Notes: generated by a model from the letters alone, not told the origin. 64,000 nucleotides of DNA from Candidatus Latescibacterota bacterium (GCA_965203175.1 OZ241867.1:5184001-5248000), one strand, 5' to 3'. Positions 1 through 64,000 are shown, numbered from the stretch's first letter. Program-made: numbers and translations.

Positions 1-2
1 TG

Positions 3-1082
3 TCTGGTAGTGGTCCGGTAGCACTTCCCATAATCGAAGCAAAGGTCCTCGGCGAAATTTCCAATTTGTCCGCCCCGTTCAAGTTTGCAACGCTAAACCC
101 AACGGTGCGGGGAATTCTAACCGAAGACCGTTTGCCCGCGGTGCGCGGCGTGCTCGGCGAGCAACCAAGATTAGTACCTATTAGGAGCGTCTATGCGTTT
201 CCGTCAGGGAACAGAATCGAACTTATGCACCGAATGGCCAGTGTCGGCTCATATACCGCGAGCGATCTCATCTCCAATGCTTTTTTTGCTCCCTTGGCCA
301 ATCGGGTTGACAACGATCCTAATTACAGTATCCGCGTTGCGACGGGCATTTCTTTTGCCGGCACCTATTCAGCAGCACTCACTCGTTCCCGGCTCTACTC
401 CGCGCCAGGCGGCCAGCTCATGGCTTCCATTTCCGCTGCCTATGACGACGTGTCACTTGCACTCGAAGAACTTATGACGCGGTCCGATCACGCCGTATAT
501 GTACGCAGGGCTGGGGTTCATGTCGAATTGATTCCCGAGACTCGTTTTGCCACCGTGACGCAGGTTGCGGCCGACGAGGTTATCAGTCTTGGGAGTACGC
601 TGGATATTACTACTTCGCTGCGCGTGGGACGGTACCGCGACCAGCAAGTCGAGCTGTCCCTTAGCGTGCCGGATACCCTGCTCCCTGGCTTTTACCAACT
701 CGAAGTAGGGTCTACCGCAGAATTAGGGCCCGATGCGCTGTCGTTCGGCCCACCGCCGGGCCCTCCTGAGGGTGAGGAAACGCTCGACGATATTTTTGCG
801 CGTCTGAATAAACCCGACGAGAATATCCTCTTAAAAGCTCGCCTGTCGTTTGTCGCGCCACCTCGTCCCGAGCCGTCTGAGCTTGAGAGCAGCGAAGGGG
901 AACCTGAAGGTGGTGAAGGCGAAGAGGGCGAATCCGCAGGCCACTTTGATGAACTGCCGCCGCCCATATCTCTTCGTCCTAGCCGTCCTCTCCCACCCCC
1001 AGCACCTATTTCTACGCAGGAAGACGTCGATTTAGTGCTCCAAGGTATTCAAACCTTTAATATAGAAGTAGTGGCCTTCTAA
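3..1082 (+). CDS. SpoIVB/peptidase S55-like protein, C-terminal part (5' truncated by window edge)
   Basis: Frame is open from base 3. The segment LPIIEAKVLGEISNLSAPFKFAT...GILTEDRLPAVRGVLGEQPRLVPI resembles the end of the S55 domain. Acidic/Pro-rich segments lie near the C-terminus. The catalytic region is outside the window. Confidence 0.5.
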   Translation, partial: SGSGPVALPIIEAKVLGEISNLSAPFKFATLNPTVRGILTEDRLPAVRGVLGEQPRLVPIRSVYAFPSGNRIELMHRMASVGSYTASDLISNAFFAPLANRVDNDPNYSIRVATGISFAGTYSAALTRSRLYSAPGGQLMASISAAYDDVSLALEELMTRSDHAVYVRRAGVHVELIPETRFATVTQVAADEVISLGSTLDITTSLRVGRYRDQQVELSLSVPDTLLPGFYQLEVGSTAELGPDALSFGPPPGPPEGEETLDDIFARLNKPDENILLKARLSFVAPPRPEPSELESSEGEPEGGEGEEGESAGHFDELPPPISLRPSRPLPPPAPISTQEDVDLVLQGIQTFNIEVVAF

Positions 1083-2173
1083 TAATCCGCCACAGACCCA
1101 TCCCGCAGCCGATTGTCCGGCCACTTAAACTGCCGTTCGCGCTCCTGCCCCACGGCAATGGCCTTTTCCTCGTCAATCTCCACTCCCAACCCCGGCCCCT
1201 CCGGCAGCGACGCATATCCCTCCGCATCCAAGGTCCACGTCTTGTGCGCCACGCCTTCCGGCAACTGGTGCTCGTAGCCCTCGTGGATGAGGAAAAACGC
1301 CACTGAGGCCGCCACGTGTAAGCTCGCCGTCAGGCCCAGAAACGACATGGTGCAATGCGGGGCAATCGGCACGTGATGCGCCTCGCACAGCGCGGCGACC
1401 TTCTGCATCTGGCTGATACCGCCGCCGTGGCCGCAGTCGGGTTGCAGGATATCTACTACTTGGGCCTCCAAAATCTCGCGCACCTCCCAAATGGTGCGGT
1501 CGCGCTCGCCGGTCGCCAATGGCACGGGCACAGCCTCGCGCAGTTTGTGCATGGCCTCGATGTTGCCCGGCATCCACGCCTCTTCCAAAAAGAGCAAATC
1601 GTCTGGCTTGAGATAACCGGCAAACTGCTTGACCAGCGGCAGCGGCAACATGCTGTGCGCATCGAACATCACCGCCCCATCCGGCCCCACCTTGGCGCGC
1701 GCGTCGGCCACCCGCTGCACCAACTCCGCCACCTCGGCTGGCGTCCCCGCGTGATATTGCGCGCCCCCAGGGCCGACCTTGATCGCCTTGGGACTGGGAT
1801 ACATCCACACCTTGTCGCGGCAGGGGCCGCCCAACAGGCGATACACCGGCACCTGATAGAGCTTGCCAGCAATGTCCCACAGCGCCATGTCAATGGCCGA
1901 AATCACGTGCACCATCAGCCCGCCGCCGCGCAGATTGCGATGGGCGCGGAACATCCGCTGCCAGTGGTGCTCGATGCGCGTCGGGTTTTCGCCGACGACG
2001 AGCGAGCCCAGCGACTCGGCCAAGGCACAGGCGACCTTGGTCTCCATGTTGTTGATCTCACCCCAGCCGACCACCCCCATATTCGTCTCCACCTTCACGT
2101 AGCCCTTGGCCCCCACCGGAATGGCCGTCAGGCGCTCGACCCGAATAGCCGAGCCGCGATCTTCCACTGTCAT
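1079..2173 (-). CDS. mandelate racemase/muconate lactonizing enzyme family protein (galactonate dehydratase-like)
   Basis: GWGE, SAIDMALWDIAGK..PVYRLLGG, metal ligands FDAH/LEE/TGER, QPD, PHC, PGLGVE. AGGAGG RBS before ATG at 2173. Confidence 0.88.
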   Translation of the reverse strand: MTVEDRGSAIRVERLTAIPVGAKGYVKVETNMGVVGWGEINNMETKVACALAESLGSLVVGENPTRIEHHWQRMFRAHRNLRGGGLMVHVISAIDMALWDIAGKLYQVPVYRLLGGPCRDKVWMYPSPKAIKVGPGGAQYHAGTPAEVAELVQRVADARAKVGPDGAVMFDAHSMLPLPLVKQFAGYLKPDDLLFLEEAWMPGNIEAMHKLREAVPVPLATGERDRTIWEVREILEAQVVDILQPDCGHGGGISQMQKVAALCEAHHVPIAPHCTMSFLGLTASLHVAASVAFFLIHEGYEHQLPEGVAHKTWTLDAEGYASLPEGPGLGVEIDEEKAIAVGQERERQFKWPDNRLRDGSVADY

Positions 2174-2202
2174 GTGTTTCCTCCTAGTTTTAAGATTTGC
2201 CT

Positions 2203-2841
2203 CTAACGCCATTCTCCTTCGATTGCGACCCGTTCAACCTCCGCTGCCAGCCGCTGGAATGCGGCTAATCCGTACAGAATACTAAAATCGTCAATCATTT
2301 CAGCCACTCGATGGGCACTTGATCGCCAACTGAAACGCTCTAGGCGGCGCCCTTGAAGGCCGCTTGCCTGACGCAGGAGTTCGCTGATGCGTTGTTTGGG
2401 ATCGGCCAACTCTTCGAGTCTTTGCACATCCGGCATATCTAGCGGCTGAGTGCCATTTGGATTGCCTGCAGCCCTTCTTAACGCAGCTTCGTCGATGAGC
2501 AGCCAAGCCTCCTGCATCCGTACAGGCACCACGCAGACAACGCACACCGAATCTTCCACAGAGCTTTCCTCTATGGCCCTACGGATCTCTGCCTCACGCT
2601 CTTCGATTGAAGCACTCTCCGCGTCCCGATGCCCAAAGAGTAGATCGCAAGGATACAGTTCAACACTCCGGTTAATTCGTTCGGAAAGTTCCTTGGGAGG
2701 GCGTGGCAGGAGACGCAAATCGGCAAACTCTGCCTGGATGGGAATAGCCCCACAGCACTGGCGCAACAGCCAAGTGAGAATCGGTAGAAGAGCGCGGTCA
2801 GAAGATCCATCCGCCACCGGAGTATAGCGCAATCGCTGCAT
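2203..2841 (-). CDS. DUF4276/RloB-like TOPRIM-fold protein
   Basis: ADGSSD, HRDAE and PVRMQEAWLL motifs. Lies directly downstream of an ABC-type ATPase. Confidence 0.7.
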   Translation of the reverse strand: MQRLRYTPVADGSSDRALLPILTWLLRQCCGAIPIQAEFADLRLLPRPPKELSERINRSVELYPCDLLFGHRDAESASIEEREAEIRRAIEESSVEDSVCVVCVVPVRMQEAWLLIDEAALRRAAGNPNGTQPLDMPDVQRLEELADPKQRISELLRQASGLQGRRLERFSWRSSAHRVAEMIDDFSILYGLAAFQRLAAEVERVAIEGEWR

Positions 2842-2853
2842 CTGACGCCAGAT

Positions 2854-4305
2854 TTACCAAGAAGGAGACAGAAGGAGTTGCTGCATATCTTCCCTATCGA
2901 CTACCCGCTTCTTTCTTGCTGCCTCTGCGTACTTCTTAGGAATCACCGGATTCAGATAGGCAAGCAGATCACCGCGAACGGCGTCTTCGCTCACGTTGGC
3001 TCGCCAAGTATCGGACAAGCAGAGAAAATGGGCCTTTTTGCAGAGGCGTCCCTCTCTGTCTTTGGCTTCTTTTGCTTTTACGAATACAACACTCTCATCA
3101 GGGACTTGCTGAAATACTACAGGCGAGTGGGTATTGACAATCACTTGGCGCAAGGGATTATCCTCCCCAATAGGCTTTTGGGTATCCACCGCAATATCAC
3201 TGAGTAACTGCAGTATGGCCGGAATTCGCGCTGGATGAATGCCGTTTTCCGGCTCCTCCAAACAGAGTACTCCCTGCATCTGTGGGTCGATCTCTAAGAC
3301 GGCTAGCGCGAGGAAACGCAAGGTACCATCCGACAGGGCGCGTGCAGGGTGCTGGGTCCCCTCCCCGTTTTTTACATATAAAGTCAGTAGCTCCCGCTTC
3401 TCATCTCGTTCTATATCGATATCATTCACATCGTCAATAAGCTCGGCCAAGCGGTTGGCGATCTGGCTATATATGGCACCTCTTACTTGTTGCCCATCAT
3501 GGCGAGCCAAGCAATACAAGGTAGCCGCCAGATAGCGACCATCCGCTCCTAAATGGGTAGGAGAAACAAATTCATCGGGCCTTCTTAGTGCCGAAGGTTC
3601 CAATTGCAGCATCTGCCAGGATTCCATCTCTCGGCGAGCGACTAACACCGTAGGGCTTTCCGCCGCATTGGCTATGGAAAGCACCGTGCGCGGCAGGTTG
3701 TCGGCAGATCGGGGCAAAGGACGACCACTGCTGCCGCCATCCTGATGTAGTTTTATGACTCTGTTCTCGCCCTCATCGGCGGTTGAAATGAAGGGAGTAT
3801 GGCGCTTACCGCACACTGCGGATTTGCGCCAGTCCTTTGCACTGTGAGGAAATAAAAGATGTTGGGAGGCATCGCGTTGGGCGATGGGGACCAATTCTTC
3901 TTTGACAATAGCGAGAGCACCTCGCACTAAGCTATCGTCCGTCTCTCGGTAGGCAAGCTCTAGAGAATAACGCAAAGACGTAATACTGGCCTCAGCCTCC
4001 TGCCCTAAGTCATCGATGGCCCGACGGGGCACGATCATCTCTGCCTCAAAGGTTATGCGCTCGGCATAGTGGTCTCCCACTCGGTGGAAAAGGTCGCGCA
4101 CGGCGGCGGTGCGGCTGTCTTGGTCGCGCACGGCGGCGGCGGCCTCCATGAGCGTGTGATTGGCCAGTGCGCTCAGAAACCGAATCGCGTCGAACAGGTT
4201 CGACTTACCCACCCCATTCGGCCCAACCACACAGGTAAACGGACCGAGGTACAAATCCACATCCACCAAGTTTTTGAAGTTAGAGACTTTCAGTCGAGTT
4301 AACAT
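2854..4305 (-). CDS. AAA_21/SMC-like ABC-family ATPase
   Basis: N-terminal LKVSNFKNL, Walker A GPNGVGKSN, signature LSDGT, Walker B/D-loop LEEPENGIHP, H-loop NTHSP. GGAG RBS. Confidence 0.9.
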   Translation of the reverse strand: MLTRLKVSNFKNLVDVDLYLGPFTCVVGPNGVGKSNLFDAIRFLSALANHTLMEAAAAVRDQDSRTAAVRDLFHRVGDHYAERITFEAEMIVPRRAIDDLGQEAEASITSLRYSLELAYRETDDSLVRGALAIVKEELVPIAQRDASQHLLFPHSAKDWRKSAVCGKRHTPFISTADEGENRVIKLHQDGGSSGRPLPRSADNLPRTVLSIANAAESPTVLVARREMESWQMLQLEPSALRRPDEFVSPTHLGADGRYLAATLYCLARHDGQQVRGAIYSQIANRLAELIDDVNDIDIERDEKRELLTLYVKNGEGTQHPARALSDGTLRFLALAVLEIDPQMQGVLCLEEPENGIHPARIPAILQLLSDIAVDTQKPIGEDNPLRQVIVNTHSPVVFQQVPDESVVFVKAKEAKDREGRLCKKAHFLCLSDTWRANVSEDAVRGDLLAYLNPVIPKKYAEAARKKRVVDREDMQQLLLSPSW

Positions 4306-4473
4306 AGGTCATCTCCTCATTGGGAGGGCTTCATCTCTTGGTTCGTCCACGCCCGCTCACTGTGCCAGATATCCAATAATAGGCAACCCCTTAAACCCCT
4401 GCTACTCGATTGGCCCTACCGACGCCTCGTTCTTAGCTTAAACAAATACCCGCACCTAAAGACAGGAGATATC

Positions 4474-5214
4474 ATGGTCGAAACTAACGACATTCAACGC
4501 CCCCCCAAAGACCTCATCGATGCCCTCGCCCCGATCTCCAGTGCGACCGCAGCCGGCGAACTGGCCCGCTTAGGCATCCGCGACCCCCACATCCAAGGCC
4601 CAGTTGCCCGCATCCCGGGCAAACACGTCGTCGGCCCAGCCCTGACCTTGCAGTTCATGCCCAAACGCGAGGACCAATACTCGGTCGATGAATACGCCGA
4701 CCCAGAAAAACAGCTCCACCGCCACGCCCTGTACCACACCCAACCCGGCGACATCATCGTCGTCGATGCGCGCGGCGACATGCACAGCGGAGTCTTCGGC
4801 GAAATGATGCTCACCTTCTTCATGGGGCGCGGCGGCATCGGCGCGGTCATCGACGGCTGCATCCGCGACTTCCCCCAGGTGCTCAAAGACCTCGACATCG
4901 GACTGTGGCTGCGCGGCACAACCCCCAACTTCCACACCCAGACCAACATCTTTCCCTTCGCGGTCAACGTGCCCATCGCCTGCGGCGACACCCTCGTCAT
5001 GCCCGGCGACATCATCGTCGCCGACGACGACGGTGCCACCGTCGTCCCAGCCCAACTCGCCCCCGAACTAACCGAAAAGGCCCAAGCCCACGCCGAGTGG
5101 GAGGACTTCAGCCGCATGAAGCTGGCCGAGGGCGGACACCTGCGCAAGTACTATCCACTCAGCGAAGAAGCCCGCGCCGAATACGAAGCCTGGCGCGCCG
5201 AACAGGGACAATAG
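4474..5214 (+). CDS. RraA family / HMG-CHA aldolase-like protein
   Basis: VVGPALT, PGDIIVVDA, GVFGEMM, VIDGCIRD, VMPGDIIVADDDG. AGGAG RBS. Confidence 0.88.
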   Translation: MVETNDIQRPPKDLIDALAPISSATAAGELARLGIRDPHIQGPVARIPGKHVVGPALTLQFMPKREDQYSVDEYADPEKQLHRHALYHTQPGDIIVVDARGDMHSGVFGEMMLTFFMGRGGIGAVIDGCIRDFPQVLKDLDIGLWLRGTTPNFHTQTNIFPFAVNVPIACGDTLVMPGDIIVADDDGATVVPAQLAPELTEKAQAHAEWEDFSRMKLAEGGHLRKYYPLSEEARAEYEAWRAEQGQ

Positions 5215-5217
5215 CCC

Positions 5218-6978
5218 ATGACCTCGCGCCCCAACATCGTCTTCGTCCTCACCGACGACCAAGGCTACGGCGACTTGGGCTGTCACGGCAACAGCGCGAT
5301 CCGCACGCCTTGCCTCGACCGCTTCCACCAAGACGCCGTGCGCTGCACCGACTACCACGTCGGCTCCACCTGCGCCCCCACCCGCGCCGGCCTGCTCACC
5401 GGCCACTACTGCAACAGCGCTGGCGTCTGGCACACCATCGGCGGCCGCTCGCTGCTGCGCGCCGACGAGTGGACCCTCGCGGACGCACTCACTGGCGCGG
5501 GCTACCGCACCGGGCACTTTGGCAAGTGGCACCTCGGCGACAGCCCGCCCTACCGGCCGCACGAGCGCGGCTTTGCCGAATCCATCTATCACGCTGGCGG
5601 CGGCATCGGCAACACGGGCGACCCTTGGGGCAACGACTACTTTGACGACACCTATTTCAAAAACGGCGTCCCCACCCCGTACGAGGGCTACTGCACGGAC
5701 GTGTTCTTCCGCGAGGGGCAACGCTTTATCGCAGAAAACGCCGACGGCCCCTTCTTCTGCTACATCGCCACCAACGCGCCGCACGGACCGCTCAACGTCG
5801 AACCGCACTACGTCGAACAATACCGCGACGCCACCCCACACGAAGAACGCGCCCGCTTCTACGGCATGATCACCAACATCGACGAAAACTTCGGTCGCTT
5901 GCAGACCACGCTCGACGAATTGGGCATCGCCGACAATACCATCCTCATCTTTATGACCGACAACGGCACGGCCACCGGCGTCGAGCTAGACGCCGATCAG
6001 TTCCCCCGTGAAGGGCCGGGCAGTTACAACGCCGGAATGCGCGGCAAAAAAGGCTCCCCGTACGAAGGCGGCCATCGCGTGCCCTTCCTCATCCACTATC
6101 CCAACGGGCATATCGCCGGCGGCCGCGACATCGACGCACTGACCAGCTACGTGGATTTCATGCCGACCCTGCTCGACCTGTGCGGAGTCGAAGTCTCGGC
6201 CGGCCGCACTTTCCACGGCCAGAGCCTGGTACCACTGCTGCGCGGCGCAGACGATGCTTTAGCTGACCGCGTCAACGTCTGCGACACTCAGCGCGTGGCC
6301 CATCCGGTCAAATGGCGCAAGAGTTCGGTGATGAAAGGCAAGTGGCGGCTCATCGACGGCCGCGCGCTCTACGACTTAGGCACGGATCCCGGCCAGCGTC
6401 AGGACATCGCCACTGAGCATCCTGACACCGTCGCCGACCTGCGCGCTGCGTACGATGCCTGGTGGGAGCTCATATCCGAGCAATTCGACCGCGACGAGCC
6501 GATTGCCTTGGGCGGGGACGACCAACCCGTCAAACTCACCACCCATGACATCCGCAATGAGGCGTGCAGCGCCGTCTGGAATCACCGTCAGGTCCGCACC
6601 GGGCAGATCACGAGTGGTTTTTGGGCCGTTGATGTCAAAGAAGCGGGCCGCTACCAGATTGAGCTGCGGCGCTGGCCCGAGGAAACCGGCTATGCGCTTG
6701 CTGCGGGGATCGAAGGCGACGACAGCGGCTGGTACCGCGCCGGCATTGAGTCGAAAAATGCTCCAGCCTACGAGGGCGGCGTCGCCCTCGCCCTCGGCTG
6801 GGCACAACTATCCATCGGCGGCCAGAATCTCCAGCAAGAAGTCGATCCTACTGCGACGAGCGCCTGTTTTGAGATCGATCTCGCCGCTGGCTTTGACCGA
6901 CTCTACGCCTCGTTCCACGACCACGCCGAGCGGACCATCGCCCCTTACTACGTGTACGTGCGGCGACTGTTTGAGTAA
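5218..6978 (+). CDS. arylsulfatase (Cys-type, formylglycine-dependent)
   Basis: RPNIVFVLTDDQGYGD, CAPTRAGLLTG (CxPxR), GKWHLG, TDNG, KGSPYEGGHRVP. Confidence 0.95.
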   Translation: MTSRPNIVFVLTDDQGYGDLGCHGNSAIRTPCLDRFHQDAVRCTDYHVGSTCAPTRAGLLTGHYCNSAGVWHTIGGRSLLRADEWTLADALTGAGYRTGHFGKWHLGDSPPYRPHERGFAESIYHAGGGIGNTGDPWGNDYFDDTYFKNGVPTPYEGYCTDVFFREGQRFIAENADGPFFCYIATNAPHGPLNVEPHYVEQYRDATPHEERARFYGMITNIDENFGRLQTTLDELGIADNTILIFMTDNGTATGVELDADQFPREGPGSYNAGMRGKKGSPYEGGHRVPFLIHYPNGHIAGGRDIDALTSYVDFMPTLLDLCGVEVSAGRTFHGQSLVPLLRGADDALADRVNVCDTQRVAHPVKWRKSSVMKGKWRLIDGRALYDLGTDPGQRQDIATEHPDTVADLRAAYDAWWELISEQFDRDEPIALGGDDQPVKLTTHDIRNEACSAVWNHRQVRTGQITSGFWAVDVKEAGRYQIELRRWPEETGYALAAGIEGDDSGWYRAGIESKNAPAYEGGVALALGWAQLSIGGQNLQQEVDPTATSACFEIDLAAGFDRLYASFHDHAERTIAPYYVYVRRLFE

Positions 6979-7015
6979 CACGGACTAGTTAGATTCTGCC
7001 AGTCAAAGAGAGCAG

Positions 7016-7879
7016 TCAGAGAATCTCAGAATCGAAATGGTGAACAACGCGCTCCAAATCGGACTTATTCTGTGCTGCAATAACCGAGCTCTGAGCAAAC
7101 GAAGACATGTTGACTCTGTCAATTTCCTCCGACTCTAATTGGAGCAAGCACTCTTTATCAGGAGTGCCGCGGATTGATATAGCAACGTCAGGGTCTACAG
7201 GAAGCCATTCAAAAGGATTGTCATCCATTGCTGAATTGCGAATTACAGCACAACTGCCTATAACGAATTTGACTTTTGGTTCGCAAATAACCCCGAAAAG
7301 CAAGCCATAGTTGCCAATGTAGCGTTCAATTTCTCCACTGAGTTGGGAAGGCAACCCAGCCGCAAAACGGGCTCGGTTGTTATGTACGATCTTCTTCTTG
7401 AGTTCTATCCATCGAGGATCTGAGCCGAACATGTGCCTATCAGGGACCGGTATGTCTTGGTTATTGAGCAATCGGCGATACGCTTCATAAACAGCATCAT
7501 CGACTCTCATTGCTCTCAGAATCTGTTGAGCATGTTTCGGATTTCGTAACACCATGTGAATAAAGAATCGCTTACAAGCCGCTCTATGTTCTGGAGACAA
7601 TTTGGGGAAACGATTCATTTTTACAGCCTTGATGATCTTGAGAATAGCAGGCTCAGCATCACTTTCAATTCTGCTAAGTCTCTCCTCAGCTTCCCAGTTG
7701 TCTCGTCGACCTCCATCTCCGTACTGGGTATTGAGATGGTTCACTTTAAATAAATCGCTGTTTTTGCGGAACTTTCCTGTGGTTCTGTCGAAAACCTGAA
7801 GCAATCCGCTATCATCTTTGAAATTTTTCAACAACATCCGTGGGATGTAATGATGTTTCTTTGACTGAGTAGTCTCCAT
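7016..7879 (-). CDS. DUF4238 domain-containing protein
   Basis: N-terminal KKHHYIPRMLLKNF and E..LS.IE motifs. Lower GC than flanks. AGGAG RBS. Confidence 0.75.
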   Translation of the reverse strand: METTQSKKHHYIPRMLLKNFKDDSGLLQVFDRTTGKFRKNSDLFKVNHLNTQYGDGGRRDNWEAEERLSRIESDAEPAILKIIKAVKMNRFPKLSPEHRAACKRFFIHMVLRNPKHAQQILRAMRVDDAVYEAYRRLLNNQDIPVPDRHMFGSDPRWIELKKKIVHNNRARFAAGLPSQLSGEIERYIGNYGLLFGVICEPKVKFVIGSCAVIRNSAMDDNPFEWLPVDPDVAISIRGTPDKECLLQLESEEIDRVNMSSFAQSSVIAAQNKSDLERVVHHFDSEIL

Positions 7880-7905
7880 CTATCTCCTAGCCTGAATTAC
7901 AACAG

Positions 7906-8157
7906 TTAAAACCTACCGCCCTTACCTTTTACAGAATCCAAATACAATGTATCAGGACATATATCTTGTCCATGAGGCCAAACAACGGTTCCATCCATTG
8001 CTTTTGCCTTCTTAAAGTAACTTTTATCCTGTAACTCTTGAAATACACCGAAATCCAATAATCCAGAACAGTCATAGAATCCCTGCTCTCCATTATCGAA
8101 AAGCAGCTTCAATTTATGCCCTTCTATTGCAGTGGCTTCTAATATTCTTGGATTCAT
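7906..8157 (-). CDS. DUF2442 family protein (putative antitoxin)
   Basis: LKLLFDNGE...GVFQEL...GTVVWPHGQDICPDTLY. Directly downstream of a DUF4160 gene. Confidence 0.85.
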   Translation of the reverse strand: MNPRILEATAIEGHKLKLLFDNGEQGFYDCSGLLDFGVFQELQDKSYFKKAKAMDGTVVWPHGQDICPDTLYLDSVKGKGGRF

Positions 8158-8438
8158 AAATCTTACCTCAAAGGGTCAATTTTATAGGGTTGTTGTCCAG
8201 ATACAGTAAGTTCCCAGTCTGCCACAAGTTCATCTTTGTGCAATTCAATCCACGCTTGTAAAAGTTTCATTTTTGAGTTCGGAATACTACCATCAAGAAC
8301 CTCTCCATCAGGTATTGCAACGATCACCTCTTGACCTTGATACTTAGCGTGTATATGTGGCCTATTGTGGCCTGCCCCCTTAAACCTGGACAGGTTTGGA
8401 TGTGAGTATTTTCTTGTTTCTTAACGAGGAGCATACTC

Positions 8439-8714
8439 ATGAAGCGCAAAGGGAGCAAATCTCGTACTGTCGAGCAAATTATCCGCATTTTGCGGCAGGC
8501 GGATGGCGGCCAAACGGTGGCCGAACTCTGTCGCGTGCATAACATCGCCGAAGGCACCTTCTATCGCTGGAAAAAGCAATACGGCGGTATGGATGTAGCC
8601 GATGCCAAGCGCTTGAAAGCGTTAGAAAAAGAAAACGCCGAGTTGAAAAAGATGCTGGCCGAAGCGATGCTGGATAATCGGGTGTTGCAAGCGATCAACG
8701 CAAAAAAATGGTAA
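8439..8714 (+). CDS. IS3 transposase OrfA (HTH + leucine zipper)
   Basis: EQIIRIL...VAELCR.HNI..GTFYRWKKQYGG...LKALEKENAELKK. A7 slippery run at 8702-8708 in the orfA/orfB overlap. Confidence 0.92.
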   Translation: MKRKGSKSRTVEQIIRILRQADGGQTVAELCRVHNIAEGTFYRWKKQYGGMDVADAKRLKALEKENAELKKMLAEAMLDNRVLQAINAKKW

Positions 8715-9571
8715 GCCCGTCGCATAAAAAACGAGCCGTCCACTATGTCGCCGAACAGGGGATGTGCTCGACGCGGCGGGCCTGCCTTGTGGTCGGGCTG
8801 GCGCCCTCGAGTTATTATCATCGGCCGCAAGGCCCCACCGACCGGCGGCAGCGGCTGGAGCAGCGCATTATCACCTTGTCGAAACAGCATCCGCGCTGGG
8901 GCTATCGGCTTATTCATCAGCTCTTATGCCGCGAGGGTTGGACGGTCAATCGCAAACGCGTCCAGCGGGTGCGGCGGCAAGCCGGGTTAGGCGTACCACC
9001 GGTGGAGCGCCGGAAACGGTGCCCCCGGTCGGCGCGGCGCACTCCGGTGCAGGCGGCCTATCCCGGCCATGTCTGGTCATGGGATTTCATTTTGGATCGA
9101 ACCACCGACGGTCGGCCGGTGAAGATGCTGACGGTCGTAGATGAATATACCCGGCAGTGTTTGGTCATTCACCCGGCGCGTTCGATCCCCAGTGACCACG
9201 TGTTGGATACGCTTCAAGCGCTGGTCGAAGCGTGGGGCGCACCGGCGTTTATGCGCTCGGATAATGGCTCGGAATTTATCGCCCGACTCATTCAGGATTG
9301 GTGCGCTGCCGCCGACATCCAGACGCTGTATATCGAGCCGGGTAGCCCGTGGCAAAATGGCCTCATCGAAAGTTTTCATAGCCGTTTTCGAGCCGAGTGT
9401 CTTACGCCAGAAATCTTCTTTTCGATCGCCGAAGCCCGCGTCGTCGTGGAGGACTATCGGTGCCTGTACAACCAGCAACGACCCCATAGTAGCCTCGGAT
9501 ATAAAACACCCGATGAATTTGCCCAAGCCCTAAACTATCAGCCCGCCGAGACCCGGCCAACTCACATCTAA
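8708..9571 (+). CDS. IS3 transposase OrfB (DDE integrase core), expressed via -1 frameshift
   Basis: WSWDF, VVDEYTR, RSDNGSEF, PWQNGLIESF, YN..RPHSSLGY.TP. In the -1 frame relative to orfA. Confidence 0.95.
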   Translation: MVSPSHKKRAVHYVAEQGMCSTRRACLVVGLAPSSYYHRPQGPTDRRQRLEQRIITLSKQHPRWGYRLIHQLLCREGWTVNRKRVQRVRRQAGLGVPPVERRKRCPRSARRTPVQAAYPGHVWSWDFILDRTTDGRPVKMLTVVDEYTRQCLVIHPARSIPSDHVLDTLQALVEAWGAPAFMRSDNGSEFIARLIQDWCAAADIQTLYIEPGSPWQNGLIESFHSRFRAECLTPEIFFSIAEARVVVEDYRCLYNQQRPHSSLGYKTPDEFAQALNYQPAETRPTHI

Positions 9572-9741
9572 AGTGATCCAAGCTTTGGGGGCCGCTCAAT
9601 TGTGCTGCCTATTGTCCATGAAATACATATAGACAATTATCCCATAAAACATAGATATCGCCGGCATTTATCCCCCCGTGCAATATAGCTTGTAAAAAAT
9701 TATTATACGTATACCTTGTCAATGGATAACTGCCCCACCCG

Positions 9742-9861
9742 TTAGCGCACCAGCAGCTTGCGCGTCTGTCTCTCACTTTCAGCTATACGATCCCGCAGCT
9801 ATCCGCTCTCATCACGTCCGGTAGCCGCTTCCGCATGCTGCCCTTTGAAGGTATAGCAATT
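9742..9861 (-). pseudogene. eroded 3' remnant of a gene with a FlgD-Ig/T9SS-like C-terminal domain
   Basis: One frame reads YTFKGQ...GRDESG*...QTRKLLVR*. This parallels YALNGQ...WDGRDDAG...TGKMTLVR* at the end of the GH5 in this window. Confidence 0.45.
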
Positions 9862-9862
9862 C

Positions 9863-11383
9863 CTACTCCTTGTGAATCCACCCCCAAAACAGATTATCGC
9901 GCTCGTTCCCCGCCGCCAAGTATGTAGCCTTGAGCTGCGACAGCGCATCTCCAGCGTAGTCGGTCACAGGTCGGCCCTGCCCGTCCAGCGCGAGACCGTA
10001 TTGCCCAGCGGCGTTGATGCCGAAGATCGCGTTTTTCACCGGGCCGTCAGCCGGGCCAAGCGGCGCTAGATCGAGCTTATCCTGCAAGTCGGGTGGCAGC
10101 TCAATCCGGCGAAAGGCCTCAATCTGCCATTGCGGCGAACCAAACCAAATCGAATCCGTCCCCCACAACACGTGATCAACACCGAGGCCCTTGATCAACT
10201 TGGCCACCATAGCCGCGGCCAGGCGCGGATGCGTAATCGCCAGCGCCCCAAACGACAGGCCAATATCCGCGTACACATTCGACACCCCGTATTCAGCAGG
10301 GATGGCAGCCAACTCGTCGATCCAAGCCAGCCGCCCGGTGCGCTCAAATTCCTCGCTCACCGATTCGGCGTCCCGCCACATCTTCAAGCCCGCGTGATAG
10401 ATGTGGAAATTCAGGTCGGGCCACGCCGCTGCTGCGCCGCCTACGTCCTCGACGCTGGCGTATTGCCAGTTGGGTATGCTCTCGTAATCAACCGGCAATA
10501 CGCCCTTGTGGATACAGATGTTGGGCACGCCGAACTGGCGGGCCTTTTCGTAGGTAGGCCACGTTAGTTCTTCGTCATCTAGACGCCAAGGCCGGTCAAA
10601 GGTAGGGTGAAAACCCAGCACGTCGCCGATAGTGTAGCCCTTCCAAGAGTCCACCTTCAACTCCGTCGCCGCCGGTTCCATCAGTTCCAAGTATTCCGGC
10701 GCGCTCGGCCAGATGACCCCGTGGGCGAACATCCGCCGCGTGCCAGCGATCTCGTTGACTTGGTCGCGCGTGGCGACCATCTGCCGGTCGGACAACAGCG
10801 TCTTTTCGGGATCGACCGAGGGCGAGGTACTCAACAGCGAGAGCGTGGTGTCGCTGTCGAAAAACATGTCTTTGACGTAGTAATCGAACTTGTAGTACTT
10901 CAGGTCCAACTCCTGCTCCACCAGTTCTGGATTCCAAGGGGTGCGGGCTTGGTTGTTGCCCCGCGCCGCATCGCGCAGCCAGAGCTGGCCTTCCCAAGTG
11001 TAGTCCTCGCGCACGTGGTGGGTGTGGACGTCGAAGATAAACTGGTCGCGGGTCTGACTGCGCTGGTCGGCGGCAGCCTCGGGGTCTTCGGCCTCTGCCG
11101 GATTGACGCGATAGACATCGCCATAGACTTGATTCATCGCCATAAACGCCGCGGCCATGCCGCTGGGGGAGCGGAGATACCGCTGGCGGGGCATCCCCTG
11201 GCGACCCGCGTAGAAATCGGTCTTTTCTCGCATCAGCGCCTCGGCTTGGGCTTGGCGGCGAGACTGCGGCGGCGGGAAGCACTCGCCACTGGATACGACT
11301 TGGGTTGGAATGGGCGTCTCGACCTGCTTGCGGTAGCCGCGCTGCAAGTGCTGCAACTGTCTTGTGGTAAGCCAATCAGACAT
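9863..11383 (-). CDS. amidohydrolase family protein
   Basis: FDVHTHH, CIHKG, YHAG, VLWGTDSIW metal-binding motifs. Confidence 0.85.
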   Translation of the reverse strand: MSDWLTTRQLQHLQRGYRKQVETPIPTQVVSSGECFPPPQSRRQAQAEALMREKTDFYAGRQGMPRQRYLRSPSGMAAAFMAMNQVYGDVYRVNPAEAEDPEAAADQRSQTRDQFIFDVHTHHVREDYTWEGQLWLRDAARGNNQARTPWNPELVEQELDLKYYKFDYYVKDMFFDSDTTLSLLSTSPSVDPEKTLLSDRQMVATRDQVNEIAGTRRMFAHGVIWPSAPEYLELMEPAATELKVDSWKGYTIGDVLGFHPTFDRPWRLDDEELTWPTYEKARQFGVPNICIHKGVLPVDYESIPNWQYASVEDVGGAAAAWPDLNFHIYHAGLKMWRDAESVSEEFERTGRLAWIDELAAIPAEYGVSNVYADIGLSFGALAITHPRLAAAMVAKLIKGLGVDHVLWGTDSIWFGSPQWQIEAFRRIELPPDLQDKLDLAPLGPADGPVKNAIFGINAAGQYGLALDGQGRPVTDYAGDALSQLKATYLAAGNERDNLFWGWIHKE

Positions 11384-11486
11384 GGTTCGGATCCTTTCTC
11401 GTGCCTGAATATACGCTACAATAGCCGTAGCGCATTAACCCGCCGCGTCTTATCTTCCCGCGCACACTTCACCCGGAGTATTCATC

Positions 11487-12488
11487 ATGCGCATCGGCAT
11501 CATGGGCGTCCACTACGGCCACATCGGCGGCATGATCCAATCCGCCTTACAGACAGCAAACGGCCAAATCGTCGGCTTGGTTGAAGACGACGACGCACTC
11601 TGCGAGCGCTACGCATCCATCCCCCGCTTCGCCACCTTGGAGGACATGATCGACCGCGCCCAGCCCGAACTGATCCTCGAAGGCTTGATCCACCACGAGA
11701 AAACCGCGCTCGTAGAAACCTGCGCCCGCGCTGGCATTCACCTGCTTCTCGACAAACCCCTGTGCCACTCGCTCGACGACTGGGAGCGCATGCGCCGCGC
11801 TGTCGCCTCTAGCGCGATTCACGTATCCATGTGGTTCACCTCGCGCAGCTATCCGCCTTTTATCGCCCTGCGCCAAGCCATCCTCGACGGCACGCTCGGG
11901 GCCATCGCCAGCCTCATCTCCACCCACCCGCACAAGATCCGCCGCGACACAGCCCCGGCCTGGTATTTCGACCCGGAGCAGTACACGGGCGCATTCCACG
12001 ACCTCGCTTGCCACGGCGTCGATCAAATCCGCTGGCTCACCAATGCCGAATGCGTCGGCGTCCACGCCCTCACCACCTGCAAGCGGTTCACAGATGAGCC
12101 GCGCTTAGACGACCACGTGCAGGCTTCCTTTGCGCTATCCGACGGCGCCCTGGCAACCCTCACCGCCGACTGGCTCACGCCCCAAGCCGCCCCCTCGTTT
12201 GGCGACACTCGCTTCATCATCATGGGCACGGCCGGCTCGGCACACCTGCGCGCCTATGCTGACAACCACCTACTCATCGCCACCAACGAGCGCGAGCCAT
12301 ACTCGCCCGATTTGCCCGCAGACCAAAGCGGCGCGTTCGTCGCCAACCTGATCGACGCCATTGAACGCGGCACCGACCTCTTCATCCCCACCCGCTCGGT
12401 GTTCGCTACGGCCCAAGCTTGCCTGATGGCCCAAGAATCCGCCCGGCAAGGAGGCGCGTTCCTCCGCATTCCACCCTTTGCGCTATGA
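11487..12488 (+). CDS. Gfo/Idh/MocA family oxidoreductase
   Basis: MRIGIMG Rossmann start, LLDKP, DLACHGVD. Confidence 0.88.
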   Translation: MRIGIMGVHYGHIGGMIQSALQTANGQIVGLVEDDDALCERYASIPRFATLEDMIDRAQPELILEGLIHHEKTALVETCARAGIHLLLDKPLCHSLDDWERMRRAVASSAIHVSMWFTSRSYPPFIALRQAILDGTLGAIASLISTHPHKIRRDTAPAWYFDPEQYTGAFHDLACHGVDQIRWLTNAECVGVHALTTCKRFTDEPRLDDHVQASFALSDGALATLTADWLTPQAAPSFGDTRFIIMGTAGSAHLRAYADNHLLIATNEREPYSPDLPADQSGAFVANLIDAIERGTDLFIPTRSVFATAQACLMAQESARQGGAFLRIPPFAL

Positions 12489-12497
12489 GTGATAACC

Positions 12498-13958
12498 ATG
12501 TCCACCGACCTCATCGACCCCAAAAAGCACCATCAGCTCTTTCTCGACAGCCGCGCCTTAGTCTCTGAGCAAGGCACCACCCGCACTTTGCATCCTCTGC
12601 AAAAGTGCGGCCCCTGCATCACCGGCGGAGTCCAGAGCCGCAGCGCGCCCTTGTGGAACCCGGACGAGGAGCGCTACGAATGGTGGTACAACGGCCCGCA
12701 AGCCCGCTTGGCCATCTCCCGCGACGGCGAGCACTGGGAACAGCCCTCCCTCGGGCTATACGAGTGTGATGGCAGCACAGACAACAACATCGCCTGCGAC
12801 CCCAACGGCCCGGGCCTGTACCACATCGTCCGCGACGAGCGCGACCCAGACCCGAACCGCCGTTACAAAGCCCTGTTCGGCGTCCACGGCCGCGGCGGTG
12901 CCATCTCGCCCGACGGCTTTGCTTGGACCCAGCTCCCCAGCTCCTCCATCCCCAGCCAAGATGAATCCCAGTTCGCGTACGACCCCTATACCGAACAATT
13001 TCTCGCCATGGTCAAGCAGCCCACCGAATGGGGCCGATCAGTCTGGCTGGCGACCAGCCGCGACTTCGACCACTTCACCGAACCCAAGCTCATCTTCCAC
13101 GCCGACGAAACCGACTGGGAAAACTGCCGCCAACGCGTCCGCACCATCGTCGACGACCCAGCGTACATCACCCCGCCGCTCGTCGATGACGAAGACTACC
13201 ACGCCGAGATCTACAACATGGCCATCATGCCCTATCAGGGGCTGTACATCGGCTTCCCCACCGTCTTCAACCCCTTCGGCGCCATCCCGCCGCCGGCTAC
13301 CAATTTCACCCGCATCAACCAGATCGAAATGGCAGTCTCGCGCGACCTACGCACCTGGGACCGCGTGGCCGACCGCACGCCCTTTATCAGTATCGAACCT
13401 TGGGATGGGGAAAACTACGGCACCAGTCAGCTCCTGATGGCCGGTGCGCCGCTGGTGCGCGAAGACGGTGAGATTTGGGCTTACTACAACGCCCTCCGCA
13501 TACCGGGCAGCGTGGAAATGTACCAGCGCTTCAACCGCTGCAAGGAGCTATTCCGGCTCGGGGTGGATGAGCGCCACTTCGCCGACCCAGGCGCACTCTG
13601 CTTGGCCAAGCTGCCGCCCGACCGCTTCGTCTCCATCGACGGCGACGAAATTGCCACCCTCGTCACCCAGCCCTTCCACTGGCGCGGCGAAGACCTCTAC
13701 CTCAACGCCGACGCCCGCTGGGGCGAAATCTACGCCGAGATCCAAGACGCCGAGACCGGCAGGCCCCTCCCCAGCTTTTGGGTACCTGGGGAAAAACCGA
13801 CGCCCTTCACCGGCGACAGCCTGCGGGCCAAATACGAGTGGAAGCACCCGCACGATCTGGTATTTGAAAAACCAGTGCGCCTGAAGTTCTACTTGCACCA
13901 AGCGCGGCTATACGCCTACTGGCTCGAAGACCGCAACGATCCACGACGTGCTGAATAG
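12498..13958 (+). CDS. hypothetical protein, GH32/GH43-like five-bladed beta-propeller
   Basis: QLFLD, Asp-box-like SRDGEHW/SPDGFAW/SRDLRTW, RRYKAL, DRFVS, LYLNAD, RLKFYL. Paralogue of 32262-33734. Alternative GTG start at 12489. Confidence 0.6.
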   Translation: MSTDLIDPKKHHQLFLDSRALVSEQGTTRTLHPLQKCGPCITGGVQSRSAPLWNPDEERYEWWYNGPQARLAISRDGEHWEQPSLGLYECDGSTDNNIACDPNGPGLYHIVRDERDPDPNRRYKALFGVHGRGGAISPDGFAWTQLPSSSIPSQDESQFAYDPYTEQFLAMVKQPTEWGRSVWLATSRDFDHFTEPKLIFHADETDWENCRQRVRTIVDDPAYITPPLVDDEDYHAEIYNMAIMPYQGLYIGFPTVFNPFGAIPPPATNFTRINQIEMAVSRDLRTWDRVADRTPFISIEPWDGENYGTSQLLMAGAPLVREDGEIWAYYNALRIPGSVEMYQRFNRCKELFRLGVDERHFADPGALCLAKLPPDRFVSIDGDEIATLVTQPFHWRGEDLYLNADARWGEIYAEIQDAETGRPLPSFWVPGEKPTPFTGDSLRAKYEWKHPHDLVFEKPVRLKFYLHQARLYAYWLEDRNDPRRAE

Positions 13959-14120
13959 GAATCTGCACCGCGTCGAGAACTACCGCCACGGCTGCACAGC
14001 ACCGACAGCGAGATTTCCTCGCTGCTACGTGCCTTGACCTGCTTTTGCAGTACTAGAAATTCGTAGGGTTGGATTTGTGGAAGTACGGTAACACTCGCTT
14101 CTGTACGGTAACAGTTTCGG

Positions 14121-14462
14121 CTAGCCCGAAAAGACCTTAACGGCCACCGTCCCGAGCAAGCCCATCATCGTCGCCCACATGCCGATCATCGTGCCGATCA
14201 GCCAGCGAAAGTCCCGGCGGTGGCTATCCTCTAAGAGGTCTATCCGACGCTCTAAATCGCTCCGCAAGCTGCCCATCTGGGCCTCTAAATCGCTCCGCAA
14301 GCTGCCTATCCGGGCCTCTAAATCGCTCTCTAAGCTGCTCATGCGACCTTCTAAGCTGCTCATGCGACGCTCCAAGCTGCCTAAGCGGTCGTTGATCTGC
14401 TCAATGATGCCTTCGAGGCGACCAAGGCGGTCGCCGTAGTCGAGGGGAGAACGTTCTACCAT
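14121..14462 (-). CDS. small coiled-coil protein with C-terminal membrane anchor (CCDC90/DUF1640-like architecture)
   Basis: Repeating LE.R..SL coiled-coil pattern followed by FRWLIGTMIGMWATMMGLLGTVAV. Confidence 0.65.
   Translation of the reverse strand: MVERSPLDYGDRLGRLEGIIEQINDRLGSLERRMSSLEGRMSSLESDLEARIGSLRSDLEAQMGSLRSDLERRIDLLEDSHRRDFRWLIGTMIGMWATMMGLLGTVAVKVFSG
14250..14381. repeat. intragenic tandem repeats: about 3 x 33 bp plus about 2-3 x 21 bp
   Basis: CTCTAAATCGCTC(C/T)...AAGCTGC units with 33-bp period, followed by TC(T/C)AAGCTGCTCATGCGAC units with 21-bp period. Confidence 0.8.
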
Positions 14463-14570
14463 GCCTGCGATCTCTTCCTTGGTAGGTTAATGTACTCGCC
14501 GATGGGCACCTCTTCAATAGCAAGAACCCGCTATTCGGCAAAAGCAAAACGCAGACCAGAAGCACTATCC

Positions 14571-16535
14571 TCAGCGTACCAACGTCATCTTCCCGGTCCG
14601 CACCCCGCCTACAGCGTCCAAGCGATACAAGTACACACCGCTGGCTACCGCCCGCCCCGCGTCGTCGCGCCCATCCCATCGCGCCGCGTGCCACCCTGAG
14701 TCCACCACGCCCTGCACGAGTGTCCGCACCTGCTGACCGTTCAGCGCATAGACCGCCAGATGCACCGGCCCAGCGTCCGGCAGTGCGTAGCGGATCGCAG
14801 TCGTCGCGTTGAATGGGTTGGGATAATTCGCGGCCAACGCTAGCGCGGTTGGCTGCGACGCCGCCTCGTCGAGCACGGCCGTCAGCGCCGGTCCCACAAT
14901 CCGTAGCTCATCGAACCAGAATTGAATCCCGTCTAAGGCGTGGTGCTCAGCCACGATGTCGAAGCGATCGACGGCCTGCCAGTCGAACGCGCCGATTGGA
15001 GTGAACCACTCATTCTCCCAAGCCCCGTGCTCGGCAAAGTCGCCAAGCGGCACCCGCACCTTATGCCACTCGCCGTCCCATGGCACCACTTGCTCATCTA
15101 TCGTATAGCGCATGCGCCAAGGGCGATCATCCGGGTCTTCCGTATCCGTATCGACCAAGCGAATGTCAAACGACGATCCCGGCGTATCTCCCCGCACCCA
15201 GAATTCGACCGCATAGCCCGTCGCCGCCAACGCAGATAGATCCTTGAAGGGCTTGAAGTCGAAGCCAATAAACCCGTAGAGCGGCACCCCGGTCCAGCGC
15301 ATGCAGTAGCGGCCCAGGGCTGGGTCCGCCTCGTCATAGTAATCGACCGTGCCTTCACTGAGGTGGTTGAACTCGACCATGTGCGGGCCAAGAGAGTCCT
15401 CGTAGAGCATAAATCCCTGTTGGTCTGGCTCAGCCATAAAATCCCGCTGCGGCGGAACATTTAGCCCCAACGCTTCCAACAGCGGCACGTTCAGATCAAA
15501 CTCGAACAACTCGTCCGACCCACGCTCGAACAGGCCAAAACCACCGCGATAGTCCCAAATCGTCCACGCAATGCCCCGCTCCTCCATGTGCTGCCGTACC
15601 ACCTCGTACCACAAGACGCGGTCGCTGTTGTCGCTGTTGGGACTGTACACCCCAAACTCGCCGCAAAACAGCGGCACGCCGCGATCCTTCTGAAAAGCTG
15701 AGGCCTCGTCAATCAGTATGCGCACCTGAGTGATGGTGCCCTCTTGGCTGTAATTGCCCAGCGCAGTACCGACCCAGGAGCCCTGCAAGGACGAGGGCAA
15801 CGCCGGCATGCGCGCCCGCTCGTAGGGAAAGGGCACGCCGCGCAGCGGCACCAGGGAGGGATTAGTCCAGCTAGCGCCTTGGTGGGTAAAGACGAACGGC
15901 TCGTAGAAGTGAAACGTGTACACGAGGTTGTCGTCGGCAAAGACCGGCATCCGGTTCAGGTTGCGGAAGCTATTCCAGTTGGCCGGGCCAACGACGATCG
16001 CGTGCCGCTGATCCACCTGCCGGATCGCGTCGATCACCTGCTGCTGAATCGCGTTCCAAGCCGCGTCGCTAATGCCGTGCGGCTCGTTGAGAATCTCGTA
16101 GTAGAGCTGGACCGGATGCGCGGCAAAGTGCGCGGCAAGCTGGGTCCACACCGGCACCAGCACATCGCCGATGTCCGGCGACGTGCTAACCGCTGGATCA
16201 AACGTGTGGTTGTCCAAAATCAGATGCATCCCCAACTCGTCCGCCCAATCTGCAATCTGATCGAGAAAGGAGTAGAGTAAGGGATCGATGCGGTAATCCG
16301 GCGGGCCGCTCGTCATGGCGTGCAGGTTGATCGGCAGGCGTACCACGTCACAGCCGAGCTGTTGAATCTGCACAAAATCGGTCCGGCCAAACTTGGCAAA
16401 GTGCACGTTCTGCGCACTGGACGCTTGCAGCCAATTGCTCAGGTTGACGCCCCGGCTAAACGGAGCCTCGGCACTCCATGCGGCGACGGCCCCTACGAAC
16501 AGGAGCCAGAGACTGATTGCTTTTGATTTTAACAT
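14571..16535 (-). CDS. secreted glycoside hydrolase family 5 with carbohydrate-binding-like domain and FlgD-Ig/T9SS-type-A-like C-terminal domain
   Basis: Signal peptide. RGVNL, VRLP, ILDNH, EILNEP (acid/base), FHFY, GEFG (nucleophile), WTIW. C-terminal NYPNPFN...WDGRDDAGR..ASGVYLYRL...KMTLVR. Confidence 0.92.
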   Translation of the reverse strand: MLKSKAISLWLLFVGAVAAWSAEAPFSRGVNLSNWLQASSAQNVHFAKFGRTDFVQIQQLGCDVVRLPINLHAMTSGPPDYRIDPLLYSFLDQIADWADELGMHLILDNHTFDPAVSTSPDIGDVLVPVWTQLAAHFAAHPVQLYYEILNEPHGISDAAWNAIQQQVIDAIRQVDQRHAIVVGPANWNSFRNLNRMPVFADDNLVYTFHFYEPFVFTHQGASWTNPSLVPLRGVPFPYERARMPALPSSLQGSWVGTALGNYSQEGTITQVRILIDEASAFQKDRGVPLFCGEFGVYSPNSDNSDRVLWYEVVRQHMEERGIAWTIWDYRGGFGLFERGSDELFEFDLNVPLLEALGLNVPPQRDFMAEPDQQGFMLYEDSLGPHMVEFNHLSEGTVDYYDEADPALGRYCMRWTGVPLYGFIGFDFKPFKDLSALAATGYAVEFWVRGDTPGSSFDIRLVDTDTEDPDDRPWRMRYTIDEQVVPWDGEWHKVRVPLGDFAEHGAWENEWFTPIGAFDWQAVDRFDIVAEHHALDGIQFWFDELRIVGPALTAVLDEAASQPTALALAANYPNPFNATTAIRYALPDAGPVHLAVYALNGQQVRTLVQGVVDSGWHAARWDGRDDAGRAVASGVYLYRLDAVGGVRTGKMTLVR

Positions 16536-16671
16536 GGTAGGAAGTTAGGCGCACCGCCGCTACCAAGCAAAGCGCACGGCATGGGAGAAAATTGTAGGCT
16601 TTCATTCCCCGCCTGAATTGCCTATATCTCTGGCCACAAAATCGCGTCCCAAGCCCCACAGGAGCCACGCC

Positions 16672-17928
16672 GTGAAAATCACCACCATCGAAGTCATCCC
16701 CTTGCGCGTTCCCTACGAGGATCGCATCCGCAAAGCGTTCTACCACTTCGGCATGAACGAAGAGGTAACCGTGTACAAATTCCACACCGATACCGGCCTA
16801 GTCGGCTTGGGCGAAAACCCCGGCTCACCCTTTGAGCAGGACTTGCTCGACGCCTACCTCGGCACCAACCCGTTCGACCACGTCATGGGCACCGGGCGCT
16901 TCAATCTCGACATGGCCTGTTACGACCTAATGGGCAAACACCTCGAACTACCGGCCTGGAAGCTGATGGGCCAACAGGTGCGGGAGTGGGTGAGCATGGG
17001 TTGGTGGATGCCCTGCATGTCGCCCGAGGACTCGGCCGCCGAGGTGCAAGAAGCCGCGGCCCGCGGCTATCGCGGGCTAAAATGCAAAGCCCGCGCCTTC
17101 TACGACGTAGTCGAGCAAGCCCAAGCCATGCAGGAGGCTGCTCCGCCCGACTTCCGCATTGAATTCGACTTCAACGGCGCGCTCGTCAATGTGGAAAAAG
17201 CCCTACCTATTCTGCGCCAGTTGGAGCAAATTCCCATAGTCAAAGGAATCGAAGAGCCAATCTTCGCCTATGACATCGAGGGCTGGCGACGCCTGCACCA
17301 AGAAATCCGCATCCCCTTCTACCTCCACGGCGTCAGCACCATCTTCGACGGCCCCTCGCGCCAGCCTTCCGGCCCTTGGCTTGGGCTGCGCGCTGGCGAT
17401 TTCGACGGCGCTCTTTGCAGCCACGAGACCATCCGCAACGCGCTGGCCGCTTCTTGGGCCTTTGCCGCGGCCAACACCCCGATTCTCCTGCAATACGTCG
17501 GCACCGGCATCACCGCAGCCTTCGCCTGCCACCTCGGCGCAGTCATGCACACGGCCACCCTGCCGGGCGTAACCGCCCATCACACGTACGAAGACGACCT
17601 AATCGTCGAGCCGCATCAAGTCCAACGCGGCTTTATGCAGGTGCCCACCGGCCCCGGTTTGGGAATAGAACTAGACGAGGACGCAACCGAGCGCTACCGC
17701 GACGTATCTTCGCCGCAATGGCCGCGCCACTTCTCCGTCGTAACCCTGCCCGGCGGCCTCAAACACTACTACCGCAACCTGCGCCAAGCCGAACGCCTCA
17801 TGAAACAAGGCGTTGACGAGGCTTTCGCTCCCGGCATCCGCTTCACCGAGCGCGAAGACGACGGCAGCGCGGACTTCGATAAACTCTGGCACAGACTCCA
17901 AGAGCGCGACTGGCCCATCTGGATATAG
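16672..17928 (+). CDS. enolase superfamily (mandelate racemase-like) protein
   Basis: KITTIE, GLGE, DMACYDLMGK..PAWKLMG, KCK, FDFN, IEEP, PTGPGLGIELD. GTG start after AGGAG. Confidence 0.82.
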   Translation: MKITTIEVIPLRVPYEDRIRKAFYHFGMNEEVTVYKFHTDTGLVGLGENPGSPFEQDLLDAYLGTNPFDHVMGTGRFNLDMACYDLMGKHLELPAWKLMGQQVREWVSMGWWMPCMSPEDSAAEVQEAAARGYRGLKCKARAFYDVVEQAQAMQEAAPPDFRIEFDFNGALVNVEKALPILRQLEQIPIVKGIEEPIFAYDIEGWRRLHQEIRIPFYLHGVSTIFDGPSRQPSGPWLGLRAGDFDGALCSHETIRNALAASWAFAAANTPILLQYVGTGITAAFACHLGAVMHTATLPGVTAHHTYEDDLIVEPHQVQRGFMQVPTGPGLGIELDEDATERYRDVSSPQWPRHFSVVTLPGGLKHYYRNLRQAERLMKQGVDEAFAPGIRFTEREDDGSADFDKLWHRLQERDWPIWI

Positions 17929-17939
17929 AGGAGGCTCCC

Positions 17940-19031
17940 GTGAAAATCACCCGCATCATTCTCCACATCGTCAACGTACCCGAGCGCCACTGGTGGTGGT
18001 CGGACGACGTGTACGGCCAGCCCTTACACCAGCGCACCGAGCACGGCGTCGCCGAAGTCGAGACCGATCAGGGCTTGACCGGCCTGACGCTGATCGGGCG
18101 CTTTACCGCCTTGGACATCATGCGCCAGCAATTCGAGGCTTGGCTGGGGCAGGACGTCCTCCAAGTCAACTTGGCGCAGGGCAACGGCCCCATGCAAGGC
18201 GCTTTCGAGCAGGCCGTACTCGACCTGCGCGGCCAAGCCTTGGGCATGCCTATCTGGCAACTATTAGGTGGACGGTTGCGCGACCGCATCCCGGTCACCC
18301 AATGCACTGGATACAAAACGCCCGAACACACGGCCGAGGACGCCCAATGGGGATGGGAGCAGGGCTTCCGCGCGTACAAGATGAAATGCATCACCAGCCG
18401 CGAGCAAACCCCCGAAGAGCGCATCCGCTACGTCACCGACCGGGTCGAGGCCATCCACCGCGTGGTTCCCGACATGGTGGTGCGCCCAGATATCCGCTGG
18501 CGCTTAGAAGAAGTCTGGGTGGCCCAAGAGCTGGCCCGCCGCCTACAAGGTCATCGCATGGACTCGCTCGAAAGCCCCATTGCCAAAGGCGCTCGCGCCG
18601 GCACGTTTTCCGAATGGCGTCGCCTGCGCCACACCATCCACCTGCCCATTGGCGACCATGTCGGCGACGCGGCCGATATGCTGCACCGCTTTCAGACCGA
18701 GGCCCTCGACTACGTCATCGTCGGCGGAGCCAGCCACTTTGAAACCTTGCACCGTTCGCACCTCGCGCACGCGCTGGGGCTGGGCGGCTGGTCGCAGACC
18801 GTAGCCTATGGACCGGGTGCCGCTATGGGCCTGCACGTGGCCTCCTGCATGCCCCATTTGACCCAGCCCTACGACATGGTCGGCCCCATCGCCTGGCAGC
18901 ACTCCTTGGTCAACGAAGAATTCGTCCTCGAAGAGGGCAGCTTCCTAGTCTCCGACCGGCCGGGTTTGGGCTACACCCTCGACCGCGACGGCGTCGAGCG
19001 CTACTTAGTAGAACGCCACGTTTTCCCTTAG
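17940..19031 (+). CDS. enolase superfamily (mandelate racemase-like) protein
   Basis: EQAVLDLRGQ..PIWQLLGG, YKMK, RPD, LESP, GDH, RPGLGYTLD. GAGGAGG RBS. Confidence 0.82.
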   Translation: MKITRIILHIVNVPERHWWWSDDVYGQPLHQRTEHGVAEVETDQGLTGLTLIGRFTALDIMRQQFEAWLGQDVLQVNLAQGNGPMQGAFEQAVLDLRGQALGMPIWQLLGGRLRDRIPVTQCTGYKTPEHTAEDAQWGWEQGFRAYKMKCITSREQTPEERIRYVTDRVEAIHRVVPDMVVRPDIRWRLEEVWVAQELARRLQGHRMDSLESPIAKGARAGTFSEWRRLRHTIHLPIGDHVGDAADMLHRFQTEALDYVIVGGASHFETLHRSHLAHALGLGGWSQTVAYGPGAAMGLHVASCMPHLTQPYDMVGPIAWQHSLVNEEFVLEEGSFLVSDRPGLGYTLDRDGVERYLVERHVFP

Positions 19032-19046
19032 GACTTTTATAACGCC

Positions 19047-20735
19047 ATGTCCGAAACTCCCGAATACCGCACCCACTCCAACGCCCCCTTCGCGCTAGAC
19101 CGTCCCCTTGACAAGGTGCTGACAGTCGCCGCTTGGGTCGAAAGCCCCTCCACCCGCGCCGAAGCCATGCAGCCGCTCGTCTCGCAATGGCAACCCCGCG
19201 CCGCACTCGACGCCTTCTCCGCCTATGACGCTGGCCACACCGACGGCTTGGTGACCCAAGGCTACTTCGGCTCGGTATTCGACGGGCGCTACACATACTT
19301 CTGCCCCATCCGCGACCAGAATGAGCGCACTTCCGTCCACGGCCGCGTCCTCCGCCTCGACACCCAAGCCGACTTCAAAAACCCAGCCGCTTGGACCGCC
19401 TACGACGCCAGCTACACCGACGGCCTGCACACCTCGGGCTTCTACGGCGGGGCCTTTGACGGACGCTACGTGTACTTCAATCCCCGCGACGACGGCACCG
19501 TCCACCACTCGCGGCTCTTGCGCTACGACACTCAAGCCGACTTCAAAAACCCGGACGCTTGGGCCGCCCACGACGCCCAGTTACCTCACTCGGGACAGGG
19601 CCTCGCCTTTGACGGACAGTACCTCTACTTCTGCCCAGGCTATACCCGGTCGTCAACGGGCGGTTTGGACGACGAGCACAGCGGCCACGTCCTCCGCTAT
19701 GACACGCGCGCGCCCCTGAAAGATCCCGCGAGCTACGCCGTCTTCAACGCCCAACAACTCCACCCGGAGGCAGCCTGTTTCGACGGTGCCGCGTTCGACG
19801 GACGCCATATCTACTTCGCGCCGCTCAGCAACGGCCACGTCCTCCGCTACGCAGTCGCCGGGGATTTCGCTGACCCGCAAAGCTGGGATCTATACGACGC
19901 CCGTCCCTTGGGGATGCAGATGAACGTCGGTGCTGTGTTCGACGGGCGGCACATCTATTTTTGCTCTTACGGCAACAGCACAATGCTGCGCTACGACACA
20001 GCCGCGCCGTTTGACGACCCGCAAAGCTGGGACACCTACGTTCCCGTGGAAAACAGCGGCTTCGACGGCGGCTTCTTCGACGGGCGCTACGTGTACTACG
20101 TGCCCTTCACCCGCGCTGCCGCACCCGGCGAGAGCGTCTTCCACGGCTCTTGGCTGCGCTACGACACGGCCGCGCCGTTCGACGACCCAGTCGCTTGGGA
20201 CACGCACGACGCCAGCTATACCGACGGCCTGCACACCACTGCGTACAACGCTGGCGCATTCGACGGACGCTATTTCTACACCGCTCCCTGGCGCGGCGAC
20301 CGCGACGGCAGCCACGCCCACGGCCGCGTACAACGCTACGACACTCTCGGCGCAGACGGCGCGTTCTCCCTGCGCTACGGCGACGTGGGCCACAACGGCG
20401 GACTTTGCGCGGCCGTGCCCGGCCCCAGTTTCATCGTCAACACCACCGGCGGCGCGGTCAGCATTGCCACTCATCAAACCCTAGCACCCGGCATCCATCA
20501 CCTCGCTGGGGTGTACGACGGCGCTCACATCCAACTCTACATCGACGGCGCGCTCGCGGCCTCGCGCTCCGCTTGCAATCGTCCCTTGCAACAGACAGAC
20601 ATCCCCGTGACCATCGGCCATATCGCCGGGGGCAGCGCCCGCTTCCAAGGCACCATCGCCGAGGTGTATTTATCCCCTGTCGCCCAAAGCGCCGCTTGGG
20701 TCGCAGCAACCTACCGCGCGGGCGCGCCAACCTAA
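19047..20735 (+). CDS. FDGRY-repeat (7x) beta-propeller protein with split LamG-like jellyroll
   Basis: Seven FDG(R/Q)(Y/H)xY repeats, each followed by LRYDT..F.DP..W. LamG motifs LTVAAWV (N-terminal) and HHLAGVYDG..IQLYIDG...FQGTIAEV (C-terminal). Confidence 0.7.
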   Translation: MSETPEYRTHSNAPFALDRPLDKVLTVAAWVESPSTRAEAMQPLVSQWQPRAALDAFSAYDAGHTDGLVTQGYFGSVFDGRYTYFCPIRDQNERTSVHGRVLRLDTQADFKNPAAWTAYDASYTDGLHTSGFYGGAFDGRYVYFNPRDDGTVHHSRLLRYDTQADFKNPDAWAAHDAQLPHSGQGLAFDGQYLYFCPGYTRSSTGGLDDEHSGHVLRYDTRAPLKDPASYAVFNAQQLHPEAACFDGAAFDGRHIYFAPLSNGHVLRYAVAGDFADPQSWDLYDARPLGMQMNVGAVFDGRHIYFCSYGNSTMLRYDTAAPFDDPQSWDTYVPVENSGFDGGFFDGRYVYYVPFTRAAAPGESVFHGSWLRYDTAAPFDDPVAWDTHDASYTDGLHTTAYNAGAFDGRYFYTAPWRGDRDGSHAHGRVQRYDTLGADGAFSLRYGDVGHNGGLCAAVPGPSFIVNTTGGAVSIATHQTLAPGIHHLAGVYDGAHIQLYIDGALAASRSACNRPLQQTDIPVTIGHIAGGSARFQGTIAEVYLSPVAQSAAWVAATYRAGAPT

Positions 20736-20747
20736 AGGAGCTTCTCC

Positions 20748-21830
20748 ATGGACGAAAAATACACAGTCGCCATCATCGGCTGCGGTCGCCTCGGCCAGCA
20801 CTATGCCGAAGTCTATCAAACCCTGCCTAACACCGAGCTAGTCGCCATCGCCGAATACAACCCCGAGCGCCGCCAAGCCGTCGGCAAGCGCTTTGGCATC
20901 CGCGCACTCTATGAGGACGCGCAAGATCTCTTCCAGCACGTCGTCCCCGACATTGCCGTAGTCGTGCTGCCCGGCAAGTTCATCAAGGAAGCCGTCATTG
21001 CCGCCGCTCAAGCTGGCGTCAAGGGCGTCTCCACTGACAAACCCATTGAGGCCCGCCTATCGGATGTCGATGCCATGGTCGAGGAATGCGAAGCGCGCGG
21101 CGTGGTCTTTGCCGGCGGCAACCTGCAACGGGCCATGAGCGAGGTGCAAGAAGCAGCTAACTGGCTGCGCGCCGGCGAGTACGGCCCTTTGCGCGGGGCC
21201 AGCGTCCACGGCTGGGGCGGCGAAATTTCCGGCGGAGGCTGCCAGCACATCGCCGTGCTGCGGCTCTTTACCCAAGCCGAGGTGACCCAAGTCACCGCCT
21301 GGGGCAAGCCGCCAGAAGCCCTCGCGCGCGACGACGACGAGGGATTAATCATCAACGGACAATTTTTGCTCAGTAACGGCCTCTCCTGCCCGGTCTTTGG
21401 CCAACCGACGCCCAGCCGCGGCGTGAATGTGTGGACCGACGACGCGCTCGTGCTTTGGGACTGGGGACCTCCCGAGATTTTCCAAGGCCGCGACGCGCAG
21501 GGTGCCCGCATAAAAATCGACCGCCCCTACACCCCACTCGAATACCCCCGTTTCTCCTACATGGGCACTTCAGTGCTGTCATTTTTGGATGTATTAGAAA
21601 ACGGCGGCGAGTTGTATATCTCCGGCCACGACCTGCGCCAATCGCTCGAAGTGGCCATCGCCGCCAAGTACTCGGCGCTGTGGGGCAACGTGCCGCTCGA
21701 CCTGCCGCTCGCCGACCGCTCGCTCGCGCTCTATCCAAGGGCCTACCGCTGGCTCGGCGGCGACCACTCCGGACGTTCGCAAACCTACGAGGAGGCGCTA
21801 GAAGGGACGCTTTTCCCTCGGTCTTCCTAG
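20748..21830 (+). CDS. Gfo/Idh/MocA family oxidoreductase
   Basis: VAIIGCGRLG, ELVAIAE, TDKP. AAGGAG RBS. Confidence 0.85.
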   Translation: MDEKYTVAIIGCGRLGQHYAEVYQTLPNTELVAIAEYNPERRQAVGKRFGIRALYEDAQDLFQHVVPDIAVVVLPGKFIKEAVIAAAQAGVKGVSTDKPIEARLSDVDAMVEECEARGVVFAGGNLQRAMSEVQEAANWLRAGEYGPLRGASVHGWGGEISGGGCQHIAVLRLFTQAEVTQVTAWGKPPEALARDDDEGLIINGQFLLSNGLSCPVFGQPTPSRGVNVWTDDALVLWDWGPPEIFQGRDAQGARIKIDRPYTPLEYPRFSYMGTSVLSFLDVLENGGELYISGHDLRQSLEVAIAAKYSALWGNVPLDLPLADRSLALYPRAYRWLGGDHSGRSQTYEEALEGTLFPRSS

Positions 21831-21892
21831 GCTAGCGTAAGGGCCGGCAGCGCCACCGCTCAGTATTACCTTAAGTAGGAGTAGAATCATCA

Positions 21893-23068
21893 GTGAATGA
21901 TTATGCCGATTTCAGCCCCAAAGAATACCAACAGCGGCTGAGCAAGCTCAGGGTGTTAATGGCGGATCGCGGTATCGACGCTGTGCTGGTCACCACCGAG
22001 GCCAATCACCGCTACTTTACGGGCCATGTGACCCACCGCTGGATGCACCAGTACACGGCCATGTTCGCCCTGCTACCGCTGGAGGGCGAACCGCTGCTTA
22101 TTGTGCCTCCGCAAGAAGCCTGTATGTGCGAGGAAGATTCTTGGATGAAAAGCATCCGAACCTTCCCATTAGAACATATTCTCCAGGGTGTCGATGCCAT
22201 TACCGACGCCGTGCGCGAACTCGGGCTGGAAAAAGGCCGCATTGGCACCGAACTCGGCGGGATAGTCTCGCTCAGGATGCCTTGCGAAGATTTCGACCAG
22301 TTGCGGCAAAACTTGCCCAATGTTGATTTTGTCGATGCGTCCGACCTATGTTGGAAGTTGCGCGCCCGGAAATCGAGCGCCGAAGTGGAGCGCATCCGCG
22401 AGGCAGTGGCCATCACTGATGCAGCGTATCAGGTCCTCTTCGAGGAAGTCAAACCGGGGATGAGCGAGCGGGAGCTTTGTCGCCTGCTCGCGGTCGAACA
22501 CCTCAGGCGCGGTGCCGAAATGCCGGGCTCCATCACCCTCGCTCCATATATACCCGACGACATCCGGGTCGCCAATAGCACCCTGCGGCGACCTATTGAT
22601 CGCGTGCTGACCGCGGGCGAAATGATCACCCAAGACGCCGGCGGCGTCTATCGGGGCTACTGGTCAGACTATACGCGGATGTTTGCGCTCGGGCGGGCTA
22701 GTGCTGCGCACCAAGACGCCTATCGCGTCGTCTACGATTGTTTGCAGGCGGCGATAGAGGCCACCCGGCCCGGTGTCCCTATCGCCGATCTGGTCCACGC
22801 CGCGAAGGCGACGATGAGTGCCTCGGGCCATGCCGACTATGCCGCAAAGGTTAAGGGCATCGGCCATGCGATGGGGCTGGAGATTATCGAACCGCCCTTT
22901 ATCGCCTTTGAAAACGAGGTGATTTTAGCAGAGGGGATGGTCTTCACCATCGAACCCGGACTCTTCACCGCTGACGCTTTCTGTATGCTCGAAGAAGACG
23001 TGCTCGTCACTGATCGCGGCTACGAGGTGCTATCCAAGCCCGCAAGCGCTGAGTTGCCGGTCCTTTGA
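21893..23068 (+). CDS. Xaa-Pro peptidase (M24B) family protein
   Basis: Creatinase-like N-terminus, DAGG..RGYWSDYTR, GHAMGL, TIEPG, EEDVLVT. Confidence 0.9.
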   Translation: MNDYADFSPKEYQQRLSKLRVLMADRGIDAVLVTTEANHRYFTGHVTHRWMHQYTAMFALLPLEGEPLLIVPPQEACMCEEDSWMKSIRTFPLEHILQGVDAITDAVRELGLEKGRIGTELGGIVSLRMPCEDFDQLRQNLPNVDFVDASDLCWKLRARKSSAEVERIREAVAITDAAYQVLFEEVKPGMSERELCRLLAVEHLRRGAEMPGSITLAPYIPDDIRVANSTLRRPIDRVLTAGEMITQDAGGVYRGYWSDYTRMFALGRASAAHQDAYRVVYDCLQAAIEATRPGVPIADLVHAAKATMSASGHADYAAKVKGIGHAMGLEIIEPPFIAFENEVILAEGMVFTIEPGLFTADAFCMLEEDVLVTDRGYEVLSKPASAELPVL

Positions 23069-23120
23069 GACCATGTACCTCGCCTCGTTAGGTATGGTCT
23101 CATGCGCGGCGGTTGGATAA

Positions 23121-24557
23121 TTAGGGCAACGCCACCTCGTCGCCGGTCTGTTCCTGCCAAGCGCGAATCCGCTCACGCAGTTCGCCGACCCGCGCTTGGT
23201 GCTCGCGACGGTGATATAGATTCTCCAACTCGTGCGGATCCGCATTCAAATCGTATAGCTCGCCCTGGCCCTTGCCGTACAGATTGAGTTTCCAGCCATC
23301 AGCCGCGACAATGGTGCGTAGGGGATGCACCAAGCTGCGATTCGGTTCAGCTTCGCCGATCGAGGTCGGCGGATGACCATCGGCACCGCTCCACTCGATA
23401 AACACATCGTTGGTCGCCAAGTCGTCGCGACCGCACAGCACCGGCACCCTGCTCTGCCCCTGCAAATGGTCCGGCGCTTCCAACCCCAGCAAGTCCAGCA
23501 GCGTGGGCACTATGTCAATGTGGCTGAACTGACCGCCGATTCTCCTTGGCTCCGCATCCAACATGGGGGCGCGCAACAGCAGCGGCACCTTAATCGACTC
23601 CTCGTACATCAGGGTCTTGCCCAAAATCCCGTGATCGCCCATGAGTTCGCCGTGATCCGACGTGAAAATCACAATGGTATCATCGGCCTTGCCGCTCTCG
23701 TCTAGAGCCTGGAGGATCTTGGCCACCGAGCGATCCACCAGCGTCACATTGCCCCAATAGCGGGCCATTAGCCCGCGCCAGCCAGCCTCGGTCTGCAGGT
23801 CCAACCCGTAGTTTTCCGAAGCCGAGTAAAAGGCCGCCATCAGCCGCACGATCAAGGGCGCGTCGTCCGGCGGAGACTGCCTAAAGCTCGGCCTAGTCGG
23901 CAGAGTCTCCGGGTCGTAGTACTCGTTGAGCGGCCCAGTGTGCGGCGGATGCGGCTCCAGATAGCTAACGCACAGCGCGAACGGCGCGTCGCCGCTCTGG
24001 CGGATGTACTCAGCAGCCTGATCGCCCAAAAACGCCGCCTTGGTGTATTCCTCTGGCATGGACGCCTCAGCGTGGCGCGAGAACACGCGCTGGCCGAGAT
24101 TCTCCGCATCGGGTGCAAACCCCCGCTCGACCAAGAAGTGGTGATACGGGCTGAGCACGTCCAAGCGCTCCGGCGCGGAATAGCCACGCCGATACGAGTC
24201 TTCGCTGCCAACCCACGTCGCAAACCCGTGCTGGGGAAAAATCTCATCCCCCAAGTGCCATTTACCCATAAAAGCCGTCTGGTATTCCGGCGGCAGCAGC
24301 TCGGCAAACGTCGGCACCTCGGCGCGCAGCGGCACATTGCACGCGGGCACGCCAGCGGTATGCGGCCACAGTCCAGTCAGCATGGTCGCCCGCGCCGGAC
24401 TGCACACCGGCTGGCTCACATAGGCGTTTTCAAAGACAAAGCCATCGGCGGCCAACCCGTCGAGAGCCGGAGTCTCGATCTGCTCGTTGCCATAGCAGCG
24501 CAGCGTATCCACGCGCTGCTGATCAGTGAAGATGTAAAGTACGTTGGGATGTCCCAT
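23121..24557 (-). CDS. sulfatase (Cys-type)
   Basis: PNVLYIFTDQQR, CSPARATMLTG, GKWHLG, TSDHGE, YEESIKVPL, ELYDL..DP.E. Confidence 0.93.
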   Translation of the reverse strand: MGHPNVLYIFTDQQRVDTLRCYGNEQIETPALDGLAADGFVFENAYVSQPVCSPARATMLTGLWPHTAGVPACNVPLRAEVPTFAELLPPEYQTAFMGKWHLGDEIFPQHGFATWVGSEDSYRRGYSAPERLDVLSPYHHFLVERGFAPDAENLGQRVFSRHAEASMPEEYTKAAFLGDQAAEYIRQSGDAPFALCVSYLEPHPPHTGPLNEYYDPETLPTRPSFRQSPPDDAPLIVRLMAAFYSASENYGLDLQTEAGWRGLMARYWGNVTLVDRSVAKILQALDESGKADDTIVIFTSDHGELMGDHGILGKTLMYEESIKVPLLLRAPMLDAEPRRIGGQFSHIDIVPTLLDLLGLEAPDHLQGQSRVPVLCGRDDLATNDVFIEWSGADGHPPTSIGEAEPNRSLVHPLRTIVAADGWKLNLYGKGQGELYDLNADPHELENLYHRREHQARVGELRERIRAWQEQTGDEVALP

Positions 24558-24565
24558 AAAACCCC

Positions 24566-25624
24566 CTATCCCGGCTGATCCCCACGCCGATTCGCCTGCG
24601 CGCGCGGCGTCAGGTCAAAATAGGTCTGGTGGCCCGCGAAAAAGCGCTCTAATTCATCGACCATGAGGCGGAAAAAATGCGGGTATTCGTCGCCCACGCG
24701 CCCAGAAAAGTGCGGGGTCAAAAACACATTGGGCAGGTCGATAATCTCGCTGTCATCCGGGATCGGCTCCGGGTCGAAGACATCAAAGCCCCCAGCAATA
24801 TCGCCGCGCTTGAGGCGCTCGATCAGGGCTGCAGAGTCAAAGATCGGCCCGCGCGACACGTTGACCAAAACCGCTCCCGACGGAATGAGTTCCAACTCGC
24901 GCTGGCCAATCATGCCTTCGGTCTGCGGCGTCAGCGGCGCGACGCAGACGATCGCATCGCACTGCGACATCACATTGTCCAGCGACGTTAGCAAAAAGCC
25001 CAACGCCTCGGACAACTCCTGCGGCAAGTACGGATCGTGCACCCACAGCTCGACCTCAAAGGGCCGCAACAGTTTCATCAGCCGCCGCCCCATGTGGCCA
25101 CCGCCGATCAACCCCACCCGCTTGCCCGTGAGCATCCCGGCCATCGGCTGCATGGTGGATCGCTCCTGAGTATTCCTATCGAGGATGCGGCGGAAGAGCG
25201 CACCGGCATTGCGCATGGCAATCAGCGTCAGCGCCAAGGCCCACTCGGCCACCGGATAGGATGAGCCATTGGTCGTATCCACAGTGCGGATGCCCCGCGC
25301 CCACGCCTCATCCAAGTCAATGCGCGTAGCAAAGCGGTCGCCTTCCAGTTCGCCAATGAAGCGCAGCCGGGGAGCGGCTTCCAAGACTGCTGCATTAACC
25401 CTCGGCGCGCCGTGGCAGACGACGAGCGCATCTACTCCAGCCAATTCCTTTGCCAACTGCGCAATGGCCTCGGCGTCTTCGCTGGCCTGGTAAATGTTGC
25501 CGCCCTCGCAGGCAAACCACGCCCAATCGGCAACCTGCTCTAGGCGCGTCAACTCCTCTGGCGGCAGGTAGCCATGGCGCACCCGCTCGCTACAGGCGAT
25601 GAGTACTTGCGGACGATTTCCCAT
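24566..25624 (-). CDS. D-isomer-specific 2-hydroxyacid dehydrogenase family protein
   Basis: VAEWALAL, VGLIGGGHMG, PLTPQTEGMI, VNVSRG, DVFDPEP, LTPH. Confidence 0.9.
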   Translation of the reverse strand: MGNRPQVLIACSERVRHGYLPPEELTRLEQVADWAWFACEGGNIYQASEDAEAIAQLAKELAGVDALVVCHGAPRVNAAVLEAAPRLRFIGELEGDRFATRIDLDEAWARGIRTVDTTNGSSYPVAEWALALTLIAMRNAGALFRRILDRNTQERSTMQPMAGMLTGKRVGLIGGGHMGRRLMKLLRPFEVELWVHDPYLPQELSEALGFLLTSLDNVMSQCDAIVCVAPLTPQTEGMIGQRELELIPSGAVLVNVSRGPIFDSAALIERLKRGDIAGGFDVFDPEPIPDDSEIIDLPNVFLTPHFSGRVGDEYPHFFRLMVDELERFFAGHQTYFDLTPRAQANRRGDQPG

Positions 25625-25702
25625 TCATTTCTCCTTTGGTGAATTCGCAAAGCACAAAGCTAAATAGCATATTTACGCCCGCCCCACAACACTGGAGATT
25701 CC

Positions 25703-26479
25703 ATGCTCGCCCTCGAACCTGTTTCCCCAGACACCATCGACCGCGCCGCTGCCCTCTTTCACCGCGACGGTTTTGCCGTAGTCACCGACGCCCTGACTGA
25801 CGAACAATTCGCCTATCTCACGGAAGGCGCACACCGCGTCGTGGCCGAGCAGACCGCCGCCATCCCGCTGGAGGAAGCCAACCGGGGCTTTGCGCGCTAC
25901 TCCTTTGGCTCGCAGATCCACCATCCCGAATGGGCCATGCTCGTGGACTTGCCGACCATTTTGCCCATCGTCGAAGCCATCTTTGCCAGCGACCAGTTTA
26001 CGTGCAGCGGTGCCGGGGGCGATTATTCCCTGCCCGGCGCAAAAATCCAACCTCTGCACCGCGACATGTCCGATGTGATTGGCGACCCCGAGCAGCGCGT
26101 CACCATCATGGACCTACCCACGCCCTTTGTCGTGGTCAACTTTCCCATGATCGATTTTAGCGCGGAAAACGGAGCCACGCGCTTTATCCGAGGCACCCAC
26201 CGCTCGCGCCATCCCATCCCCAGCCTCGCAGACGAACCCACCTATATGCAGCACTCTATCGCCTGTGCGCCGGCCCGCTCGGCCCTCATCCGGGACGTGC
26301 GCTGCTGGCACGGCGGCACACCCAACACTTCCGCAGACGTGCGGATTATGACAAGCGTTGGCTATTACGCGCCCTGGTTTCACCGGCCCCAAGGAGATGG
26401 GGAAATGCCTCGCGCCTTGTACGATGATCTTTCAGAGCGCGGAAAGGTGCTGTGCCGTTATATAGTCGCGTTGGATTAG
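25703..26479 (+). CDS. phytanoyl-CoA dioxygenase (PhyH) family Fe(II)/2OG oxygenase
   Basis: FHRDGF, QPLHRD (HxD), NGAT..IRGTH, WHGG.PN. Confidence 0.88.
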   Translation: MLALEPVSPDTIDRAAALFHRDGFAVVTDALTDEQFAYLTEGAHRVVAEQTAAIPLEEANRGFARYSFGSQIHHPEWAMLVDLPTILPIVEAIFASDQFTCSGAGGDYSLPGAKIQPLHRDMSDVIGDPEQRVTIMDLPTPFVVVNFPMIDFSAENGATRFIRGTHRSRHPIPSLADEPTYMQHSIACAPARSALIRDVRCWHGGTPNTSADVRIMTSVGYYAPWFHRPQGDGEMPRALYDDLSERGKVLCRYIVALD

Positions 26480-26507
26480 CCGTCAGAAGCGTCGTCTAGC
26501 CAGCAAC

Positions 26508-28139
26508 CTAAAAGAAATACCAGTATACCGCGACGTACACCACCAACAATCCCACCGCTCCCAGCCAATAGACCCGATCCTGTTTCCGGGTCGGCATCAA
26601 CGTCTCGTCGCCTCGCTCCAAGAGCACCGGCCCCTCATCGCCAAACGCAAAGCTAAAGCCAAAAAGCAGCACACTCGCCACGGCAAAAATGACGAAGGCC
26701 GCGTGCAGGAAGTGCATTTCCAAGAAGGCTAACCCCAAGCCCTCTTCGCCACAGACCAGCCGGTTGAGCACTGCCGAGTCGTTGACCAGCCACAGGAAGA
26801 CGCCAAAGATGGAACCAGCGATCAGGGTCGCAAAAGCCCCTTTGCGCGTGGGCCGCTTCGACACCATGCCCCACAGGAAACACGCCACAATAGTACCTGG
26901 TATGTAGGAGGAAAACTTGGCCAGATATTCATAGAGAAAGCGGAACTGCGGAATGACCACAATCGCCCAGAACACGCCGATGACAACTACAGCCGCGGCC
27001 AATATGCGCCCCGCCCATACCAAGCGCCGCTGAGTCGCCGCAGGCCGATGGGGCTGGTACCAATCCATGGCAAACAGGCCCGAAGCCGCGCAGATTTCCG
27101 AGTCTAGCGAACTCATTAGCGCCGCGATCAACCCCGCCAAGACCAAGCCCACCAAGCCGACCGGCAGCAGGGCTTGCACCATCGCTGGATATAGCTGATC
27201 CGGGCTAGCGACCTCGATCAGCGGCTGCGCCCCTTGTGCCATGACGTAGCCCATCAGCCCGGGAATCAGAATGATAAAGACCGCCACTATTTTCAATAGA
27301 CCAGCCAGCAGTCCACCCATCCGCGCCTCGTGGACGCTGCGGGCGGCCAAGGCGCGCTGCACCATGACGTGGCTGGTCGCACCAAAGGCCAAGGCATGTA
27401 TCGTCAGCCCCAGCACCACGCCGGTCCAGGGTACATTGGGATGGTCGAGTGGCTGTATCAGCGCCAGCATGTCCCAGTTATCCGCGCCTTGTAGCTCCTG
27501 TATCCGCGTCTCAAAGACGCCCCAGCCTCCTAGATAGCTCAAGCCCATCCAGAGCATGGCCACACCCCCAACAACCAGCAGCAAGCACTGGATAAAATCC
27601 GTCAAAATGACAGTGCGCAAACCGCCCGCCATGGCGTACGGGCCAGCCGCCAACGCCAAGATCAGCACCCCCGGCACAATCGACTCAAACCCGAACAGCA
27701 CCTCCATCACCCGCCCGCCGGCGTACAGAGAGCCGGGAATGCCAGCAAAGGTAATACTCACCAAGGTGATCAAAGAAAAGAAGCGGCGGCTCTCCGGCCC
27801 GTAGCGCCGCTCCAAAAACTCCGGCGTGGTGTAGAGGCCCAGCCGCATGTATATGGGTAGGAAAACCGCTCCCATCGCCACGAAGGCCAATACCCCGGCT
27901 AGCTGGTAATTGGCAACCGCCAAGCCGACGACAAAGACCAAACCCGCTTGGCCGACGAACTGCTCGGCGGAAATGTTGGTGGCAAACATGGATGCGCCGA
28001 CAAAGGGCCAGCGCATACTGCGTCCAGCGAGGAAGAAGTCGCTCGTGCCGCGGACGCGGCGGCTAGTCACGACCGCTATGGCGACGACCACGAGCAGGTA
28101 GGCTACAATGATCGCACTATCGAGCGCGGAAATGTTCAT
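26508..28139 (-). CDS. sodium:solute symporter (SSS, SGLT-like)
   Basis: DFFLAGRSM.W, SMFATNIS, TPEFLERRY, VQRALAA, LIAALMSSLDS, multiple TM helices. Confidence 0.93.
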   Translation of the reverse strand: MNISALDSAIIVAYLLVVVAIAVVTSRRVRGTSDFFLAGRSMRWPFVGASMFATNISAEQFVGQAGLVFVVGLAVANYQLAGVLAFVAMGAVFLPIYMRLGLYTTPEFLERRYGPESRRFFSLITLVSITFAGIPGSLYAGGRVMEVLFGFESIVPGVLILALAAGPYAMAGGLRTVILTDFIQCLLLVVGGVAMLWMGLSYLGGWGVFETRIQELQGADNWDMLALIQPLDHPNVPWTGVVLGLTIHALAFGATSHVMVQRALAARSVHEARMGGLLAGLLKIVAVFIILIPGLMGYVMAQGAQPLIEVASPDQLYPAMVQALLPVGLVGLVLAGLIAALMSSLDSEICAASGLFAMDWYQPHRPAATQRRLVWAGRILAAAVVVIGVFWAIVVIPQFRFLYEYLAKFSSYIPGTIVACFLWGMVSKRPTRKGAFATLIAGSIFGVFLWLVNDSAVLNRLVCGEEGLGLAFLEMHFLHAAFVIFAVASVLLFGFSFAFGDEGPVLLERGDETLMPTRKQDRVYWLGAVGLLVVYVAVYWYFF

Positions 28140-28191
28140 TAGAACTCACCACAGCCTTTACAGCGAGTCCTAAAGGGATGCCAAACAGCAA

Positions 28192-28223
28192 AGCGGTGTC
28201 GGCATGTTCTTTCCGACACCGCT
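28192..28223 (-). terminator. probable Rho-independent terminator/hairpin
   Basis: Perfect 11-bp inverted repeat AGCGGTGTCGG/CCGACACCGCT just downstream of the 28256 stop. Weak T tail on the minus strand. Confidence 0.6.
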
Positions 28224-28255
28224 CGCGTTAACAGATTACTGTTTTCTTTCACACT

Positions 28256-29185
28256 TCAATCCAACTGGCCTTGCAAATGGCTCTTAATCCGTCCCCACGA
28301 GAGATCCTCCACGGCCGTCGGCTCGTCGGTACCTAAGCCGATCCAATCGAGCATCTGATCGCCCTTTTGGTCTTGTGCAGCGGCCGCTCCCAAGACCAGC
28401 ACATTGTGCCGGAACGGCGATGCTTCATCCGAGGCCACTGGCTCGCGGTCGTTGAACTTGGGGCCAACGTGTATTACCTGATCTTCCTCAAACACGTGGC
28501 GCACGCTCTCCTCGGGCGTCGTTGCATAGGTGTCCCACAGAGCACAGCGGAACTCCATGGTCCACGTGACATTAGTCGATCCGTGCCCGGCCCCTGACGG
28601 CAGCAGGGTCCAGCCCACTTCAAACCAAGGCGTTGGCTCGCCGTTGTATATATCCGAACTCCAGCCAATCTCTGGCAGGTCGATGTATTCGAGCTGGCTG
28701 TTGTACGCAACCGGCTGACCCGGCCCCGGATTGATGCGGAGATGGTAGCGCTGACCATTAAACACGTGGTCCAAGTTTTCGCCTAAGAAGTCGCCGCCCG
28801 AGTGATCGGCATCAAACGTGATCTGGATGATGTCATCCGACCACCAGCGCTTCTGATCGGATTCGAGCATCTTGAGCGTGTCGTCGGCCACCACAGCGTA
28901 GAAGTAGAACTGATTGTCCGGCGGCGCACTCCACGCCATCCAGAAGGCCGCGTTGAAATCCTCGCGCTCAAGCTCTTCGCCGTGCTGGCCAAACATCTGA
29001 TCTGTGGTGATGGCAAATTCCTCTCGGTCGAGCCAGTCCCAGTCGTCGTCATTGCCATCCATGACCATAGAGGCTGGGTCGGGTACCTGTGGATAAAAAT
29101 ACTCGGTCCCCACGTGCCCCCAAGCAATCGTGCTGATGAGGAACACCAAGGCTCCTCCTAAAATCATCTGTGCATGCGTTCTCAT
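28256..29185 (-). CDS. secreted hypothetical protein (CBM9/DOMON-like) with C-terminal TAVEDLSWGRIKS tag
   Basis: Signal peptide. MDGNDDDW, AWS...YFYAVVADD, DDIIQITFDADHSGG, TMEF pattern typical of CBM9-like beta-sandwiches. Confidence 0.55.
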   Translation of the reverse strand: MRTHAQMILGGALVFLISTIAWGHVGTEYFYPQVPDPASMVMDGNDDDWDWLDREEFAITTDQMFGQHGEELEREDFNAAFWMAWSAPPDNQFYFYAVVADDTLKMLESDQKRWWSDDIIQITFDADHSGGDFLGENLDHVFNGQRYHLRINPGPGQPVAYNSQLEYIDLPEIGWSSDIYNGEPTPWFEVGWTLLPSGAGHGSTNVTWTMEFRCALWDTYATTPEESVRHVFEEDQVIHVGPKFNDREPVASDEASPFRHNVLVLGAAAAQDQKGDQMLDWIGLGTDEPTAVEDLSWGRIKSHLQGQLD

Positions 29186-29354
29186 GTAATTTTCCTCGTT
29201 TTAGAGTAAAAACAACTCGATAAAAAGCATGCTGCCCGCCTTTGCTAAAGTCCCTCCTTTCTCGGCGCGCAATGAAAACGATGGTTAAACGGGTAATATA
29301 TAATATAGTCCCGTAGATCGGACAACCACAGCTATCGCTCAAGCCCCCGTTACT

Positions 29355-29602
29355 TCACGCCGCGCTTTCGTAATACGGCGACGGTACTGTTGGATAGACG
29401 CGGAACACGTGCCGGAATACGTCGTCCGTCTTGGTTCCAACGTCAGCACTACCTCGCGGTCGGAGGCGCGACCCAGCAGGCTGTTCGGGCCGAAGTCCTC
29501 GGCGTTATGGGCGTAGATGGATTCCCAGCCGAGTTGTTGCTCTAAGTAATCGGCAGTGGTCTGCTGGACGAGGGTGTCTTCGGTGTAGGGCGCGGGGGTC
29601 AT
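29355..29602 (-). pseudogene. hsdR: type I restriction endonuclease subunit R remnant (large internal deletion)
   Basis: N-terminal MTPAPYTEDTLVQQTTADYLEQQLGWES...LLGRASDREVVL is joined out of frame near 29436-29440 to TKTDDVFRHVFRVYPTVPSPYYESAA*. These resemble HsdR N- and C-termini. Confidence 0.75.
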
Positions 29603-31107
29603 GGGGTGTGCGTCAATCGTTCTCGCAACGCTTGGCCCTTGTCCGTCAACCGGTACTGCTGCTTGCCGCTTCTGGGTTTGTCGGGGATGGTCATTTCCAG
29701 CCACTCGGCATTGAGCAGAGGTTGGAGATAATTGGTCCGAAATGTCTTCGGGTGTTTCAAGCCCAGCAGAGTCATGAGCTCCCTTGCCGTGCGGGGAACA
29801 CGGCAATGCCAGATAACTTGTGCGGTAACTTGTGCGGTAACTTGTGCGGTCAAGTCCTCCAAGTTGGCCGAAAGCCTCTGTAACGTGCTGTCTGAAATGA
29901 CTTTAGGTATACTTGTACGGTCCGTGTCGGGCACTTGTGCGGTGGCACGCGGGGTATCCCGGACCTGACTTGCTTTCGACTCGATCTCGACTTCTACGGC
30001 CGGCCGCTTGAACGTCGTCGTCACCCAGTGCTCGGACACGTCGATCACCGGCTCCGGCACCCCGTGCTCTTGGCAAAGCTCCCGAATGCGCCGAATGCCC
30101 GAGCCGATATTCTCCACCGCGTCCATGCGGTACAACATGCTGAACAGCAGCGGATTGCGCGGGACGCTCTTAGTGCCCAGATCTGCTTCCTCCATCCCTG
30201 CGGGCAATCCACCTGGACTGACGATTTCGATCCGGTCTTTGAAGACGTAAATCTGGACGTTCGCGGTCGAGCGGTAGTCGCGGTGGGCAACGGCATTCGC
30301 CACCGCTTCCCGCAGGGCCTCTTCGGGCAATTCCGGCCGTTCCTCCCGCCTCACGTGCTTGATGATGTACTCGACATTGATTTTGGTGAGAATCCAAGCG
30401 ACTACTTCGTCTATCATCGTCGGAATGTCGCTATGGAAGTCCCGCCGATCGAGAATTCTCACCTTCTCGGTCCCCATGAACAGGGCACAGGACACGTGGG
30501 CACTGGTCGTGAACCTCCGAATGTCTCGTGCCAGAAGCCATGCTCCGGCGTAGGTCATGCGGTCTTGTGCATCCACTAGGCCGAGGTTGCGGAGGGCCAC
30601 GAGCCGCTCCATGGCCGCTGGAATTTTGGCGCGTTCACTAAACCGCGCCCAAGTCTCGTCATCAAGGTCGCTTTCCATGGAGAAAATCTCACAGGGCTTT
30701 TTGTCAAAATGAAGACGCCCAACCGCGTAGAACAGGTTTTCCACTTCCTCATTCGACATCTGCTGACTATTCGCCCCGTCGCGTATGAAGAATCGTCCGC
30801 CAAACGAGTAGGGCTTGCGCTCCTGCGGCGGCAGGACCACGCACAAGACCTCACCGACGCTCTCGACTTCCACCGAGATCGGCGGATCCGCCGACCGTGC
30901 AGTGCTTTGCACCCTCGACTTTAGCTGATTGTGGTCGGCTACACCAACGATCTCCCCGACATCCGAGACCCCGAGCATGATCACTCCGCCGGTAGCATTG
31001 GCGAAGGCGCACATCTCCCGTCCGAGGTCGGAAGGCATGGCCCGCTTGAACTCGGTGGTGAAGCCTTCGCCGAGGGAGATGAGGTCGGAGAGGGATTGGG
31101 GGTTCAT
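29599..31107 (-). CDS. AlbA_2 (Schlafen-like) + HATPase_c_4 (RecG-C-like) + C-terminal winged-HTH protein
   Basis: GEGFTTEFK, CAFANATGG..MLGVSD.G, LREAVANAVAHRDY, RIEIVSPGGL, RNPLL, GSGI, C-terminal YLQPLL..TIPDKP.S..QQY.LT.KG. Confidence 0.88.
   Translation of the reverse strand: MNPQSLSDLISLGEGFTTEFKRAMPSDLGREMCAFANATGGVIMLGVSDVGEIVGVADHNQLKSRVQSTARSADPPISVEVESVGEVLCVVLPPQERKPYSFGGRFFIRDGANSQQMSNEEVENLFYAVGRLHFDKKPCEIFSMESDLDDETWARFSERAKIPAAMERLVALRNLGLVDAQDRMTYAGAWLLARDIRRFTTSAHVSCALFMGTEKVRILDRRDFHSDIPTMIDEVVAWILTKINVEYIIKHVRREERPELPEEALREAVANAVAHRDYRSTANVQIYVFKDRIEIVSPGGLPAGMEEADLGTKSVPRNPLLFSMLYRMDAVENIGSGIRRIRELCQEHGVPEPVIDVSEHWVTTTFKRPAVEVEIESKASQVRDTPRATAQVPDTDRTSIPKVISDSTLQRLSANLEDLTAQVTAQVTAQVIWHCRVPRTARELMTLLGLKHPKTFRTNYLQPLLNAEWLEMTIPDKPRSGKQQYRLTDKGQALRERLTHTP
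29814..29850. repeat. 3 x 12-bp tandem repeat (AACTTGTGCGGT) encoding TAQV repeats
   Basis: Read directly from the sequence. A degenerate copy lies near 29934. Confidence 0.85.
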
Positions 31108-31167
31108 ATCAGCGGCCCTAAGTTTGTGCAGGCCCCTCTTGCCCAATTTGGGCAGCAAGCTGCTGCA

Positions 31168-31371
31168 CTATTTCTCCTTCTTCTCCTCGTACATATCCGG
31201 CTCCGGTTCAATTTCAATGACCTCGCCGTCTCGCATGACCACTACCCCGGTCTTGTGCTGCTGCGCGATTTTGTGCGCATGTCTAGCTGCTCGGTATAAC
31301 GCAATGGGGACAGCCTGCATATCGGGATCATCAAGTTTAGAGATGGGGATTGGTTGCTTCGACTCTTTCAT
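31168..31371 (-). CDS. small hypothetical protein (67 aa)
   Basis: AAGGAG RBS. ALYRAAR..A.....GVVVMRDGEVIEI pattern seen in small accessory-locus proteins. Confidence 0.6.
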   Translation of the reverse strand: MKESKQPIPISKLDDPDMQAVPIALYRAARHAHKIAQQHKTGVVVMRDGEVIEIEPEPDMYEEKKEK

Positions 31372-31431
31372 GGGTTCTCTCCTTCATCTACCAGTATAGG
31401 AGTAGTACCGCTGTTATCAAACCGCTTCCAA

Positions 31432-31833
31432 TCAGCGAACCCAGTTTTCCAGCATGAGCCCCGGAACTTTTTCAAACTCTTTTACATTATTGCTCACCAA
31501 AACCAGCCCGGACGCACGCGCCTGACCCGCGATCATCATATCGTAGGGGCCAATCGGAGCACCAATGCGATACAGTTCTGCACGGATTCGGCCAAAATGG
31601 CTGGCTGCAACTTGGTCAAACGGCACGATCTCAAGCCTAGTGCCCAGCGATTCAATATCCGCCAAGTTGCGCTCGGGCTGGGCGGAGCGTTCAACGCCAT
31701 AGACAAGTTCGCCCCAAGTTACGGAAGAAATCGCCATCTGACCTTGCGACCGATTGAATTTTTGCCGCAGCGACTGGGGGCGGTTCTTGATGGCATAAAT
31801 CACCACATTGGTATCTAGCAGATACCTGAGCAT
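31432..31833 (-). CDS. vapC: type II TA toxin VapC (PIN domain)
   Basis: YLLDTNVVI, ELVYG, IGPYDMMIAGQA, LVSNNVKEF. TGATG overlap with vapB. Confidence 0.93.
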   Translation of the reverse strand: MLRYLLDTNVVIYAIKNRPQSLRQKFNRSQGQMAISSVTWGELVYGVERSAQPERNLADIESLGTRLEIVPFDQVAASHFGRIRAELYRIGAPIGPYDMMIAGQARASGLVLVSNNVKEFEKVPGLMLENWVR

Positions 31834-32069
31834 CACAGTTTTTCCCGCTGTGCATCGGCCGGCTGTTCCCTTACCGACATAAAATCATCTGAAACACCGG
31901 GGCCGTTGAACCACTCATCCCAACTCTCGCCAGCAGGCGTGATAACGCGCTTTGACCCTATCGCGACGATATCGACCTCGCGCACTGATTCCGGCAGTTC
32001 AACGGCCTTGGGCAGCCGCACCGCCTGGCTCTTGTTGCTCATAAAAACTTTCGTGTGTGCCGTCGCCAT
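31833..32069 (-). CDS. vapB: type II TA antitoxin VapB (AbrB-type)
   Basis: TKVFMSNKSQAVRLPKAV...RVITP..SWDEWF....SDDFM..REQP. GAGG RBS before ATG at 32069. Confidence 0.92.
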   Translation of the reverse strand: MATAHTKVFMSNKSQAVRLPKAVELPESVREVDIVAIGSKRVITPAGESWDEWFNGPGVSDDFMSVREQPADAQREKL

Positions 32070-32093
32070 ACTATGACCTCGCTTCAATTTGAA

Positions 32094-32118
32094 TTGGATA
32101 TACAATAAGGATATACAA
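32094..32118. promoter_or_regulatory. putative VapBC autoregulatory operator pair
   Basis: Two GGATATACAA copies (32096-32105, 32109-32118), each an imperfect palindrome, directly upstream of vapB. Confidence 0.55.
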
Positions 32119-32261
32119 AAGTGGCAAAGGCGCAAATCTCTCGCCCGAGGTCGGCGAGGGATGCAGGGTCCCCTTACTGCGCCAAGGAATTTGTGCAACG
32201 GTGCGTTGCACAATTGTGCGGTCCGGCGATGATAATAATTTTCCGGTCGGCGTCTCTCTCC

Positions 32262-33734
32262 TCACATCCCCACCGCAAACACCTTCGCCCGCCCTATGTG
32301 CAGGCGAATGGCCACCTGTCTGCCGCGCAATGCCGACAAATCGCTGCTCCCCCGCCACGTCGCCACCCTAGCCAACTCGTCTCCAGCCAGTAAGTCGGCC
32401 TCCTCTACCCCAAAGCCTTCTATAGCCTGCACCGGCGCGGCTGGCGAAGCAGGCGGCTCGACCAGCTCGGCCTTGATCCAACCGCCTTCCCTTTGCGTCT
32501 GAAAATTGAGCGTCAGCTCGCGGCCCTCGCACTCGCGTTCGACCAGCGTTACGCGTCCCTCCACCGGCGCTTCAAGCGCTACCAGCCGATCCCGCTTCCA
32601 AGTAGCCCAGCGCCATTCCGCGGGGCGGTCCGGATCGTACCGCTCTCCCCAGTCGTGCAAGTCGTACTGCCCAATGAACATCACGCCCCACGTCTCCGAG
32701 TCGAGCGGGACCATTTCCGGGAAGGCAAACATCATGCCGTACCCTTCGGGATCAGGGGAGATAATGGGCTTGCGCTCGGGCCGACTCCACAGCAAGCCGT
32801 CGCGGCTAGTCGCCAATTGCACATCTACCGTGGCCGTCCAGCGGTGGTACATGGCTGGGAACATCAGGTGGAAGCCACCGTGGGGATAGCGGCAATAACC
32901 CGCCGCGTACACGTCGTCGTCTATGGGATCTTGCGGATCCGCGCCGAATACCGGACGCGGCGGCGACCACTTGCCAAACTCCGTGCCCTCGGTGCGACGC
33001 ACGATGCGGCGGCGGTCTTGATGGCCGCGCAAATAGGCCACGTACTGACCAGCTTCCGCGTCGTACGCAGCGATGTTGTGGCTGTCGAGTCCGGTGCGGC
33101 CCACGTTCAAAAGCGGCTCCTCCAAGAAGGTCCACTGCTTGCCATCGGGCGACACCGCACCTTTGAGCAAGCCGACAAAATACAAGGCTTCGGCCCGCTG
33201 CTCTGGCGTGTAGCCAGCCTCTTGCATGGCGCGGCGAATGGCCCACTTGCGCTCCCGCGTCATCGCGGGCACCGGCACGCCCTCGTGATAGGTAATAGAA
33301 TCGCGCGCCATGGCCTTGTAGCGAGCCTCCGGCGGGGCCACGGGATCCACAAACACGGATTGCAGCCCAAAATCGCCGAAGCGGAAGAGCAGGTTGTTGT
33401 CTGTGCTGCCATCGTACTCTTGCAAATGCAGGGCCGGTCGCTCCCAACAAAAACCGTCCGCGCTCTCGGCGTACGCAATGAAGGGAGGTTGGTTGTCGCC
33501 AACGCCGCGGGCGATGTACCACATCTTCAACACGCCACCGTCGCAAAGCACAGCTTGCGGCGTCAGACCGCCCTCCTCCCAAGGGTGCTCAGGCTTGATA
33601 AAGACCGGAGATTTACTCGCCTCCTGCACGGCCAAGCGCACGCCGACCGGTGGGTCTTGCACCCAAGCTTGGCCACCTTCGATACCAGCTTGGCCGGCCC
33701 ATACGCCATACCAATCGAGAAAGGGCTGCAGCAT
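32262..33734 (-). CDS. hypothetical protein, GH32/GH43-like beta-propeller
   Basis: PWE, KMWY, YAESADG..WERP, RYKAM, SPDG.QW, DSHN, QLATSRDGLLW, RDRLVAL. Paralogue of 12498-13958. Confidence 0.6.
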   Translation of the reverse strand: MLQPFLDWYGVWAGQAGIEGGQAWVQDPPVGVRLAVQEASKSPVFIKPEHPWEEGGLTPQAVLCDGGVLKMWYIARGVGDNQPPFIAYAESADGFCWERPALHLQEYDGSTDNNLLFRFGDFGLQSVFVDPVAPPEARYKAMARDSITYHEGVPVPAMTRERKWAIRRAMQEAGYTPEQRAEALYFVGLLKGAVSPDGKQWTFLEEPLLNVGRTGLDSHNIAAYDAEAGQYVAYLRGHQDRRRIVRRTEGTEFGKWSPPRPVFGADPQDPIDDDVYAAGYCRYPHGGFHLMFPAMYHRWTATVDVQLATSRDGLLWSRPERKPIISPDPEGYGMMFAFPEMVPLDSETWGVMFIGQYDLHDWGERYDPDRPAEWRWATWKRDRLVALEAPVEGRVTLVERECEGRELTLNFQTQREGGWIKAELVEPPASPAAPVQAIEGFGVEEADLLAGDELARVATWRGSSDLSALRGRQVAIRLHIGRAKVFAVGM

Positions 33735-33737
33735 GGC

Positions 33738-34400
33738 TTAGGTCGGCCAGTTTTGGTGGGCCAAAAGGCGCAAGCGGTCTGTTTCGCTCAGGTGCTGCTT
33801 GATTTCTCCTGCGAACTCCGCCAAGGTCTGCTCCACTGTGGCGTCGGACGTGTCGAGGGCAAATTTCTTGCGGATCAGCGAATCGCGGAACTCTTCCTCA
33901 AAGCGCTGCAACACGTGCTCGATGTCCTTTTCCTGCACCACCGGCCGTTCGTGCGGCTGCTCGCGCATGCGCTGGGCAATGACTTCGGGACGCGCGCGCA
34001 GCAGCACGAGTACTGTGTCGGGCGCGTGCTGCATAACCTCCTCGTCGAAGGAACGAGCCAGTGCGGCGCGGTCGCCGTATTCGCCCCGGCCCCCGTAGCC
34101 GTAGTACAGGGGCGCGTACACGGCCTCCTCAATGTGGAAACCCACCAAGTTGTGGTCCGGGTCGCTGTAAAAGGCGGAATGAAAGTGGTAGTTCATCATG
34201 TAGCGCTGGAACATCTCCTTCAGCCGCGGGCTGAGGGCCAGCAGTTGCTCCTGCTCCTCTACGGGGAACTCATTGCACGGCAGGCTGAAGTGATCGTGGA
34301 ACGTGCGCGACGAGCCAAAGGTGCGCTCGATCCAACCGACGATGGCGTTGGCCAAAGTCGTCTTGCCAGCGTATTCGCAACCTACGAGAATCAGTTTCAT
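33738..34400 (-). CDS. P-loop NMP-kinase-like protein (thymidylate kinase-like fold)
   Basis: LILVGCEYAGKTT Walker A, VLVLLRA.PEVIAQRM lid motif, LDTSD. AGGAG RBS. Confidence 0.65.
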   Translation of the reverse strand: MKLILVGCEYAGKTTLANAIVGWIERTFGSSRTFHDHFSLPCNEFPVEEQEQLLALSPRLKEMFQRYMMNYHFHSAFYSDPDHNLVGFHIEEAVYAPLYYGYGGRGEYGDRAALARSFDEEVMQHAPDTVLVLLRARPEVIAQRMREQPHERPVVQEKDIEHVLQRFEEEFRDSLIRKKFALDTSDATVEQTLAEFAGEIKQHLSETDRLRLLAHQNWPT

Positions 34401-34510
34401 ATTCCGTTCTCCTGCGCCTGAACGGCGCTAATTGAGGTCGTGGTTTCGCGTGATAATGCCATAATATAGCGCCAAGAACGGGTCGGACCTAAGAGCCCCG
34501 GTGGCGGGCG

Positions 34511-35848
34511 TTAGCCCTCAGCGCACGGCAAGTCGAGCACCAATTCTTTGCCCGCTTTGAATAAATCGTGCAGATGCACATAGCGGAACAGAGAGCTTCT
34601 GCCTGTCAGGTGGAGATTCTCAAAGGTCTGGAAGTAGGCAACGAGGCGTTCTACATGCTCGGCCAACCCCACTTCGAGCACGGGATAGGCAAAGGGCAAT
34701 TTGTAGGTTGCAAAACATACGACTTCGCCTTCCGCAATCGGCTTTACGCGCTGCAACGCTTCCCATACAGAGCGGCGCAACGCCTCTGCCGACATATTCC
34801 ACACGGCATCTTCGCGAAAACAGGGCAGTTCGAGCACAATGGCTGTTTGCCCCTCGGGTGCCATGTGGCGGCTGCGATTTTTGGGTTCGTACAGGCGCGT
34901 AAACGGGAACTCTGCGCCGGGAAAATAGAGCGAGGCATTGGGCGAAAAACAGGGGCGAGCCAAACCGAACACGCAAAGAATCAGATTGCGGTATTTAATC
35001 GCATTGGCCGAGGTCAACAATTCCGGCGGCGGCGGGGGATCCAGCATCTTCGCCGAAAGGGTCAGCGGCAGCGTATTGACGACAGTGGATACCTCCACTT
35101 CCGAGTCGTCGTTCAGGACGACGCGGTCCAATCGCCCGCGCGAATGCACCAGCCGACTCACCCGACTATTGAGCCGAATCCGCTTGCTGCCGATGAATTC
35201 GCTCATCTTATCGACGATCATGCCAATCCCGTACTTGGGGTACAGGAAAGAGCCGTCCAAATGGCCCGGACGGACGGCCTTGCCTAATAGAACCTCCCGC
35301 ACAAAACTGGCCAGATTCAGACCTTTCATCCGCCCTCCTGATACATCCGTGGAAAGTTGGTGCGGATCGGCCCCCCACAATTTTTTTGAATAGTTGAGCA
35401 AAAAGAGATTGGCCAGCGTCCGGCCGTACTGATTCAGGGCGAATTCCCCAAAATTCGCCGCTGGCTTGCGGGATTTTACGCGCAGGTTCTCGGCGGCAAT
35501 TTGCAACAGGATTTTGCGGTCAAGTCGTTTGACCAGATTGCCCATTTGCAGGGGAAAGCTGAAAAATTCGTCTCGAAAAAAAATCTCGCTCGGCGCTGCG
35601 ACATCAGAAAGCTCGTCGCCCAAAAGCCCCTTGATCTCGCAGGTGACCTCCGAGTCTTTATCGTGCAGGCGATGGGCACCGGTATCAAACAGAAACTCGC
35701 CCAAGCGCAGCGTGCGGCAATTGCCCCCTGGCTGAGCACCGGCTTCAAAAAGCAAAAAGTCCAAGCCGCGCTTTTTGGCGTAATACCCAGCAGCCAAGCC
35801 AGCCGGGCCACCTCCTAAGATGTGTATGTCGGCGTCGAGTGTTTTCAT
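34511..35848 (-). CDS. FAD-dependent oxidoreductase (HemY/UDP-galactopyranose mutase-like, surface-glycan associated)
   Basis: ILGGGPAGLAAG, EA...GG, FDTGAH, FLYPKYGIG, AYPV, GR...F.Y. Confidence 0.8.
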   Translation of the reverse strand: MKTLDADIHILGGGPAGLAAGYYAKKRGLDFLLFEAGAQPGGNCRTLRLGEFLFDTGAHRLHDKDSEVTCEIKGLLGDELSDVAAPSEIFFRDEFFSFPLQMGNLVKRLDRKILLQIAAENLRVKSRKPAANFGEFALNQYGRTLANLFLLNYSKKLWGADPHQLSTDVSGGRMKGLNLASFVREVLLGKAVRPGHLDGSFLYPKYGIGMIVDKMSEFIGSKRIRLNSRVSRLVHSRGRLDRVVLNDDSEVEVSTVVNTLPLTLSAKMLDPPPPPELLTSANAIKYRNLILCVFGLARPCFSPNASLYFPGAEFPFTRLYEPKNRSRHMAPEGQTAIVLELPCFREDAVWNMSAEALRRSVWEALQRVKPIAEGEVVCFATYKLPFAYPVLEVGLAEHVERLVAYFQTFENLHLTGRSSLFRYVHLHDLFKAGKELVLDLPCAEG

Positions 35849-35866
35849 GCAGAGTGCGCAGGTGAA

Positions 35867-37291
35867 TTAATACTCGTACACTGTGAGTTCCGGCCACATG
35901 CGGTTGACATACGGGTTGTGGTAAAACGTCTTAGTCGCGCTCGGCGCTCGATCTTGCAATGGACTGCCGATGACCACTAACTCGGCTGTATCGTCGAGTG
36001 CGTCGAGCGCGTGCAAATCGCCCTGGGCTCTAATAGGCATATAGACGGCCCGCAGTGCTTGGGAGGCCAGATAGTATTTGATCAGAGGCACCGATGCAAT
36101 GTGCAAGGCGTCGCTTTTTTTTGCCGCGAGGTATTGGTGTATCTGGGCGATAGCCGTGGGCTTTTTGTGCTGGACGACTAAATGCAAGGTCACATAGCCA
36201 TAGCAGAAAAAAAAGGCGATTACAACTAAGCGAAAAAACCGATGGCCCTGGGTGGCGATCTGGGCACAGGCAAAAGCTGGGATGAGCGCCAAAAAGGGCA
36301 CTAGCGGCAAGACGTGCCGGCTTTTGTGCACCACATTTTGAAAGAGGAAAATCCAGCCCAAATAGAGGACGCAACCTATAAACGGCGCACTCAGCAATAC
36401 CGAGCGGTCCGCCCGCTGCACCAAGGCGCGCCAATTGGTCGCCAGAATACCGAGCAGCGCAACGGTAGTACAGACCGTCACTACATGGCGTCCCTCCCAA
36501 TAGAGTCCAAAACCATCGGCCCATATGCTCTCGAACAGTCCAAGCGACCGCAAGGCAAAATCGGACTCAGTGGCAACCGTGCCGCCAAAATCGGCGAAGT
36601 GGCCCTGCGTCTGCGTCTGCGCCGCCTTTGTCAACTCGCTCCAGCCGGTAATCGCAATTAAGGGGATCAGCCAGACGGCGACACCAGCCGCACCAGCAGC
36701 GACGAATTGCAATCGCGGTCCTCGTTCCTTCAACCTCAGCAACAAAGGCACCAACAACATGGGCGCATAAGAAAGGCGCACCCCGAGCGAGATCCCCGCA
36801 ATAAAAAATCCCAACCTCGCTTTGCCCGACCCTTGCTTGGTGGCAAAATAGCAACACGCCAAAACACAGGCGACGCCCATGGCATCGGGCATATAGCGAT
36901 TGCTCATCAGCCACAACAGCGGATTGAAGAATAGCAGCAAGACGGCAATAAGGCCCAAGGGCGTGGTGATTTTAACCTGAGCAATGCCGAGCGCGAAATA
37001 GATTATGCCGAAGGTCGCTACGCCGCCCAGCACTGCAAACGCCACAGCATAGCGGTCGGTGAGTGAGTACACCACCTTGGCGAAAAAGCAAAAGACTGGA
37101 TAGGCTGGGAAGTGAGGTTGTAATTTGGTTACGTCGTAATCGACTACCCCTAAGGCAAAGCGCAAACTGTCCAGGTCTTCTATATAGTACACGGCGCTCA
37201 TAAGCCGCGATCCCAGACAAAGGATCAGCACTGCACCCCATACCTTGCGCTCGGTCACGCTTCGCTTGCTCCTAAAAAGGGAATCTGCCAT
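35867..37291 (-). CDS. polytopic membrane protein, GT-C-fold glycosyltransferase-like
   Basis: After TM1: EDLDSLRFALG..DYD....QPHFPAYPVF. NPLLW, RHVLPL, about 10 TM segments. Confidence 0.55.
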   Translation of the reverse strand: MADSLFRSKRSVTERKVWGAVLILCLGSRLMSAVYYIEDLDSLRFALGVVDYDVTKLQPHFPAYPVFCFFAKVVYSLTDRYAVAFAVLGGVATFGIIYFALGIAQVKITTPLGLIAVLLLFFNPLLWLMSNRYMPDAMGVACVLACCYFATKQGSGKARLGFFIAGISLGVRLSYAPMLLVPLLLRLKERGPRLQFVAAGAAGVAVWLIPLIAITGWSELTKAAQTQTQGHFADFGGTVATESDFALRSLGLFESIWADGFGLYWEGRHVVTVCTTVALLGILATNWRALVQRADRSVLLSAPFIGCVLYLGWIFLFQNVVHKSRHVLPLVPFLALIPAFACAQIATQGHRFFRLVVIAFFFCYGYVTLHLVVQHKKPTAIAQIHQYLAAKKSDALHIASVPLIKYYLASQALRAVYMPIRAQGDLHALDALDDTAELVVIGSPLQDRAPSATKTFYHNPYVNRMWPELTVYEY

Positions 37292-37329
37292 GACGAAATC
37301 TAATAAGCTAGCTGGAAATTCCGGTTGGC

Positions 37330-37371
37330 AAATACAAACGCGGCGATTGGCTCAACGCCGACCGCCGCGCT
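37330..37371 (-). terminator. probable Rho-independent terminator after the DUF4856 gene
   Basis: Minus strand GCGGCGGTCGGC-loop-GCCAATCGCCGC followed by GTTTGTATTT. Confidence 0.5.
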
Positions 37372-37411
37372 TGCGGTTACACCGTCCCCGTGGGGTTTTG
37401 TAAATAACCGT

Positions 37412-38707
37412 TTACCAGTTGGCCATATTGTCAGCGGAAAAGCCGTACGCTTCTTGCAGCACGTCCTTGGCGCGCATGTAACTACTCACAATCCCATCGT
37501 ACGCGTCGCTGCCCGGCGCTTCGTAGGAGGGCGCTTCTCCCATAATGCCGTGCAATTCCTCGAGCTGACCTTGGCTGATCAGGCGGAAGGGACTGTACTG
37601 CAACGCAACGGTAAATCCCTTCATTTCCGCCCAGTGCTTGTTCAAGTTGACCCGATTTTCATCGTCCGTGCCCAGTGCAGCCATATCGCTCAAGGTGTCG
37701 TTGATATAGTGCACCACCGTTGCGGCGATGACCTTTTCCATGCCGTTGGCTGCCAATTCGCGCTGGGCGGCTATCTCGCTGGCCGAGCCTTGATTGACGA
37801 TCAGGGTGCGCCCGGCTAGGAACGCCGCAAAAATATCTCCGGTAAAATTGACTCCACTGCCGCCCTTGTCGCGCTTACCGGCGTTCCGCGACAGGCCAAA
37901 ATTGTATTCTGATTTGAAGTCAATTTGTCCGTCCCCATTGGAGTCGAAGGTGTAGTCGCCAACCGAGCCGGCTAATTGCGCGTCGGAGTAGCGGCTGTAG
38001 TCGCGGGCAGCGCCAAAATAACCGAAGGCCTCGTCCCAATGGTGCTCCATCTCCGTGTACGATTTGCCCTCTGCGGCACTGCCGTTTTCGTCCTCCAAAA
38101 GGCCGCCTAAATAGACTCCGGTGGCTTGGTAATAGGGAACGGCACCGATGAGCACTTTGTTGATCATCTGGGTCAGATCAACCCCGTCGTCGTCGGTGTA
38201 AACCGCCGGTGTGCCCAGTTTGTCGGTATCCTGCGAATTGGCGGCGATGATCTCAAACCACTCGCGCACCAGTTCGTCGGCCGTCTTGCCATAGCCGATG
38301 ACGACTTCACTCGAGATTTTGCCAGATAGGTTTTTGCCCGTCGAAATGGAGGAATAGCGATTTTCGACCACCGGCATGTCCCCGCCCGTGGTCAGCGATT
38401 CCAAGTCGTAGCCGTCGTCGTAGGCGTAGAGCCGGAGCAAGTCGTCCACTGAAGCAGGCTCAGCTCCCTCTTTGCCTAGATTGTCGATAAAGATCTTCAG
38501 GTCTTGCAGCAGCAAATTGCGCACCGTTTGACCGGAATAGGCGACGCTGCTTTCGCCGTCGTTGAAGCGGCTGTCGAAGACGTAAGCAGTGGGAATATCA
38601 AGGGTGGTGCCCCCACTACCGCTATCGACGGGATTGTCGTCGTCGCCACCGCCGCAGGCGATGAGCAGGGCGCTGGCGAGCAAAATACTGCATTTGAGGC
38701 TCCTCAT
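37412..38707 (-). CDS. DUF4856 family lipoprotein
   Basis: Lipobox LIAC, PTAYVF, SSVAYSGQT.R, YTEMEHHWDEAFGYFG, HWAEMKGF. Follows a TonB-dependent receptor. Confidence 0.8.
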   Translation of the reverse strand: MRSLKCSILLASALLIACGGGDDDNPVDSGSGGTTLDIPTAYVFDSRFNDGESSVAYSGQTVRNLLLQDLKIFIDNLGKEGAEPASVDDLLRLYAYDDGYDLESLTTGGDMPVVENRYSSISTGKNLSGKISSEVVIGYGKTADELVREWFEIIAANSQDTDKLGTPAVYTDDDGVDLTQMINKVLIGAVPYYQATGVYLGGLLEDENGSAAEGKSYTEMEHHWDEAFGYFGAARDYSRYSDAQLAGSVGDYTFDSNGDGQIDFKSEYNFGLSRNAGKRDKGGSGVNFTGDIFAAFLAGRTLIVNQGSASEIAAQRELAANGMEKVIAATVVHYINDTLSDMAALGTDDENRVNLNKHWAEMKGFTVALQYSPFRLISQGQLEELHGIMGEAPSYEAPGSDAYDGIVSSYMRAKDVLQEAYGFSADNMANW

Positions 38708-38764
38708 GGGTGCTCTCCTTTCTACAAGGTTGATGGAAGGATCGTTGTCGTCGTGTGGGAGGTT

Positions 38765-41242
38765 TTACAAGCCGCGCTTGATGCCGACGTTTATCTGTCG
38801 CCGCGGACCGACGAGGATGCCCGAGCTCAAGTGGGCTTCAGGCTGGCCGGCATTGGAGTGTAGCCTAGATCCAATGTAGATCTCGTCGAGTATATTCTTG
38901 GCCGCCACAAAAGCACTCCAGCGCGTGGACAACTTGTAGTCGGCGCTGGCGTTGACGATGGAATAGCTGGGGATCGGGCCAGTATCGCCGCGATTGAAGG
39001 TGCGCTCGATATTCTCGAAGTCGGTGAAGACCTCGTCCACAAAACGCACATCGGCCCGCAGGCGCAGTCCCTGCTTAGTCTGCTTGACCAAGCTCACCGT
39101 CAAAGTGTGCGGCGGCGCATAGGGCAACTGATTGCCGGTCAGATCCACTGCGACGTTGCCGGCCATCGTGGCCGAGGTGACGACGCCGCTCTTGATTTCG
39201 GTCTGCAAATAGGTATAAGCGAGGTTGACGTCGGGTAGGATCCAAGCCAAGCGCGAGGTCGCCAAACCTAGGGCTAATTCAAGGCCGTAGGTATCTACTT
39301 TGCCCAAGTTTTTAAACGCGGTCCCGCGCCCGGCGGCGACGAGATCCTCGATCTTGAGCAGAAAAGTAGACGCTTCTAAGCTCAGCTTCGGCCCCCAAGA
39401 GCGCACGCCGGCTTCCATATTCCAGCTTTTCTCCGCTTTAAGATCCAGCCCACCGGCACCGACGTCCTGTCCGAAACTGGTTATTTTCAGCGTGCCGCTC
39501 GAAGGCGGCGTATAGCCCCGGTGGACCCCGGCAAACGCATTGAAGCGGCCGAATTGGTAATTGACGCCCAAACCGGGCAGTAGCACCGCCGAGACTTTGT
39601 CGGCCAAGATGGAACCACGCAGGCGATCCACCCGGTCCTGTTTGAACACCTCAAAGCGCAGCCCTGGATCGAGCGTCAACCGGCCCCACTCGATCTGCTC
39701 CTTGGCGTAGAGGGCCAGCGCGGCGGTTTCGTAGTGGTGGCTCTGCCCCACGATTTTCACCGGGTCGTCCGGGTCGCCGGGGGTGCCGGTATAGTACACG
39801 CCGTCGCGCGCGTCCGGAGCATCGCCAATTTTCTTGTCGTCGATAAAGCGTTCCCAGTGGGCGCGGACTCCGGCCTCGACCTTTGCCGAATGACCGCCGA
39901 GGCTGTGTTTGAGCGAGTAGTCCTGGGCGATGCCCCCCACGTAAAAGGTCCGCAGAATACCGAAATTGCTGGCACCACCCCCTACCCGCACCAAGTCGCC
40001 ACTCTGGAAGTAGGGCACCGGCGTGAAGTCCCCCGTCTCCAAAGCCGAAGCGCGCACGAAGACGTCGTCTTCCCGCCACCAGCGGCGATCAAAGACATTC
40101 AGATAAGCCGTAGTATTGCCCACTAAATTCGCCGTGATCTTGCTGGTGTACATTAGGTCGAGAGAGGCCCGCAAAACCTTGAAATTGTCGTCTTCTTTGG
40201 GATTGAATTTGGGATTGGCGTAAAAGGAGTATTCCGTCAGACCCGTGTAAGTCGCATTGGAGTTTTCGAAATTGGCGTTGGCTTTCAAGTAGAGCACCTT
40301 TTTGTTGCTCAAGCGGAACTGCGTCTTTGTGGTTCCGTTGATTTGGTTGAAGGTGTTGTTGTCCCTGAAGCCGTTTCCGTGCTTGTAAAGCACCTGCATA
40401 TCGGACGTGATCCGTCTGCTGCTCAATCCCCGCAACTCTGCAAACGCGCTGTAGTAACCATTGCTACCTACGGTGAGCTGATTGACCATTCCCTTGGTGC
40501 CATCGGGTCTCCGCGTCGCATAATTGATGACGCCCCCCATAGTCTGAGGACCGAAGCGAATGGCCGAACTCCCCTTGATTACCTCCATCGCATCAATGCG
40601 CTCTGATGGCGGGTTGTAATAAGCATTGGGATAGATATAGACCGCCGGCTGGATCGGCACGCCGTCTTCCATAATCAGCACCCGCGAACTGCGGCGAGGG
40701 TTTAAGCCCCGGATGCCGATGCTCAACCGCGAATTGCCGAACCCATCGTCGGCGTAGCCGTTGATGCCGGGCACCAATTCGAGCAGTTCCTGCGTGCCAA
40801 CGGGCTTGATCAGTTCCACCGTCTGGGGTTTCAGCTTGGACGCGGTCCCAGTGCGCTTTTGGTTTATCAGCGGCGATTCGCCGATAATTTCGACCGGGGC
40901 CAATTGGATGGGATCGCTCAGCAGGGCGATATCCAAAACGAGCGTGGACCCAGGCGCTAGGGAAATTTCCTCGGCATGCGATTCGTAGCCGAGCAAACTC
41001 ACGGCAATGCGCTTTGGTCCAGGGGGCACTTGGGCGAGGAGAAAGGTCCCGTCCTGCCCGGTCGTGGCCCCTTTCAGGCTTTCCCCTGCCAGCCCAATCT
41101 TGACGACAGCCCCCAAAATCGGCTGTCCCGTTTCCTTGTCGACCACTTTGCCGCTGATGTCTGCCGGGGCCAACTCCAAGCTCAGAACAGGGCTGCCCAT
41201 CGACGCGATCAACACCATGGCCAAGCCCAAAAGCCTACGCAT
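38765..41242 (-). CDS. TonB-dependent receptor (FecA-like) with N-terminal carboxypeptidase-regulatory-like domain
   Basis: Signal peptide, ISGKVVD.ETG.P, plug IGIRGLNPRRS...EDGVP, EVIKG....FGPQTMGGVINY, NQLPYAP, KNILDE.Y, terminal beta strand. Confidence 0.93.
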   Translation of the reverse strand: MRRLLGLAMVLIASMGSPVLSLELAPADISGKVVDKETGQPILGAVVKIGLAGESLKGATTGQDGTFLLAQVPPGPKRIAVSLLGYESHAEEISLAPGSTLVLDIALLSDPIQLAPVEIIGESPLINQKRTGTASKLKPQTVELIKPVGTQELLELVPGINGYADDGFGNSRLSIGIRGLNPRRSSRVLIMEDGVPIQPAVYIYPNAYYNPPSERIDAMEVIKGSSAIRFGPQTMGGVINYATRRPDGTKGMVNQLTVGSNGYYSAFAELRGLSSRRITSDMQVLYKHGNGFRDNNTFNQINGTTKTQFRLSNKKVLYLKANANFENSNATYTGLTEYSFYANPKFNPKEDDNFKVLRASLDLMYTSKITANLVGNTTAYLNVFDRRWWREDDVFVRASALETGDFTPVPYFQSGDLVRVGGGASNFGILRTFYVGGIAQDYSLKHSLGGHSAKVEAGVRAHWERFIDDKKIGDAPDARDGVYYTGTPGDPDDPVKIVGQSHHYETAALALYAKEQIEWGRLTLDPGLRFEVFKQDRVDRLRGSILADKVSAVLLPGLGVNYQFGRFNAFAGVHRGYTPPSSGTLKITSFGQDVGAGGLDLKAEKSWNMEAGVRSWGPKLSLEASTFLLKIEDLVAAGRGTAFKNLGKVDTYGLELALGLATSRLAWILPDVNLAYTYLQTEIKSGVVTSATMAGNVAVDLTGNQLPYAPPHTLTVSLVKQTKQGLRLRADVRFVDEVFTDFENIERTFNRGDTGPIPSYSIVNASADYKLSTRWSAFVAAKNILDEIYIGSRLHSNAGQPEAHLSSGILVGPRRQINVGIKRGL

Positions 41243-41262
41243 AATCTCGGTTCCCCTGCTTA

Positions 41263-41484
41263 TCAGAACAGTTCTGGATTGGATTGGCGATCTATGGCAG
41301 CAACTTCATCGCCGGGAAAGGTGCTCAAGCCGTAACTTCCCTCTTCTTCTTCCTCGGACTGCGGCGCTAGCAAAGGATCGCTCTCACAGCCGGAAAGCAG
41401 GCTCCAGCACAAAGCGCACAGTAAAAATGCTAGCCCGCCAGAGGCGACTAGCGTCTTCAGTTCAAAACGCTTCTTTTTTGCCAA
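41263..41484 (-). CDS. small lipoprotein
   Basis: TTG start after GGAG. Basic N-terminus, hydrophobic stretch, lipobox LSGC, acidic tail. First gene of the TonB operon. Confidence 0.5.
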   Translation of the reverse strand: MAKKKRFELKTLVASGGLAFLLCALCWSLLSGCESDPLLAPQSEEEEEGSYGLSTFPGDEVAAIDRQSNPELF

Positions 41485-41523
41485 AATGGACTCCGCGACA
41501 GGTATGTATCGCCAACCGATTGT

Positions 41524-41550
41524 TTGATTAATGAAACTATTGATTATCAA
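41524..41550. promoter_or_regulatory. Fur-box-like site in AT-rich divergent promoter region
   Basis: AATGAAACTATTGATTATC matches about 12/19 of GATAATGATAATCATTATC by eye. Lies upstream of the FecA-like operon. Confidence 0.4.
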
Positions 41551-41803
41551 AATAAACTTATTTTTACTATCGTCAACACTTTTTTTCGCATACATACTTT
41601 TCTTTTTTAGCGACTAATTTTAAAAAATACATTGACTTACATCATTGATTGATCATACTCACAGATGTTTTTTATACTAAACAGTTCATTGCTTAACTAA
41701 ACTTTTGTTTTTTTCATCAATCCTATTTCGGCCATTAGAAGCCCGTGCGCTCTCGCCAGACGCGGGCAGCCTAGCATCCTCTTGTACAGGGAAGTGAAAT
41801 CGA

Positions 41804-42760
41804 GTGCAGATTGTGGTAACAGGTGCCGCAGGTTTTGTGGGATCGCATCTTTGCGAACGGCTAGCGGCCCTTAATTACAACGTGGTTGGCGTCGATTCTT
41901 TCAGCGACCATTACCCGGTCTGGATGAAGGAGCGCAACGCGCGCGAGCTTGCAGATGCGGGGGTGCGGGTCGAGCGGCTGGACTTAGCCTGCGACAAGTT
42001 GGAGGGAGCGCTTGCAGATGCCGAGATAGTATTCCATCTTGCGGCGCAACCCGGCATTGCCGCTCGCGTTCCCCCGGACGCGTACGTTCGCAACAATCTA
42101 GTCGCCACTCACGCATTACTCGAAGCCTGCGCTAGCTGCAAGCGACGGCCTTTCCTAGTCAACATCTCTACGTCTTCGGTATATGGACGTCGTGCCACCG
42201 CAGAAGAGACGGCCGAGCCCGAACCCATCTCCCACTACGGCGAGACAAAACTCGCCGCAGAGCAACTGGCATTGGCGTACTGGCGCGAGCGCAGATTGCC
42301 CGTGTGTTCCATGCGTCTGTTCTCTGTTTACGGCCCGCGCGAGCGCCCAGAAAAACTCTACATGAAATTGATAAGCAGCATCTTACAGGGCGAGGAATTT
42401 CCTCTATACGACGGCAGTCTGTACCACAAGCGCGCCTATACATTTGTGGACGACGCCGTAGCCGGACTCCTTGCTGTACTCGATCATCGAGACCACTGTG
42501 TAGGTGAAATCTTCAATATCGGAGCGGATATCGAGACGACGACAAGGCGCGGGATTGAAATCGTGGAAGAGATTTTGGGCCAGAAGGCTCGCCTGAGAAT
42601 TCTTCCTCCGCGCCCCGGTGATCAGACCCATACGCGGGCCAATATCGACAAGGCGCGAAGTATACTCGGCTTCGCCCCCAACACCGAACTGGAAGACGGC
42701 CTCAATACCCAAATCGCATGGTGTAAGCAACTGTTGGCGGACAGGCACAACGACATATAG
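41804..42760 (+). CDS. NAD-dependent epimerase/dehydratase (UDP-glucuronate epimerase-like)
   Basis: VTGAAGFVGSHL, HLAAQPG, STSSVYG, YGETK (YxxxK), RLFSVYGPRERP. Confidence 0.92.
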   Translation: MQIVVTGAAGFVGSHLCERLAALNYNVVGVDSFSDHYPVWMKERNARELADAGVRVERLDLACDKLEGALADAEIVFHLAAQPGIAARVPPDAYVRNNLVATHALLEACASCKRRPFLVNISTSSVYGRRATAEETAEPEPISHYGETKLAAEQLALAYWRERRLPVCSMRLFSVYGPRERPEKLYMKLISSILQGEEFPLYDGSLYHKRAYTFVDDAVAGLLAVLDHRDHCVGEIFNIGADIETTTRRGIEIVEEILGQKARLRILPPRPGDQTHTRANIDKARSILGFAPNTELEDGLNTQIAWCKQLLADRHNDI

Positions 42761-42875
42761 CCCTACGCTATCGAGCACCCCAGTTTTCTCAGGCATTCAC
42801 TATGTGAAGGATGACTTGCGTGTCTCGTGATAGATTAGTATGATTTTATAAATATGGAATTCATACTGAGGTCAC

Positions 42876-43091
42876 ATGCGAATATCTGAACGAGGACAAA
42901 TCACCATCCCCAAGAAACTGAGAGACCGCTTCGGAATGAATCCCGACGTCGAGGTTGAGATCACTCCAACAGAGCACGGCCTACTCATTCAGAAACGGAC
43001 CGCATCGAGGCACCCGGTGGAGCGCGTGTACGCCATTCTAAACAAGGGCGGAAGCACAGACGACTACATTGAAGAAATCCGTGGGCGATGA
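42876..43091 (+). CDS. AbrB/MazE/SpoVT family antitoxin
   Basis: ISERGQITIPKKLRDRFG. ATGA overlap with the PIN gene. Confidence 0.9.
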   Translation: MRISERGQITIPKKLRDRFGMNPDVEVEITPTEHGLLIQKRTASRHPVERVYAILNKGGSTDDYIEEIRGR

Positions 43092-43483
43092 TCACCGCCG
43101 TCGACACAAGCGTCCTATTGGACGTGTTTCTCCCCGACGAGCGTCACGGCCCCCGGTCGAAGGAGTTGCTGCGGCACGCCTATGACAGAGGGGCCGTTCT
43201 CGTCTGTGACGTGGTCTACGCGGAACTCGTTCCGGCGTTTGGTGACCGGGCCACGCTCGACGGAGCGCTGCGAGAGATTAGCGCGACAATCTCACCCATC
43301 GATACCGATATTGCTTACGAAGCCGGGCAACGCTGGTCGCGCTACCGGCAGGCCGGCGGACCCAGAGATCGGATCATTACCGACTTTTTGATCGGTGCCC
43401 ACGCCGTTGTTAAAGCCGAAACCTTTCTCACCCGGGATCGCGGCTTCTACTCGACCTACTTCCCGGAATTGCATAGCGGGTAA
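43088..43483 (+). CDS. vapC: PIN-domain toxin (VapC family)
   Basis: AVDTSVLLD, YAEL, DFLIGAHA, LTRD. Confidence 0.88.
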   Translation: MITAVDTSVLLDVFLPDERHGPRSKELLRHAYDRGAVLVCDVVYAELVPAFGDRATLDGALREISATISPIDTDIAYEAGQRWSRYRQAGGPRDRIITDFLIGAHAVVKAETFLTRDRGFYSTYFPELHSG

Positions 43484-43528
43484 GGTTCCACCCTCTATGG
43501 CGTTTTCAATCGCAGCACCACCCAAGTG

Positions 43529-45826
43529 CTAGTACGCCACCGCGACCACGCGCCGCCTGCTGTAGCTTTCCTCATCGCCTTCGACGCGCAATTCCGCCAC
43601 GTACAACCCTAGCGCGACCCGCGTATCCCAACGTCCCCTGCCATCCCAAACCCAAACCCGACCACCAGCCTCGCCCTCCTCTTCCCGCACCCACACCAAC
43701 CGCCCCGCAAGGTCGAAAATCCGCAGGCCGATCCGCCGCGCGGCCAAGACATTGACCAAGTCGAATCCCACTCGCAACGCGTCGTTGATCCCGTCGCCGT
43801 TGGGCGTCAACGCCAGCGGCCCTATCGCCACGTTGGCCAACAGCCGCGCTCCCACGGGTAAGCGCACGGCATTTGTGCTACTAGCGACCTCCGCGTACGC
43901 GTCGCCCGCATCCACCCGCTGCCGCAACAGCGAGTCAGCAGGGCCTTGGGCGATAAAGGCGTCAAAACGCGTGGCATCGACAAACACGGTTCCGGCAAAG
44001 CGCAATTCCACTAGCTGACGGCTCTTGACCGGCGCGGCCAAGGCGATGGCCACCCCCCCTTCCGTCGGTGTCGGCGTCGCCTCTACTACCTCGCCCTCCA
44101 CCAACACCGCCACAAACTCAATCGGCGCGGAACTCTCCACCTCCAAGTGGTCAAAGCCACGGCCCGCCACCCGCTGCGGACGAATGTAATAGGCAAACTC
44201 GGTCCGCTCCCCAGGCTGCACTTCGACCGGAAAGATCTCCCCCACCACTTCTTGCGCCACTGGATCGCCAAACTCGATCTCCAGCCAATCTAAGGCCGCC
44301 CCCACATCCGACCGCTCGGACACCAAGGCGACATCCAACTCGGCGTATTGTCGCGGCGAGGGAGACGCGAATGGCTCGCCCGGCTGCAAGTACAGCTTGC
44401 TCCACGGACTCCAATTGGCCCCCGGCGAAAGCGCGGTGTCGATCCGGCCCTTAAAGGACGGGATGAGCTTGTTGTACTTCCGCTCGGTGACGACCCGGCC
44501 ATTTTTGTCGTGATAGGTGATGTCCATTTGCAGGTCATTGCCCGTGCGGCTGCGCACCTCCACCCGCGTCCCAGCGGGCGCGTCGGCCCGCCAGCGAATC
44601 GCGTGTACCTGCTTGTCGCCGCCGAGGTCAATCAGGGGCGAGGATAGCATCACCCGCTGCGGATAGCCCTCGCCAAAGATCTGCAACTCGCGCGTGCCAC
44701 CCCAAAACTGACAGGGCGGCACAATGCCGCAGCCCACGCAAGCGGCCGCGCAGGCCGCATCCCAAAACACCCATTCGACCCGCACGTAGCGCGTCCTGAT
44801 CGGCGCAAAGTGGTGGTTGGCGATCCCCAGCCGACGATTGGATGCCGTAGCTTTACCCGCGAATTGCCGGTGCCAGATGCGCGTGCCATTCGGCGCCAGC
44901 GACCCATCCGAGGTCAGCACCTCGTAGCGGTCAAAGTTGAAGCGGAATTGCCCGGGCCGCGACAAAAAATTCCCCACGATGCGCACCAAATCCACCCAAT
45001 AGACCGCGCCCAAGTCCAAGGTCATGCGCGAGATCACATCAACCGGGCGATTGATGCGGCGATTCTCCGTCCACAGAGAGAACCGGCCGTCGGCCAGCGG
45101 CAGCGAGTTGGCAAACGACGCAGCATCGCCAAAACCGTCGATATCGACGATGATTTCCAAGTCCCCGCCCTTGGCCGCCAGATCCAAGGAGAGATTGTCG
45201 CCGATGGCTTCGACCTCCACTTCGGCCAGCGCGGCTCCGGCTCCACAGTCGAGCATTTCGACGCGGATAAATTGCACAAACGGATCGCGCACTGGGTCCA
45301 GATCCAACGCGATCTGCTGCCGCTGATTTTCCTTGAAGCGCTCCTTCACGCGGTACACGAGGCTGCCTTCAATGGGGTTGCCGACCACGTCAATGGCTGG
45401 CTCGCCAGTGGAAAGCAACACGTCGAACAGCGCGCACGGCGGCGCACTCGCCAAAAAACTCAGCGCTACCCGGCGCGCGGCTACGGCTCGTCCCAAGTCG
45501 ACCTCGATCCACCAATCGTCGGGATCGTCGGCCAAGTCGGGACTCCAACCGGTCAGCCGATCCCCGTCAATGGCCCGCGCCGCAGCTAGCGCATTGGAGC
45601 CAGCCGCGCGAATCCCGCCGCCAAAGGCCGCGGCATCGCGCACTGGATCGACGTTTTTGCGGATTTCGACCGGACGGATGATCCCAGCGTCGTCGAGCGC
45701 AACTATCCCCAGCGGCAAGCGCCAAGTCCGCCACTCATCAGCCGCGTCAAAGCGGAGTTGCTCGGCGGCCAGCGAACCGGCTAGCCATAGCACAGCGACG
45801 GCGTGGAGGAATACTTTGCAACCCAT
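43529..45826 (-). CDS. secreted discoidin-like/FlgD-Ig C-terminal domain protein ('type B' paralogue)
   Basis: ATG at 45826 after AGGAG. Signal peptide, AIDGD..TGW...WIEVDLG (F5/8C-like), LTPNGDGIND...IFDLAG...WDGR...VAVAY*. Confidence 0.75.
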   Translation of the reverse strand: MGCKVFLHAVAVLWLAGSLAAEQLRFDAADEWRTWRLPLGIVALDDAGIIRPVEIRKNVDPVRDAAAFGGGIRAAGSNALAAARAIDGDRLTGWSPDLADDPDDWWIEVDLGRAVAARRVALSFLASAPPCALFDVLLSTGEPAIDVVGNPIEGSLVYRVKERFKENQRQQIALDLDPVRDPFVQFIRVEMLDCGAGAALAEVEVEAIGDNLSLDLAAKGGDLEIIVDIDGFGDAASFANSLPLADGRFSLWTENRRINRPVDVISRMTLDLGAVYWVDLVRIVGNFLSRPGQFRFNFDRYEVLTSDGSLAPNGTRIWHRQFAGKATASNRRLGIANHHFAPIRTRYVRVEWVFWDAACAAACVGCGIVPPCQFWGGTRELQIFGEGYPQRVMLSSPLIDLGGDKQVHAIRWRADAPAGTRVEVRSRTGNDLQMDITYHDKNGRVVTERKYNKLIPSFKGRIDTALSPGANWSPWSKLYLQPGEPFASPSPRQYAELDVALVSERSDVGAALDWLEIEFGDPVAQEVVGEIFPVEVQPGERTEFAYYIRPQRVAGRGFDHLEVESSAPIEFVAVLVEGEVVEATPTPTEGGVAIALAAPVKSRQLVELRFAGTVFVDATRFDAFIAQGPADSLLRQRVDAGDAYAEVASSTNAVRLPVGARLLANVAIGPLALTPNGDGINDALRVGFDLVNVLAARRIGLRIFDLAGRLVWVREEEGEAGGRVWVWDGRGRWDTRVALGLYVAELRVEGDEESYSRRRVVAVAY

Positions 45827-46006
45827 GGTGTCTCCTATGGCATCGGTCGCCTCGGCTGGCGTTTCCCCCCGCAAGCGACGCGAAGCCATAGTATATCGAA
45901 TCGCACTTCTCCCTCCAATCTGCGCTTGCCTCTTATACATGGCCCTTGTTATTGTAGAGACAACACTGCGTCGTCCACCAACCGCGCACCCATTGGAGGA
46001 AAAACC

Positions 46007-47020
46007 ATGCCCGCGCTCACCCCCAGCCAACTCGACCACTTTGCCAGCGAAGGCTACGTCGTCGTCAAAGGCGTCCTCGACCCAGTCACCACCCTCGACC
46101 CAGTCATCGACGAATACGCCACGGTCCTCGACAGCTTGGCCGACGATCTCTACGCTCAAGGTGAAATTACCTCGCGCTACGAAGAGCTCGAGTTTGGCGA
46201 CCGCTACATCCAGATCTGCGTTGAAACCGGCCGCATCCACAGCCAGTACTTCGACTTCTCACTGCCCTTCCAAAACGTCCAGCCCGACACTCCCTTCTGG
46301 GCCGGGCCAGCCGTCTTCCGCGCCTTCACCGACCCGAACCTGCTCGACGTCGTCGAGTCGCTGATTGGCCCGGAAATCTACTCCAACCCCGTCCAGCACG
46401 TGCGCATCAAACCACCCGAGCACTACCTGCCCAAAAACCAACACGGCAACCCCATCCTCGGCGCGACCCAATGGCACCAAGACCACGGCGTCGTCACCGA
46501 AGAGGCGGACGATACGCAGATGCTGACCATATGGTTCTCGCTCCAAGACACGCCCATCGAGAAAGGGCCACTGATGGTCGCGCCCGGCTCGCACAAAAGC
46601 GGACTGCTGCCGCACTGCTCCAACTACATGGACAACGCACCCCAATTCGCAGGTGCGACCCAAGTGCCGGAAAAGCTCTTTGCGGCCGAGCGGGCCATCC
46701 CCGTGCCGGTCGAGCGCGGCGACGTCATCTGCGTCCACAAGCAGACCGTCCACGGCTCCTATCCCAACGTCAGCGACGAGGTCCGCTGGAGCTTTGACCT
46801 GCGTTACAATCCCACCGACCAGCCCACCGGACGCATCGCCTTCCCCGGGTTTGTCGCGCGCAGCCGCCGCGATCCAGACAGTGAGTTGCGCGACCCAGCC
46901 GAGTGGCACCGACTGTGGCTGGAGGCGCGGGCCAAAATGGCGACCGTCAACCAAGACGGCCAGATCGACGTCCCCTTCCGCCGCGAGCAAATGGAAATGG
47001 CGCATCCCCTATGTGCCTAA
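46007..47020 (+). CDS. phytanoyl-CoA dioxygenase (PhyH) family protein
   Basis: LTPSQLDHFASEGY, QWHQD, GPL.VAPGSH, HGS.PN.S..VRWSFDLRY. GGAGG RBS. Confidence 0.88.
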   Translation: MPALTPSQLDHFASEGYVVVKGVLDPVTTLDPVIDEYATVLDSLADDLYAQGEITSRYEELEFGDRYIQICVETGRIHSQYFDFSLPFQNVQPDTPFWAGPAVFRAFTDPNLLDVVESLIGPEIYSNPVQHVRIKPPEHYLPKNQHGNPILGATQWHQDHGVVTEEADDTQMLTIWFSLQDTPIEKGPLMVAPGSHKSGLLPHCSNYMDNAPQFAGATQVPEKLFAAERAIPVPVERGDVICVHKQTVHGSYPNVSDEVRWSFDLRYNPTDQPTGRIAFPGFVARSRRDPDSELRDPAEWHRLWLEARAKMATVNQDGQIDVPFRREQMEMAHPLCA

Positions 47021-47025
47021 ACGCC

Positions 47026-48054
47026 ATGCAGCCATTCGACAGCTACGCCGACTTACTCACCTGTATCCAAGACAACGGCCACACTCCACAAATCCTCGGC
47101 CGCGCGCCCGACGGCCAGCCCATTGTCGCAGTCAAGAGCGGCGGCGACAAAACACCGGCCATTTTCATCAGCGCCGGTAGCCACTCCACCGAACAAGCTG
47201 GCGTCAGCGCGGCCTACGCCCTCATCGACGAGATCGAGACCGAGCACCAGCTCTACACCATTCCCAGCCGCGACCCCATCGGCATGAACGGCCTCGCCTA
47301 CGCGCTCAGCCTGAGCCTAGACGAAGCCCCGAATCTCGGCGGCCTCGACGACGTCGCTCCCTTGCTCAGAAAGCGCGGCGAAGCCCTCTATGAAGAAGGC
47401 GATACCGTGGTCGCCCTGATCGGCGAGTACGGCTACGCAACAAGCAACCTGTACAACCATCCAGTCGGGGACTGGATCGAAGCGCTCAAGGGCCGTCGGC
47501 TCTACTTTCCCGCCAGCAATCCCGGCATCGAACGCGCGTACACGCTGGTAATTGACCCCGCCGGCGAAGTCCTCCACCTCAACCGCTTCCACGACACCTC
47601 TTGGGCACCCGTCGAATCGCGCTGCACCCGCGACCTAATGGCCGCCATACAGCCCGGTTTGACGCTGGACCTCCACGAGCACGGCGGCGATTTCTTCTGG
47701 TTTTCGGCGCGGCACCAGCGCACTCCCAGCGACCAACAGTGGGAGGAGACCATGTCCAGCGAGATGATCGCCGCGGTCGCGGCCTCTGGCGCGCCCCTCG
47801 CCCCAGACAATTATTTGCCCGGATCTTTTTTCACCAAGGGGCCGCGCAGCGTCTTCTGGCTCAATCCCCAGCAGCGCGGCGAGGGCCTCAACCTCGCCGA
47901 CTTTGCCGCGCACACCTACGGCTTGGCCTTCACCATTGAGACCGGCATGGAACTGCCCTTTGCCGAGCGGGTCCACACCGCAAAGATCGTCGTGCAAAAG
48001 GCCGTCGAGGTCTTTGCAAGACGCCACGCCGGATGCCCGTCGGCCACGCCCTAA
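47026..48054 (+). CDS. M14-like zinc carboxypeptidase/deacylase family protein
   Basis: AGSHSTEQ (HxxE), DPIG, LNR, LDLHE, TIETG. Confidence 0.72.
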   Translation: MQPFDSYADLLTCIQDNGHTPQILGRAPDGQPIVAVKSGGDKTPAIFISAGSHSTEQAGVSAAYALIDEIETEHQLYTIPSRDPIGMNGLAYALSLSLDEAPNLGGLDDVAPLLRKRGEALYEEGDTVVALIGEYGYATSNLYNHPVGDWIEALKGRRLYFPASNPGIERAYTLVIDPAGEVLHLNRFHDTSWAPVESRCTRDLMAAIQPGLTLDLHEHGGDFFWFSARHQRTPSDQQWEETMSSEMIAAVAASGAPLAPDNYLPGSFFTKGPRSVFWLNPQQRGEGLNLADFAAHTYGLAFTIETGMELPFAERVHTAKIVVQKAVEVFARRHAGCPSATP

Positions 48055-49289
48055 GCCGCTTTCGGCTGCGGGAGTTCAACCGCAATGTCCGGCTGTTTTT
48101 CGCTTTTGGCACCTCGATCAACGCCGGCATGGCGCTTTTTTCCCTGCTGTACAACCTCTATCTACTGCGCCTGAGCTATCAAGAGGACTTCATCGGCCAA
48201 GTCGCCAGCATGGCACCGTTGGCGAGCGGCCTATTGGCGATACCCACCGGCATCCTGAGCGACCGCCTCGGCCGTAAGCCCTTTCTCATAGCCTCGGGCC
48301 TGCTGCTGGCCATCTCCCAGTTGGGGCTGTGCTTGACCACGTCGCCGGGCGCGCTGCTGGCGTTCTCATTTGTCGGCGGCGTGGCCATGGCTTTCGTCTG
48401 GGTCAACCACGTACCCTTCCTCTCGGATAACGCCCACCCCGCGCGCCGCGCCGAAGCCCTCGCCATCTGGTCGGCCTTGCAAATAATCGTCCGCATGCTC
48501 TTGAGCCTAATCGGCGGATTCATGCCCGGGGTCATGGGCTACTTCCTCGGCCTTTCCACCGAGGTTCCTGACCCCTTCCGCTATGCGCTGTTCTTCGGCG
48601 CGGCTTTTTCGCTCATCGCCGTCGTGCCGCTGCTGTACGCATCTGGTCAAACCCGCCGCGAAAGAGCACCCGCGCCAACCCAGTCGCCGGATGAGAACGA
48701 GCCAACGACCTCGCCGTGGCGCGTCTTTGCCGCCATTACCGCCCTGAGCGGCACGCGCGGTTTCTCCATGGGGCTGACGTACCCGTTCTTCAACGTGTTC
48801 TTCGAGGCCGAGCTGGGCGTCGGGCCGGCTGCGATCGGCGCAATCTTCTTCCTCAGCCAACTCGCCGGCCTACCAGCGACCTTTGCCGCGCCAACGCTAG
48901 TGCGCCGCTTCGGGCCGACCTTGACCATTCTCCCAGCCCGCACCATGGGCGGCAGTGCCCTCGGGATCATGGGAGCCTTTATTAGTCTGCCGGTGGCCGT
49001 GCCCATGTTCCTACTCGCGCGCATCGGCGAAGTCATCGACAACCCGTCCGACCAGCACTTCTCTACCCAAGTGCTGCCTCGGCGCTTCTGGGCCCGGATC
49101 CAAGGTCTCCGCGTCTGCGGCTTCCAGATTTTGAGTTTCTTCGGCAGCCTCATCGGCGGCACGCTCATCCTCGACTATGGCTACGGGGCCGTCTTTGGCT
49201 TGGCCTGCGCGTCGCGGGTTGCCAGCGGCCTGATCATGGCGGCTTTTTTCGGGCTGCGGCCAGCGCGGTCTCTTGCAGGCGAGCGCTAG
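48033..49289 (+). CDS. MFS transporter
   Basis: GILSDRLGRK motif A, about 12 hydrophobic segments. Confidence 0.9.
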   Translation: MPVGHALSRFRLREFNRNVRLFFAFGTSINAGMALFSLLYNLYLLRLSYQEDFIGQVASMAPLASGLLAIPTGILSDRLGRKPFLIASGLLLAISQLGLCLTTSPGALLAFSFVGGVAMAFVWVNHVPFLSDNAHPARRAEALAIWSALQIIVRMLLSLIGGFMPGVMGYFLGLSTEVPDPFRYALFFGAAFSLIAVVPLLYASGQTRRERAPAPTQSPDENEPTTSPWRVFAAITALSGTRGFSMGLTYPFFNVFFEAELGVGPAAIGAIFFLSQLAGLPATFAAPTLVRRFGPTLTILPARTMGGSALGIMGAFISLPVAVPMFLLARIGEVIDNPSDQHFSTQVLPRRFWARIQGLRVCGFQILSFFGSLIGGTLILDYGYGAVFGLACASRVASGLIMAAFFGLRPARSLAGER

Positions 49290-49370
49290 TACAGAAATCT
49301 AATCACCCACAACTCGCTAGAGTGCTTCCCGCACAACGACGAAGTTTCTATTGACACAGGCGCTCGGTTC

Positions 49371-49443
49371 TGGTAGTGGTTAGTGATTAGCAATCAGAGG
49401 TTAATAGGAGAGTGCTGTTGGCGACTAACCACTAACTGCTGAT
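49371..49443. repeat. inverted arrays of degenerate heptamers (hairpin)
   Basis: TAGTGGT-TAGTGAT-TAGCAAT-CAGAGGT facing ACTAACC-ACTAACT-GCTGATG. Perfect 11-bp inverted repeat at 49374-49384 and 49424-49434. Confidence 0.6.
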
Positions 49444-49467
49444 GAAAATCCCCACAAGAGGTCCCCC

Positions 49468-51432
49468 ATGCGATATGCGTTCGCTCTTGCATTAGTGCTA
49501 AGCGGTCTATCGGCGCGCTCATGGGCAGTAGATGAGTTTCGCCTCGGCGACACAGAGCCGTGGGCGACGTGGACCGGGCAACTGCGGATGATGGACGACG
49601 CTACCGACCCATCCGCACTCCAGCCGCGAGAACTCAAGCCCGGCGAAAACTTGCTCCCCCAATTGGGGCCTTGGTATCGCTGGCGCTCCCCCGGAGAATC
49701 CACGTATCGCTCGGGCGATGTCCGCATCTGGCGCGGCATCAACTACCTTCGCCCACGCGCCGAGCCACGCGACTTTATCGATGGCGACCCCGCGACCTTC
49801 TTTGCGGCGCAATCCTACTCCGAGTACAACGAATTCTACACCATTGACCTCGGCGTATCCGCGCCAGTGGATCGCTTTGCGTTCTATCCACCCGAGGGCC
49901 GCGACGCGCTCACCCAAGAGCCGTATCGCCCCAACTTCGCCTTTGCCAAATACGAACTCTCCGGCAGCCTCGATCCAGTCGGTGTCGCAAAGGAAGAAGG
50001 TACCCACTACCGGCCTTTGGACATCCTGCTAGCCAGCGTCGATCTGAACACCGAAGCCGTCGTAAATATCGAGTTCCCACTGCAATACCTGCGCTTTCTG
50101 CGCATTTACTTCTTACCAGACAGCGGCTCGTTCTACGCCAAGTTCGCCTTGGCCGAGCTAGAGGTGTCCGGCCGGGGATTCCCGCCGCAGGCCGTGTGGA
50201 CGTCGCAAGTGATCGATTTAGGGCAAACAGTCAACATTGGGCACGTGCGCTTTGGCGCGAGCAAGTGGCGGCGCGAAGGCGACCAACTCGCGGCTGCGCC
50301 CGATGCACCCACATCCGCGCAAGTAGAAATCAAAACCGGCCTAGACCCCACCCCCACTGGCTATCACGGATACGACGACATCGGCCAGCTCGTGGAAGTA
50401 ACGCAAAGCGCATACGAACGGCTCAAGCAGCGCACCTGGCCTTGGGATCCCCCGGCCGTGGGCTGGCGCGGCCCCATCATCGACGACGCGGACAACTGGA
50501 GCTTTTGGTCGCCGCCGCTGCGCCGTTCCGGCGAGTCGCCCCGAGTGCCGAGCGGCCGCTACCTGCAGTTGCGCGTGACCTTAGCAACCGAAACACTGTG
50601 GGATTTTACGCGCTTGGATTCGCTGGCGATTGCGCATTCTCCACTGCTGGCCGAGCGGGTGGTAGGCGAGATAGCTGCGGCCAGCAACCTACAGCCCATA
50701 GGCCATATCGCCGAGGTGCCAGCCGGGCAAAAGATCGAGTTGGTCTGCGACCTGCGGGCCGAGTTCACGGCGGAACAAGCCGGTTTTGACGCGGTGCGTT
50801 TAGCCCTGCCCAGCGCGGGTGCCCTGCTCGGCTTGGAGATGGGCGATCCCCTGCAGTCAGTGAGTGCCGACAGCGTAATCACCGAACCCGAGGGCCTAGC
50901 GATCTACTTGCCCGAACCCATTCACGACGGAGGCGCACAGACGCTGCGCTTGCACTTGGAAACCGTCATGTACACGGCCTCAAACACTGTGCAAGCCGAG
51001 GTGTTTTCACGCTCCGGGCAGATTCTGCCGCAGCAAGTAGAAGGAGGGGACGCCAGCGACGCCTTGGGCACGGATCAACTGCGCATGGTCGCCATCGGCC
51101 GGGCGTTGGATGAGGTGTTGGGCGCGATAGAGGTGCAGCCGACCGCGTTCACCCCGCAGGGCGACGGCATCAACGACCACGTAACGATCCAGTACAACTT
51201 GTTCCGCTTGCTAGCTCCCGCCGAGGTAGAGTTAGAAATCTACGCGCTCGACGGCCGCTCCACGTGGCGGCAAGCCCTCGGTGTACAGCTCAACGGGCAC
51301 CATCGTGCAATGTGGAATGGGCGCGACGCAGAAGACCAACTCGTCGCACCCGGGATATACGTCGTGCAAGTGCGCGCCCAAACGGACCAAGGGCAATGGA
51401 CGCAGGAACGCAGCCTCGCCGTGGTCTATTGA
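49468..51432 (+). CDS. secreted FlgD-Ig C-terminal domain protein ('type A' paralogue)
   Basis: Signal peptide, ALQPREL, IDGD, NWSFWS, FTPQGDGIND...WNGRD..PGIY...LAVVY*. Colinear with 59683-61695. Confidence 0.75.
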   Translation: MRYAFALALVLSGLSARSWAVDEFRLGDTEPWATWTGQLRMMDDATDPSALQPRELKPGENLLPQLGPWYRWRSPGESTYRSGDVRIWRGINYLRPRAEPRDFIDGDPATFFAAQSYSEYNEFYTIDLGVSAPVDRFAFYPPEGRDALTQEPYRPNFAFAKYELSGSLDPVGVAKEEGTHYRPLDILLASVDLNTEAVVNIEFPLQYLRFLRIYFLPDSGSFYAKFALAELEVSGRGFPPQAVWTSQVIDLGQTVNIGHVRFGASKWRREGDQLAAAPDAPTSAQVEIKTGLDPTPTGYHGYDDIGQLVEVTQSAYERLKQRTWPWDPPAVGWRGPIIDDADNWSFWSPPLRRSGESPRVPSGRYLQLRVTLATETLWDFTRLDSLAIAHSPLLAERVVGEIAAASNLQPIGHIAEVPAGQKIELVCDLRAEFTAEQAGFDAVRLALPSAGALLGLEMGDPLQSVSADSVITEPEGLAIYLPEPIHDGGAQTLRLHLETVMYTASNTVQAEVFSRSGQILPQQVEGGDASDALGTDQLRMVAIGRALDEVLGAIEVQPTAFTPQGDGINDHVTIQYNLFRLLAPAEVELEIYALDGRSTWRQALGVQLNGHHRAMWNGRDAEDQLVAPGIYVVQVRAQTDQGQWTQERSLAVVY

Positions 51433-51462
51433 AACGCGCTTTTTACCTCGCAATCACCAAGT

Positions 51463-53034
51463 TCATCGACGGCGACGGGAAGCTCTGCGCTGCTGCGGAC
51501 AGTCACTGAAGTCCCGGCGCGGGTCCTGGCTGACCACATCTGGAAAATCGAGCGGCTGGTCCGCTTCTACCAGCATCCCGTCCCCACGCATGATCTGGTT
51601 AGACGTTCGAGGCTTTACCCGACTCGGATACTGCTTGCGATATTGCGCGCTTTCCCGCCTAGTCGACTCGATGGATTCCGCAAAATCAAAGCTATCGAAG
51701 AGCACGGACTTGAGTTCCTTCAGTTCGGCGGCCGTTCCCCCGGCGGCGCAGCCTACCAGATTGCGCTGCTCGTCCGGATCGTCTATCAGGTCGAAGGCCA
51801 GGTCCTCGTAGGTGTGGCAGGCAATGTACTTGTAGCGCTGCGAGCGGATCATGCGGTATCCTTTGCCCAAGTTTTCGACGATGACGCCGGGACGTGCTGC
51901 CAGAGCCGGGCAGACATCGCCCCGCACCGCCGGCGTCAAGTCAATGCCGTCCAGATCGTCGAGCAGGGGCGAGTCGGTCAGGCCGCAGAGCGTGGGAAAG
52001 ATATCGGCTAGGCTCACCGGTGCGGCGATTTCAGCCGACGAGAGCTGACCCCTGCGGTGCTCTGGCAGGGAGACGATCAGCGGCACCCGCGCAGAAGCTT
52101 CGTGCCAAGTCTGTTTCCACCACAGGCCATGCTCCCCAGCCAGTTCGCCATGGTCCGAGGTATAGACGATGACGGTGTTGTCGAGCAGCCCATCGCGCTC
52201 CAGAACCGCTAAAAAATCCCCTATGATTTCGTCCAACTGGTCTACGCAGGCAGCGTATGCCGCCCGGGCGCGCTGGGTCTGTTCTGCCGTGATCTCTTCG
52301 GCGGGATGCCCCTGGGACGCGCCGCTATCCGACCTCAGAGCCTCCAAGGTCACGGGGTGGTTCTGGGCGTCCCCGTTGCGACCCACCTTCGGTGGGGTAA
52401 CTCCCTCGGGATAGTAGCGCTCAAAAAAGCGCCGGGGTGCGTTCATCGGGAAGTGCGGGTGGACGAACGAGGTGTACATCAACCAGGGCTGGTCCGGGTG
52501 GGCATGGCGGTGCTCGCGCAGCCACGCCGTGGCTTCGCGCACGACAACCTGTTCCTGAAGCAGGGATTCGGGGATATCGCTAAGACCGGCATCCTCGATG
52601 ATGGAGGGCATGAAGATGTGATCTTGGATCCCAGGCAGAAAAAGTGGGTCTTTCTGATGGCCTGGCGAAGGCGCGTCAAAGTCGCCGTAGGGGCGGGCCC
52701 CGAAGCCGGCGTACTGACGGGAGCCCTGCAGATGCATCTTGCCGACGGCGGCCGTGGCGTAGCCGTGCTGCCCCAAGTGCGAAGCAAAGGTCGGGGTGTC
52801 GGGCCACAGGACCGGGCAGCGGTGCGGGTGTCGGCCGGACAGCATCGACATGCGGCTGGGCGTGCACAAGGGCATCTGGCAATAGGCGGTTTCGAAGTGG
52901 ACACCCTGCTGGATGAGGCGGTCAAGCGTCGGCGTGCGGCAGGGTTCGCCGCCGCGCTCCGGAGGGCGAGCCGAGAGGAAGCGGAAACTGTGTTCATCAC
53001 TGAGAAGGAAGAGAATATTAGGGCGATTGGGCAT
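51463..53034 (-). CDS. sulfatase (choline-sulfatase-like, Cys-type)
   Basis: RPNILFLLSDEH, CTPSRMSMLSG, GKMHL, HPHFP, TSDHGELAGEHGLWWK, EASARVPL. Confidence 0.92.
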   Translation of the reverse strand: MPNRPNILFLLSDEHSFRFLSARPPERGGEPCRTPTLDRLIQQGVHFETAYCQMPLCTPSRMSMLSGRHPHRCPVLWPDTPTFASHLGQHGYATAAVGKMHLQGSRQYAGFGARPYGDFDAPSPGHQKDPLFLPGIQDHIFMPSIIEDAGLSDIPESLLQEQVVVREATAWLREHRHAHPDQPWLMYTSFVHPHFPMNAPRRFFERYYPEGVTPPKVGRNGDAQNHPVTLEALRSDSGASQGHPAEEITAEQTQRARAAYAACVDQLDEIIGDFLAVLERDGLLDNTVIVYTSDHGELAGEHGLWWKQTWHEASARVPLIVSLPEHRRGQLSSAEIAAPVSLADIFPTLCGLTDSPLLDDLDGIDLTPAVRGDVCPALAARPGVIVENLGKGYRMIRSQRYKYIACHTYEDLAFDLIDDPDEQRNLVGCAAGGTAAELKELKSVLFDSFDFAESIESTRRESAQYRKQYPSRVKPRTSNQIMRGDGMLVEADQPLDFPDVVSQDPRRDFSDCPQQRRASRRRR

Positions 53035-53082
53035 GGGTATAGCTCCTGTAGAAGTTAGATCATCACTTGGGCAAAGCTCTAC

Positions 53083-53111
53083 AAAAAAAGCCCCTGATTA
53101 CTCAGGGGCTT
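53083..53111 (-). terminator. Rho-independent terminator downstream of tRNA-Val
   Basis: Stem AAGCCCCTGA/TCAGGGGCTT with a T7 tail on the minus strand. Confidence 0.85.
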
Positions 53112-53117
53112 GTAGAG

Positions 53118-53194
53118 TGGTGGGCGATCCCAGACTCGAACTGGGGACATCCTGCTTGTAAGGCAGGCGCTCTGACCAACTGAGCTAACCGCCC
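53118..53194 (-). tRNA. trnV: tRNA-Val (anticodon TAC)
   Basis: GGGCGGTTAGCTCAGTTGGT...CCTGC-CT-TAC-AA-GCAGG...GTTCGAGT...CGCCC-A-CCA, 77 nt. Confidence 0.97.
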
Positions 53195-53247
53195 GGCTTT
53201 TAAGCATAGTTATTCCAGCCCTTATACGCAAAGCGAGCGACGTCCAT

Positions 53248-54651
53248 TTACTGCTCATCAGCCGCGGTGATTTGTTCATACCGGGCAATGGCCTCCCCCG
53301 CCTCAGCGTGCAGCCCCTGTTCCCTATAAACCATAGCCAGCCCGTAATACGCATCGGCATAGTCCGGGCGAATCCGCAACGCGCGTTGGTAGCACGCCAG
53401 CGCCTCGTGCGGTTGGCCATTGAGTAGCTGGGCACTTCCCAAATTGTTGTAGGCTAGCGCGTACGCCGTGTCAATGCGGACGGCGACTTCGTACATTGCG
53501 ATGGCTTCCCCGGTATCTCCCATGCGCAAATACGCATTGCCAAGATTGTTGTACGCCGGCGCGTAATCCGGCCGCACAGCGAGACAGCTTCTCAGGGCAC
53601 TGATTGCCAAGGAGGGCATATTCAGTTTGGCGTAAATCCCGGCCAAGGCGTAATGGGCCAAGGCGTTATCCGGCTCTCGCCGCAGTCGGTCTCTGAGTTG
53701 AGCTAGATCGTCAGCATGGGGTGCCAACTCTTCAAAGCGGCTCAAGTACTGTTGAGCTTCCTCCTTTCTTCCCTGTCTGACGTAGAGCGTACCTAACTTG
53801 AAATAGGTCCGCGCCCGCACCGGATCCAAGGAGATGGCGCGCAGATAATGCGCCTCGGCGAGCGTCTCGGCGCGTCGTCGCTCCTCGGCCAACCCCAAGC
53901 CTACATGGGCTTGGGCCGCGCTCGGATCGAGGGCGAGGGCCGCGCCAAAAGCCGTTGTGGCCGCATCTACTTGGCCAGCTTGCAGCAGGGCGTAGCCTAG
54001 GCCTATCCGCGCGCTAGGCCAATCCGCTCTCAGCGCCACTGCTCGCCTAAACGCCGCGATACCTTCTTGGTACTCGCCGAGACGCTCGGCGTAGATCTGG
54101 CCTAGGGCGTAAAATGCCAAACTGTACCCCGTATCAATGCGAGTAGCCTGCCGCAGGGCTGTAATCGCCTCGTAGTACGCCTTGAGCTTGATGTAAGCCA
54201 AGCCAAGATTGTAGAACGCCCCGGCATTTTCTGGATCGAGTGCCAGCGCCTGTCGATACAAATCGCGGCTGTGGGCGTATTCCTCTTGTTCCAAGGCCAA
54301 ACTGGCCAAGCTACACAACGCACCCATGTGCTCGTCGTCCAGCGAGAGGGCACTGCGAAAATGGCTTTCGGCCTGCTCGTATAGACCCTGTTTGCAGGAG
54401 ATATTCCCCAGCCCGACCCAAGCGTCCGCAGTCATCGGATTGATGCTCAGAGCCGTGCGGTAGTGGTGGTCTGCCCCTTGGTAGTCGCGCTCGCGCAAGA
54501 GTAGATCGGCCAGTTGCCAATGGGCTTCGCCATCCTGCGGATGCCGTTCCAGCCACATTTGGTAGTCGGTCTTGGTCGTGGGGGGACGCTCGCACGCGAT
54601 CAGCATAGCCAGCGCGGTCCCCAAGAGAACAGATGGACGGGTCCTGCCCAT
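53248..54651 (-). CDS. tetratricopeptide-repeat lipoprotein
   Basis: Lipobox LIAC, about 12 TPR units (A.YNLG, AYNNLG, A....P). Confidence 0.9.
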   Translation of the reverse strand: MGRTRPSVLLGTALAMLIACERPPTTKTDYQMWLERHPQDGEAHWQLADLLLRERDYQGADHHYRTALSINPMTADAWVGLGNISCKQGLYEQAESHFRSALSLDDEHMGALCSLASLALEQEEYAHSRDLYRQALALDPENAGAFYNLGLAYIKLKAYYEAITALRQATRIDTGYSLAFYALGQIYAERLGEYQEGIAAFRRAVALRADWPSARIGLGYALLQAGQVDAATTAFGAALALDPSAAQAHVGLGLAEERRRAETLAEAHYLRAISLDPVRARTYFKLGTLYVRQGRKEEAQQYLSRFEELAPHADDLAQLRDRLRREPDNALAHYALAGIYAKLNMPSLAISALRSCLAVRPDYAPAYNNLGNAYLRMGDTGEAIAMYEVAVRIDTAYALAYNNLGSAQLLNGQPHEALACYQRALRIRPDYADAYYGLAMVYREQGLHAEAGEAIARYEQITAADEQ

Positions 54652-54658
54652 CGCCCTG

Positions 54659-57295
54659 TTAGCGCAATCCGGCGAAGATGGTTACAAACGTGAGGAAATT
54701 GGTTTCATCGCCTTGTTGCAACGCCCGGCGTTGCCAGCGCACACCAACCTTGGTGGATAGTGCGTAGCCCTGATACTCAGAGTTATTAGTAAACTGAGTG
54801 GCCAAGGTTAGGGTAGTAAAATCCTCGACAAAGGCCGGAGGCAGTGGATCGGGCTCTTGTCGCAGATTCCTAAAGACTTCCCATTCAATCCCCGATTCCG
54901 AGATGAGCTGGCCGGGTATGAGATCGTACGTCCCGATTAAGAAGAAAATCTCCGACAGCTCATTGCGTTGCAGAGCCAAAGGATCTGTGGGGACTTGGCG
55001 GGCGTACTGCTGCTTCCACTTCGGCGAAATGGTGATTCCCGCGAACGGCTCGTAGTAGTACTCAGCTCTCAGTATGACACCTAAGAAACTCTCGTTGCGC
55101 TTTTCCTCGGACTGATTCTCGCGCTGAAAATAATGGTCCCATTTGACTTTACCAGACACGTTCAGCGGCTGCAGACGATGAATAGCGAAGTCGAGATACG
55201 AAGTGTTGATCATCGTATTCTGGGCTATCAGGCGGTCCTGCACATCCTGCAAACCCCCTGCCGAAAAGGGAGACTGGACCCACTGAATCAGCGCGTCGGG
55301 AATATCGTCGCGGGCAACGCGCAAAAATTCCATGAAGCGAAACTTAAAGCCGCGCAATGGCAGGTCTTCCTGCCAAGTAAAAAGCCCATAGCTCGTCTGG
55401 TTCCGCCGGGCACTACCGATCAACCACTCGCGTAGATGCCCGACCATGAGCTTAGAACCGGGCTGCATTTCAGCGCCCACATAGAAGTTGTAACCCCGGT
55501 GGTCGCGCTTGTAGGGATAATCGGGTTCGGTATCGTTTTCGAGGCGGTCTATGACGGTGTTGTTGTTCATGTCGGTGCCGAAGAGAAATTCGGGCGGATC
55601 GACATTGTAGCGCAGAAAGGGTTCGACGTAATCGGGCTGCAAATTGTCGTTCTGGTTAAAATCGTTGACCAAGTCGTTGTTCTCGTCGAGGCCGGGGAAC
55701 ACCTCGACATCCGCGGCGCGGGTCGTCTGCTGCCCCGGCACAAAACCGCCTCCGGTAACGCGCCGCCGCCAGTCGGGGAAGCGATCTTGGTCGTCGTTGT
55801 CATCGACAAACTCATAGGTGAAGTTGAGCTCATCTTCGTAGTCGATAAAACCGCGCTGATCGGGAATGACCATAGAGGTGCCGTAGTTCGGATCCATGGA
55901 AAAGGCCTCGCCATAGGCGAACCAAGGATAGGTCAAGCGCGAGGCAGTGACGTAAAAAGCCTCGGCGCGGTCGGACGCTAGTGCCTGCCTCTTGACGATA
56001 TTCTGATTGGGAAACTTGCGGTGGTGGCGATTGACGTTGAATTCGGAGCGAAGATTGAATCCGGCCAGCTCGGAAACTTCAAACGTAAAACCCATGATTT
56101 CGTTGGCCGTCGGCAGGCCGTACTGGAAGCGGACGACCTGCTGATTGGAGCCATCGCTGATATTGCCGTTGCTCCGCTTGACCGGCAGGAAGACCGTCTC
56201 TCCCGTGAAATTGGTCTGCATATTGGAGGTTACTTCTATGCGAAAATCATTGGCCACCACCAACTCGATATCGATCTTGCGGGCTTCTTTGAAATCGCTG
56301 ATTTGGTCCTTTACGCCCGGAACGAAATCGCGTTCGACATCGTAACTAAGCGTCAGCACATCGCCGCCGTTAGCTTCGAGCAGACCCTGGCGTCGCGTTC
56401 CTCCGTCAATCGAAGGTTTTATTTCCGGATGCTCGACATCGTCGATGAAGATCCGTTCGCGGAACAGCAGCGCTCCTCCGGTATTATCTTCGGGCGAATC
56501 GTCGCTGAGGCGGACGACGATGCGGCGGACATTCTCCGCATTCAAACGCCCGCCGAGAATGCCCTTGAGGGAATTCTCTTCGACGCTCAAGCGGCTATTC
56601 CCGTGGTTGGCATTGACGTACGTCAATCCGAGTGTGGCGAAATCGCCGACTTGGGCAACTCCACGCAATCCGTACAAATTGGTGAAGACCGTCTCTCTAG
56701 CTTCGGAGATTTCGCTGTCGAGGCGTTGGACGGCCGGATTGTCAATGCGCGAAGCAATGAAGGTCAAGGCGTATTTGTCGGACTGCATATCCCACTGGAT
56801 GCCGTCGAAGAGAGGCTTCGAGAAGGTCATCGGCGTAAGCGTGGTCCGCAGTTGTTCGCCCACGGTCAGTGCAGTGTAGAATTGCCCTTTGGAAGCAGAG
56901 GATATCAGGACGCGGTTGAACCAACTATTGAAGCGGGGGTTTTTGAAAATGCTGCTGCCAAAATCGAGCGGGTGCTCCTGGCGCCAGTCGTAGATGCGCC
57001 AACCACGGGTGATATAGTTGCCATACAGGTCGTAATAGCGATCTCCTTCCAAGAAGAGATTGACGTAGCGTTGGTAGTTGTCCCGGGCGTAGTTGGTATA
57101 CTCGTAGGTCTTCCAGCCATAGAGGTAAAGCAGCGTCTGGGGCACGTACCATTTCCGCATAACCGGACTTAGGGACTCAAAATCGACGGGCGTTCCGGTT
57201 GCTTTGTACGGATTGAAGAACCCGCTTTGCAAATCGGCCTTGAGTTCCAGTGGCAAGAGGGCGAGCAAGACAAAGGACCAAATGGCTTTATTCAT
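54659..57295 (-). CDS. large exported hypothetical protein, putative outer-membrane beta-barrel with Asp/Asn-rich Ca-binding loops ('type C')
   Basis: Signal peptide, many amphipathic beta strands ending FLTFVTIFAGLR, motifs DDNDDQD, DENNDLVND, DMNNNTVID. Confidence 0.6.
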   Translation of the reverse strand: MNKAIWSFVLLALLPLELKADLQSGFFNPYKATGTPVDFESLSPVMRKWYVPQTLLYLYGWKTYEYTNYARDNYQRYVNLFLEGDRYYDLYGNYITRGWRIYDWRQEHPLDFGSSIFKNPRFNSWFNRVLISSASKGQFYTALTVGEQLRTTLTPMTFSKPLFDGIQWDMQSDKYALTFIASRIDNPAVQRLDSEISEARETVFTNLYGLRGVAQVGDFATLGLTYVNANHGNSRLSVEENSLKGILGGRLNAENVRRIVVRLSDDSPEDNTGGALLFRERIFIDDVEHPEIKPSIDGGTRRQGLLEANGGDVLTLSYDVERDFVPGVKDQISDFKEARKIDIELVVANDFRIEVTSNMQTNFTGETVFLPVKRSNGNISDGSNQQVVRFQYGLPTANEIMGFTFEVSELAGFNLRSEFNVNRHHRKFPNQNIVKRQALASDRAEAFYVTASRLTYPWFAYGEAFSMDPNYGTSMVIPDQRGFIDYEDELNFTYEFVDDNDDQDRFPDWRRRVTGGGFVPGQQTTRAADVEVFPGLDENNDLVNDFNQNDNLQPDYVEPFLRYNVDPPEFLFGTDMNNNTVIDRLENDTEPDYPYKRDHRGYNFYVGAEMQPGSKLMVGHLREWLIGSARRNQTSYGLFTWQEDLPLRGFKFRFMEFLRVARDDIPDALIQWVQSPFSAGGLQDVQDRLIAQNTMINTSYLDFAIHRLQPLNVSGKVKWDHYFQRENQSEEKRNESFLGVILRAEYYYEPFAGITISPKWKQQYARQVPTDPLALQRNELSEIFFLIGTYDLIPGQLISESGIEWEVFRNLRQEPDPLPPAFVEDFTTLTLATQFTNNSEYQGYALSTKVGVRWQRRALQQGDETNFLTFVTIFAGLR

Positions 57296-57340
57296 CGCGC
57301 TAGTTTCCCATCTCGATAGTGGCTCCGCATTGCGGCCCGA

Positions 57341-59668
57341 CTAATAGACCACATGGACGATGCGCTGTCGCCGCTCCGTTCTAGTATCGGTCTCTACCTT
57401 GGCATCCAAAATGTAGATACCAGGAGGCAACAATAAATCATTCTCATCCCGACCATCCCACACATAGTGCGTCTGGTCCACCTGTTCCGTGCTAGCAACC
57501 AGAGCGCCACTTAGATCGTAAATATCGACCTGGGGTTGAGCAGTGGTTTTTACCACCAGCAAGCGTAGCTGTAGTCTGTCGTTGATGCCGTCTCCGTTGG
57601 GCGTGACAATCGCCGGAGTCAACTCCAAGGCGCGGATGATGTGGTCCTCTTGGGCGATCTCGGGCACGAACACCGTCAAAGCCCCCTGGTCTTCCGGCTG
57701 GATCCCCTGACGGATATCGGGCTGCGTCGTAGAGCTTACCCAAGCGTCAAAAGCAGCGGCATCAGCCAACAGGCGCAGCGGCAAGTTGACTTCGATGCTG
57801 TCCCCGCGGACCTGTTCGGGCAAGTCGATTACAACCGAATCTCCTTCGGCCTCCACCTGCAACGGTTCAACCCGGCGATCCCCTATCCGCAATTGGACCT
57901 TACCTTCGAGGGGATTCGGCAAATCGAATAAGAGGCGGTTGAAACCCCGATCGGTCGGCCTAGTGCGACCTCCGAGGCGGAAGGTAAAAACCGTCAGCGA
58001 ATCGAGGGCTGCTTCACGTGGGGAGACGCTGGCGAAAACCCCGCCGCCGATGAGCGGATCGTCGAAGTCGAGGGCAATCTCGCGCAGCGTCGGTGCCACC
58101 TCGGGATCTTCGGTCTGCAGGCGCATCTCCATTTGGACGAACTTTCTCGGTGTGGGCGAGCGGAAGACTTCCCCTGACTCCTTGTAGGCCGAACTCCACG
58201 CACTCCAGTCAGCACCGGCTTTCGCCACTTTTACTTCGGGCAATTTCTGGCTAGCCGGCAGTTTGTTCCAGCGTCCTTGGGGAATTTCGCGCCCGTTCTT
58301 GTCGTAATAGAATATCTCTTCGTCTAGCGTATTGCCGGTGCGCGTGCGAATTTCTATGCGCGTCTCGGCGGTTGTCTCCGCCTCCCAGCGCATTCGGCGC
58401 AGGCTTTTGGCTCCTACCAGATCGATGAAATTCGAGGTCATCACCACCTCGGCCGGATGGCCCGCGCCGTAGAGGAAAATCTCGAACAAATGGAAGACGG
58501 TTTGCCTGTTGAGGGGAGCTTCGTGATGATAGAACAGATAGCGCACCTTGCGGGCGGGAAAGCGGAAATCAAAATTGCGGTTTCTCGTGCCCGCACTGCT
58601 CAACGTTTCATTATTGACGAAGCTAAGCAACTGGTAATCGACGGGACTCTGAAGCCGCTCTTCCCCTTGCGTGGGGATCGGCGTACCGTCCGAGGTCAAC
58701 AGTTCAAAACTGGACTGATTCCTGTACGCATTCACCCCTAGGGTGGCAAATCCCGGCGGCGGCTCCACCATCGTTAGCTGGTCAATCCAGAAGGTGGCTC
58801 CCAAATCCCATTCAAACCAATCGCCTTTATCGCGCCAGTCGAGGTCGCCCCGCGAGGTCAGGGTCCACCACGTGGCTGCGGTTCCGTCCATGATATTGGC
58901 GATGGTACGCGGATCGCGCCCAGTCCGTACGACGCCTCCTCGCTCGATGGTCCCCGGAGCAATATTGTCGCCTATGGCCTCGACCTCGACGGCTGCCAGC
59001 GCCGCATCCAGACTCTTGGCGTGGGCGACGACGCGGACGTACTGGATGGACATATACTCCAAGGTATCGCTGGTCGCCAAATGCTCGCCGGTAGCGTTGC
59101 CCAATTCCGGCGTCGCAAGGTCGTATTCTATCACCGTCTCCCAGCTAGGCTGGGTCGTGCCGCCCACCCGGTCGTAGCGGAAAACGTCCTGGCCAGTGAG
59201 GAAGGGCGTTCCTTCGGTGACGAAAACGGAAAACTCCCGCAGCGGTCGCGCCCCCTCGATATCGGGAAAGGTCAGCCGTATCTTTTTCGCTTGGACAAGA
59301 CGGCCTAAATCGATCTCGACCCACCAATCGTCGAGTGGGGCCTCTTGGCTGGGTTGCCACCAAGTGGCAGCCGCGCCATCGAGGATATGGGCGGCTTGGT
59401 CAATGTGGGTGCCCGCACCGCGAATCCCTCCCTGCACCTCTTTCCCCTTGGCGTTGAGATGGAAGAATTCGGCCGCGTTGGCAACGGCGTCTATATTGCG
59501 CCGAAAGCGTCTCAGGGCCACGCTGCCGTCTGTTGCCAATGACAACACTCCTTGCGGGAAAGTCCATTGCTGCCACTGCTCTCGGCTATTTATGAGCAGC
59601 GTTCCGGCGCTTGTTTCCCCGAGTGGGAAAAACACCAACAGTGTTAGCAAATATATCCGTCGCAACAT
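57341..59668 (-). CDS. secreted discoidin-like/FlgD-Ig C-terminal domain protein ('type B')
   Basis: ATG at 59668 after GAGG. Signal peptide, ILDG..ATWW...WVEIDLG, VTPNGDGIND...IYDLSG..WDGRD..PPGIY...VHVVY*. Confidence 0.75.
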   Translation of the reverse strand: MLRRIYLLTLLVFFPLGETSAGTLLINSREQWQQWTFPQGVLSLATDGSVALRRFRRNIDAVANAAEFFHLNAKGKEVQGGIRGAGTHIDQAAHILDGAAATWWQPSQEAPLDDWWVEIDLGRLVQAKKIRLTFPDIEGARPLREFSVFVTEGTPFLTGQDVFRYDRVGGTTQPSWETVIEYDLATPELGNATGEHLATSDTLEYMSIQYVRVVAHAKSLDAALAAVEVEAIGDNIAPGTIERGGVVRTGRDPRTIANIMDGTAATWWTLTSRGDLDWRDKGDWFEWDLGATFWIDQLTMVEPPPGFATLGVNAYRNQSSFELLTSDGTPIPTQGEERLQSPVDYQLLSFVNNETLSSAGTRNRNFDFRFPARKVRYLFYHHEAPLNRQTVFHLFEIFLYGAGHPAEVVMTSNFIDLVGAKSLRRMRWEAETTAETRIEIRTRTGNTLDEEIFYYDKNGREIPQGRWNKLPASQKLPEVKVAKAGADWSAWSSAYKESGEVFRSPTPRKFVQMEMRLQTEDPEVAPTLREIALDFDDPLIGGGVFASVSPREAALDSLTVFTFRLGGRTRPTDRGFNRLLFDLPNPLEGKVQLRIGDRRVEPLQVEAEGDSVVIDLPEQVRGDSIEVNLPLRLLADAAAFDAWVSSTTQPDIRQGIQPEDQGALTVFVPEIAQEDHIIRALELTPAIVTPNGDGINDRLQLRLLVVKTTAQPQVDIYDLSGALVASTEQVDQTHYVWDGRDENDLLLPPGIYILDAKVETDTRTERRQRIVHVVY

Positions 59669-59682
59669 GCTATCCTCGGATA

Positions 59683-61695
59683 TCAATATGCTACCGAGAC
59701 CGAATGAAATTGCTCTGATACTTCTTTGTCCGCATCTACCTTTATATGCAAAAAGTAAATGCCCGGAGGGACCAGCCCCCCTTGGTCGTCGCGCCCGTCC
59801 CATTGCTCAGTGTAAAAACCCTTGTTCAATTTCCCGCGCACCAAGGTTCTGATCTGCTGACCTGCAAGGGTATAGACACCGATCTCAGTGGCGATATTCT
59901 CCACGCCCAATAGCGAGAACGCGATGTCGAGTTCGTCGTTGATGCGGTCGCCATTGGGAGTCAGGACCGACGGTGCCAACGCAATCTCGGACAGCGCTTC
60001 TATGGAGGTTCCCGTGGCGAAAACGCGGATGTCGTCGCTATTGAGATCCGCACTCGCGTCGCCAGGGTCAATCGACTGGGGCAGATTTTCCCCCTCCAGT
60101 TCCAACACCTCGCCGAGGAAGTAGGTAGTAAAATCCAACAAGGCCGTGCGAAAGGTCAGCCGCAGATGCTCCTCGCCATCGGCGCGCACTACTTTATGCG
60201 AGGGAAAATACACGGCTAAAACCCCATCGGCGAAGCGGACGCTGTCGGGGACTACCTCCTCCAGTGGCTGGCCGATTTCCAGCTTGACGAGCTCGGCCTC
60301 AGCTACAGTATTGAGTTTGATCGCATCAAAGCCTAGCTGGCCGTCGGAGCCGAAGCTAGCCAAAAGGTCGTAAATGAATATCGTGTCCTGACCAACCGGC
60401 GCTTCGGGCACCCGACTTCCCCCCCCGGCCAACCCCACCTCGCCGACGAGGGACTCCACGAGGAGCGGCGAGTACTCAATCGCCACGGATTTCACCCGAC
60501 CAAAAATGTGGAAATCCTCAGCTGCCATGTTGAACTGAAGCTGCATATAACGCCGCGCATCCGGCGAGCGGAGCAATTGGCCGGAAAGGTCGTAGGGCGT
60601 TGACCAGAAACTCCAGTTTTGCTCGTCGAGCTTAATCGACGACTTGTCGCCGGGGCGGTCTCCCCGGACAAAGGGCGATTTCTCCAACGCCTTGTTGTAA
60701 ACCGCTTCATCTACTTGCCGTTCCGTACCTATGTCGCTGATGATGTAATACGCCTTCGGAGTATCGTCCTTGCCGGTGCGCGTTTCCAGCACCAAGTTGA
60801 TCGGTGCGTCCGGAGACGAGATGGGTTCTGGTTCGCCCGGCGTTTTGCGAAACTTTTCGAACTCCCAGAAAATGCGCCCGAAATTCACCGGCGCTCCCAA
60901 GTCGATAACCGCTGTGCGATAACTAGTCTCCGGCGCAAAACCCTCGCCGTACACCTCAATCTCGCTCAGCATGTACACCTGTGCGATCAGATTGAAGGCA
61001 ATGCGCAAAAAACGCAGAGTCTGCGCGGGAAAGCGGACATCTATAACGCGGTCGGAGTTGACGAAGGTGCGGGACAATACCTGTTCTAATGTGTGAGGTC
61101 TGTCCTCTTCGCTGAGCAGGAGAAAATCCACTGGTTCGCTGGCACCCGATATTTCATACGCCCGGGGGAAGCGCTGCTTTCTCAAGCCCCCGCCTTCGTC
61201 CAGTCCGGTAGCTGGAGGATAGAATACCACGCGGTTTATGGGAATGGGAAACGCAAAATCGAAAGTATATATATCTTCCCGGCGACCCCCACCCACTACA
61301 GACCAGCGCAGCTTGGTCACTGTAGCGAGGTCGCCATCGATGACCTGAAAGGGTGCCGTGTGGTATAGAGGCAAGATACTAGTCCAGAAACGAGGCGTTA
61401 CCCCCAGTTCAAAATCGTCCCTTTTGGGCTGTTTGCCTAGCTGCCAAGTGCTGCCCAAAATCGTGGTATATTCACCACTCTCCGTGCGAGGCCCCGCGAT
61501 GATATTCTGCTGCGGCAAGAGTTCAAGGGGCTGCAGAGCACCATTGACCGGGACCGTCTCCAAGCCGACGACTCGCTCACCTAGTTCGTCCCATGGGATC
61601 CCACCCTGTCCGAGAACCAAGGTGTGGGTCTCGGACCACAGCGGCTCAACGCCGCTCAACAACACCGCAGCAACGGCAATGAAAGTAATCTTCAT
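59683..61695 (-). CDS. secreted FlgD-Ig C-terminal domain protein ('type A')
   Basis: Signal peptide MKITFIAVAAVLL, ALQPLEL, IDGD, NWSFWS, LTPNGDRIND...WDGRD..PPGIY...VSVAY*. Confidence 0.75.
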   Translation of the reverse strand: MKITFIAVAAVLLSGVEPLWSETHTLVLGQGGIPWDELGERVVGLETVPVNGALQPLELLPQQNIIAGPRTESGEYTTILGSTWQLGKQPKRDDFELGVTPRFWTSILPLYHTAPFQVIDGDLATVTKLRWSVVGGGRREDIYTFDFAFPIPINRVVFYPPATGLDEGGGLRKQRFPRAYEISGASEPVDFLLLSEEDRPHTLEQVLSRTFVNSDRVIDVRFPAQTLRFLRIAFNLIAQVYMLSEIEVYGEGFAPETSYRTAVIDLGAPVNFGRIFWEFEKFRKTPGEPEPISSPDAPINLVLETRTGKDDTPKAYYIISDIGTERQVDEAVYNKALEKSPFVRGDRPGDKSSIKLDEQNWSFWSTPYDLSGQLLRSPDARRYMQLQFNMAAEDFHIFGRVKSVAIEYSPLLVESLVGEVGLAGGGSRVPEAPVGQDTIFIYDLLASFGSDGQLGFDAIKLNTVAEAELVKLEIGQPLEEVVPDSVRFADGVLAVYFPSHKVVRADGEEHLRLTFRTALLDFTTYFLGEVLELEGENLPQSIDPGDASADLNSDDIRVFATGTSIEALSEIALAPSVLTPNGDRINDELDIAFSLLGVENIATEIGVYTLAGQQIRTLVRGKLNKGFYTEQWDGRDDQGGLVPPGIYFLHIKVDADKEVSEQFHSVSVAY

Positions 61696-61920
61696 TCGTC
61701 CGAATTCTGGGTTACAATCCCCGCACTTTAGACGGGTCCCCTGTCTCGCTGAATCAACAAATGAGTGGCTTATGTTGAGATGTAGGTGACAGAAGATACG
61801 GCAGAACAACGGCGATACAAACCCCTCGCCGCTGGACGAGAAACCGCTTGGCACTGTTGCCCTTCTGCCCTAGAATTAAAATTTTCGCCAATGTCCGACG
61901 TAGATTAGCGATAACGCGAT

Positions 61921-63477
61921 ATGACCAACGCCACGCACTCCTTACTGCTTCCCAACCAAGTCGACGAGGCCCTCGCCGCGCACTTTGCCGCGCTCGGCGT
62001 CGGCACAATCGCCGCCTACAAGCTCTGGTGCCATCGGCACGGCCTGAGCACAGCGTTAGAGAAGACGCCGCAAGAGCGGTCTGAGGAACGAGCGCTTTTC
62101 GCCGCGTTACAGCCCTCGGTAGATCCAGCAGCCAGCAAAGGGCACGATCCGCGCCGCGCCGCACTAATCGACCGGCTTTTCAACGGCGAGTTGGAGAACG
62201 AAAAGCTCAACGACCTGCTCTCGCGGCTGCGCATCGAACGCAATGCGCTAGCCAGCGACCCAGACGCCCAAAAGGCCCTGGGACGGCTGGTGCTGCACGT
62301 CGAAAAATACGGCCACTTGTTGCGGCCCATGCCCGTACTCAAGCGCCTCGGTGCCAACCGCGCCAACACCTACATCGCCGCCCTCGGGCAGCTCGCACGG
62401 CACCACCGCGACTGGCTGCGTCCGGTAGAGGCGTGGCGGCCCGATACGGCCAAGGAGCGGCTGCAGTTCCAGTCGCTGGCACGACACCTGCTTGCCCGCT
62501 ACGAGGTCCCCGCGCCCATGGACACCGCTTGGCTCCAAGGGCATACCGCGGAAGCCTACCAACAACAAGAATGGTTCAAGCACGTAGCTGGCGGTCAAAA
62601 CCTGCGCACTGCGGGTGTGCCCATGAAAGTCACCAAGCGCATGGCCCATATCTTCATGCAGATGAACCATCCACACCATACCCTGCTTCAGGCGCTGCGC
62701 ATGGCCCAGGTGGAAGCACTCGACGGCGATTCCCACGTCTCTTGGTACGTGGCCGCCACGCCGCTGGGCGACTCGTTGGAAAACGAGGACTTCTGGATCT
62801 CAGTCGTCCACTTTTATGTCAACAACTACCCCATGCTACACCGCACCTACTTCCTGCCGGTCTACGACTTCATCCGTCACCAGAAGTACCTGCCCCAGCA
62901 GATTGCGCAGCCCGACGGCACCCAAATCACCGGACCGCCGCCGCAACCCAACTTCTGCATGAAGGGCCGCAGCGCCGCCAAGCTGCTCAACCAAGTGGAT
63001 CAATGGCACGAGACGTTGTCGGGAGAAGAAGACGTGCCGCTCAAGACATGGGCGGCTACGGGCTTGGCAGGTTTTCGTCTCGAAGAATACGACGCGCAAC
63101 TCAAGTGCAACCTCGTCTGGACTATCTACGAACTCTGCACCTCGCAGCAGCTCCAAGCCGAGGGCCGAATCATGGGCCACTGTGTCTTTTCTTACACCGA
63201 CCAGTGCCTTGCTGGCGACACTTCGATCTGGTCGCTGCGGGCGCTCAACGCCGACGCCGAAGAGGCCCTCGAAAAGCGCGTCCTCACCATCGCCGTTGAC
63301 AATCGCCAGCGGGCCGTCACCCAAGCCCGAGGCAAATTCAACATGGCGCTCAATCAGCGGGAACGGCTAGAAAAGAGGCGTCGGGCGGGATCCTTATACG
63401 TGCATTTGTTGCGCGAGTCAGCGCGGATTTTGCGCTTGTGGAACAATAAGGTGGGATTGGTGCAGAAGGGGACGTAG
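61921..63477 (+). CDS. PcfJ domain-containing protein
   Basis: C-terminal WTIYEL.T...L..EG..MGHCV.SY...C..G..SIWSL...LTI.V....QARGK.N. Confidence 0.75.
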   Translation: MTNATHSLLLPNQVDEALAAHFAALGVGTIAAYKLWCHRHGLSTALEKTPQERSEERALFAALQPSVDPAASKGHDPRRAALIDRLFNGELENEKLNDLLSRLRIERNALASDPDAQKALGRLVLHVEKYGHLLRPMPVLKRLGANRANTYIAALGQLARHHRDWLRPVEAWRPDTAKERLQFQSLARHLLARYEVPAPMDTAWLQGHTAEAYQQQEWFKHVAGGQNLRTAGVPMKVTKRMAHIFMQMNHPHHTLLQALRMAQVEALDGDSHVSWYVAATPLGDSLENEDFWISVVHFYVNNYPMLHRTYFLPVYDFIRHQKYLPQQIAQPDGTQITGPPPQPNFCMKGRSAAKLLNQVDQWHETLSGEEDVPLKTWAATGLAGFRLEEYDAQLKCNLVWTIYELCTSQQLQAEGRIMGHCVFSYTDQCLAGDTSIWSLRALNADAEEALEKRVLTIAVDNRQRAVTQARGKFNMALNQRERLEKRRRAGSLYVHLLRESARILRLWNNKVGLVQKGT

Positions 63478-63507
63478 GGGCGGTGCGGAGCGCAAGCCGT
63501 CCCTACG
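63473..63507. repeat. GTAG-type REP-like palindrome between convergent genes
   Basis: CGTAGGGGCGG ... CCGTCCCTACG (1 mismatch) enclosing TGCG-GAG-CGCA. Confidence 0.55.
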
Positions 63508-63519
63508 AACGAGGCGCGA

Positions 63520-63999
63520 TTAATGAGTGCCTATTGAAAGCAGCGATTTGATCTGTCCCCACGAGGTCTTGGCCACAGCCGTCGGCTCCCCGCTGGTATA
63601 AGACGCGATGTCCATCACGTAAATCTCAGCGTTGCCGTCGCGGTCGGAGGTGAAGGCGATGGAACGACCGTCCGGAGACCACGAAGGAGACCCATCCGAG
63701 CCATTGTGATAGGTCAGGCGACGCACGTTGCCTCCATTCGCATCCATTACGTAAATCTCAGAGTCACCGGCGCGGTCGGAGGTAAAAGCGATGGTCTGGC
63801 CATCTGGAGACCACGAAGGAGACCCGTCATAGCTACTGGCATCGGTCAGGTTGCGTCGGTTTTTTCCATTCGCATCCATCACGTAAATATCATGGTCATG
63901 GTGAGAATGAAAGGCGATGGAGCGACCATTCGGAGACCACGAAGGATCTAGGTCTTGGCCCCAGCCGCCGCTCAGATTCCGCAGGTTTTCCCCAGACAA
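63520..63999 (-). CDS. TolB-like PD40-repeat protein, C-terminal part (5' truncated), ending in TAVAKTSWGQIKS tag
   Basis: Three PSWSP(D/N)G..IAF.S.....IYVMD repeats. Confidence 0.88.
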   Translation of the reverse strand: MSGENLRNLSGGWGQDLDPSWSPNGRSIAFHSHHDHDIYVMDANGKNRRNLTDASSYDGSPSWSPDGQTIAFTSDRAGDSEIYVMDANGGNVRRLTYHNGSDGSPSWSPDGRSIAFTSDRDGNAEIYVMDIASYTSGEPTAVAKTSWGQIKSLLSIGTH

Positions 64000-64000
64000 A

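Follow-up and report, generated by a model that had tools for sequence, protein, structure and literature searches.

A recurrent cell-envelope gene cassette of Latescibacterota joins lectin-like proteins with type B-like sorting domains to a predicted very large outer-membrane barrel

Background

What is the role of four tightly packed genes that all carry export signals, two of which encode proteins ending in a type B-like sorting domain? The question is raised by a 64,000-nucleotide stretch of a Candidatus Latescibacterota bacterium genome (GCA_965203175.1 OZ241867.1:5184001-5248000), referred to here as the window. The original prediction took these genes for an undescribed cell-envelope system, comprising two secreted proteins with a C-terminal sorting domain (CTD), a calcium-binding beta-barrel and a TPR lipoprotein, and serving either to display barrel-anchored cargo or as a capture and uptake module analogous to SusC/D. 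One published account describes type B cargo of type IX secretion (T9SS) as binding PorP-like barrels and staying on the cell surface, the adhesin SprB being cargo of this kind (PMC9143113). Here we report that the four genes belong to a modular cell-envelope unit specific to part of the phylum Latescibacterota, of which we found no description in the literature searched.

Results and discussion

The locus and its limits

Open reading frames and their translations bear out the proposed arrangement of four co-oriented minus-strand genes in the order A-B-C-D, separated by gaps of 14, 45 and 7 bp. Gene A (59683..61695) encodes 670 aa, gene B (57341..59668) 775 aa, gene C (54659..57295) 878 aa and gene D (53248..54651) 467 aa. 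The longest reading frames of A and B reach further upstream, from a GTG at 61854 and an ATG at 59803, respectively; translation is taken here from the Met residues at the head of hydrophobic, signal-like N-termini (MKITFIAVAAVLLSG... in A and MLRRIYLLTLLVFFPLG... in B). The N-terminus of C is MNKAIWSFVLLALLPLELKA. On the same strand, 3' of D and ahead of a sulfatase gene, a consensus scan found a terminator-like hairpin with a 10-bp stem and a T-run (53088..53111), probably marking the end of the operon.

Upstream of A, an insertion (61921..63999) divides the cassette from its upstream half. It holds a PcfJ-like gene on the plus strand (61921-63477) and a PD40 beta-propeller gene on the minus strand, which occupies 63520 onward and is truncated by the end of the window. 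The gene map places a further A gene (genome coordinates 5249467-5251383) and a lipoprotein gene, U2 (5251368-5252093), just beyond the window, and in relatives the gap matching the insertion is absent or 2.3-2.8 kb long.

Two related secreted proteins with lectin-like architecture

A and B are homologous, with 27% identity over 492 columns (BLASTP, E 4e-31), and the alignment contains the motifs IDL, RTG, WSxWS, SP..R..Q, GF, TPNGDxIND, WDGRD, PPGIY and a terminal VxY, in agreement with the distant kinship first proposed for them. In A, a signal peptide is followed by an N-terminal region without a family match, a middle module of the A/B type and the CTD (residues about 575-670; 59683..59973, minus strand; motif TPNGDRIND), a T9SS type B-like sorting domain of Ig fold. 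Along with its signal peptide, B has tandem discoidin/CBM32-like and Ig-like domains and a CTD (residues about 685-775; 57341..57616, minus strand; motif TPNGDGIND).

Profile searches upheld part of the expected domain content. Pfam CHU_C (PF13585, cut-off 27) passes in both proteins, with 30.5 bits in A (575-658) and 38.4 bits in B (685-764), and FlgD_ig (cut-off 27) passes in A at 28.7 bits and fails in B at 25.1 bits. B also matches F5_F8_type_C_2 (PF22633) with 32.8 bits against a cut-off of 27.8, PF00754 staying under its cut-off of 28.2 at 23.5 bits. Neither protein reaches the NCBIfam type B model TIGR04131 (cut-off 35; A 14.8 bits, B 30.1 bits) or the type A model TIGR04183 (cut-off 23; 16.8 and 19.6 bits). 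All Pfam and NCBIfam matches in A and B are confined to the terminal CTD and the discoidin parts, so that neither protein matches a characterised family over its full length.

The AlphaFold2 (AF2) model of B is all-beta with a pLDDT of 88. Its best Foldseek neighbours are fucolectin (3cqo, E 7e-9), ZmpB CBM32-1/2 pairs (7jfs/7jnf) and neuropilin b1b2 (2qqi, TMt 0.51), pointing to tandem discoidin/CBM32-like lectin domains with Ig-like domains and a predicted capacity for sugar binding. The suggestion that no enzymatic domain is present holds for B, where neither the AF2 model nor Foldseek revealed one. Both A and B are Sec-exported multidomain proteins of lectin-like, non-enzymatic character that end in a sorting domain resembling the T9SS type B signal.

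C is predicted to be a very large outer-membrane barrel

Neither Pfam nor NCBIfam matches C at E<=0.1. Its AF2 model (pLDDT 70.4, pTM 0.67) contains about 23 strands of 10-17 residues, and Foldseek returned 54 matches at E<=0.001; nearly all of the 48 listed are outer-membrane barrels, an exception among those listed being one low-probability IFT-A chain. The best neighbours are SlpA (8ae1, E 1.6e-8), MtrB (6r2q), LptD (5iv9) and FimD (3rfz). Structural comparison with outer-membrane barrels gave VIA Z scores up to 14; across the Foldseek and VIA comparisons, TM-scores are only 0.17-0.26 and rmsd 7-30 A. With barrel closure judged from the model summaries, C is thus modelled, as originally proposed, as a membrane barrel: a very large one of roughly 24 strands, following a signal peptide and belonging to a family without annotation.

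Two parts of C stand out. A beta-rich insert domain (residues about 240-380; 56156..56578, minus strand) lies between barrel strands in the DSSP string, at pLDDT 80-93. An Asp/Asn-rich segment (residues 495-600; 55496..55813, minus strand) has 30 Asp or Asn among its 106 residues, against 13.7% over the whole of C, confirming the acidic region noted earlier; many invariant alignment columns fall within it, and pLDDT is below 50 at residues 499-590. Scanned alone, neither part has a Pfam match. From its composition, the acidic segment is a candidate calcium-binding extracellular loop.

In size the barrel resembles those of FimD/PapC, LptD-LptE, MtrB-MtrA and Deinococcus SlpA, and the cassette likewise includes a lipoprotein (U2) and a chaperone-type gene; unlike in those systems, no sequence family match is found, and the likeness extends only to that of a large outer-membrane barrel. 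FimD/PapC ushers are 24-strand barrels whose plug lies between early barrel strands. C could be viewed as an usher- or translocon-like channel by which its own A/B proteins are exported or built into a surface fibre, with the peptidyl-prolyl isomerase (PPIase) linked to the cassette as periplasmic chaperone and the CTD targeting C rather than SprA. Some of the longest structural alignments are to ushers (9fxs_D, Z 13.3, rmsd 8.2, 344 residues aligned; Foldseek E 2e-6), the modelled position of the insert domain between early strands is reminiscent of the usher plug, double-parvulin PPIase paralogs cluster near C (32 of 37 within 10 kb), and a single SprA would otherwise have to serve about 200 A/B and 48 other CTD proteins. 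Yet FimD comparisons (Z 10.8-13.3, rmsd 5.8-8.2 over 324-344 residues) are tied with unrelated barrels, porins, BamA/TamA/FhaC, LptD and SlpA all lying at rmsd 7-10, which indicates generic barrel similarity, and Pfam finds no Usher, POTRA or secretin match in C. Many A/B genes also have no adjacent C, and for large multidomain proteins with a recognisable T9SS CTD, in a genome with SprA, PorU and a PorV-like gene, export by the T9SS is the simpler explanation. We regard an export pore as improbable.

C is not a SusC-type TonB-dependent transporter by family membership: it matches neither Plug (PF07715) nor TonB_dep_Rec_b-barrel (PF00593). A true TonB-dependent receptor in the window (38765-41242) is detected normally. 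The 32 Plug matches in the genome all lie away from C genes, as judged by eye from their coordinates.

D and the wider cassette

The lipobox LIAC and matches to TPR families (up to 197 bits among the best 25 of 30 Pfam families) identify D as the predicted TPR lipoprotein, with about 9 TPR units; comparison with named TPR lipoproteins gave only sub-threshold NCBIfam matches. D is not SusD/RagB, being a canonical TPR protein, and the sole PF07980 match of the genome lies elsewhere, at 3767002-3767358.

Across copies the cassette runs from lipoprotein U2 through two A genes and B to C, followed by a PPIase or FG-GAP gene and, after that, TPR. The four-gene system is real, though it is not a one-off, being one of about 40 copies, and it has further conserved parts: U2, the double-parvulin PPIase, an FG-GAP protein, a secreted protein of ~300 aa (U3) and a DUF6785/6784 membrane protein with 11 hydrophobic segments (two overlapping windows counted once). 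Of 64 D-type paralogs, 39 have a C gene within 10 kb. For DUF6785/6784 the figure is 23 of 53, where 15.2% of the genome lies within that distance, an enrichment of about three-fold.

Amplification and conservation

Among 5,105 non-overlapping crude ORFs of the 6.58-Mb genome are 62 C, 135 A-type (129-135 across counts) and 67 B-type genes, about 200 A/B genes in all. Together the C and A/B paralogs occupy 625,881 nt, or 9.5% of the genome, which carries some 40 copies of the cassette. Moving upstream from C on the same strand, one meets A or B as the first gene outside the C family in 57 of 62 cases. Among 66 loci from other Latescibacterota genomes, 7 without upstream DNA were left out, and an A/B ORF ends <=500 bp upstream of C in 57 of the 59 usable loci. 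Adjacency of A/B to C is thus conserved within and between genomes, and because the order recurs so consistently in both sets, the arrangement exceeds chance.

Of 81 Latescibacterota genomes sampled, 45 carry the C family. The A/B middle module occurs in 31 of the 81, all 31 of them C-positive, and in none of the 36 C-negative genomes, in a sample dominated by two families (f1 and f2) and comprising few independent lineages. We conclude that genes A to D are co-inherited and co-amplified.

Cargo genes also occur apart from C: for 47 of 129 A-type and 25 of 67 B-type genes the nearest C is over 10 kb away, so that much cargo has no adjacent barrel. Two examples are in the window. An A-type paralog (49468..51432, plus strand, 654 aa, 290.9 bits to A) has a CTD and no adjacent C gene, its CHU_C (26.7 bits) and FlgD_ig (26.3 bits) scores falling just under the cut-off of 27. 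A B-type paralog (43529..46240, minus strand, 903 aa, 266.4 bits to B) has discoidin and CHU_C domains (F5_F8_type_C 30.5 bits, CHU_C 29.0 bits).

Type IX secretion and the relation of C to PorP-like barrels

The check for T9SS genes gave a mixed outcome. SprA_N is over its cut-off in a 2133-aa ORF (82 bits), as is PorU (632 bits), and a PorV-like gene adjoins PorU at 147 bits, below the cut-off of 250. With Bacteroidota models, GldK gave only generic FGE-sulfatase-type matches in the genome (<=84 bits against a cut-off of 350) and GldM gave none, the latter model matching none of the control genomes either. Of 202 A/B ORFs, 129 have the motif PNGD..ND within their last 115 residues, compared with 0 of 4,903 other ORFs. 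A profile built from the A/B CTD matches 48 other ORFs at lower scores (median 60 vs 106 bits), and these form a separate cargo class.

The cassette shares several features with SprB-SprF of Flavobacterium johnsoniae and PG1035-PorP-PorE of Porphyromonas gingivalis: a CHU_C/TIGR04131-like CTD with TPNGDxxND on the cargo, an outer-membrane barrel gene directly 3' of the cargo gene (here after a 45-bp gap behind B), a TPR-containing lipoprotein nearby and, in variant cassettes of this and other genomes, a small PorP/PorV-like barrel. In the known systems, sprF sits directly downstream of sprB, PorE contains TPRs and PorP/SprF proteins are roughly 300 aa long. Unlike PorP/SprF, C has 878 aa, about 24 strands and no PF11751 similarity at E<=0.1, and is not a member of that family. 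Unlike type B cargo systems, moreover, the cassette adds U2, PPIase, FG-GAP, U3 and DUF6785/6784 proteins, has multiplied to 62 barrel and about 200 cargo genes, has A/B proteins below the TIGR04131 cut-off and GldK and GldM undetected by Bacteroidota models, and resides in a host outside Bacteroidota.

Could C nevertheless be this lineage's enlarged PorP/SprF anchor and nothing more, a one-to-one functional replacement? Its place directly behind type B-like cargo, as of sprF behind sprB, would fit. There is no PorP/SprF-like gene at the window locus, and PF11751 has no match in the whole genome or in 14 other genomes of the same family, all of which have C; the sister family f2 shows the opposite, as 21 of its 24 genomes have PF11751 and none of the 24 has C. 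This complementary pattern rests essentially on one two-family contrast, however, and 4 of the 81 genomes have both. In three of these four the PorP-like gene is within the cassette, directly upstream of C in the orders B-PorP-like-C and A-PorP-like-C-C-C, and downstream after U2 in C-U2-PorP-like. Queries with PorP-like proteins of the lineage further recovered 11 PorV/PorP-like small-barrel ORFs in the present genome at E<=0.01 (8 at E<1e-5), one of which sits between an A-type gene and a divergent C. Given also that C is three times longer than PorP/SprF, we consider a plain replacement very improbable.

The small barrels between cargo and C tie A and B to the type B cargo paradigm and at the same time weaken the reading of C as a PorP/SprF-type anchor, a role that may belong to the small barrel instead. 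Because some cassettes carry both, C is not simply a PorP substitute. The idea of barrel-anchored cargo thus gains from the T9SS core genes and the conserved adjacency, and loses ground where it casts C as the anchor.

Surface capture, import or adhesion

We propose that A and B cross the outer membrane via the single SprA-type T9SS of the genome and would remain on the surface, associated with the barrel of the adjoining gene, as type B cargo does with PorP/SprF-type barrels. The long conserved acidic loops and insert domain of C may face outward as a docking or ligand platform, and D, with the PPIase of other copies, may help assembly on the periplasmic side. A given cassette would in that case capture a particular glycan or other polymer at the surface, and C would possibly be a gated entry route towards DUF6785/6784, ABC or MFS permeases. 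We infer the physical A/B-C complex, the anchoring and the uptake alike; surface capture by A/B in association with a barrel has in our estimate a little under an even chance, and the import step through C is less likely.

The comparison with SusC/SusD loci rests on many paralogous loci per genome, a large barrel combined with surface proteins of predicted sugar-binding type, a helical-repeat lipoprotein gene just 3' of the barrel gene, and sugar catabolic, transporter, ECF sigma and two-component genes in some flanks. FG-GAP/UnbV_ASPIC proteins occur beside some SusC/D pairs, as they do near the cassette. Unlike SusC/SusD, the binding proteins here are T9SS cargo and not lipoproteins, and the flanks contain few glycoside hydrolases (one GH5, one GH2-N domain and one GH108 among 115 proteins). 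Of the 115 scanned non-recurrent flank proteins, 31 belong to sugar or sugar-acid catabolic or solute-transport families, including MR_MLE, UxuA, DHDPS, SBP_bac_1, BPD_transp_1, MFS and SSF, a count without a genome-wide baseline. In the scanned flanks ExbB/ExbD adjoin a single cassette, a divergent one. Sulfatases show no enrichment near C (7 of 49 within 10 kb vs 15.2% expected), and at the window locus the terminator-like hairpin lies between D and the sulfatase gene. This genome has more C genes (62) than Plug-domain TonB receptors (31 over cut-off) or SusD (1).

Pfam detects no Plug, TonB-dependent-receptor or other transporter signature in C, which speaks against capture and uptake.

The same observation would suit a role in adhesion or surface coating alone, in which A and B are variable lectin-like adhesins or a protective variable coat directed at host matrix, particles or other cells, and C and D form an anchoring platform without import. 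A string of discoidin and Ig-like domains, as in B, is typical of adhesins, CAZymes are few in the flanks, and SprB, the type B cargo introduced above, is an adhesin on a PorP-like barrel. The sequencing runs containing the window locus are labelled sponge metagenome, and a sponge-microbiome study describes sponge-associated Latescibacterota as rich in eukaryote-like repeat proteins (PMC8163846). A host-specific role is made unlikely, however, by the record titles of other metagenome-assembled genomes with the C family, which indicate groundwater and other sources than sponges. A barrel of 878 aa and about 24 strands far exceeds the needs of an anchor, and adhesion leaves unexplained both the enrichment of DUF6785/6784 near C and the sugar-acid and transporter genes of the flanks, the latter being the count that lacks a baseline. 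We therefore judge adhesion alone unlikely, though less so than an export pore.

Conclusions

If the import step through C is real, the cassette would be functionally analogous to SusC/D, though its proteins are unrelated to them. It is possible, if on balance doubtful, that part of the Latescibacterota evolved its own polymer capture-and-import apparatus independently of SusC/D, in which lectin arrays delivered by the T9SS dock on a gated barrel of ~24 strands. Servicing this apparatus would be the task of dedicated SurA-like PPIases, of a lipoprotein and of polytopic inner-membrane permeases of a new class (DUF6785/6784), and some 40 cassettes per genome would each be tuned to a different substrate. 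Such a system would mean that the "PUL" principle was invented a second time from unrelated parts, and would be the first uptake system whose binding proteins are supplied by the T9SS.

Organization of the locus

The genome that holds the window is a single contig of 6.58 Mb with a G+C content near 0.6. The original prediction had described four co-oriented genes with gaps of 14, 45 and 7 bp, and the ORF coordinates bear this out. All four lie on the minus strand: A at 59683-61695 (taken to start at the Met opening MKITFIAVAAVLLSG; the longest ORF runs from a GTG at 61854), B at 57341-59668 (start MLRRIYLLTLLVFFPLG; longest ORF from 59803), C at 54659-57295 (start MNKAIWSFVLLALLPLELKA) and D at 53248-54651. 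The product of D was correctly recognized as a TPR lipoprotein, having the lipobox LIAC and about nine TPR units; against the named TPR lipoproteins of NCBIfam (PilW, Tgl, GltE, PorE and others) every match was below its cut-off. A terminator-like hairpin at 53088-53111, a 10-bp stem plus T-run, lies between D and a sulfatase gene.

The full order of this cassette is U2-A-[two PD40 genes and one PcfJ-like gene]-A-B-C-D, where U2 encodes a lipoprotein; U2 and the first A are situated just past the end of the window. The segment separating the two A genes (61921-63999 and beyond; genome positions 5245921-5249355) carries two PD40 beta-propeller genes and, on the plus strand, the PcfJ-like gene (PF14284, 41 bits). 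In close relatives the gap between the A genes is absent (L049) or measures 2.3-2.8 kb (L038, L041, L043, L045, L047, L051), and the interruption thus differs from strain to strain. A separate minus-strand cluster, apart from A-D, occupies 34511-41242 and consists of a TonB-dependent receptor with CarboxypepD_reg and Plug domains (38765-41242), a DUF4856 protein (37412-38707), a 474-aa ORF without assignment (35867-37291) and a flavin amine oxidase (34511-35848).

Contigs 90-95% identical to parts of A, B, C and D were found in metatranscriptomes (four runs, three studies), one of them, 1,923 nt long, covering the D/C junction. These contigs are assembled, come from relatives and may stem from libraries containing DNA, and are not counted here as proof of expression or co-transcription; gene parts without such cover carry no meaning.

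A and B are lectin-like candidates with a type B-like C-terminal domain

A and B had been proposed to be distant relatives with common motifs, and their alignment (BLASTP, 27% identity over 492 columns, E 4e-31) contains every one of the motifs quoted. The proposal of a type B T9SS C-terminal domain (CTD) held for the Pfam model CHU_C, which both proteins pass (A 30.5 bits, B 38.4 bits; cut-off 27), and failed for the stricter NCBIfam model TIGR04131 (A 14.8 bits, B 30.1 bits; cut-off 35), so that Pfam alone recognizes the CTD as type B-like. FlgD_ig was matched above its cut-off of 27 by A (28.7 bits) and below it by B (25.1 bits), and B also matched F5_F8_type_C_2 (32.8 bits; cut-off 27.8).

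The AlphaFold2 model of B (40 sequences; pLDDT 88, pTM 0.73) is all-beta and multidomain, with strings of Ig-like domains following discoidin-type pairs. Its best structural matches are tandem discoidin/F-lectin/CBM32 pairs, among them fucolectin 3cqo (E 7e-9), ZmpB CBM32-1/2 and neuropilin b1b2 (TMt about 0.5). For B, the expectation that no enzymatic domain would be present agrees with the model and structure search, in which no enzyme fold appeared; the predicted fold is lectin-like and non-enzymatic.

A CTD profile built from 202 A/B tails matched these 202 ORFs plus 48 others, with medians of 106 versus 60 bits, and the motif PNGD..ND occurred in the last 115 residues of 129 of the 202 A/B ORFs versus none of 4,903 other ORFs. 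Several of the 48, examined in the flanks of the cassettes, bear FlgD_ig-type CTDs on FG-GAP or cytochrome-c-peroxidase proteins. This split in motif and profile indicates two classes of cargo in the genome, a general one and a type B-like one specific to A/B; the A/B family alone carries the type B-like CTD. An array of four tandem FG-GAP proteins of ~700 aa ending in FlgD_ig-type CTDs (39-47 bits), at genome positions 2453759-2462717 (L121/L122), belongs to the general T9SS cargo class, distinct from that of A and B.

C is predicted to be a very large outer-membrane barrel

The 878-aa C protein matched no Pfam or NCBIfam family at E<=0.1, and scanning its N-terminal segment, its insert domain (residues about 240-380) and its Asp/Asn-rich acidic segment (residues 495-600) singly at E<=5 gave nothing usable. 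In the ESM Atlas it falls among 30 unnamed Latescibacterota/Gemmatimonadota clusters; the closest named cluster, DUF6029 (score 0.89), gives a lead only. An exhaustive profile-free search of 1.84 billion representatives returned 703 clusters (50% identity) of relatives, making the C family modest and lineage-restricted.

The AlphaFold2 model of C (34 sequences; pLDDT 70.4, pTM 0.67) has about 23 long strands and a confident beta-rich insert at about 240-380. Confidence is low at 13-84 and 499-590, both among the most conserved parts of the alignment; the acidic segment overlapping the latter holds 30 D/N per 106 residues. Foldseek matches are almost exclusively to large outer-membrane barrels (SlpA 8ae1, MtrB 6r2q, LptD 5iv9, FimD 3rfz; E 1.6e-8 to 2e-6, TM 0.17-0.26), and two VIA-align runs gave a plateau (Z 11-14, rmsd 7-10) on which porins, FhaC/TamA/BamA, ushers, LptD and SlpA appear alike. 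As originally predicted, then, the modelled strands and structure matches point to an outer-membrane beta-barrel, of roughly 24 strands and with no known barrel family favoured. An assignment of C as usher-like, LptD-like or SlpA-like was rejected, the three structure searches having favoured no barrel family.

That C might be an usher-like pore dedicated to export or assembly would be in keeping with the usher matches; equally placed matches to other barrel families do not single this role out, and we regard it as quite improbable. The outer-membrane barrel C-terminus is usually periplasmic, and together with the alternation of short and long connections, read from the DSSP string alone, this suggests that the insert domain and acidic segment of C are extracellular loops. 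Modelling C (878 aa) and the B CTD (residues 676-775) as a complex yielded no answer (score 0.00), which counts neither for nor against binding.

The A, B and C families are amplified together

Searching the genome with C gave 84 matching pieces from 68 candidates. Among 19,158 crude six-frame ORFs of >= 90 aa, phmmer (E<=1e-5) retrieved 62 with C as query, 202 with A, 169 with B and 74 with D; being homologues, A and B retrieve partly the same ORFs. When ORFs were chosen greedily so as not to overlap, which left 5,105 spanning 93% of the genome, best-hit labels went to A 135 times, to B 67, to C 62 and to D 71. A, B and C together comprise 625,881 nt, or 9.5% of the genome.

The 62 C genes fall into 46 uninterrupted A/B/C runs, typically ordered A-A-B-C, A-B-A-C-C or B-C...A-A-C in the direction of transcription. 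When tandem C copies are skipped, the first gene upstream of C is a co-oriented A (40) or B (17) in 57 of the 62 cases, so that the pairing proposed from one locus recurs throughout the genome.

Further conserved parts of the cassette

Taking four genes either side of each of the 46 runs, and leaving out A, B and C, gave 296 genes that were clustered by BLASTP, with one representative scanned per recurrent cluster. The recurrent groups are P, lipoprotein-like proteins of ~560 aa with a pair of parvulin PPIase domains (cluster of 33); D-type TPR proteins (33); U3, ~300-aa secreted proteins without family (31); F, FG-GAP/UnbV_ASPIC proteins (20); M, ~660-aa DUF6785+DUF6784 proteins (18); U2, ~260-aa lipoproteins without family (13); and S, sulfatases (6). 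Pfam/NCBIfam scans of U2 and U3 gave nothing usable.

Against a baseline of 15.2% of genome DNA lying within 10 kb of a C gene, the paralogs found within that distance were 32/37 for P, 14/17 for U2, 24/30 for U3, 82/129 for A, 42/67 for B, 39/64 for D, 30/61 for F and 23/53 for M. Sulfatases are not enriched (7/49, chance level) and, with the hairpin separating D from its sulfatase neighbour, were rejected as a cassette part; the sulfatase gene adjoining D (51463-53034) is probably a chance neighbour. Several FGE-sulfatase genes, present besides the 49 sulfatase paralogs, are likewise not enriched near cassettes.

P has 37 paralogs genome-wide (for example L022, genome positions 124411-126096), and it is unusual for such a large SurA/PpiD-like chaperone gene family to be tied to one barrel family. 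M has 53 (for example L025, 89218-91203; DUF6785 429 bits, DUF6784 105 bits), and its 11 hydrophobic segments mark it as a polytopic inner-membrane protein. It has no NCBIfam family, a sequence search of the PDB gave a chance-level match alone and hence no solved relative, and our literature search found no publication on DUF6785.

The cassette is conserved across Latescibacterota

Among homologues that carry a name, those closest to C and B derive from MAGs with the label Candidatus Latescibacteria or Latescibacterota, in some cases Gemmatimonadetes and in one Desulfobacterales, and are annotated as "hypothetical protein", "discoidin domain-containing protein" or [quoted passage not shown]. 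The locus is also present in runs labelled sponge metagenome. A search with the C alignment found at least 714 stretches, at least 662 of them encoding relatives; the best 80 were kept and represent 66 loci, which stem almost without exception from MAGs labelled Latescibacterota.

The order U2-A-A-B-C-(F or P)-D recurs across related loci, down to about 45-50% C identity. Among these best 80 matches, an A/B ORF ends within 500 bp upstream of C on the same strand in 57 of 59 usable loci (seven of the 66 had less than 1.5 kb upstream and were left out), many of them orthologues from close relatives and thus not independent; the A/B-C adjacency is conserved, as predicted. In one exception (L048, OZ247580.1) a 96% identical C has no A/B ORF of >= 120 aa in the 9 kb upstream, possibly through frameshifts in the assembly or a deletion; in the other (L094) a DUF6785-type gene stands between a B fragment and C.

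Across 81 genomes drawn from the phylum, the C family occurs in 45, including all 14 of the window's family and none of two sister families (0/24 and 0/6). The middle module of A/B, queried as a single sequence (B residues 400-680), was found in 31 of the 81, all of them C-positive, and in none of the 36 C-negative genomes. In the 14 C-positive genomes that lack an A/B match, C itself is matched only distantly, and any A/B genes there may be too divergent for a single-sequence query. We regard the family structure of the A, B and C genes, their co-inheritance and their amplification as established.

Relation to T9SS machinery and PorP/SprF-like barrels

The T9SS components named with the original prediction (sprA, porV, gldKLMN) were recovered in part. 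The genome encodes one SprA (SprA_N 82 bits, 2133-aa ORF) and the PorU sortase (632 bits), adjoined by a PorV-like gene (147 bits, under the cut-off of 250). The GldK model gave generic FGE-sulfatase-type matches alone, and the GldM model had no match in this genome, nor in the control genomes.

In Bacteroidota, type B cargo binds PorP-like barrels, as described for PG1035-PorP-PorE and SprB-SprF (PMC9143113). The corresponding model PF11751 had no match in this genome or in 14 other genomes of its family, and matched weakly (20-28 bits) in 25 of the 81 genomes, chiefly in the sister family lacking C (21/24). The two distributions look complementary, but this is essentially one contrast between two families; it would fit C as a plain replacement of PorP. 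PorP-like proteins and C nonetheless occur together in four genomes, three of which carry the PorP-like gene within a cassette: B-PorP-like(306 aa)-C, A-PorP-like(346 aa)-C-C-C and C-U2-PorP-like(315 aa). Searched with these proteins, the genome of the window yields 11 ORFs for PorV/PorP-like small barrels (E<=0.01; eight of them at E<1e-5). One (286 aa) sits between an A-type gene and a divergent C at 2.80 Mb, and another follows a U2 gene. The PorP-like barrels inside cassettes tie the cassette family firmly to the type B cargo paradigm and suggest that C is an additional component; plain replacement of PorP is very unlikely.

One divergent cassette at 2.80 Mb (L123, genome positions 2792466-2807279) reads C(1005 aa)-U2-x-A(552)-PorP/PorV-like(286)-C(978)-TPR-like(1090), then ExbB and ExbD, and is the only site among the flank genes scanned at which this TonB-system motor stands beside C.

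Flanking genes and a model of cassette function

Among 115 non-recurrent flank proteins from 40 regions (out of 50 regions holding 130 such genes), 31 belong to sugar/sugar-acid catabolic or solute-transport families. The former include MR_MLE, UxuA, DHDPS, HpcH, FGGY, GFO_IDH, aldo-keto reductase, xylose-isomerase-like TIM and 3-keto-disaccharide hydrolase, the latter SBP_bac_1, BPD_transp_1, MFS, SSF and SorC-type Sugar-bind. The flanks also contain five PhyH, three FGE-sulfatase and three GDSL matches, two ECF-type sigma factors and a single histidine kinase/response regulator pair; glycoside hydrolases are rarely represented (a GH5 with CBM4_9, a GH2 N-terminal domain and a GH108, once each). 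These counts stand without a genome-wide baseline and may be read as flavour, not proof. TonB-dependent receptors whose Plug domain scores above cut-off number 31 in the genome, which has only one SusD-like gene; the 62 C-type barrels are thus twice as numerous as classical active-transport barrels.

We tentatively favour a model in which each cassette is a capture unit for one particular ligand. A and B would be exported through the T9SS and stay on the cell surface, associated with the barrel of the adjoining gene, whose outward-facing acidic loops and insert domain would form a platform; D and P would work on the periplasmic side, P perhaps as a dedicated barrel chaperone. C may in addition be an entry route to M or to ABC or MFS permeases, a step that, taken by itself, we consider rather doubtful. 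The lectin-like, non-enzymatic fold predicted for B would equally suit a cassette serving adhesion or a coat only; set beside the transport families of the flanks, we judge that reading unlikely. What probability remains falls to anything else, for example gliding-type moving adhesins.

Novelty and significance

Our full-text literature search found no published description of these loci; main-text passages of sponge-MAG papers make no mention of the genes, which the supplementary tables of those papers may list generically. Among the papers retrieved for Latescibacterota and polysaccharide utilization loci, none deals with loci of that kind, judging from titles and abstracts. That type B cargo goes with a cognate barrel is an already known logic; what is new is that the very large barrels form a new family, that several more components lack an assignment, and that amplification reaches an unusual degree.

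The Latescibacterota, all of them uncultured, occur widely in sediments, groundwater and sponges and are believed to break down complex polymers; we know of no account of how their cell surface interacts with substrates. At about 9.5% of a 6.6-Mb genome, the cassette must play a central part in how the organism lives. In pairing T9SS type B-like cargo with a giant barrel, it carries the logic known from SprB/SprF over into a new phylum and a new protein family, and for structural biologists the C family would be a new class of outer-membrane barrel of very large size. Should the barrel import the ligands of the lectins, the cassettes would be a convergent counterpart of SusC/D, which is used to read substrate preferences from metagenomes, and could then serve the same purpose.
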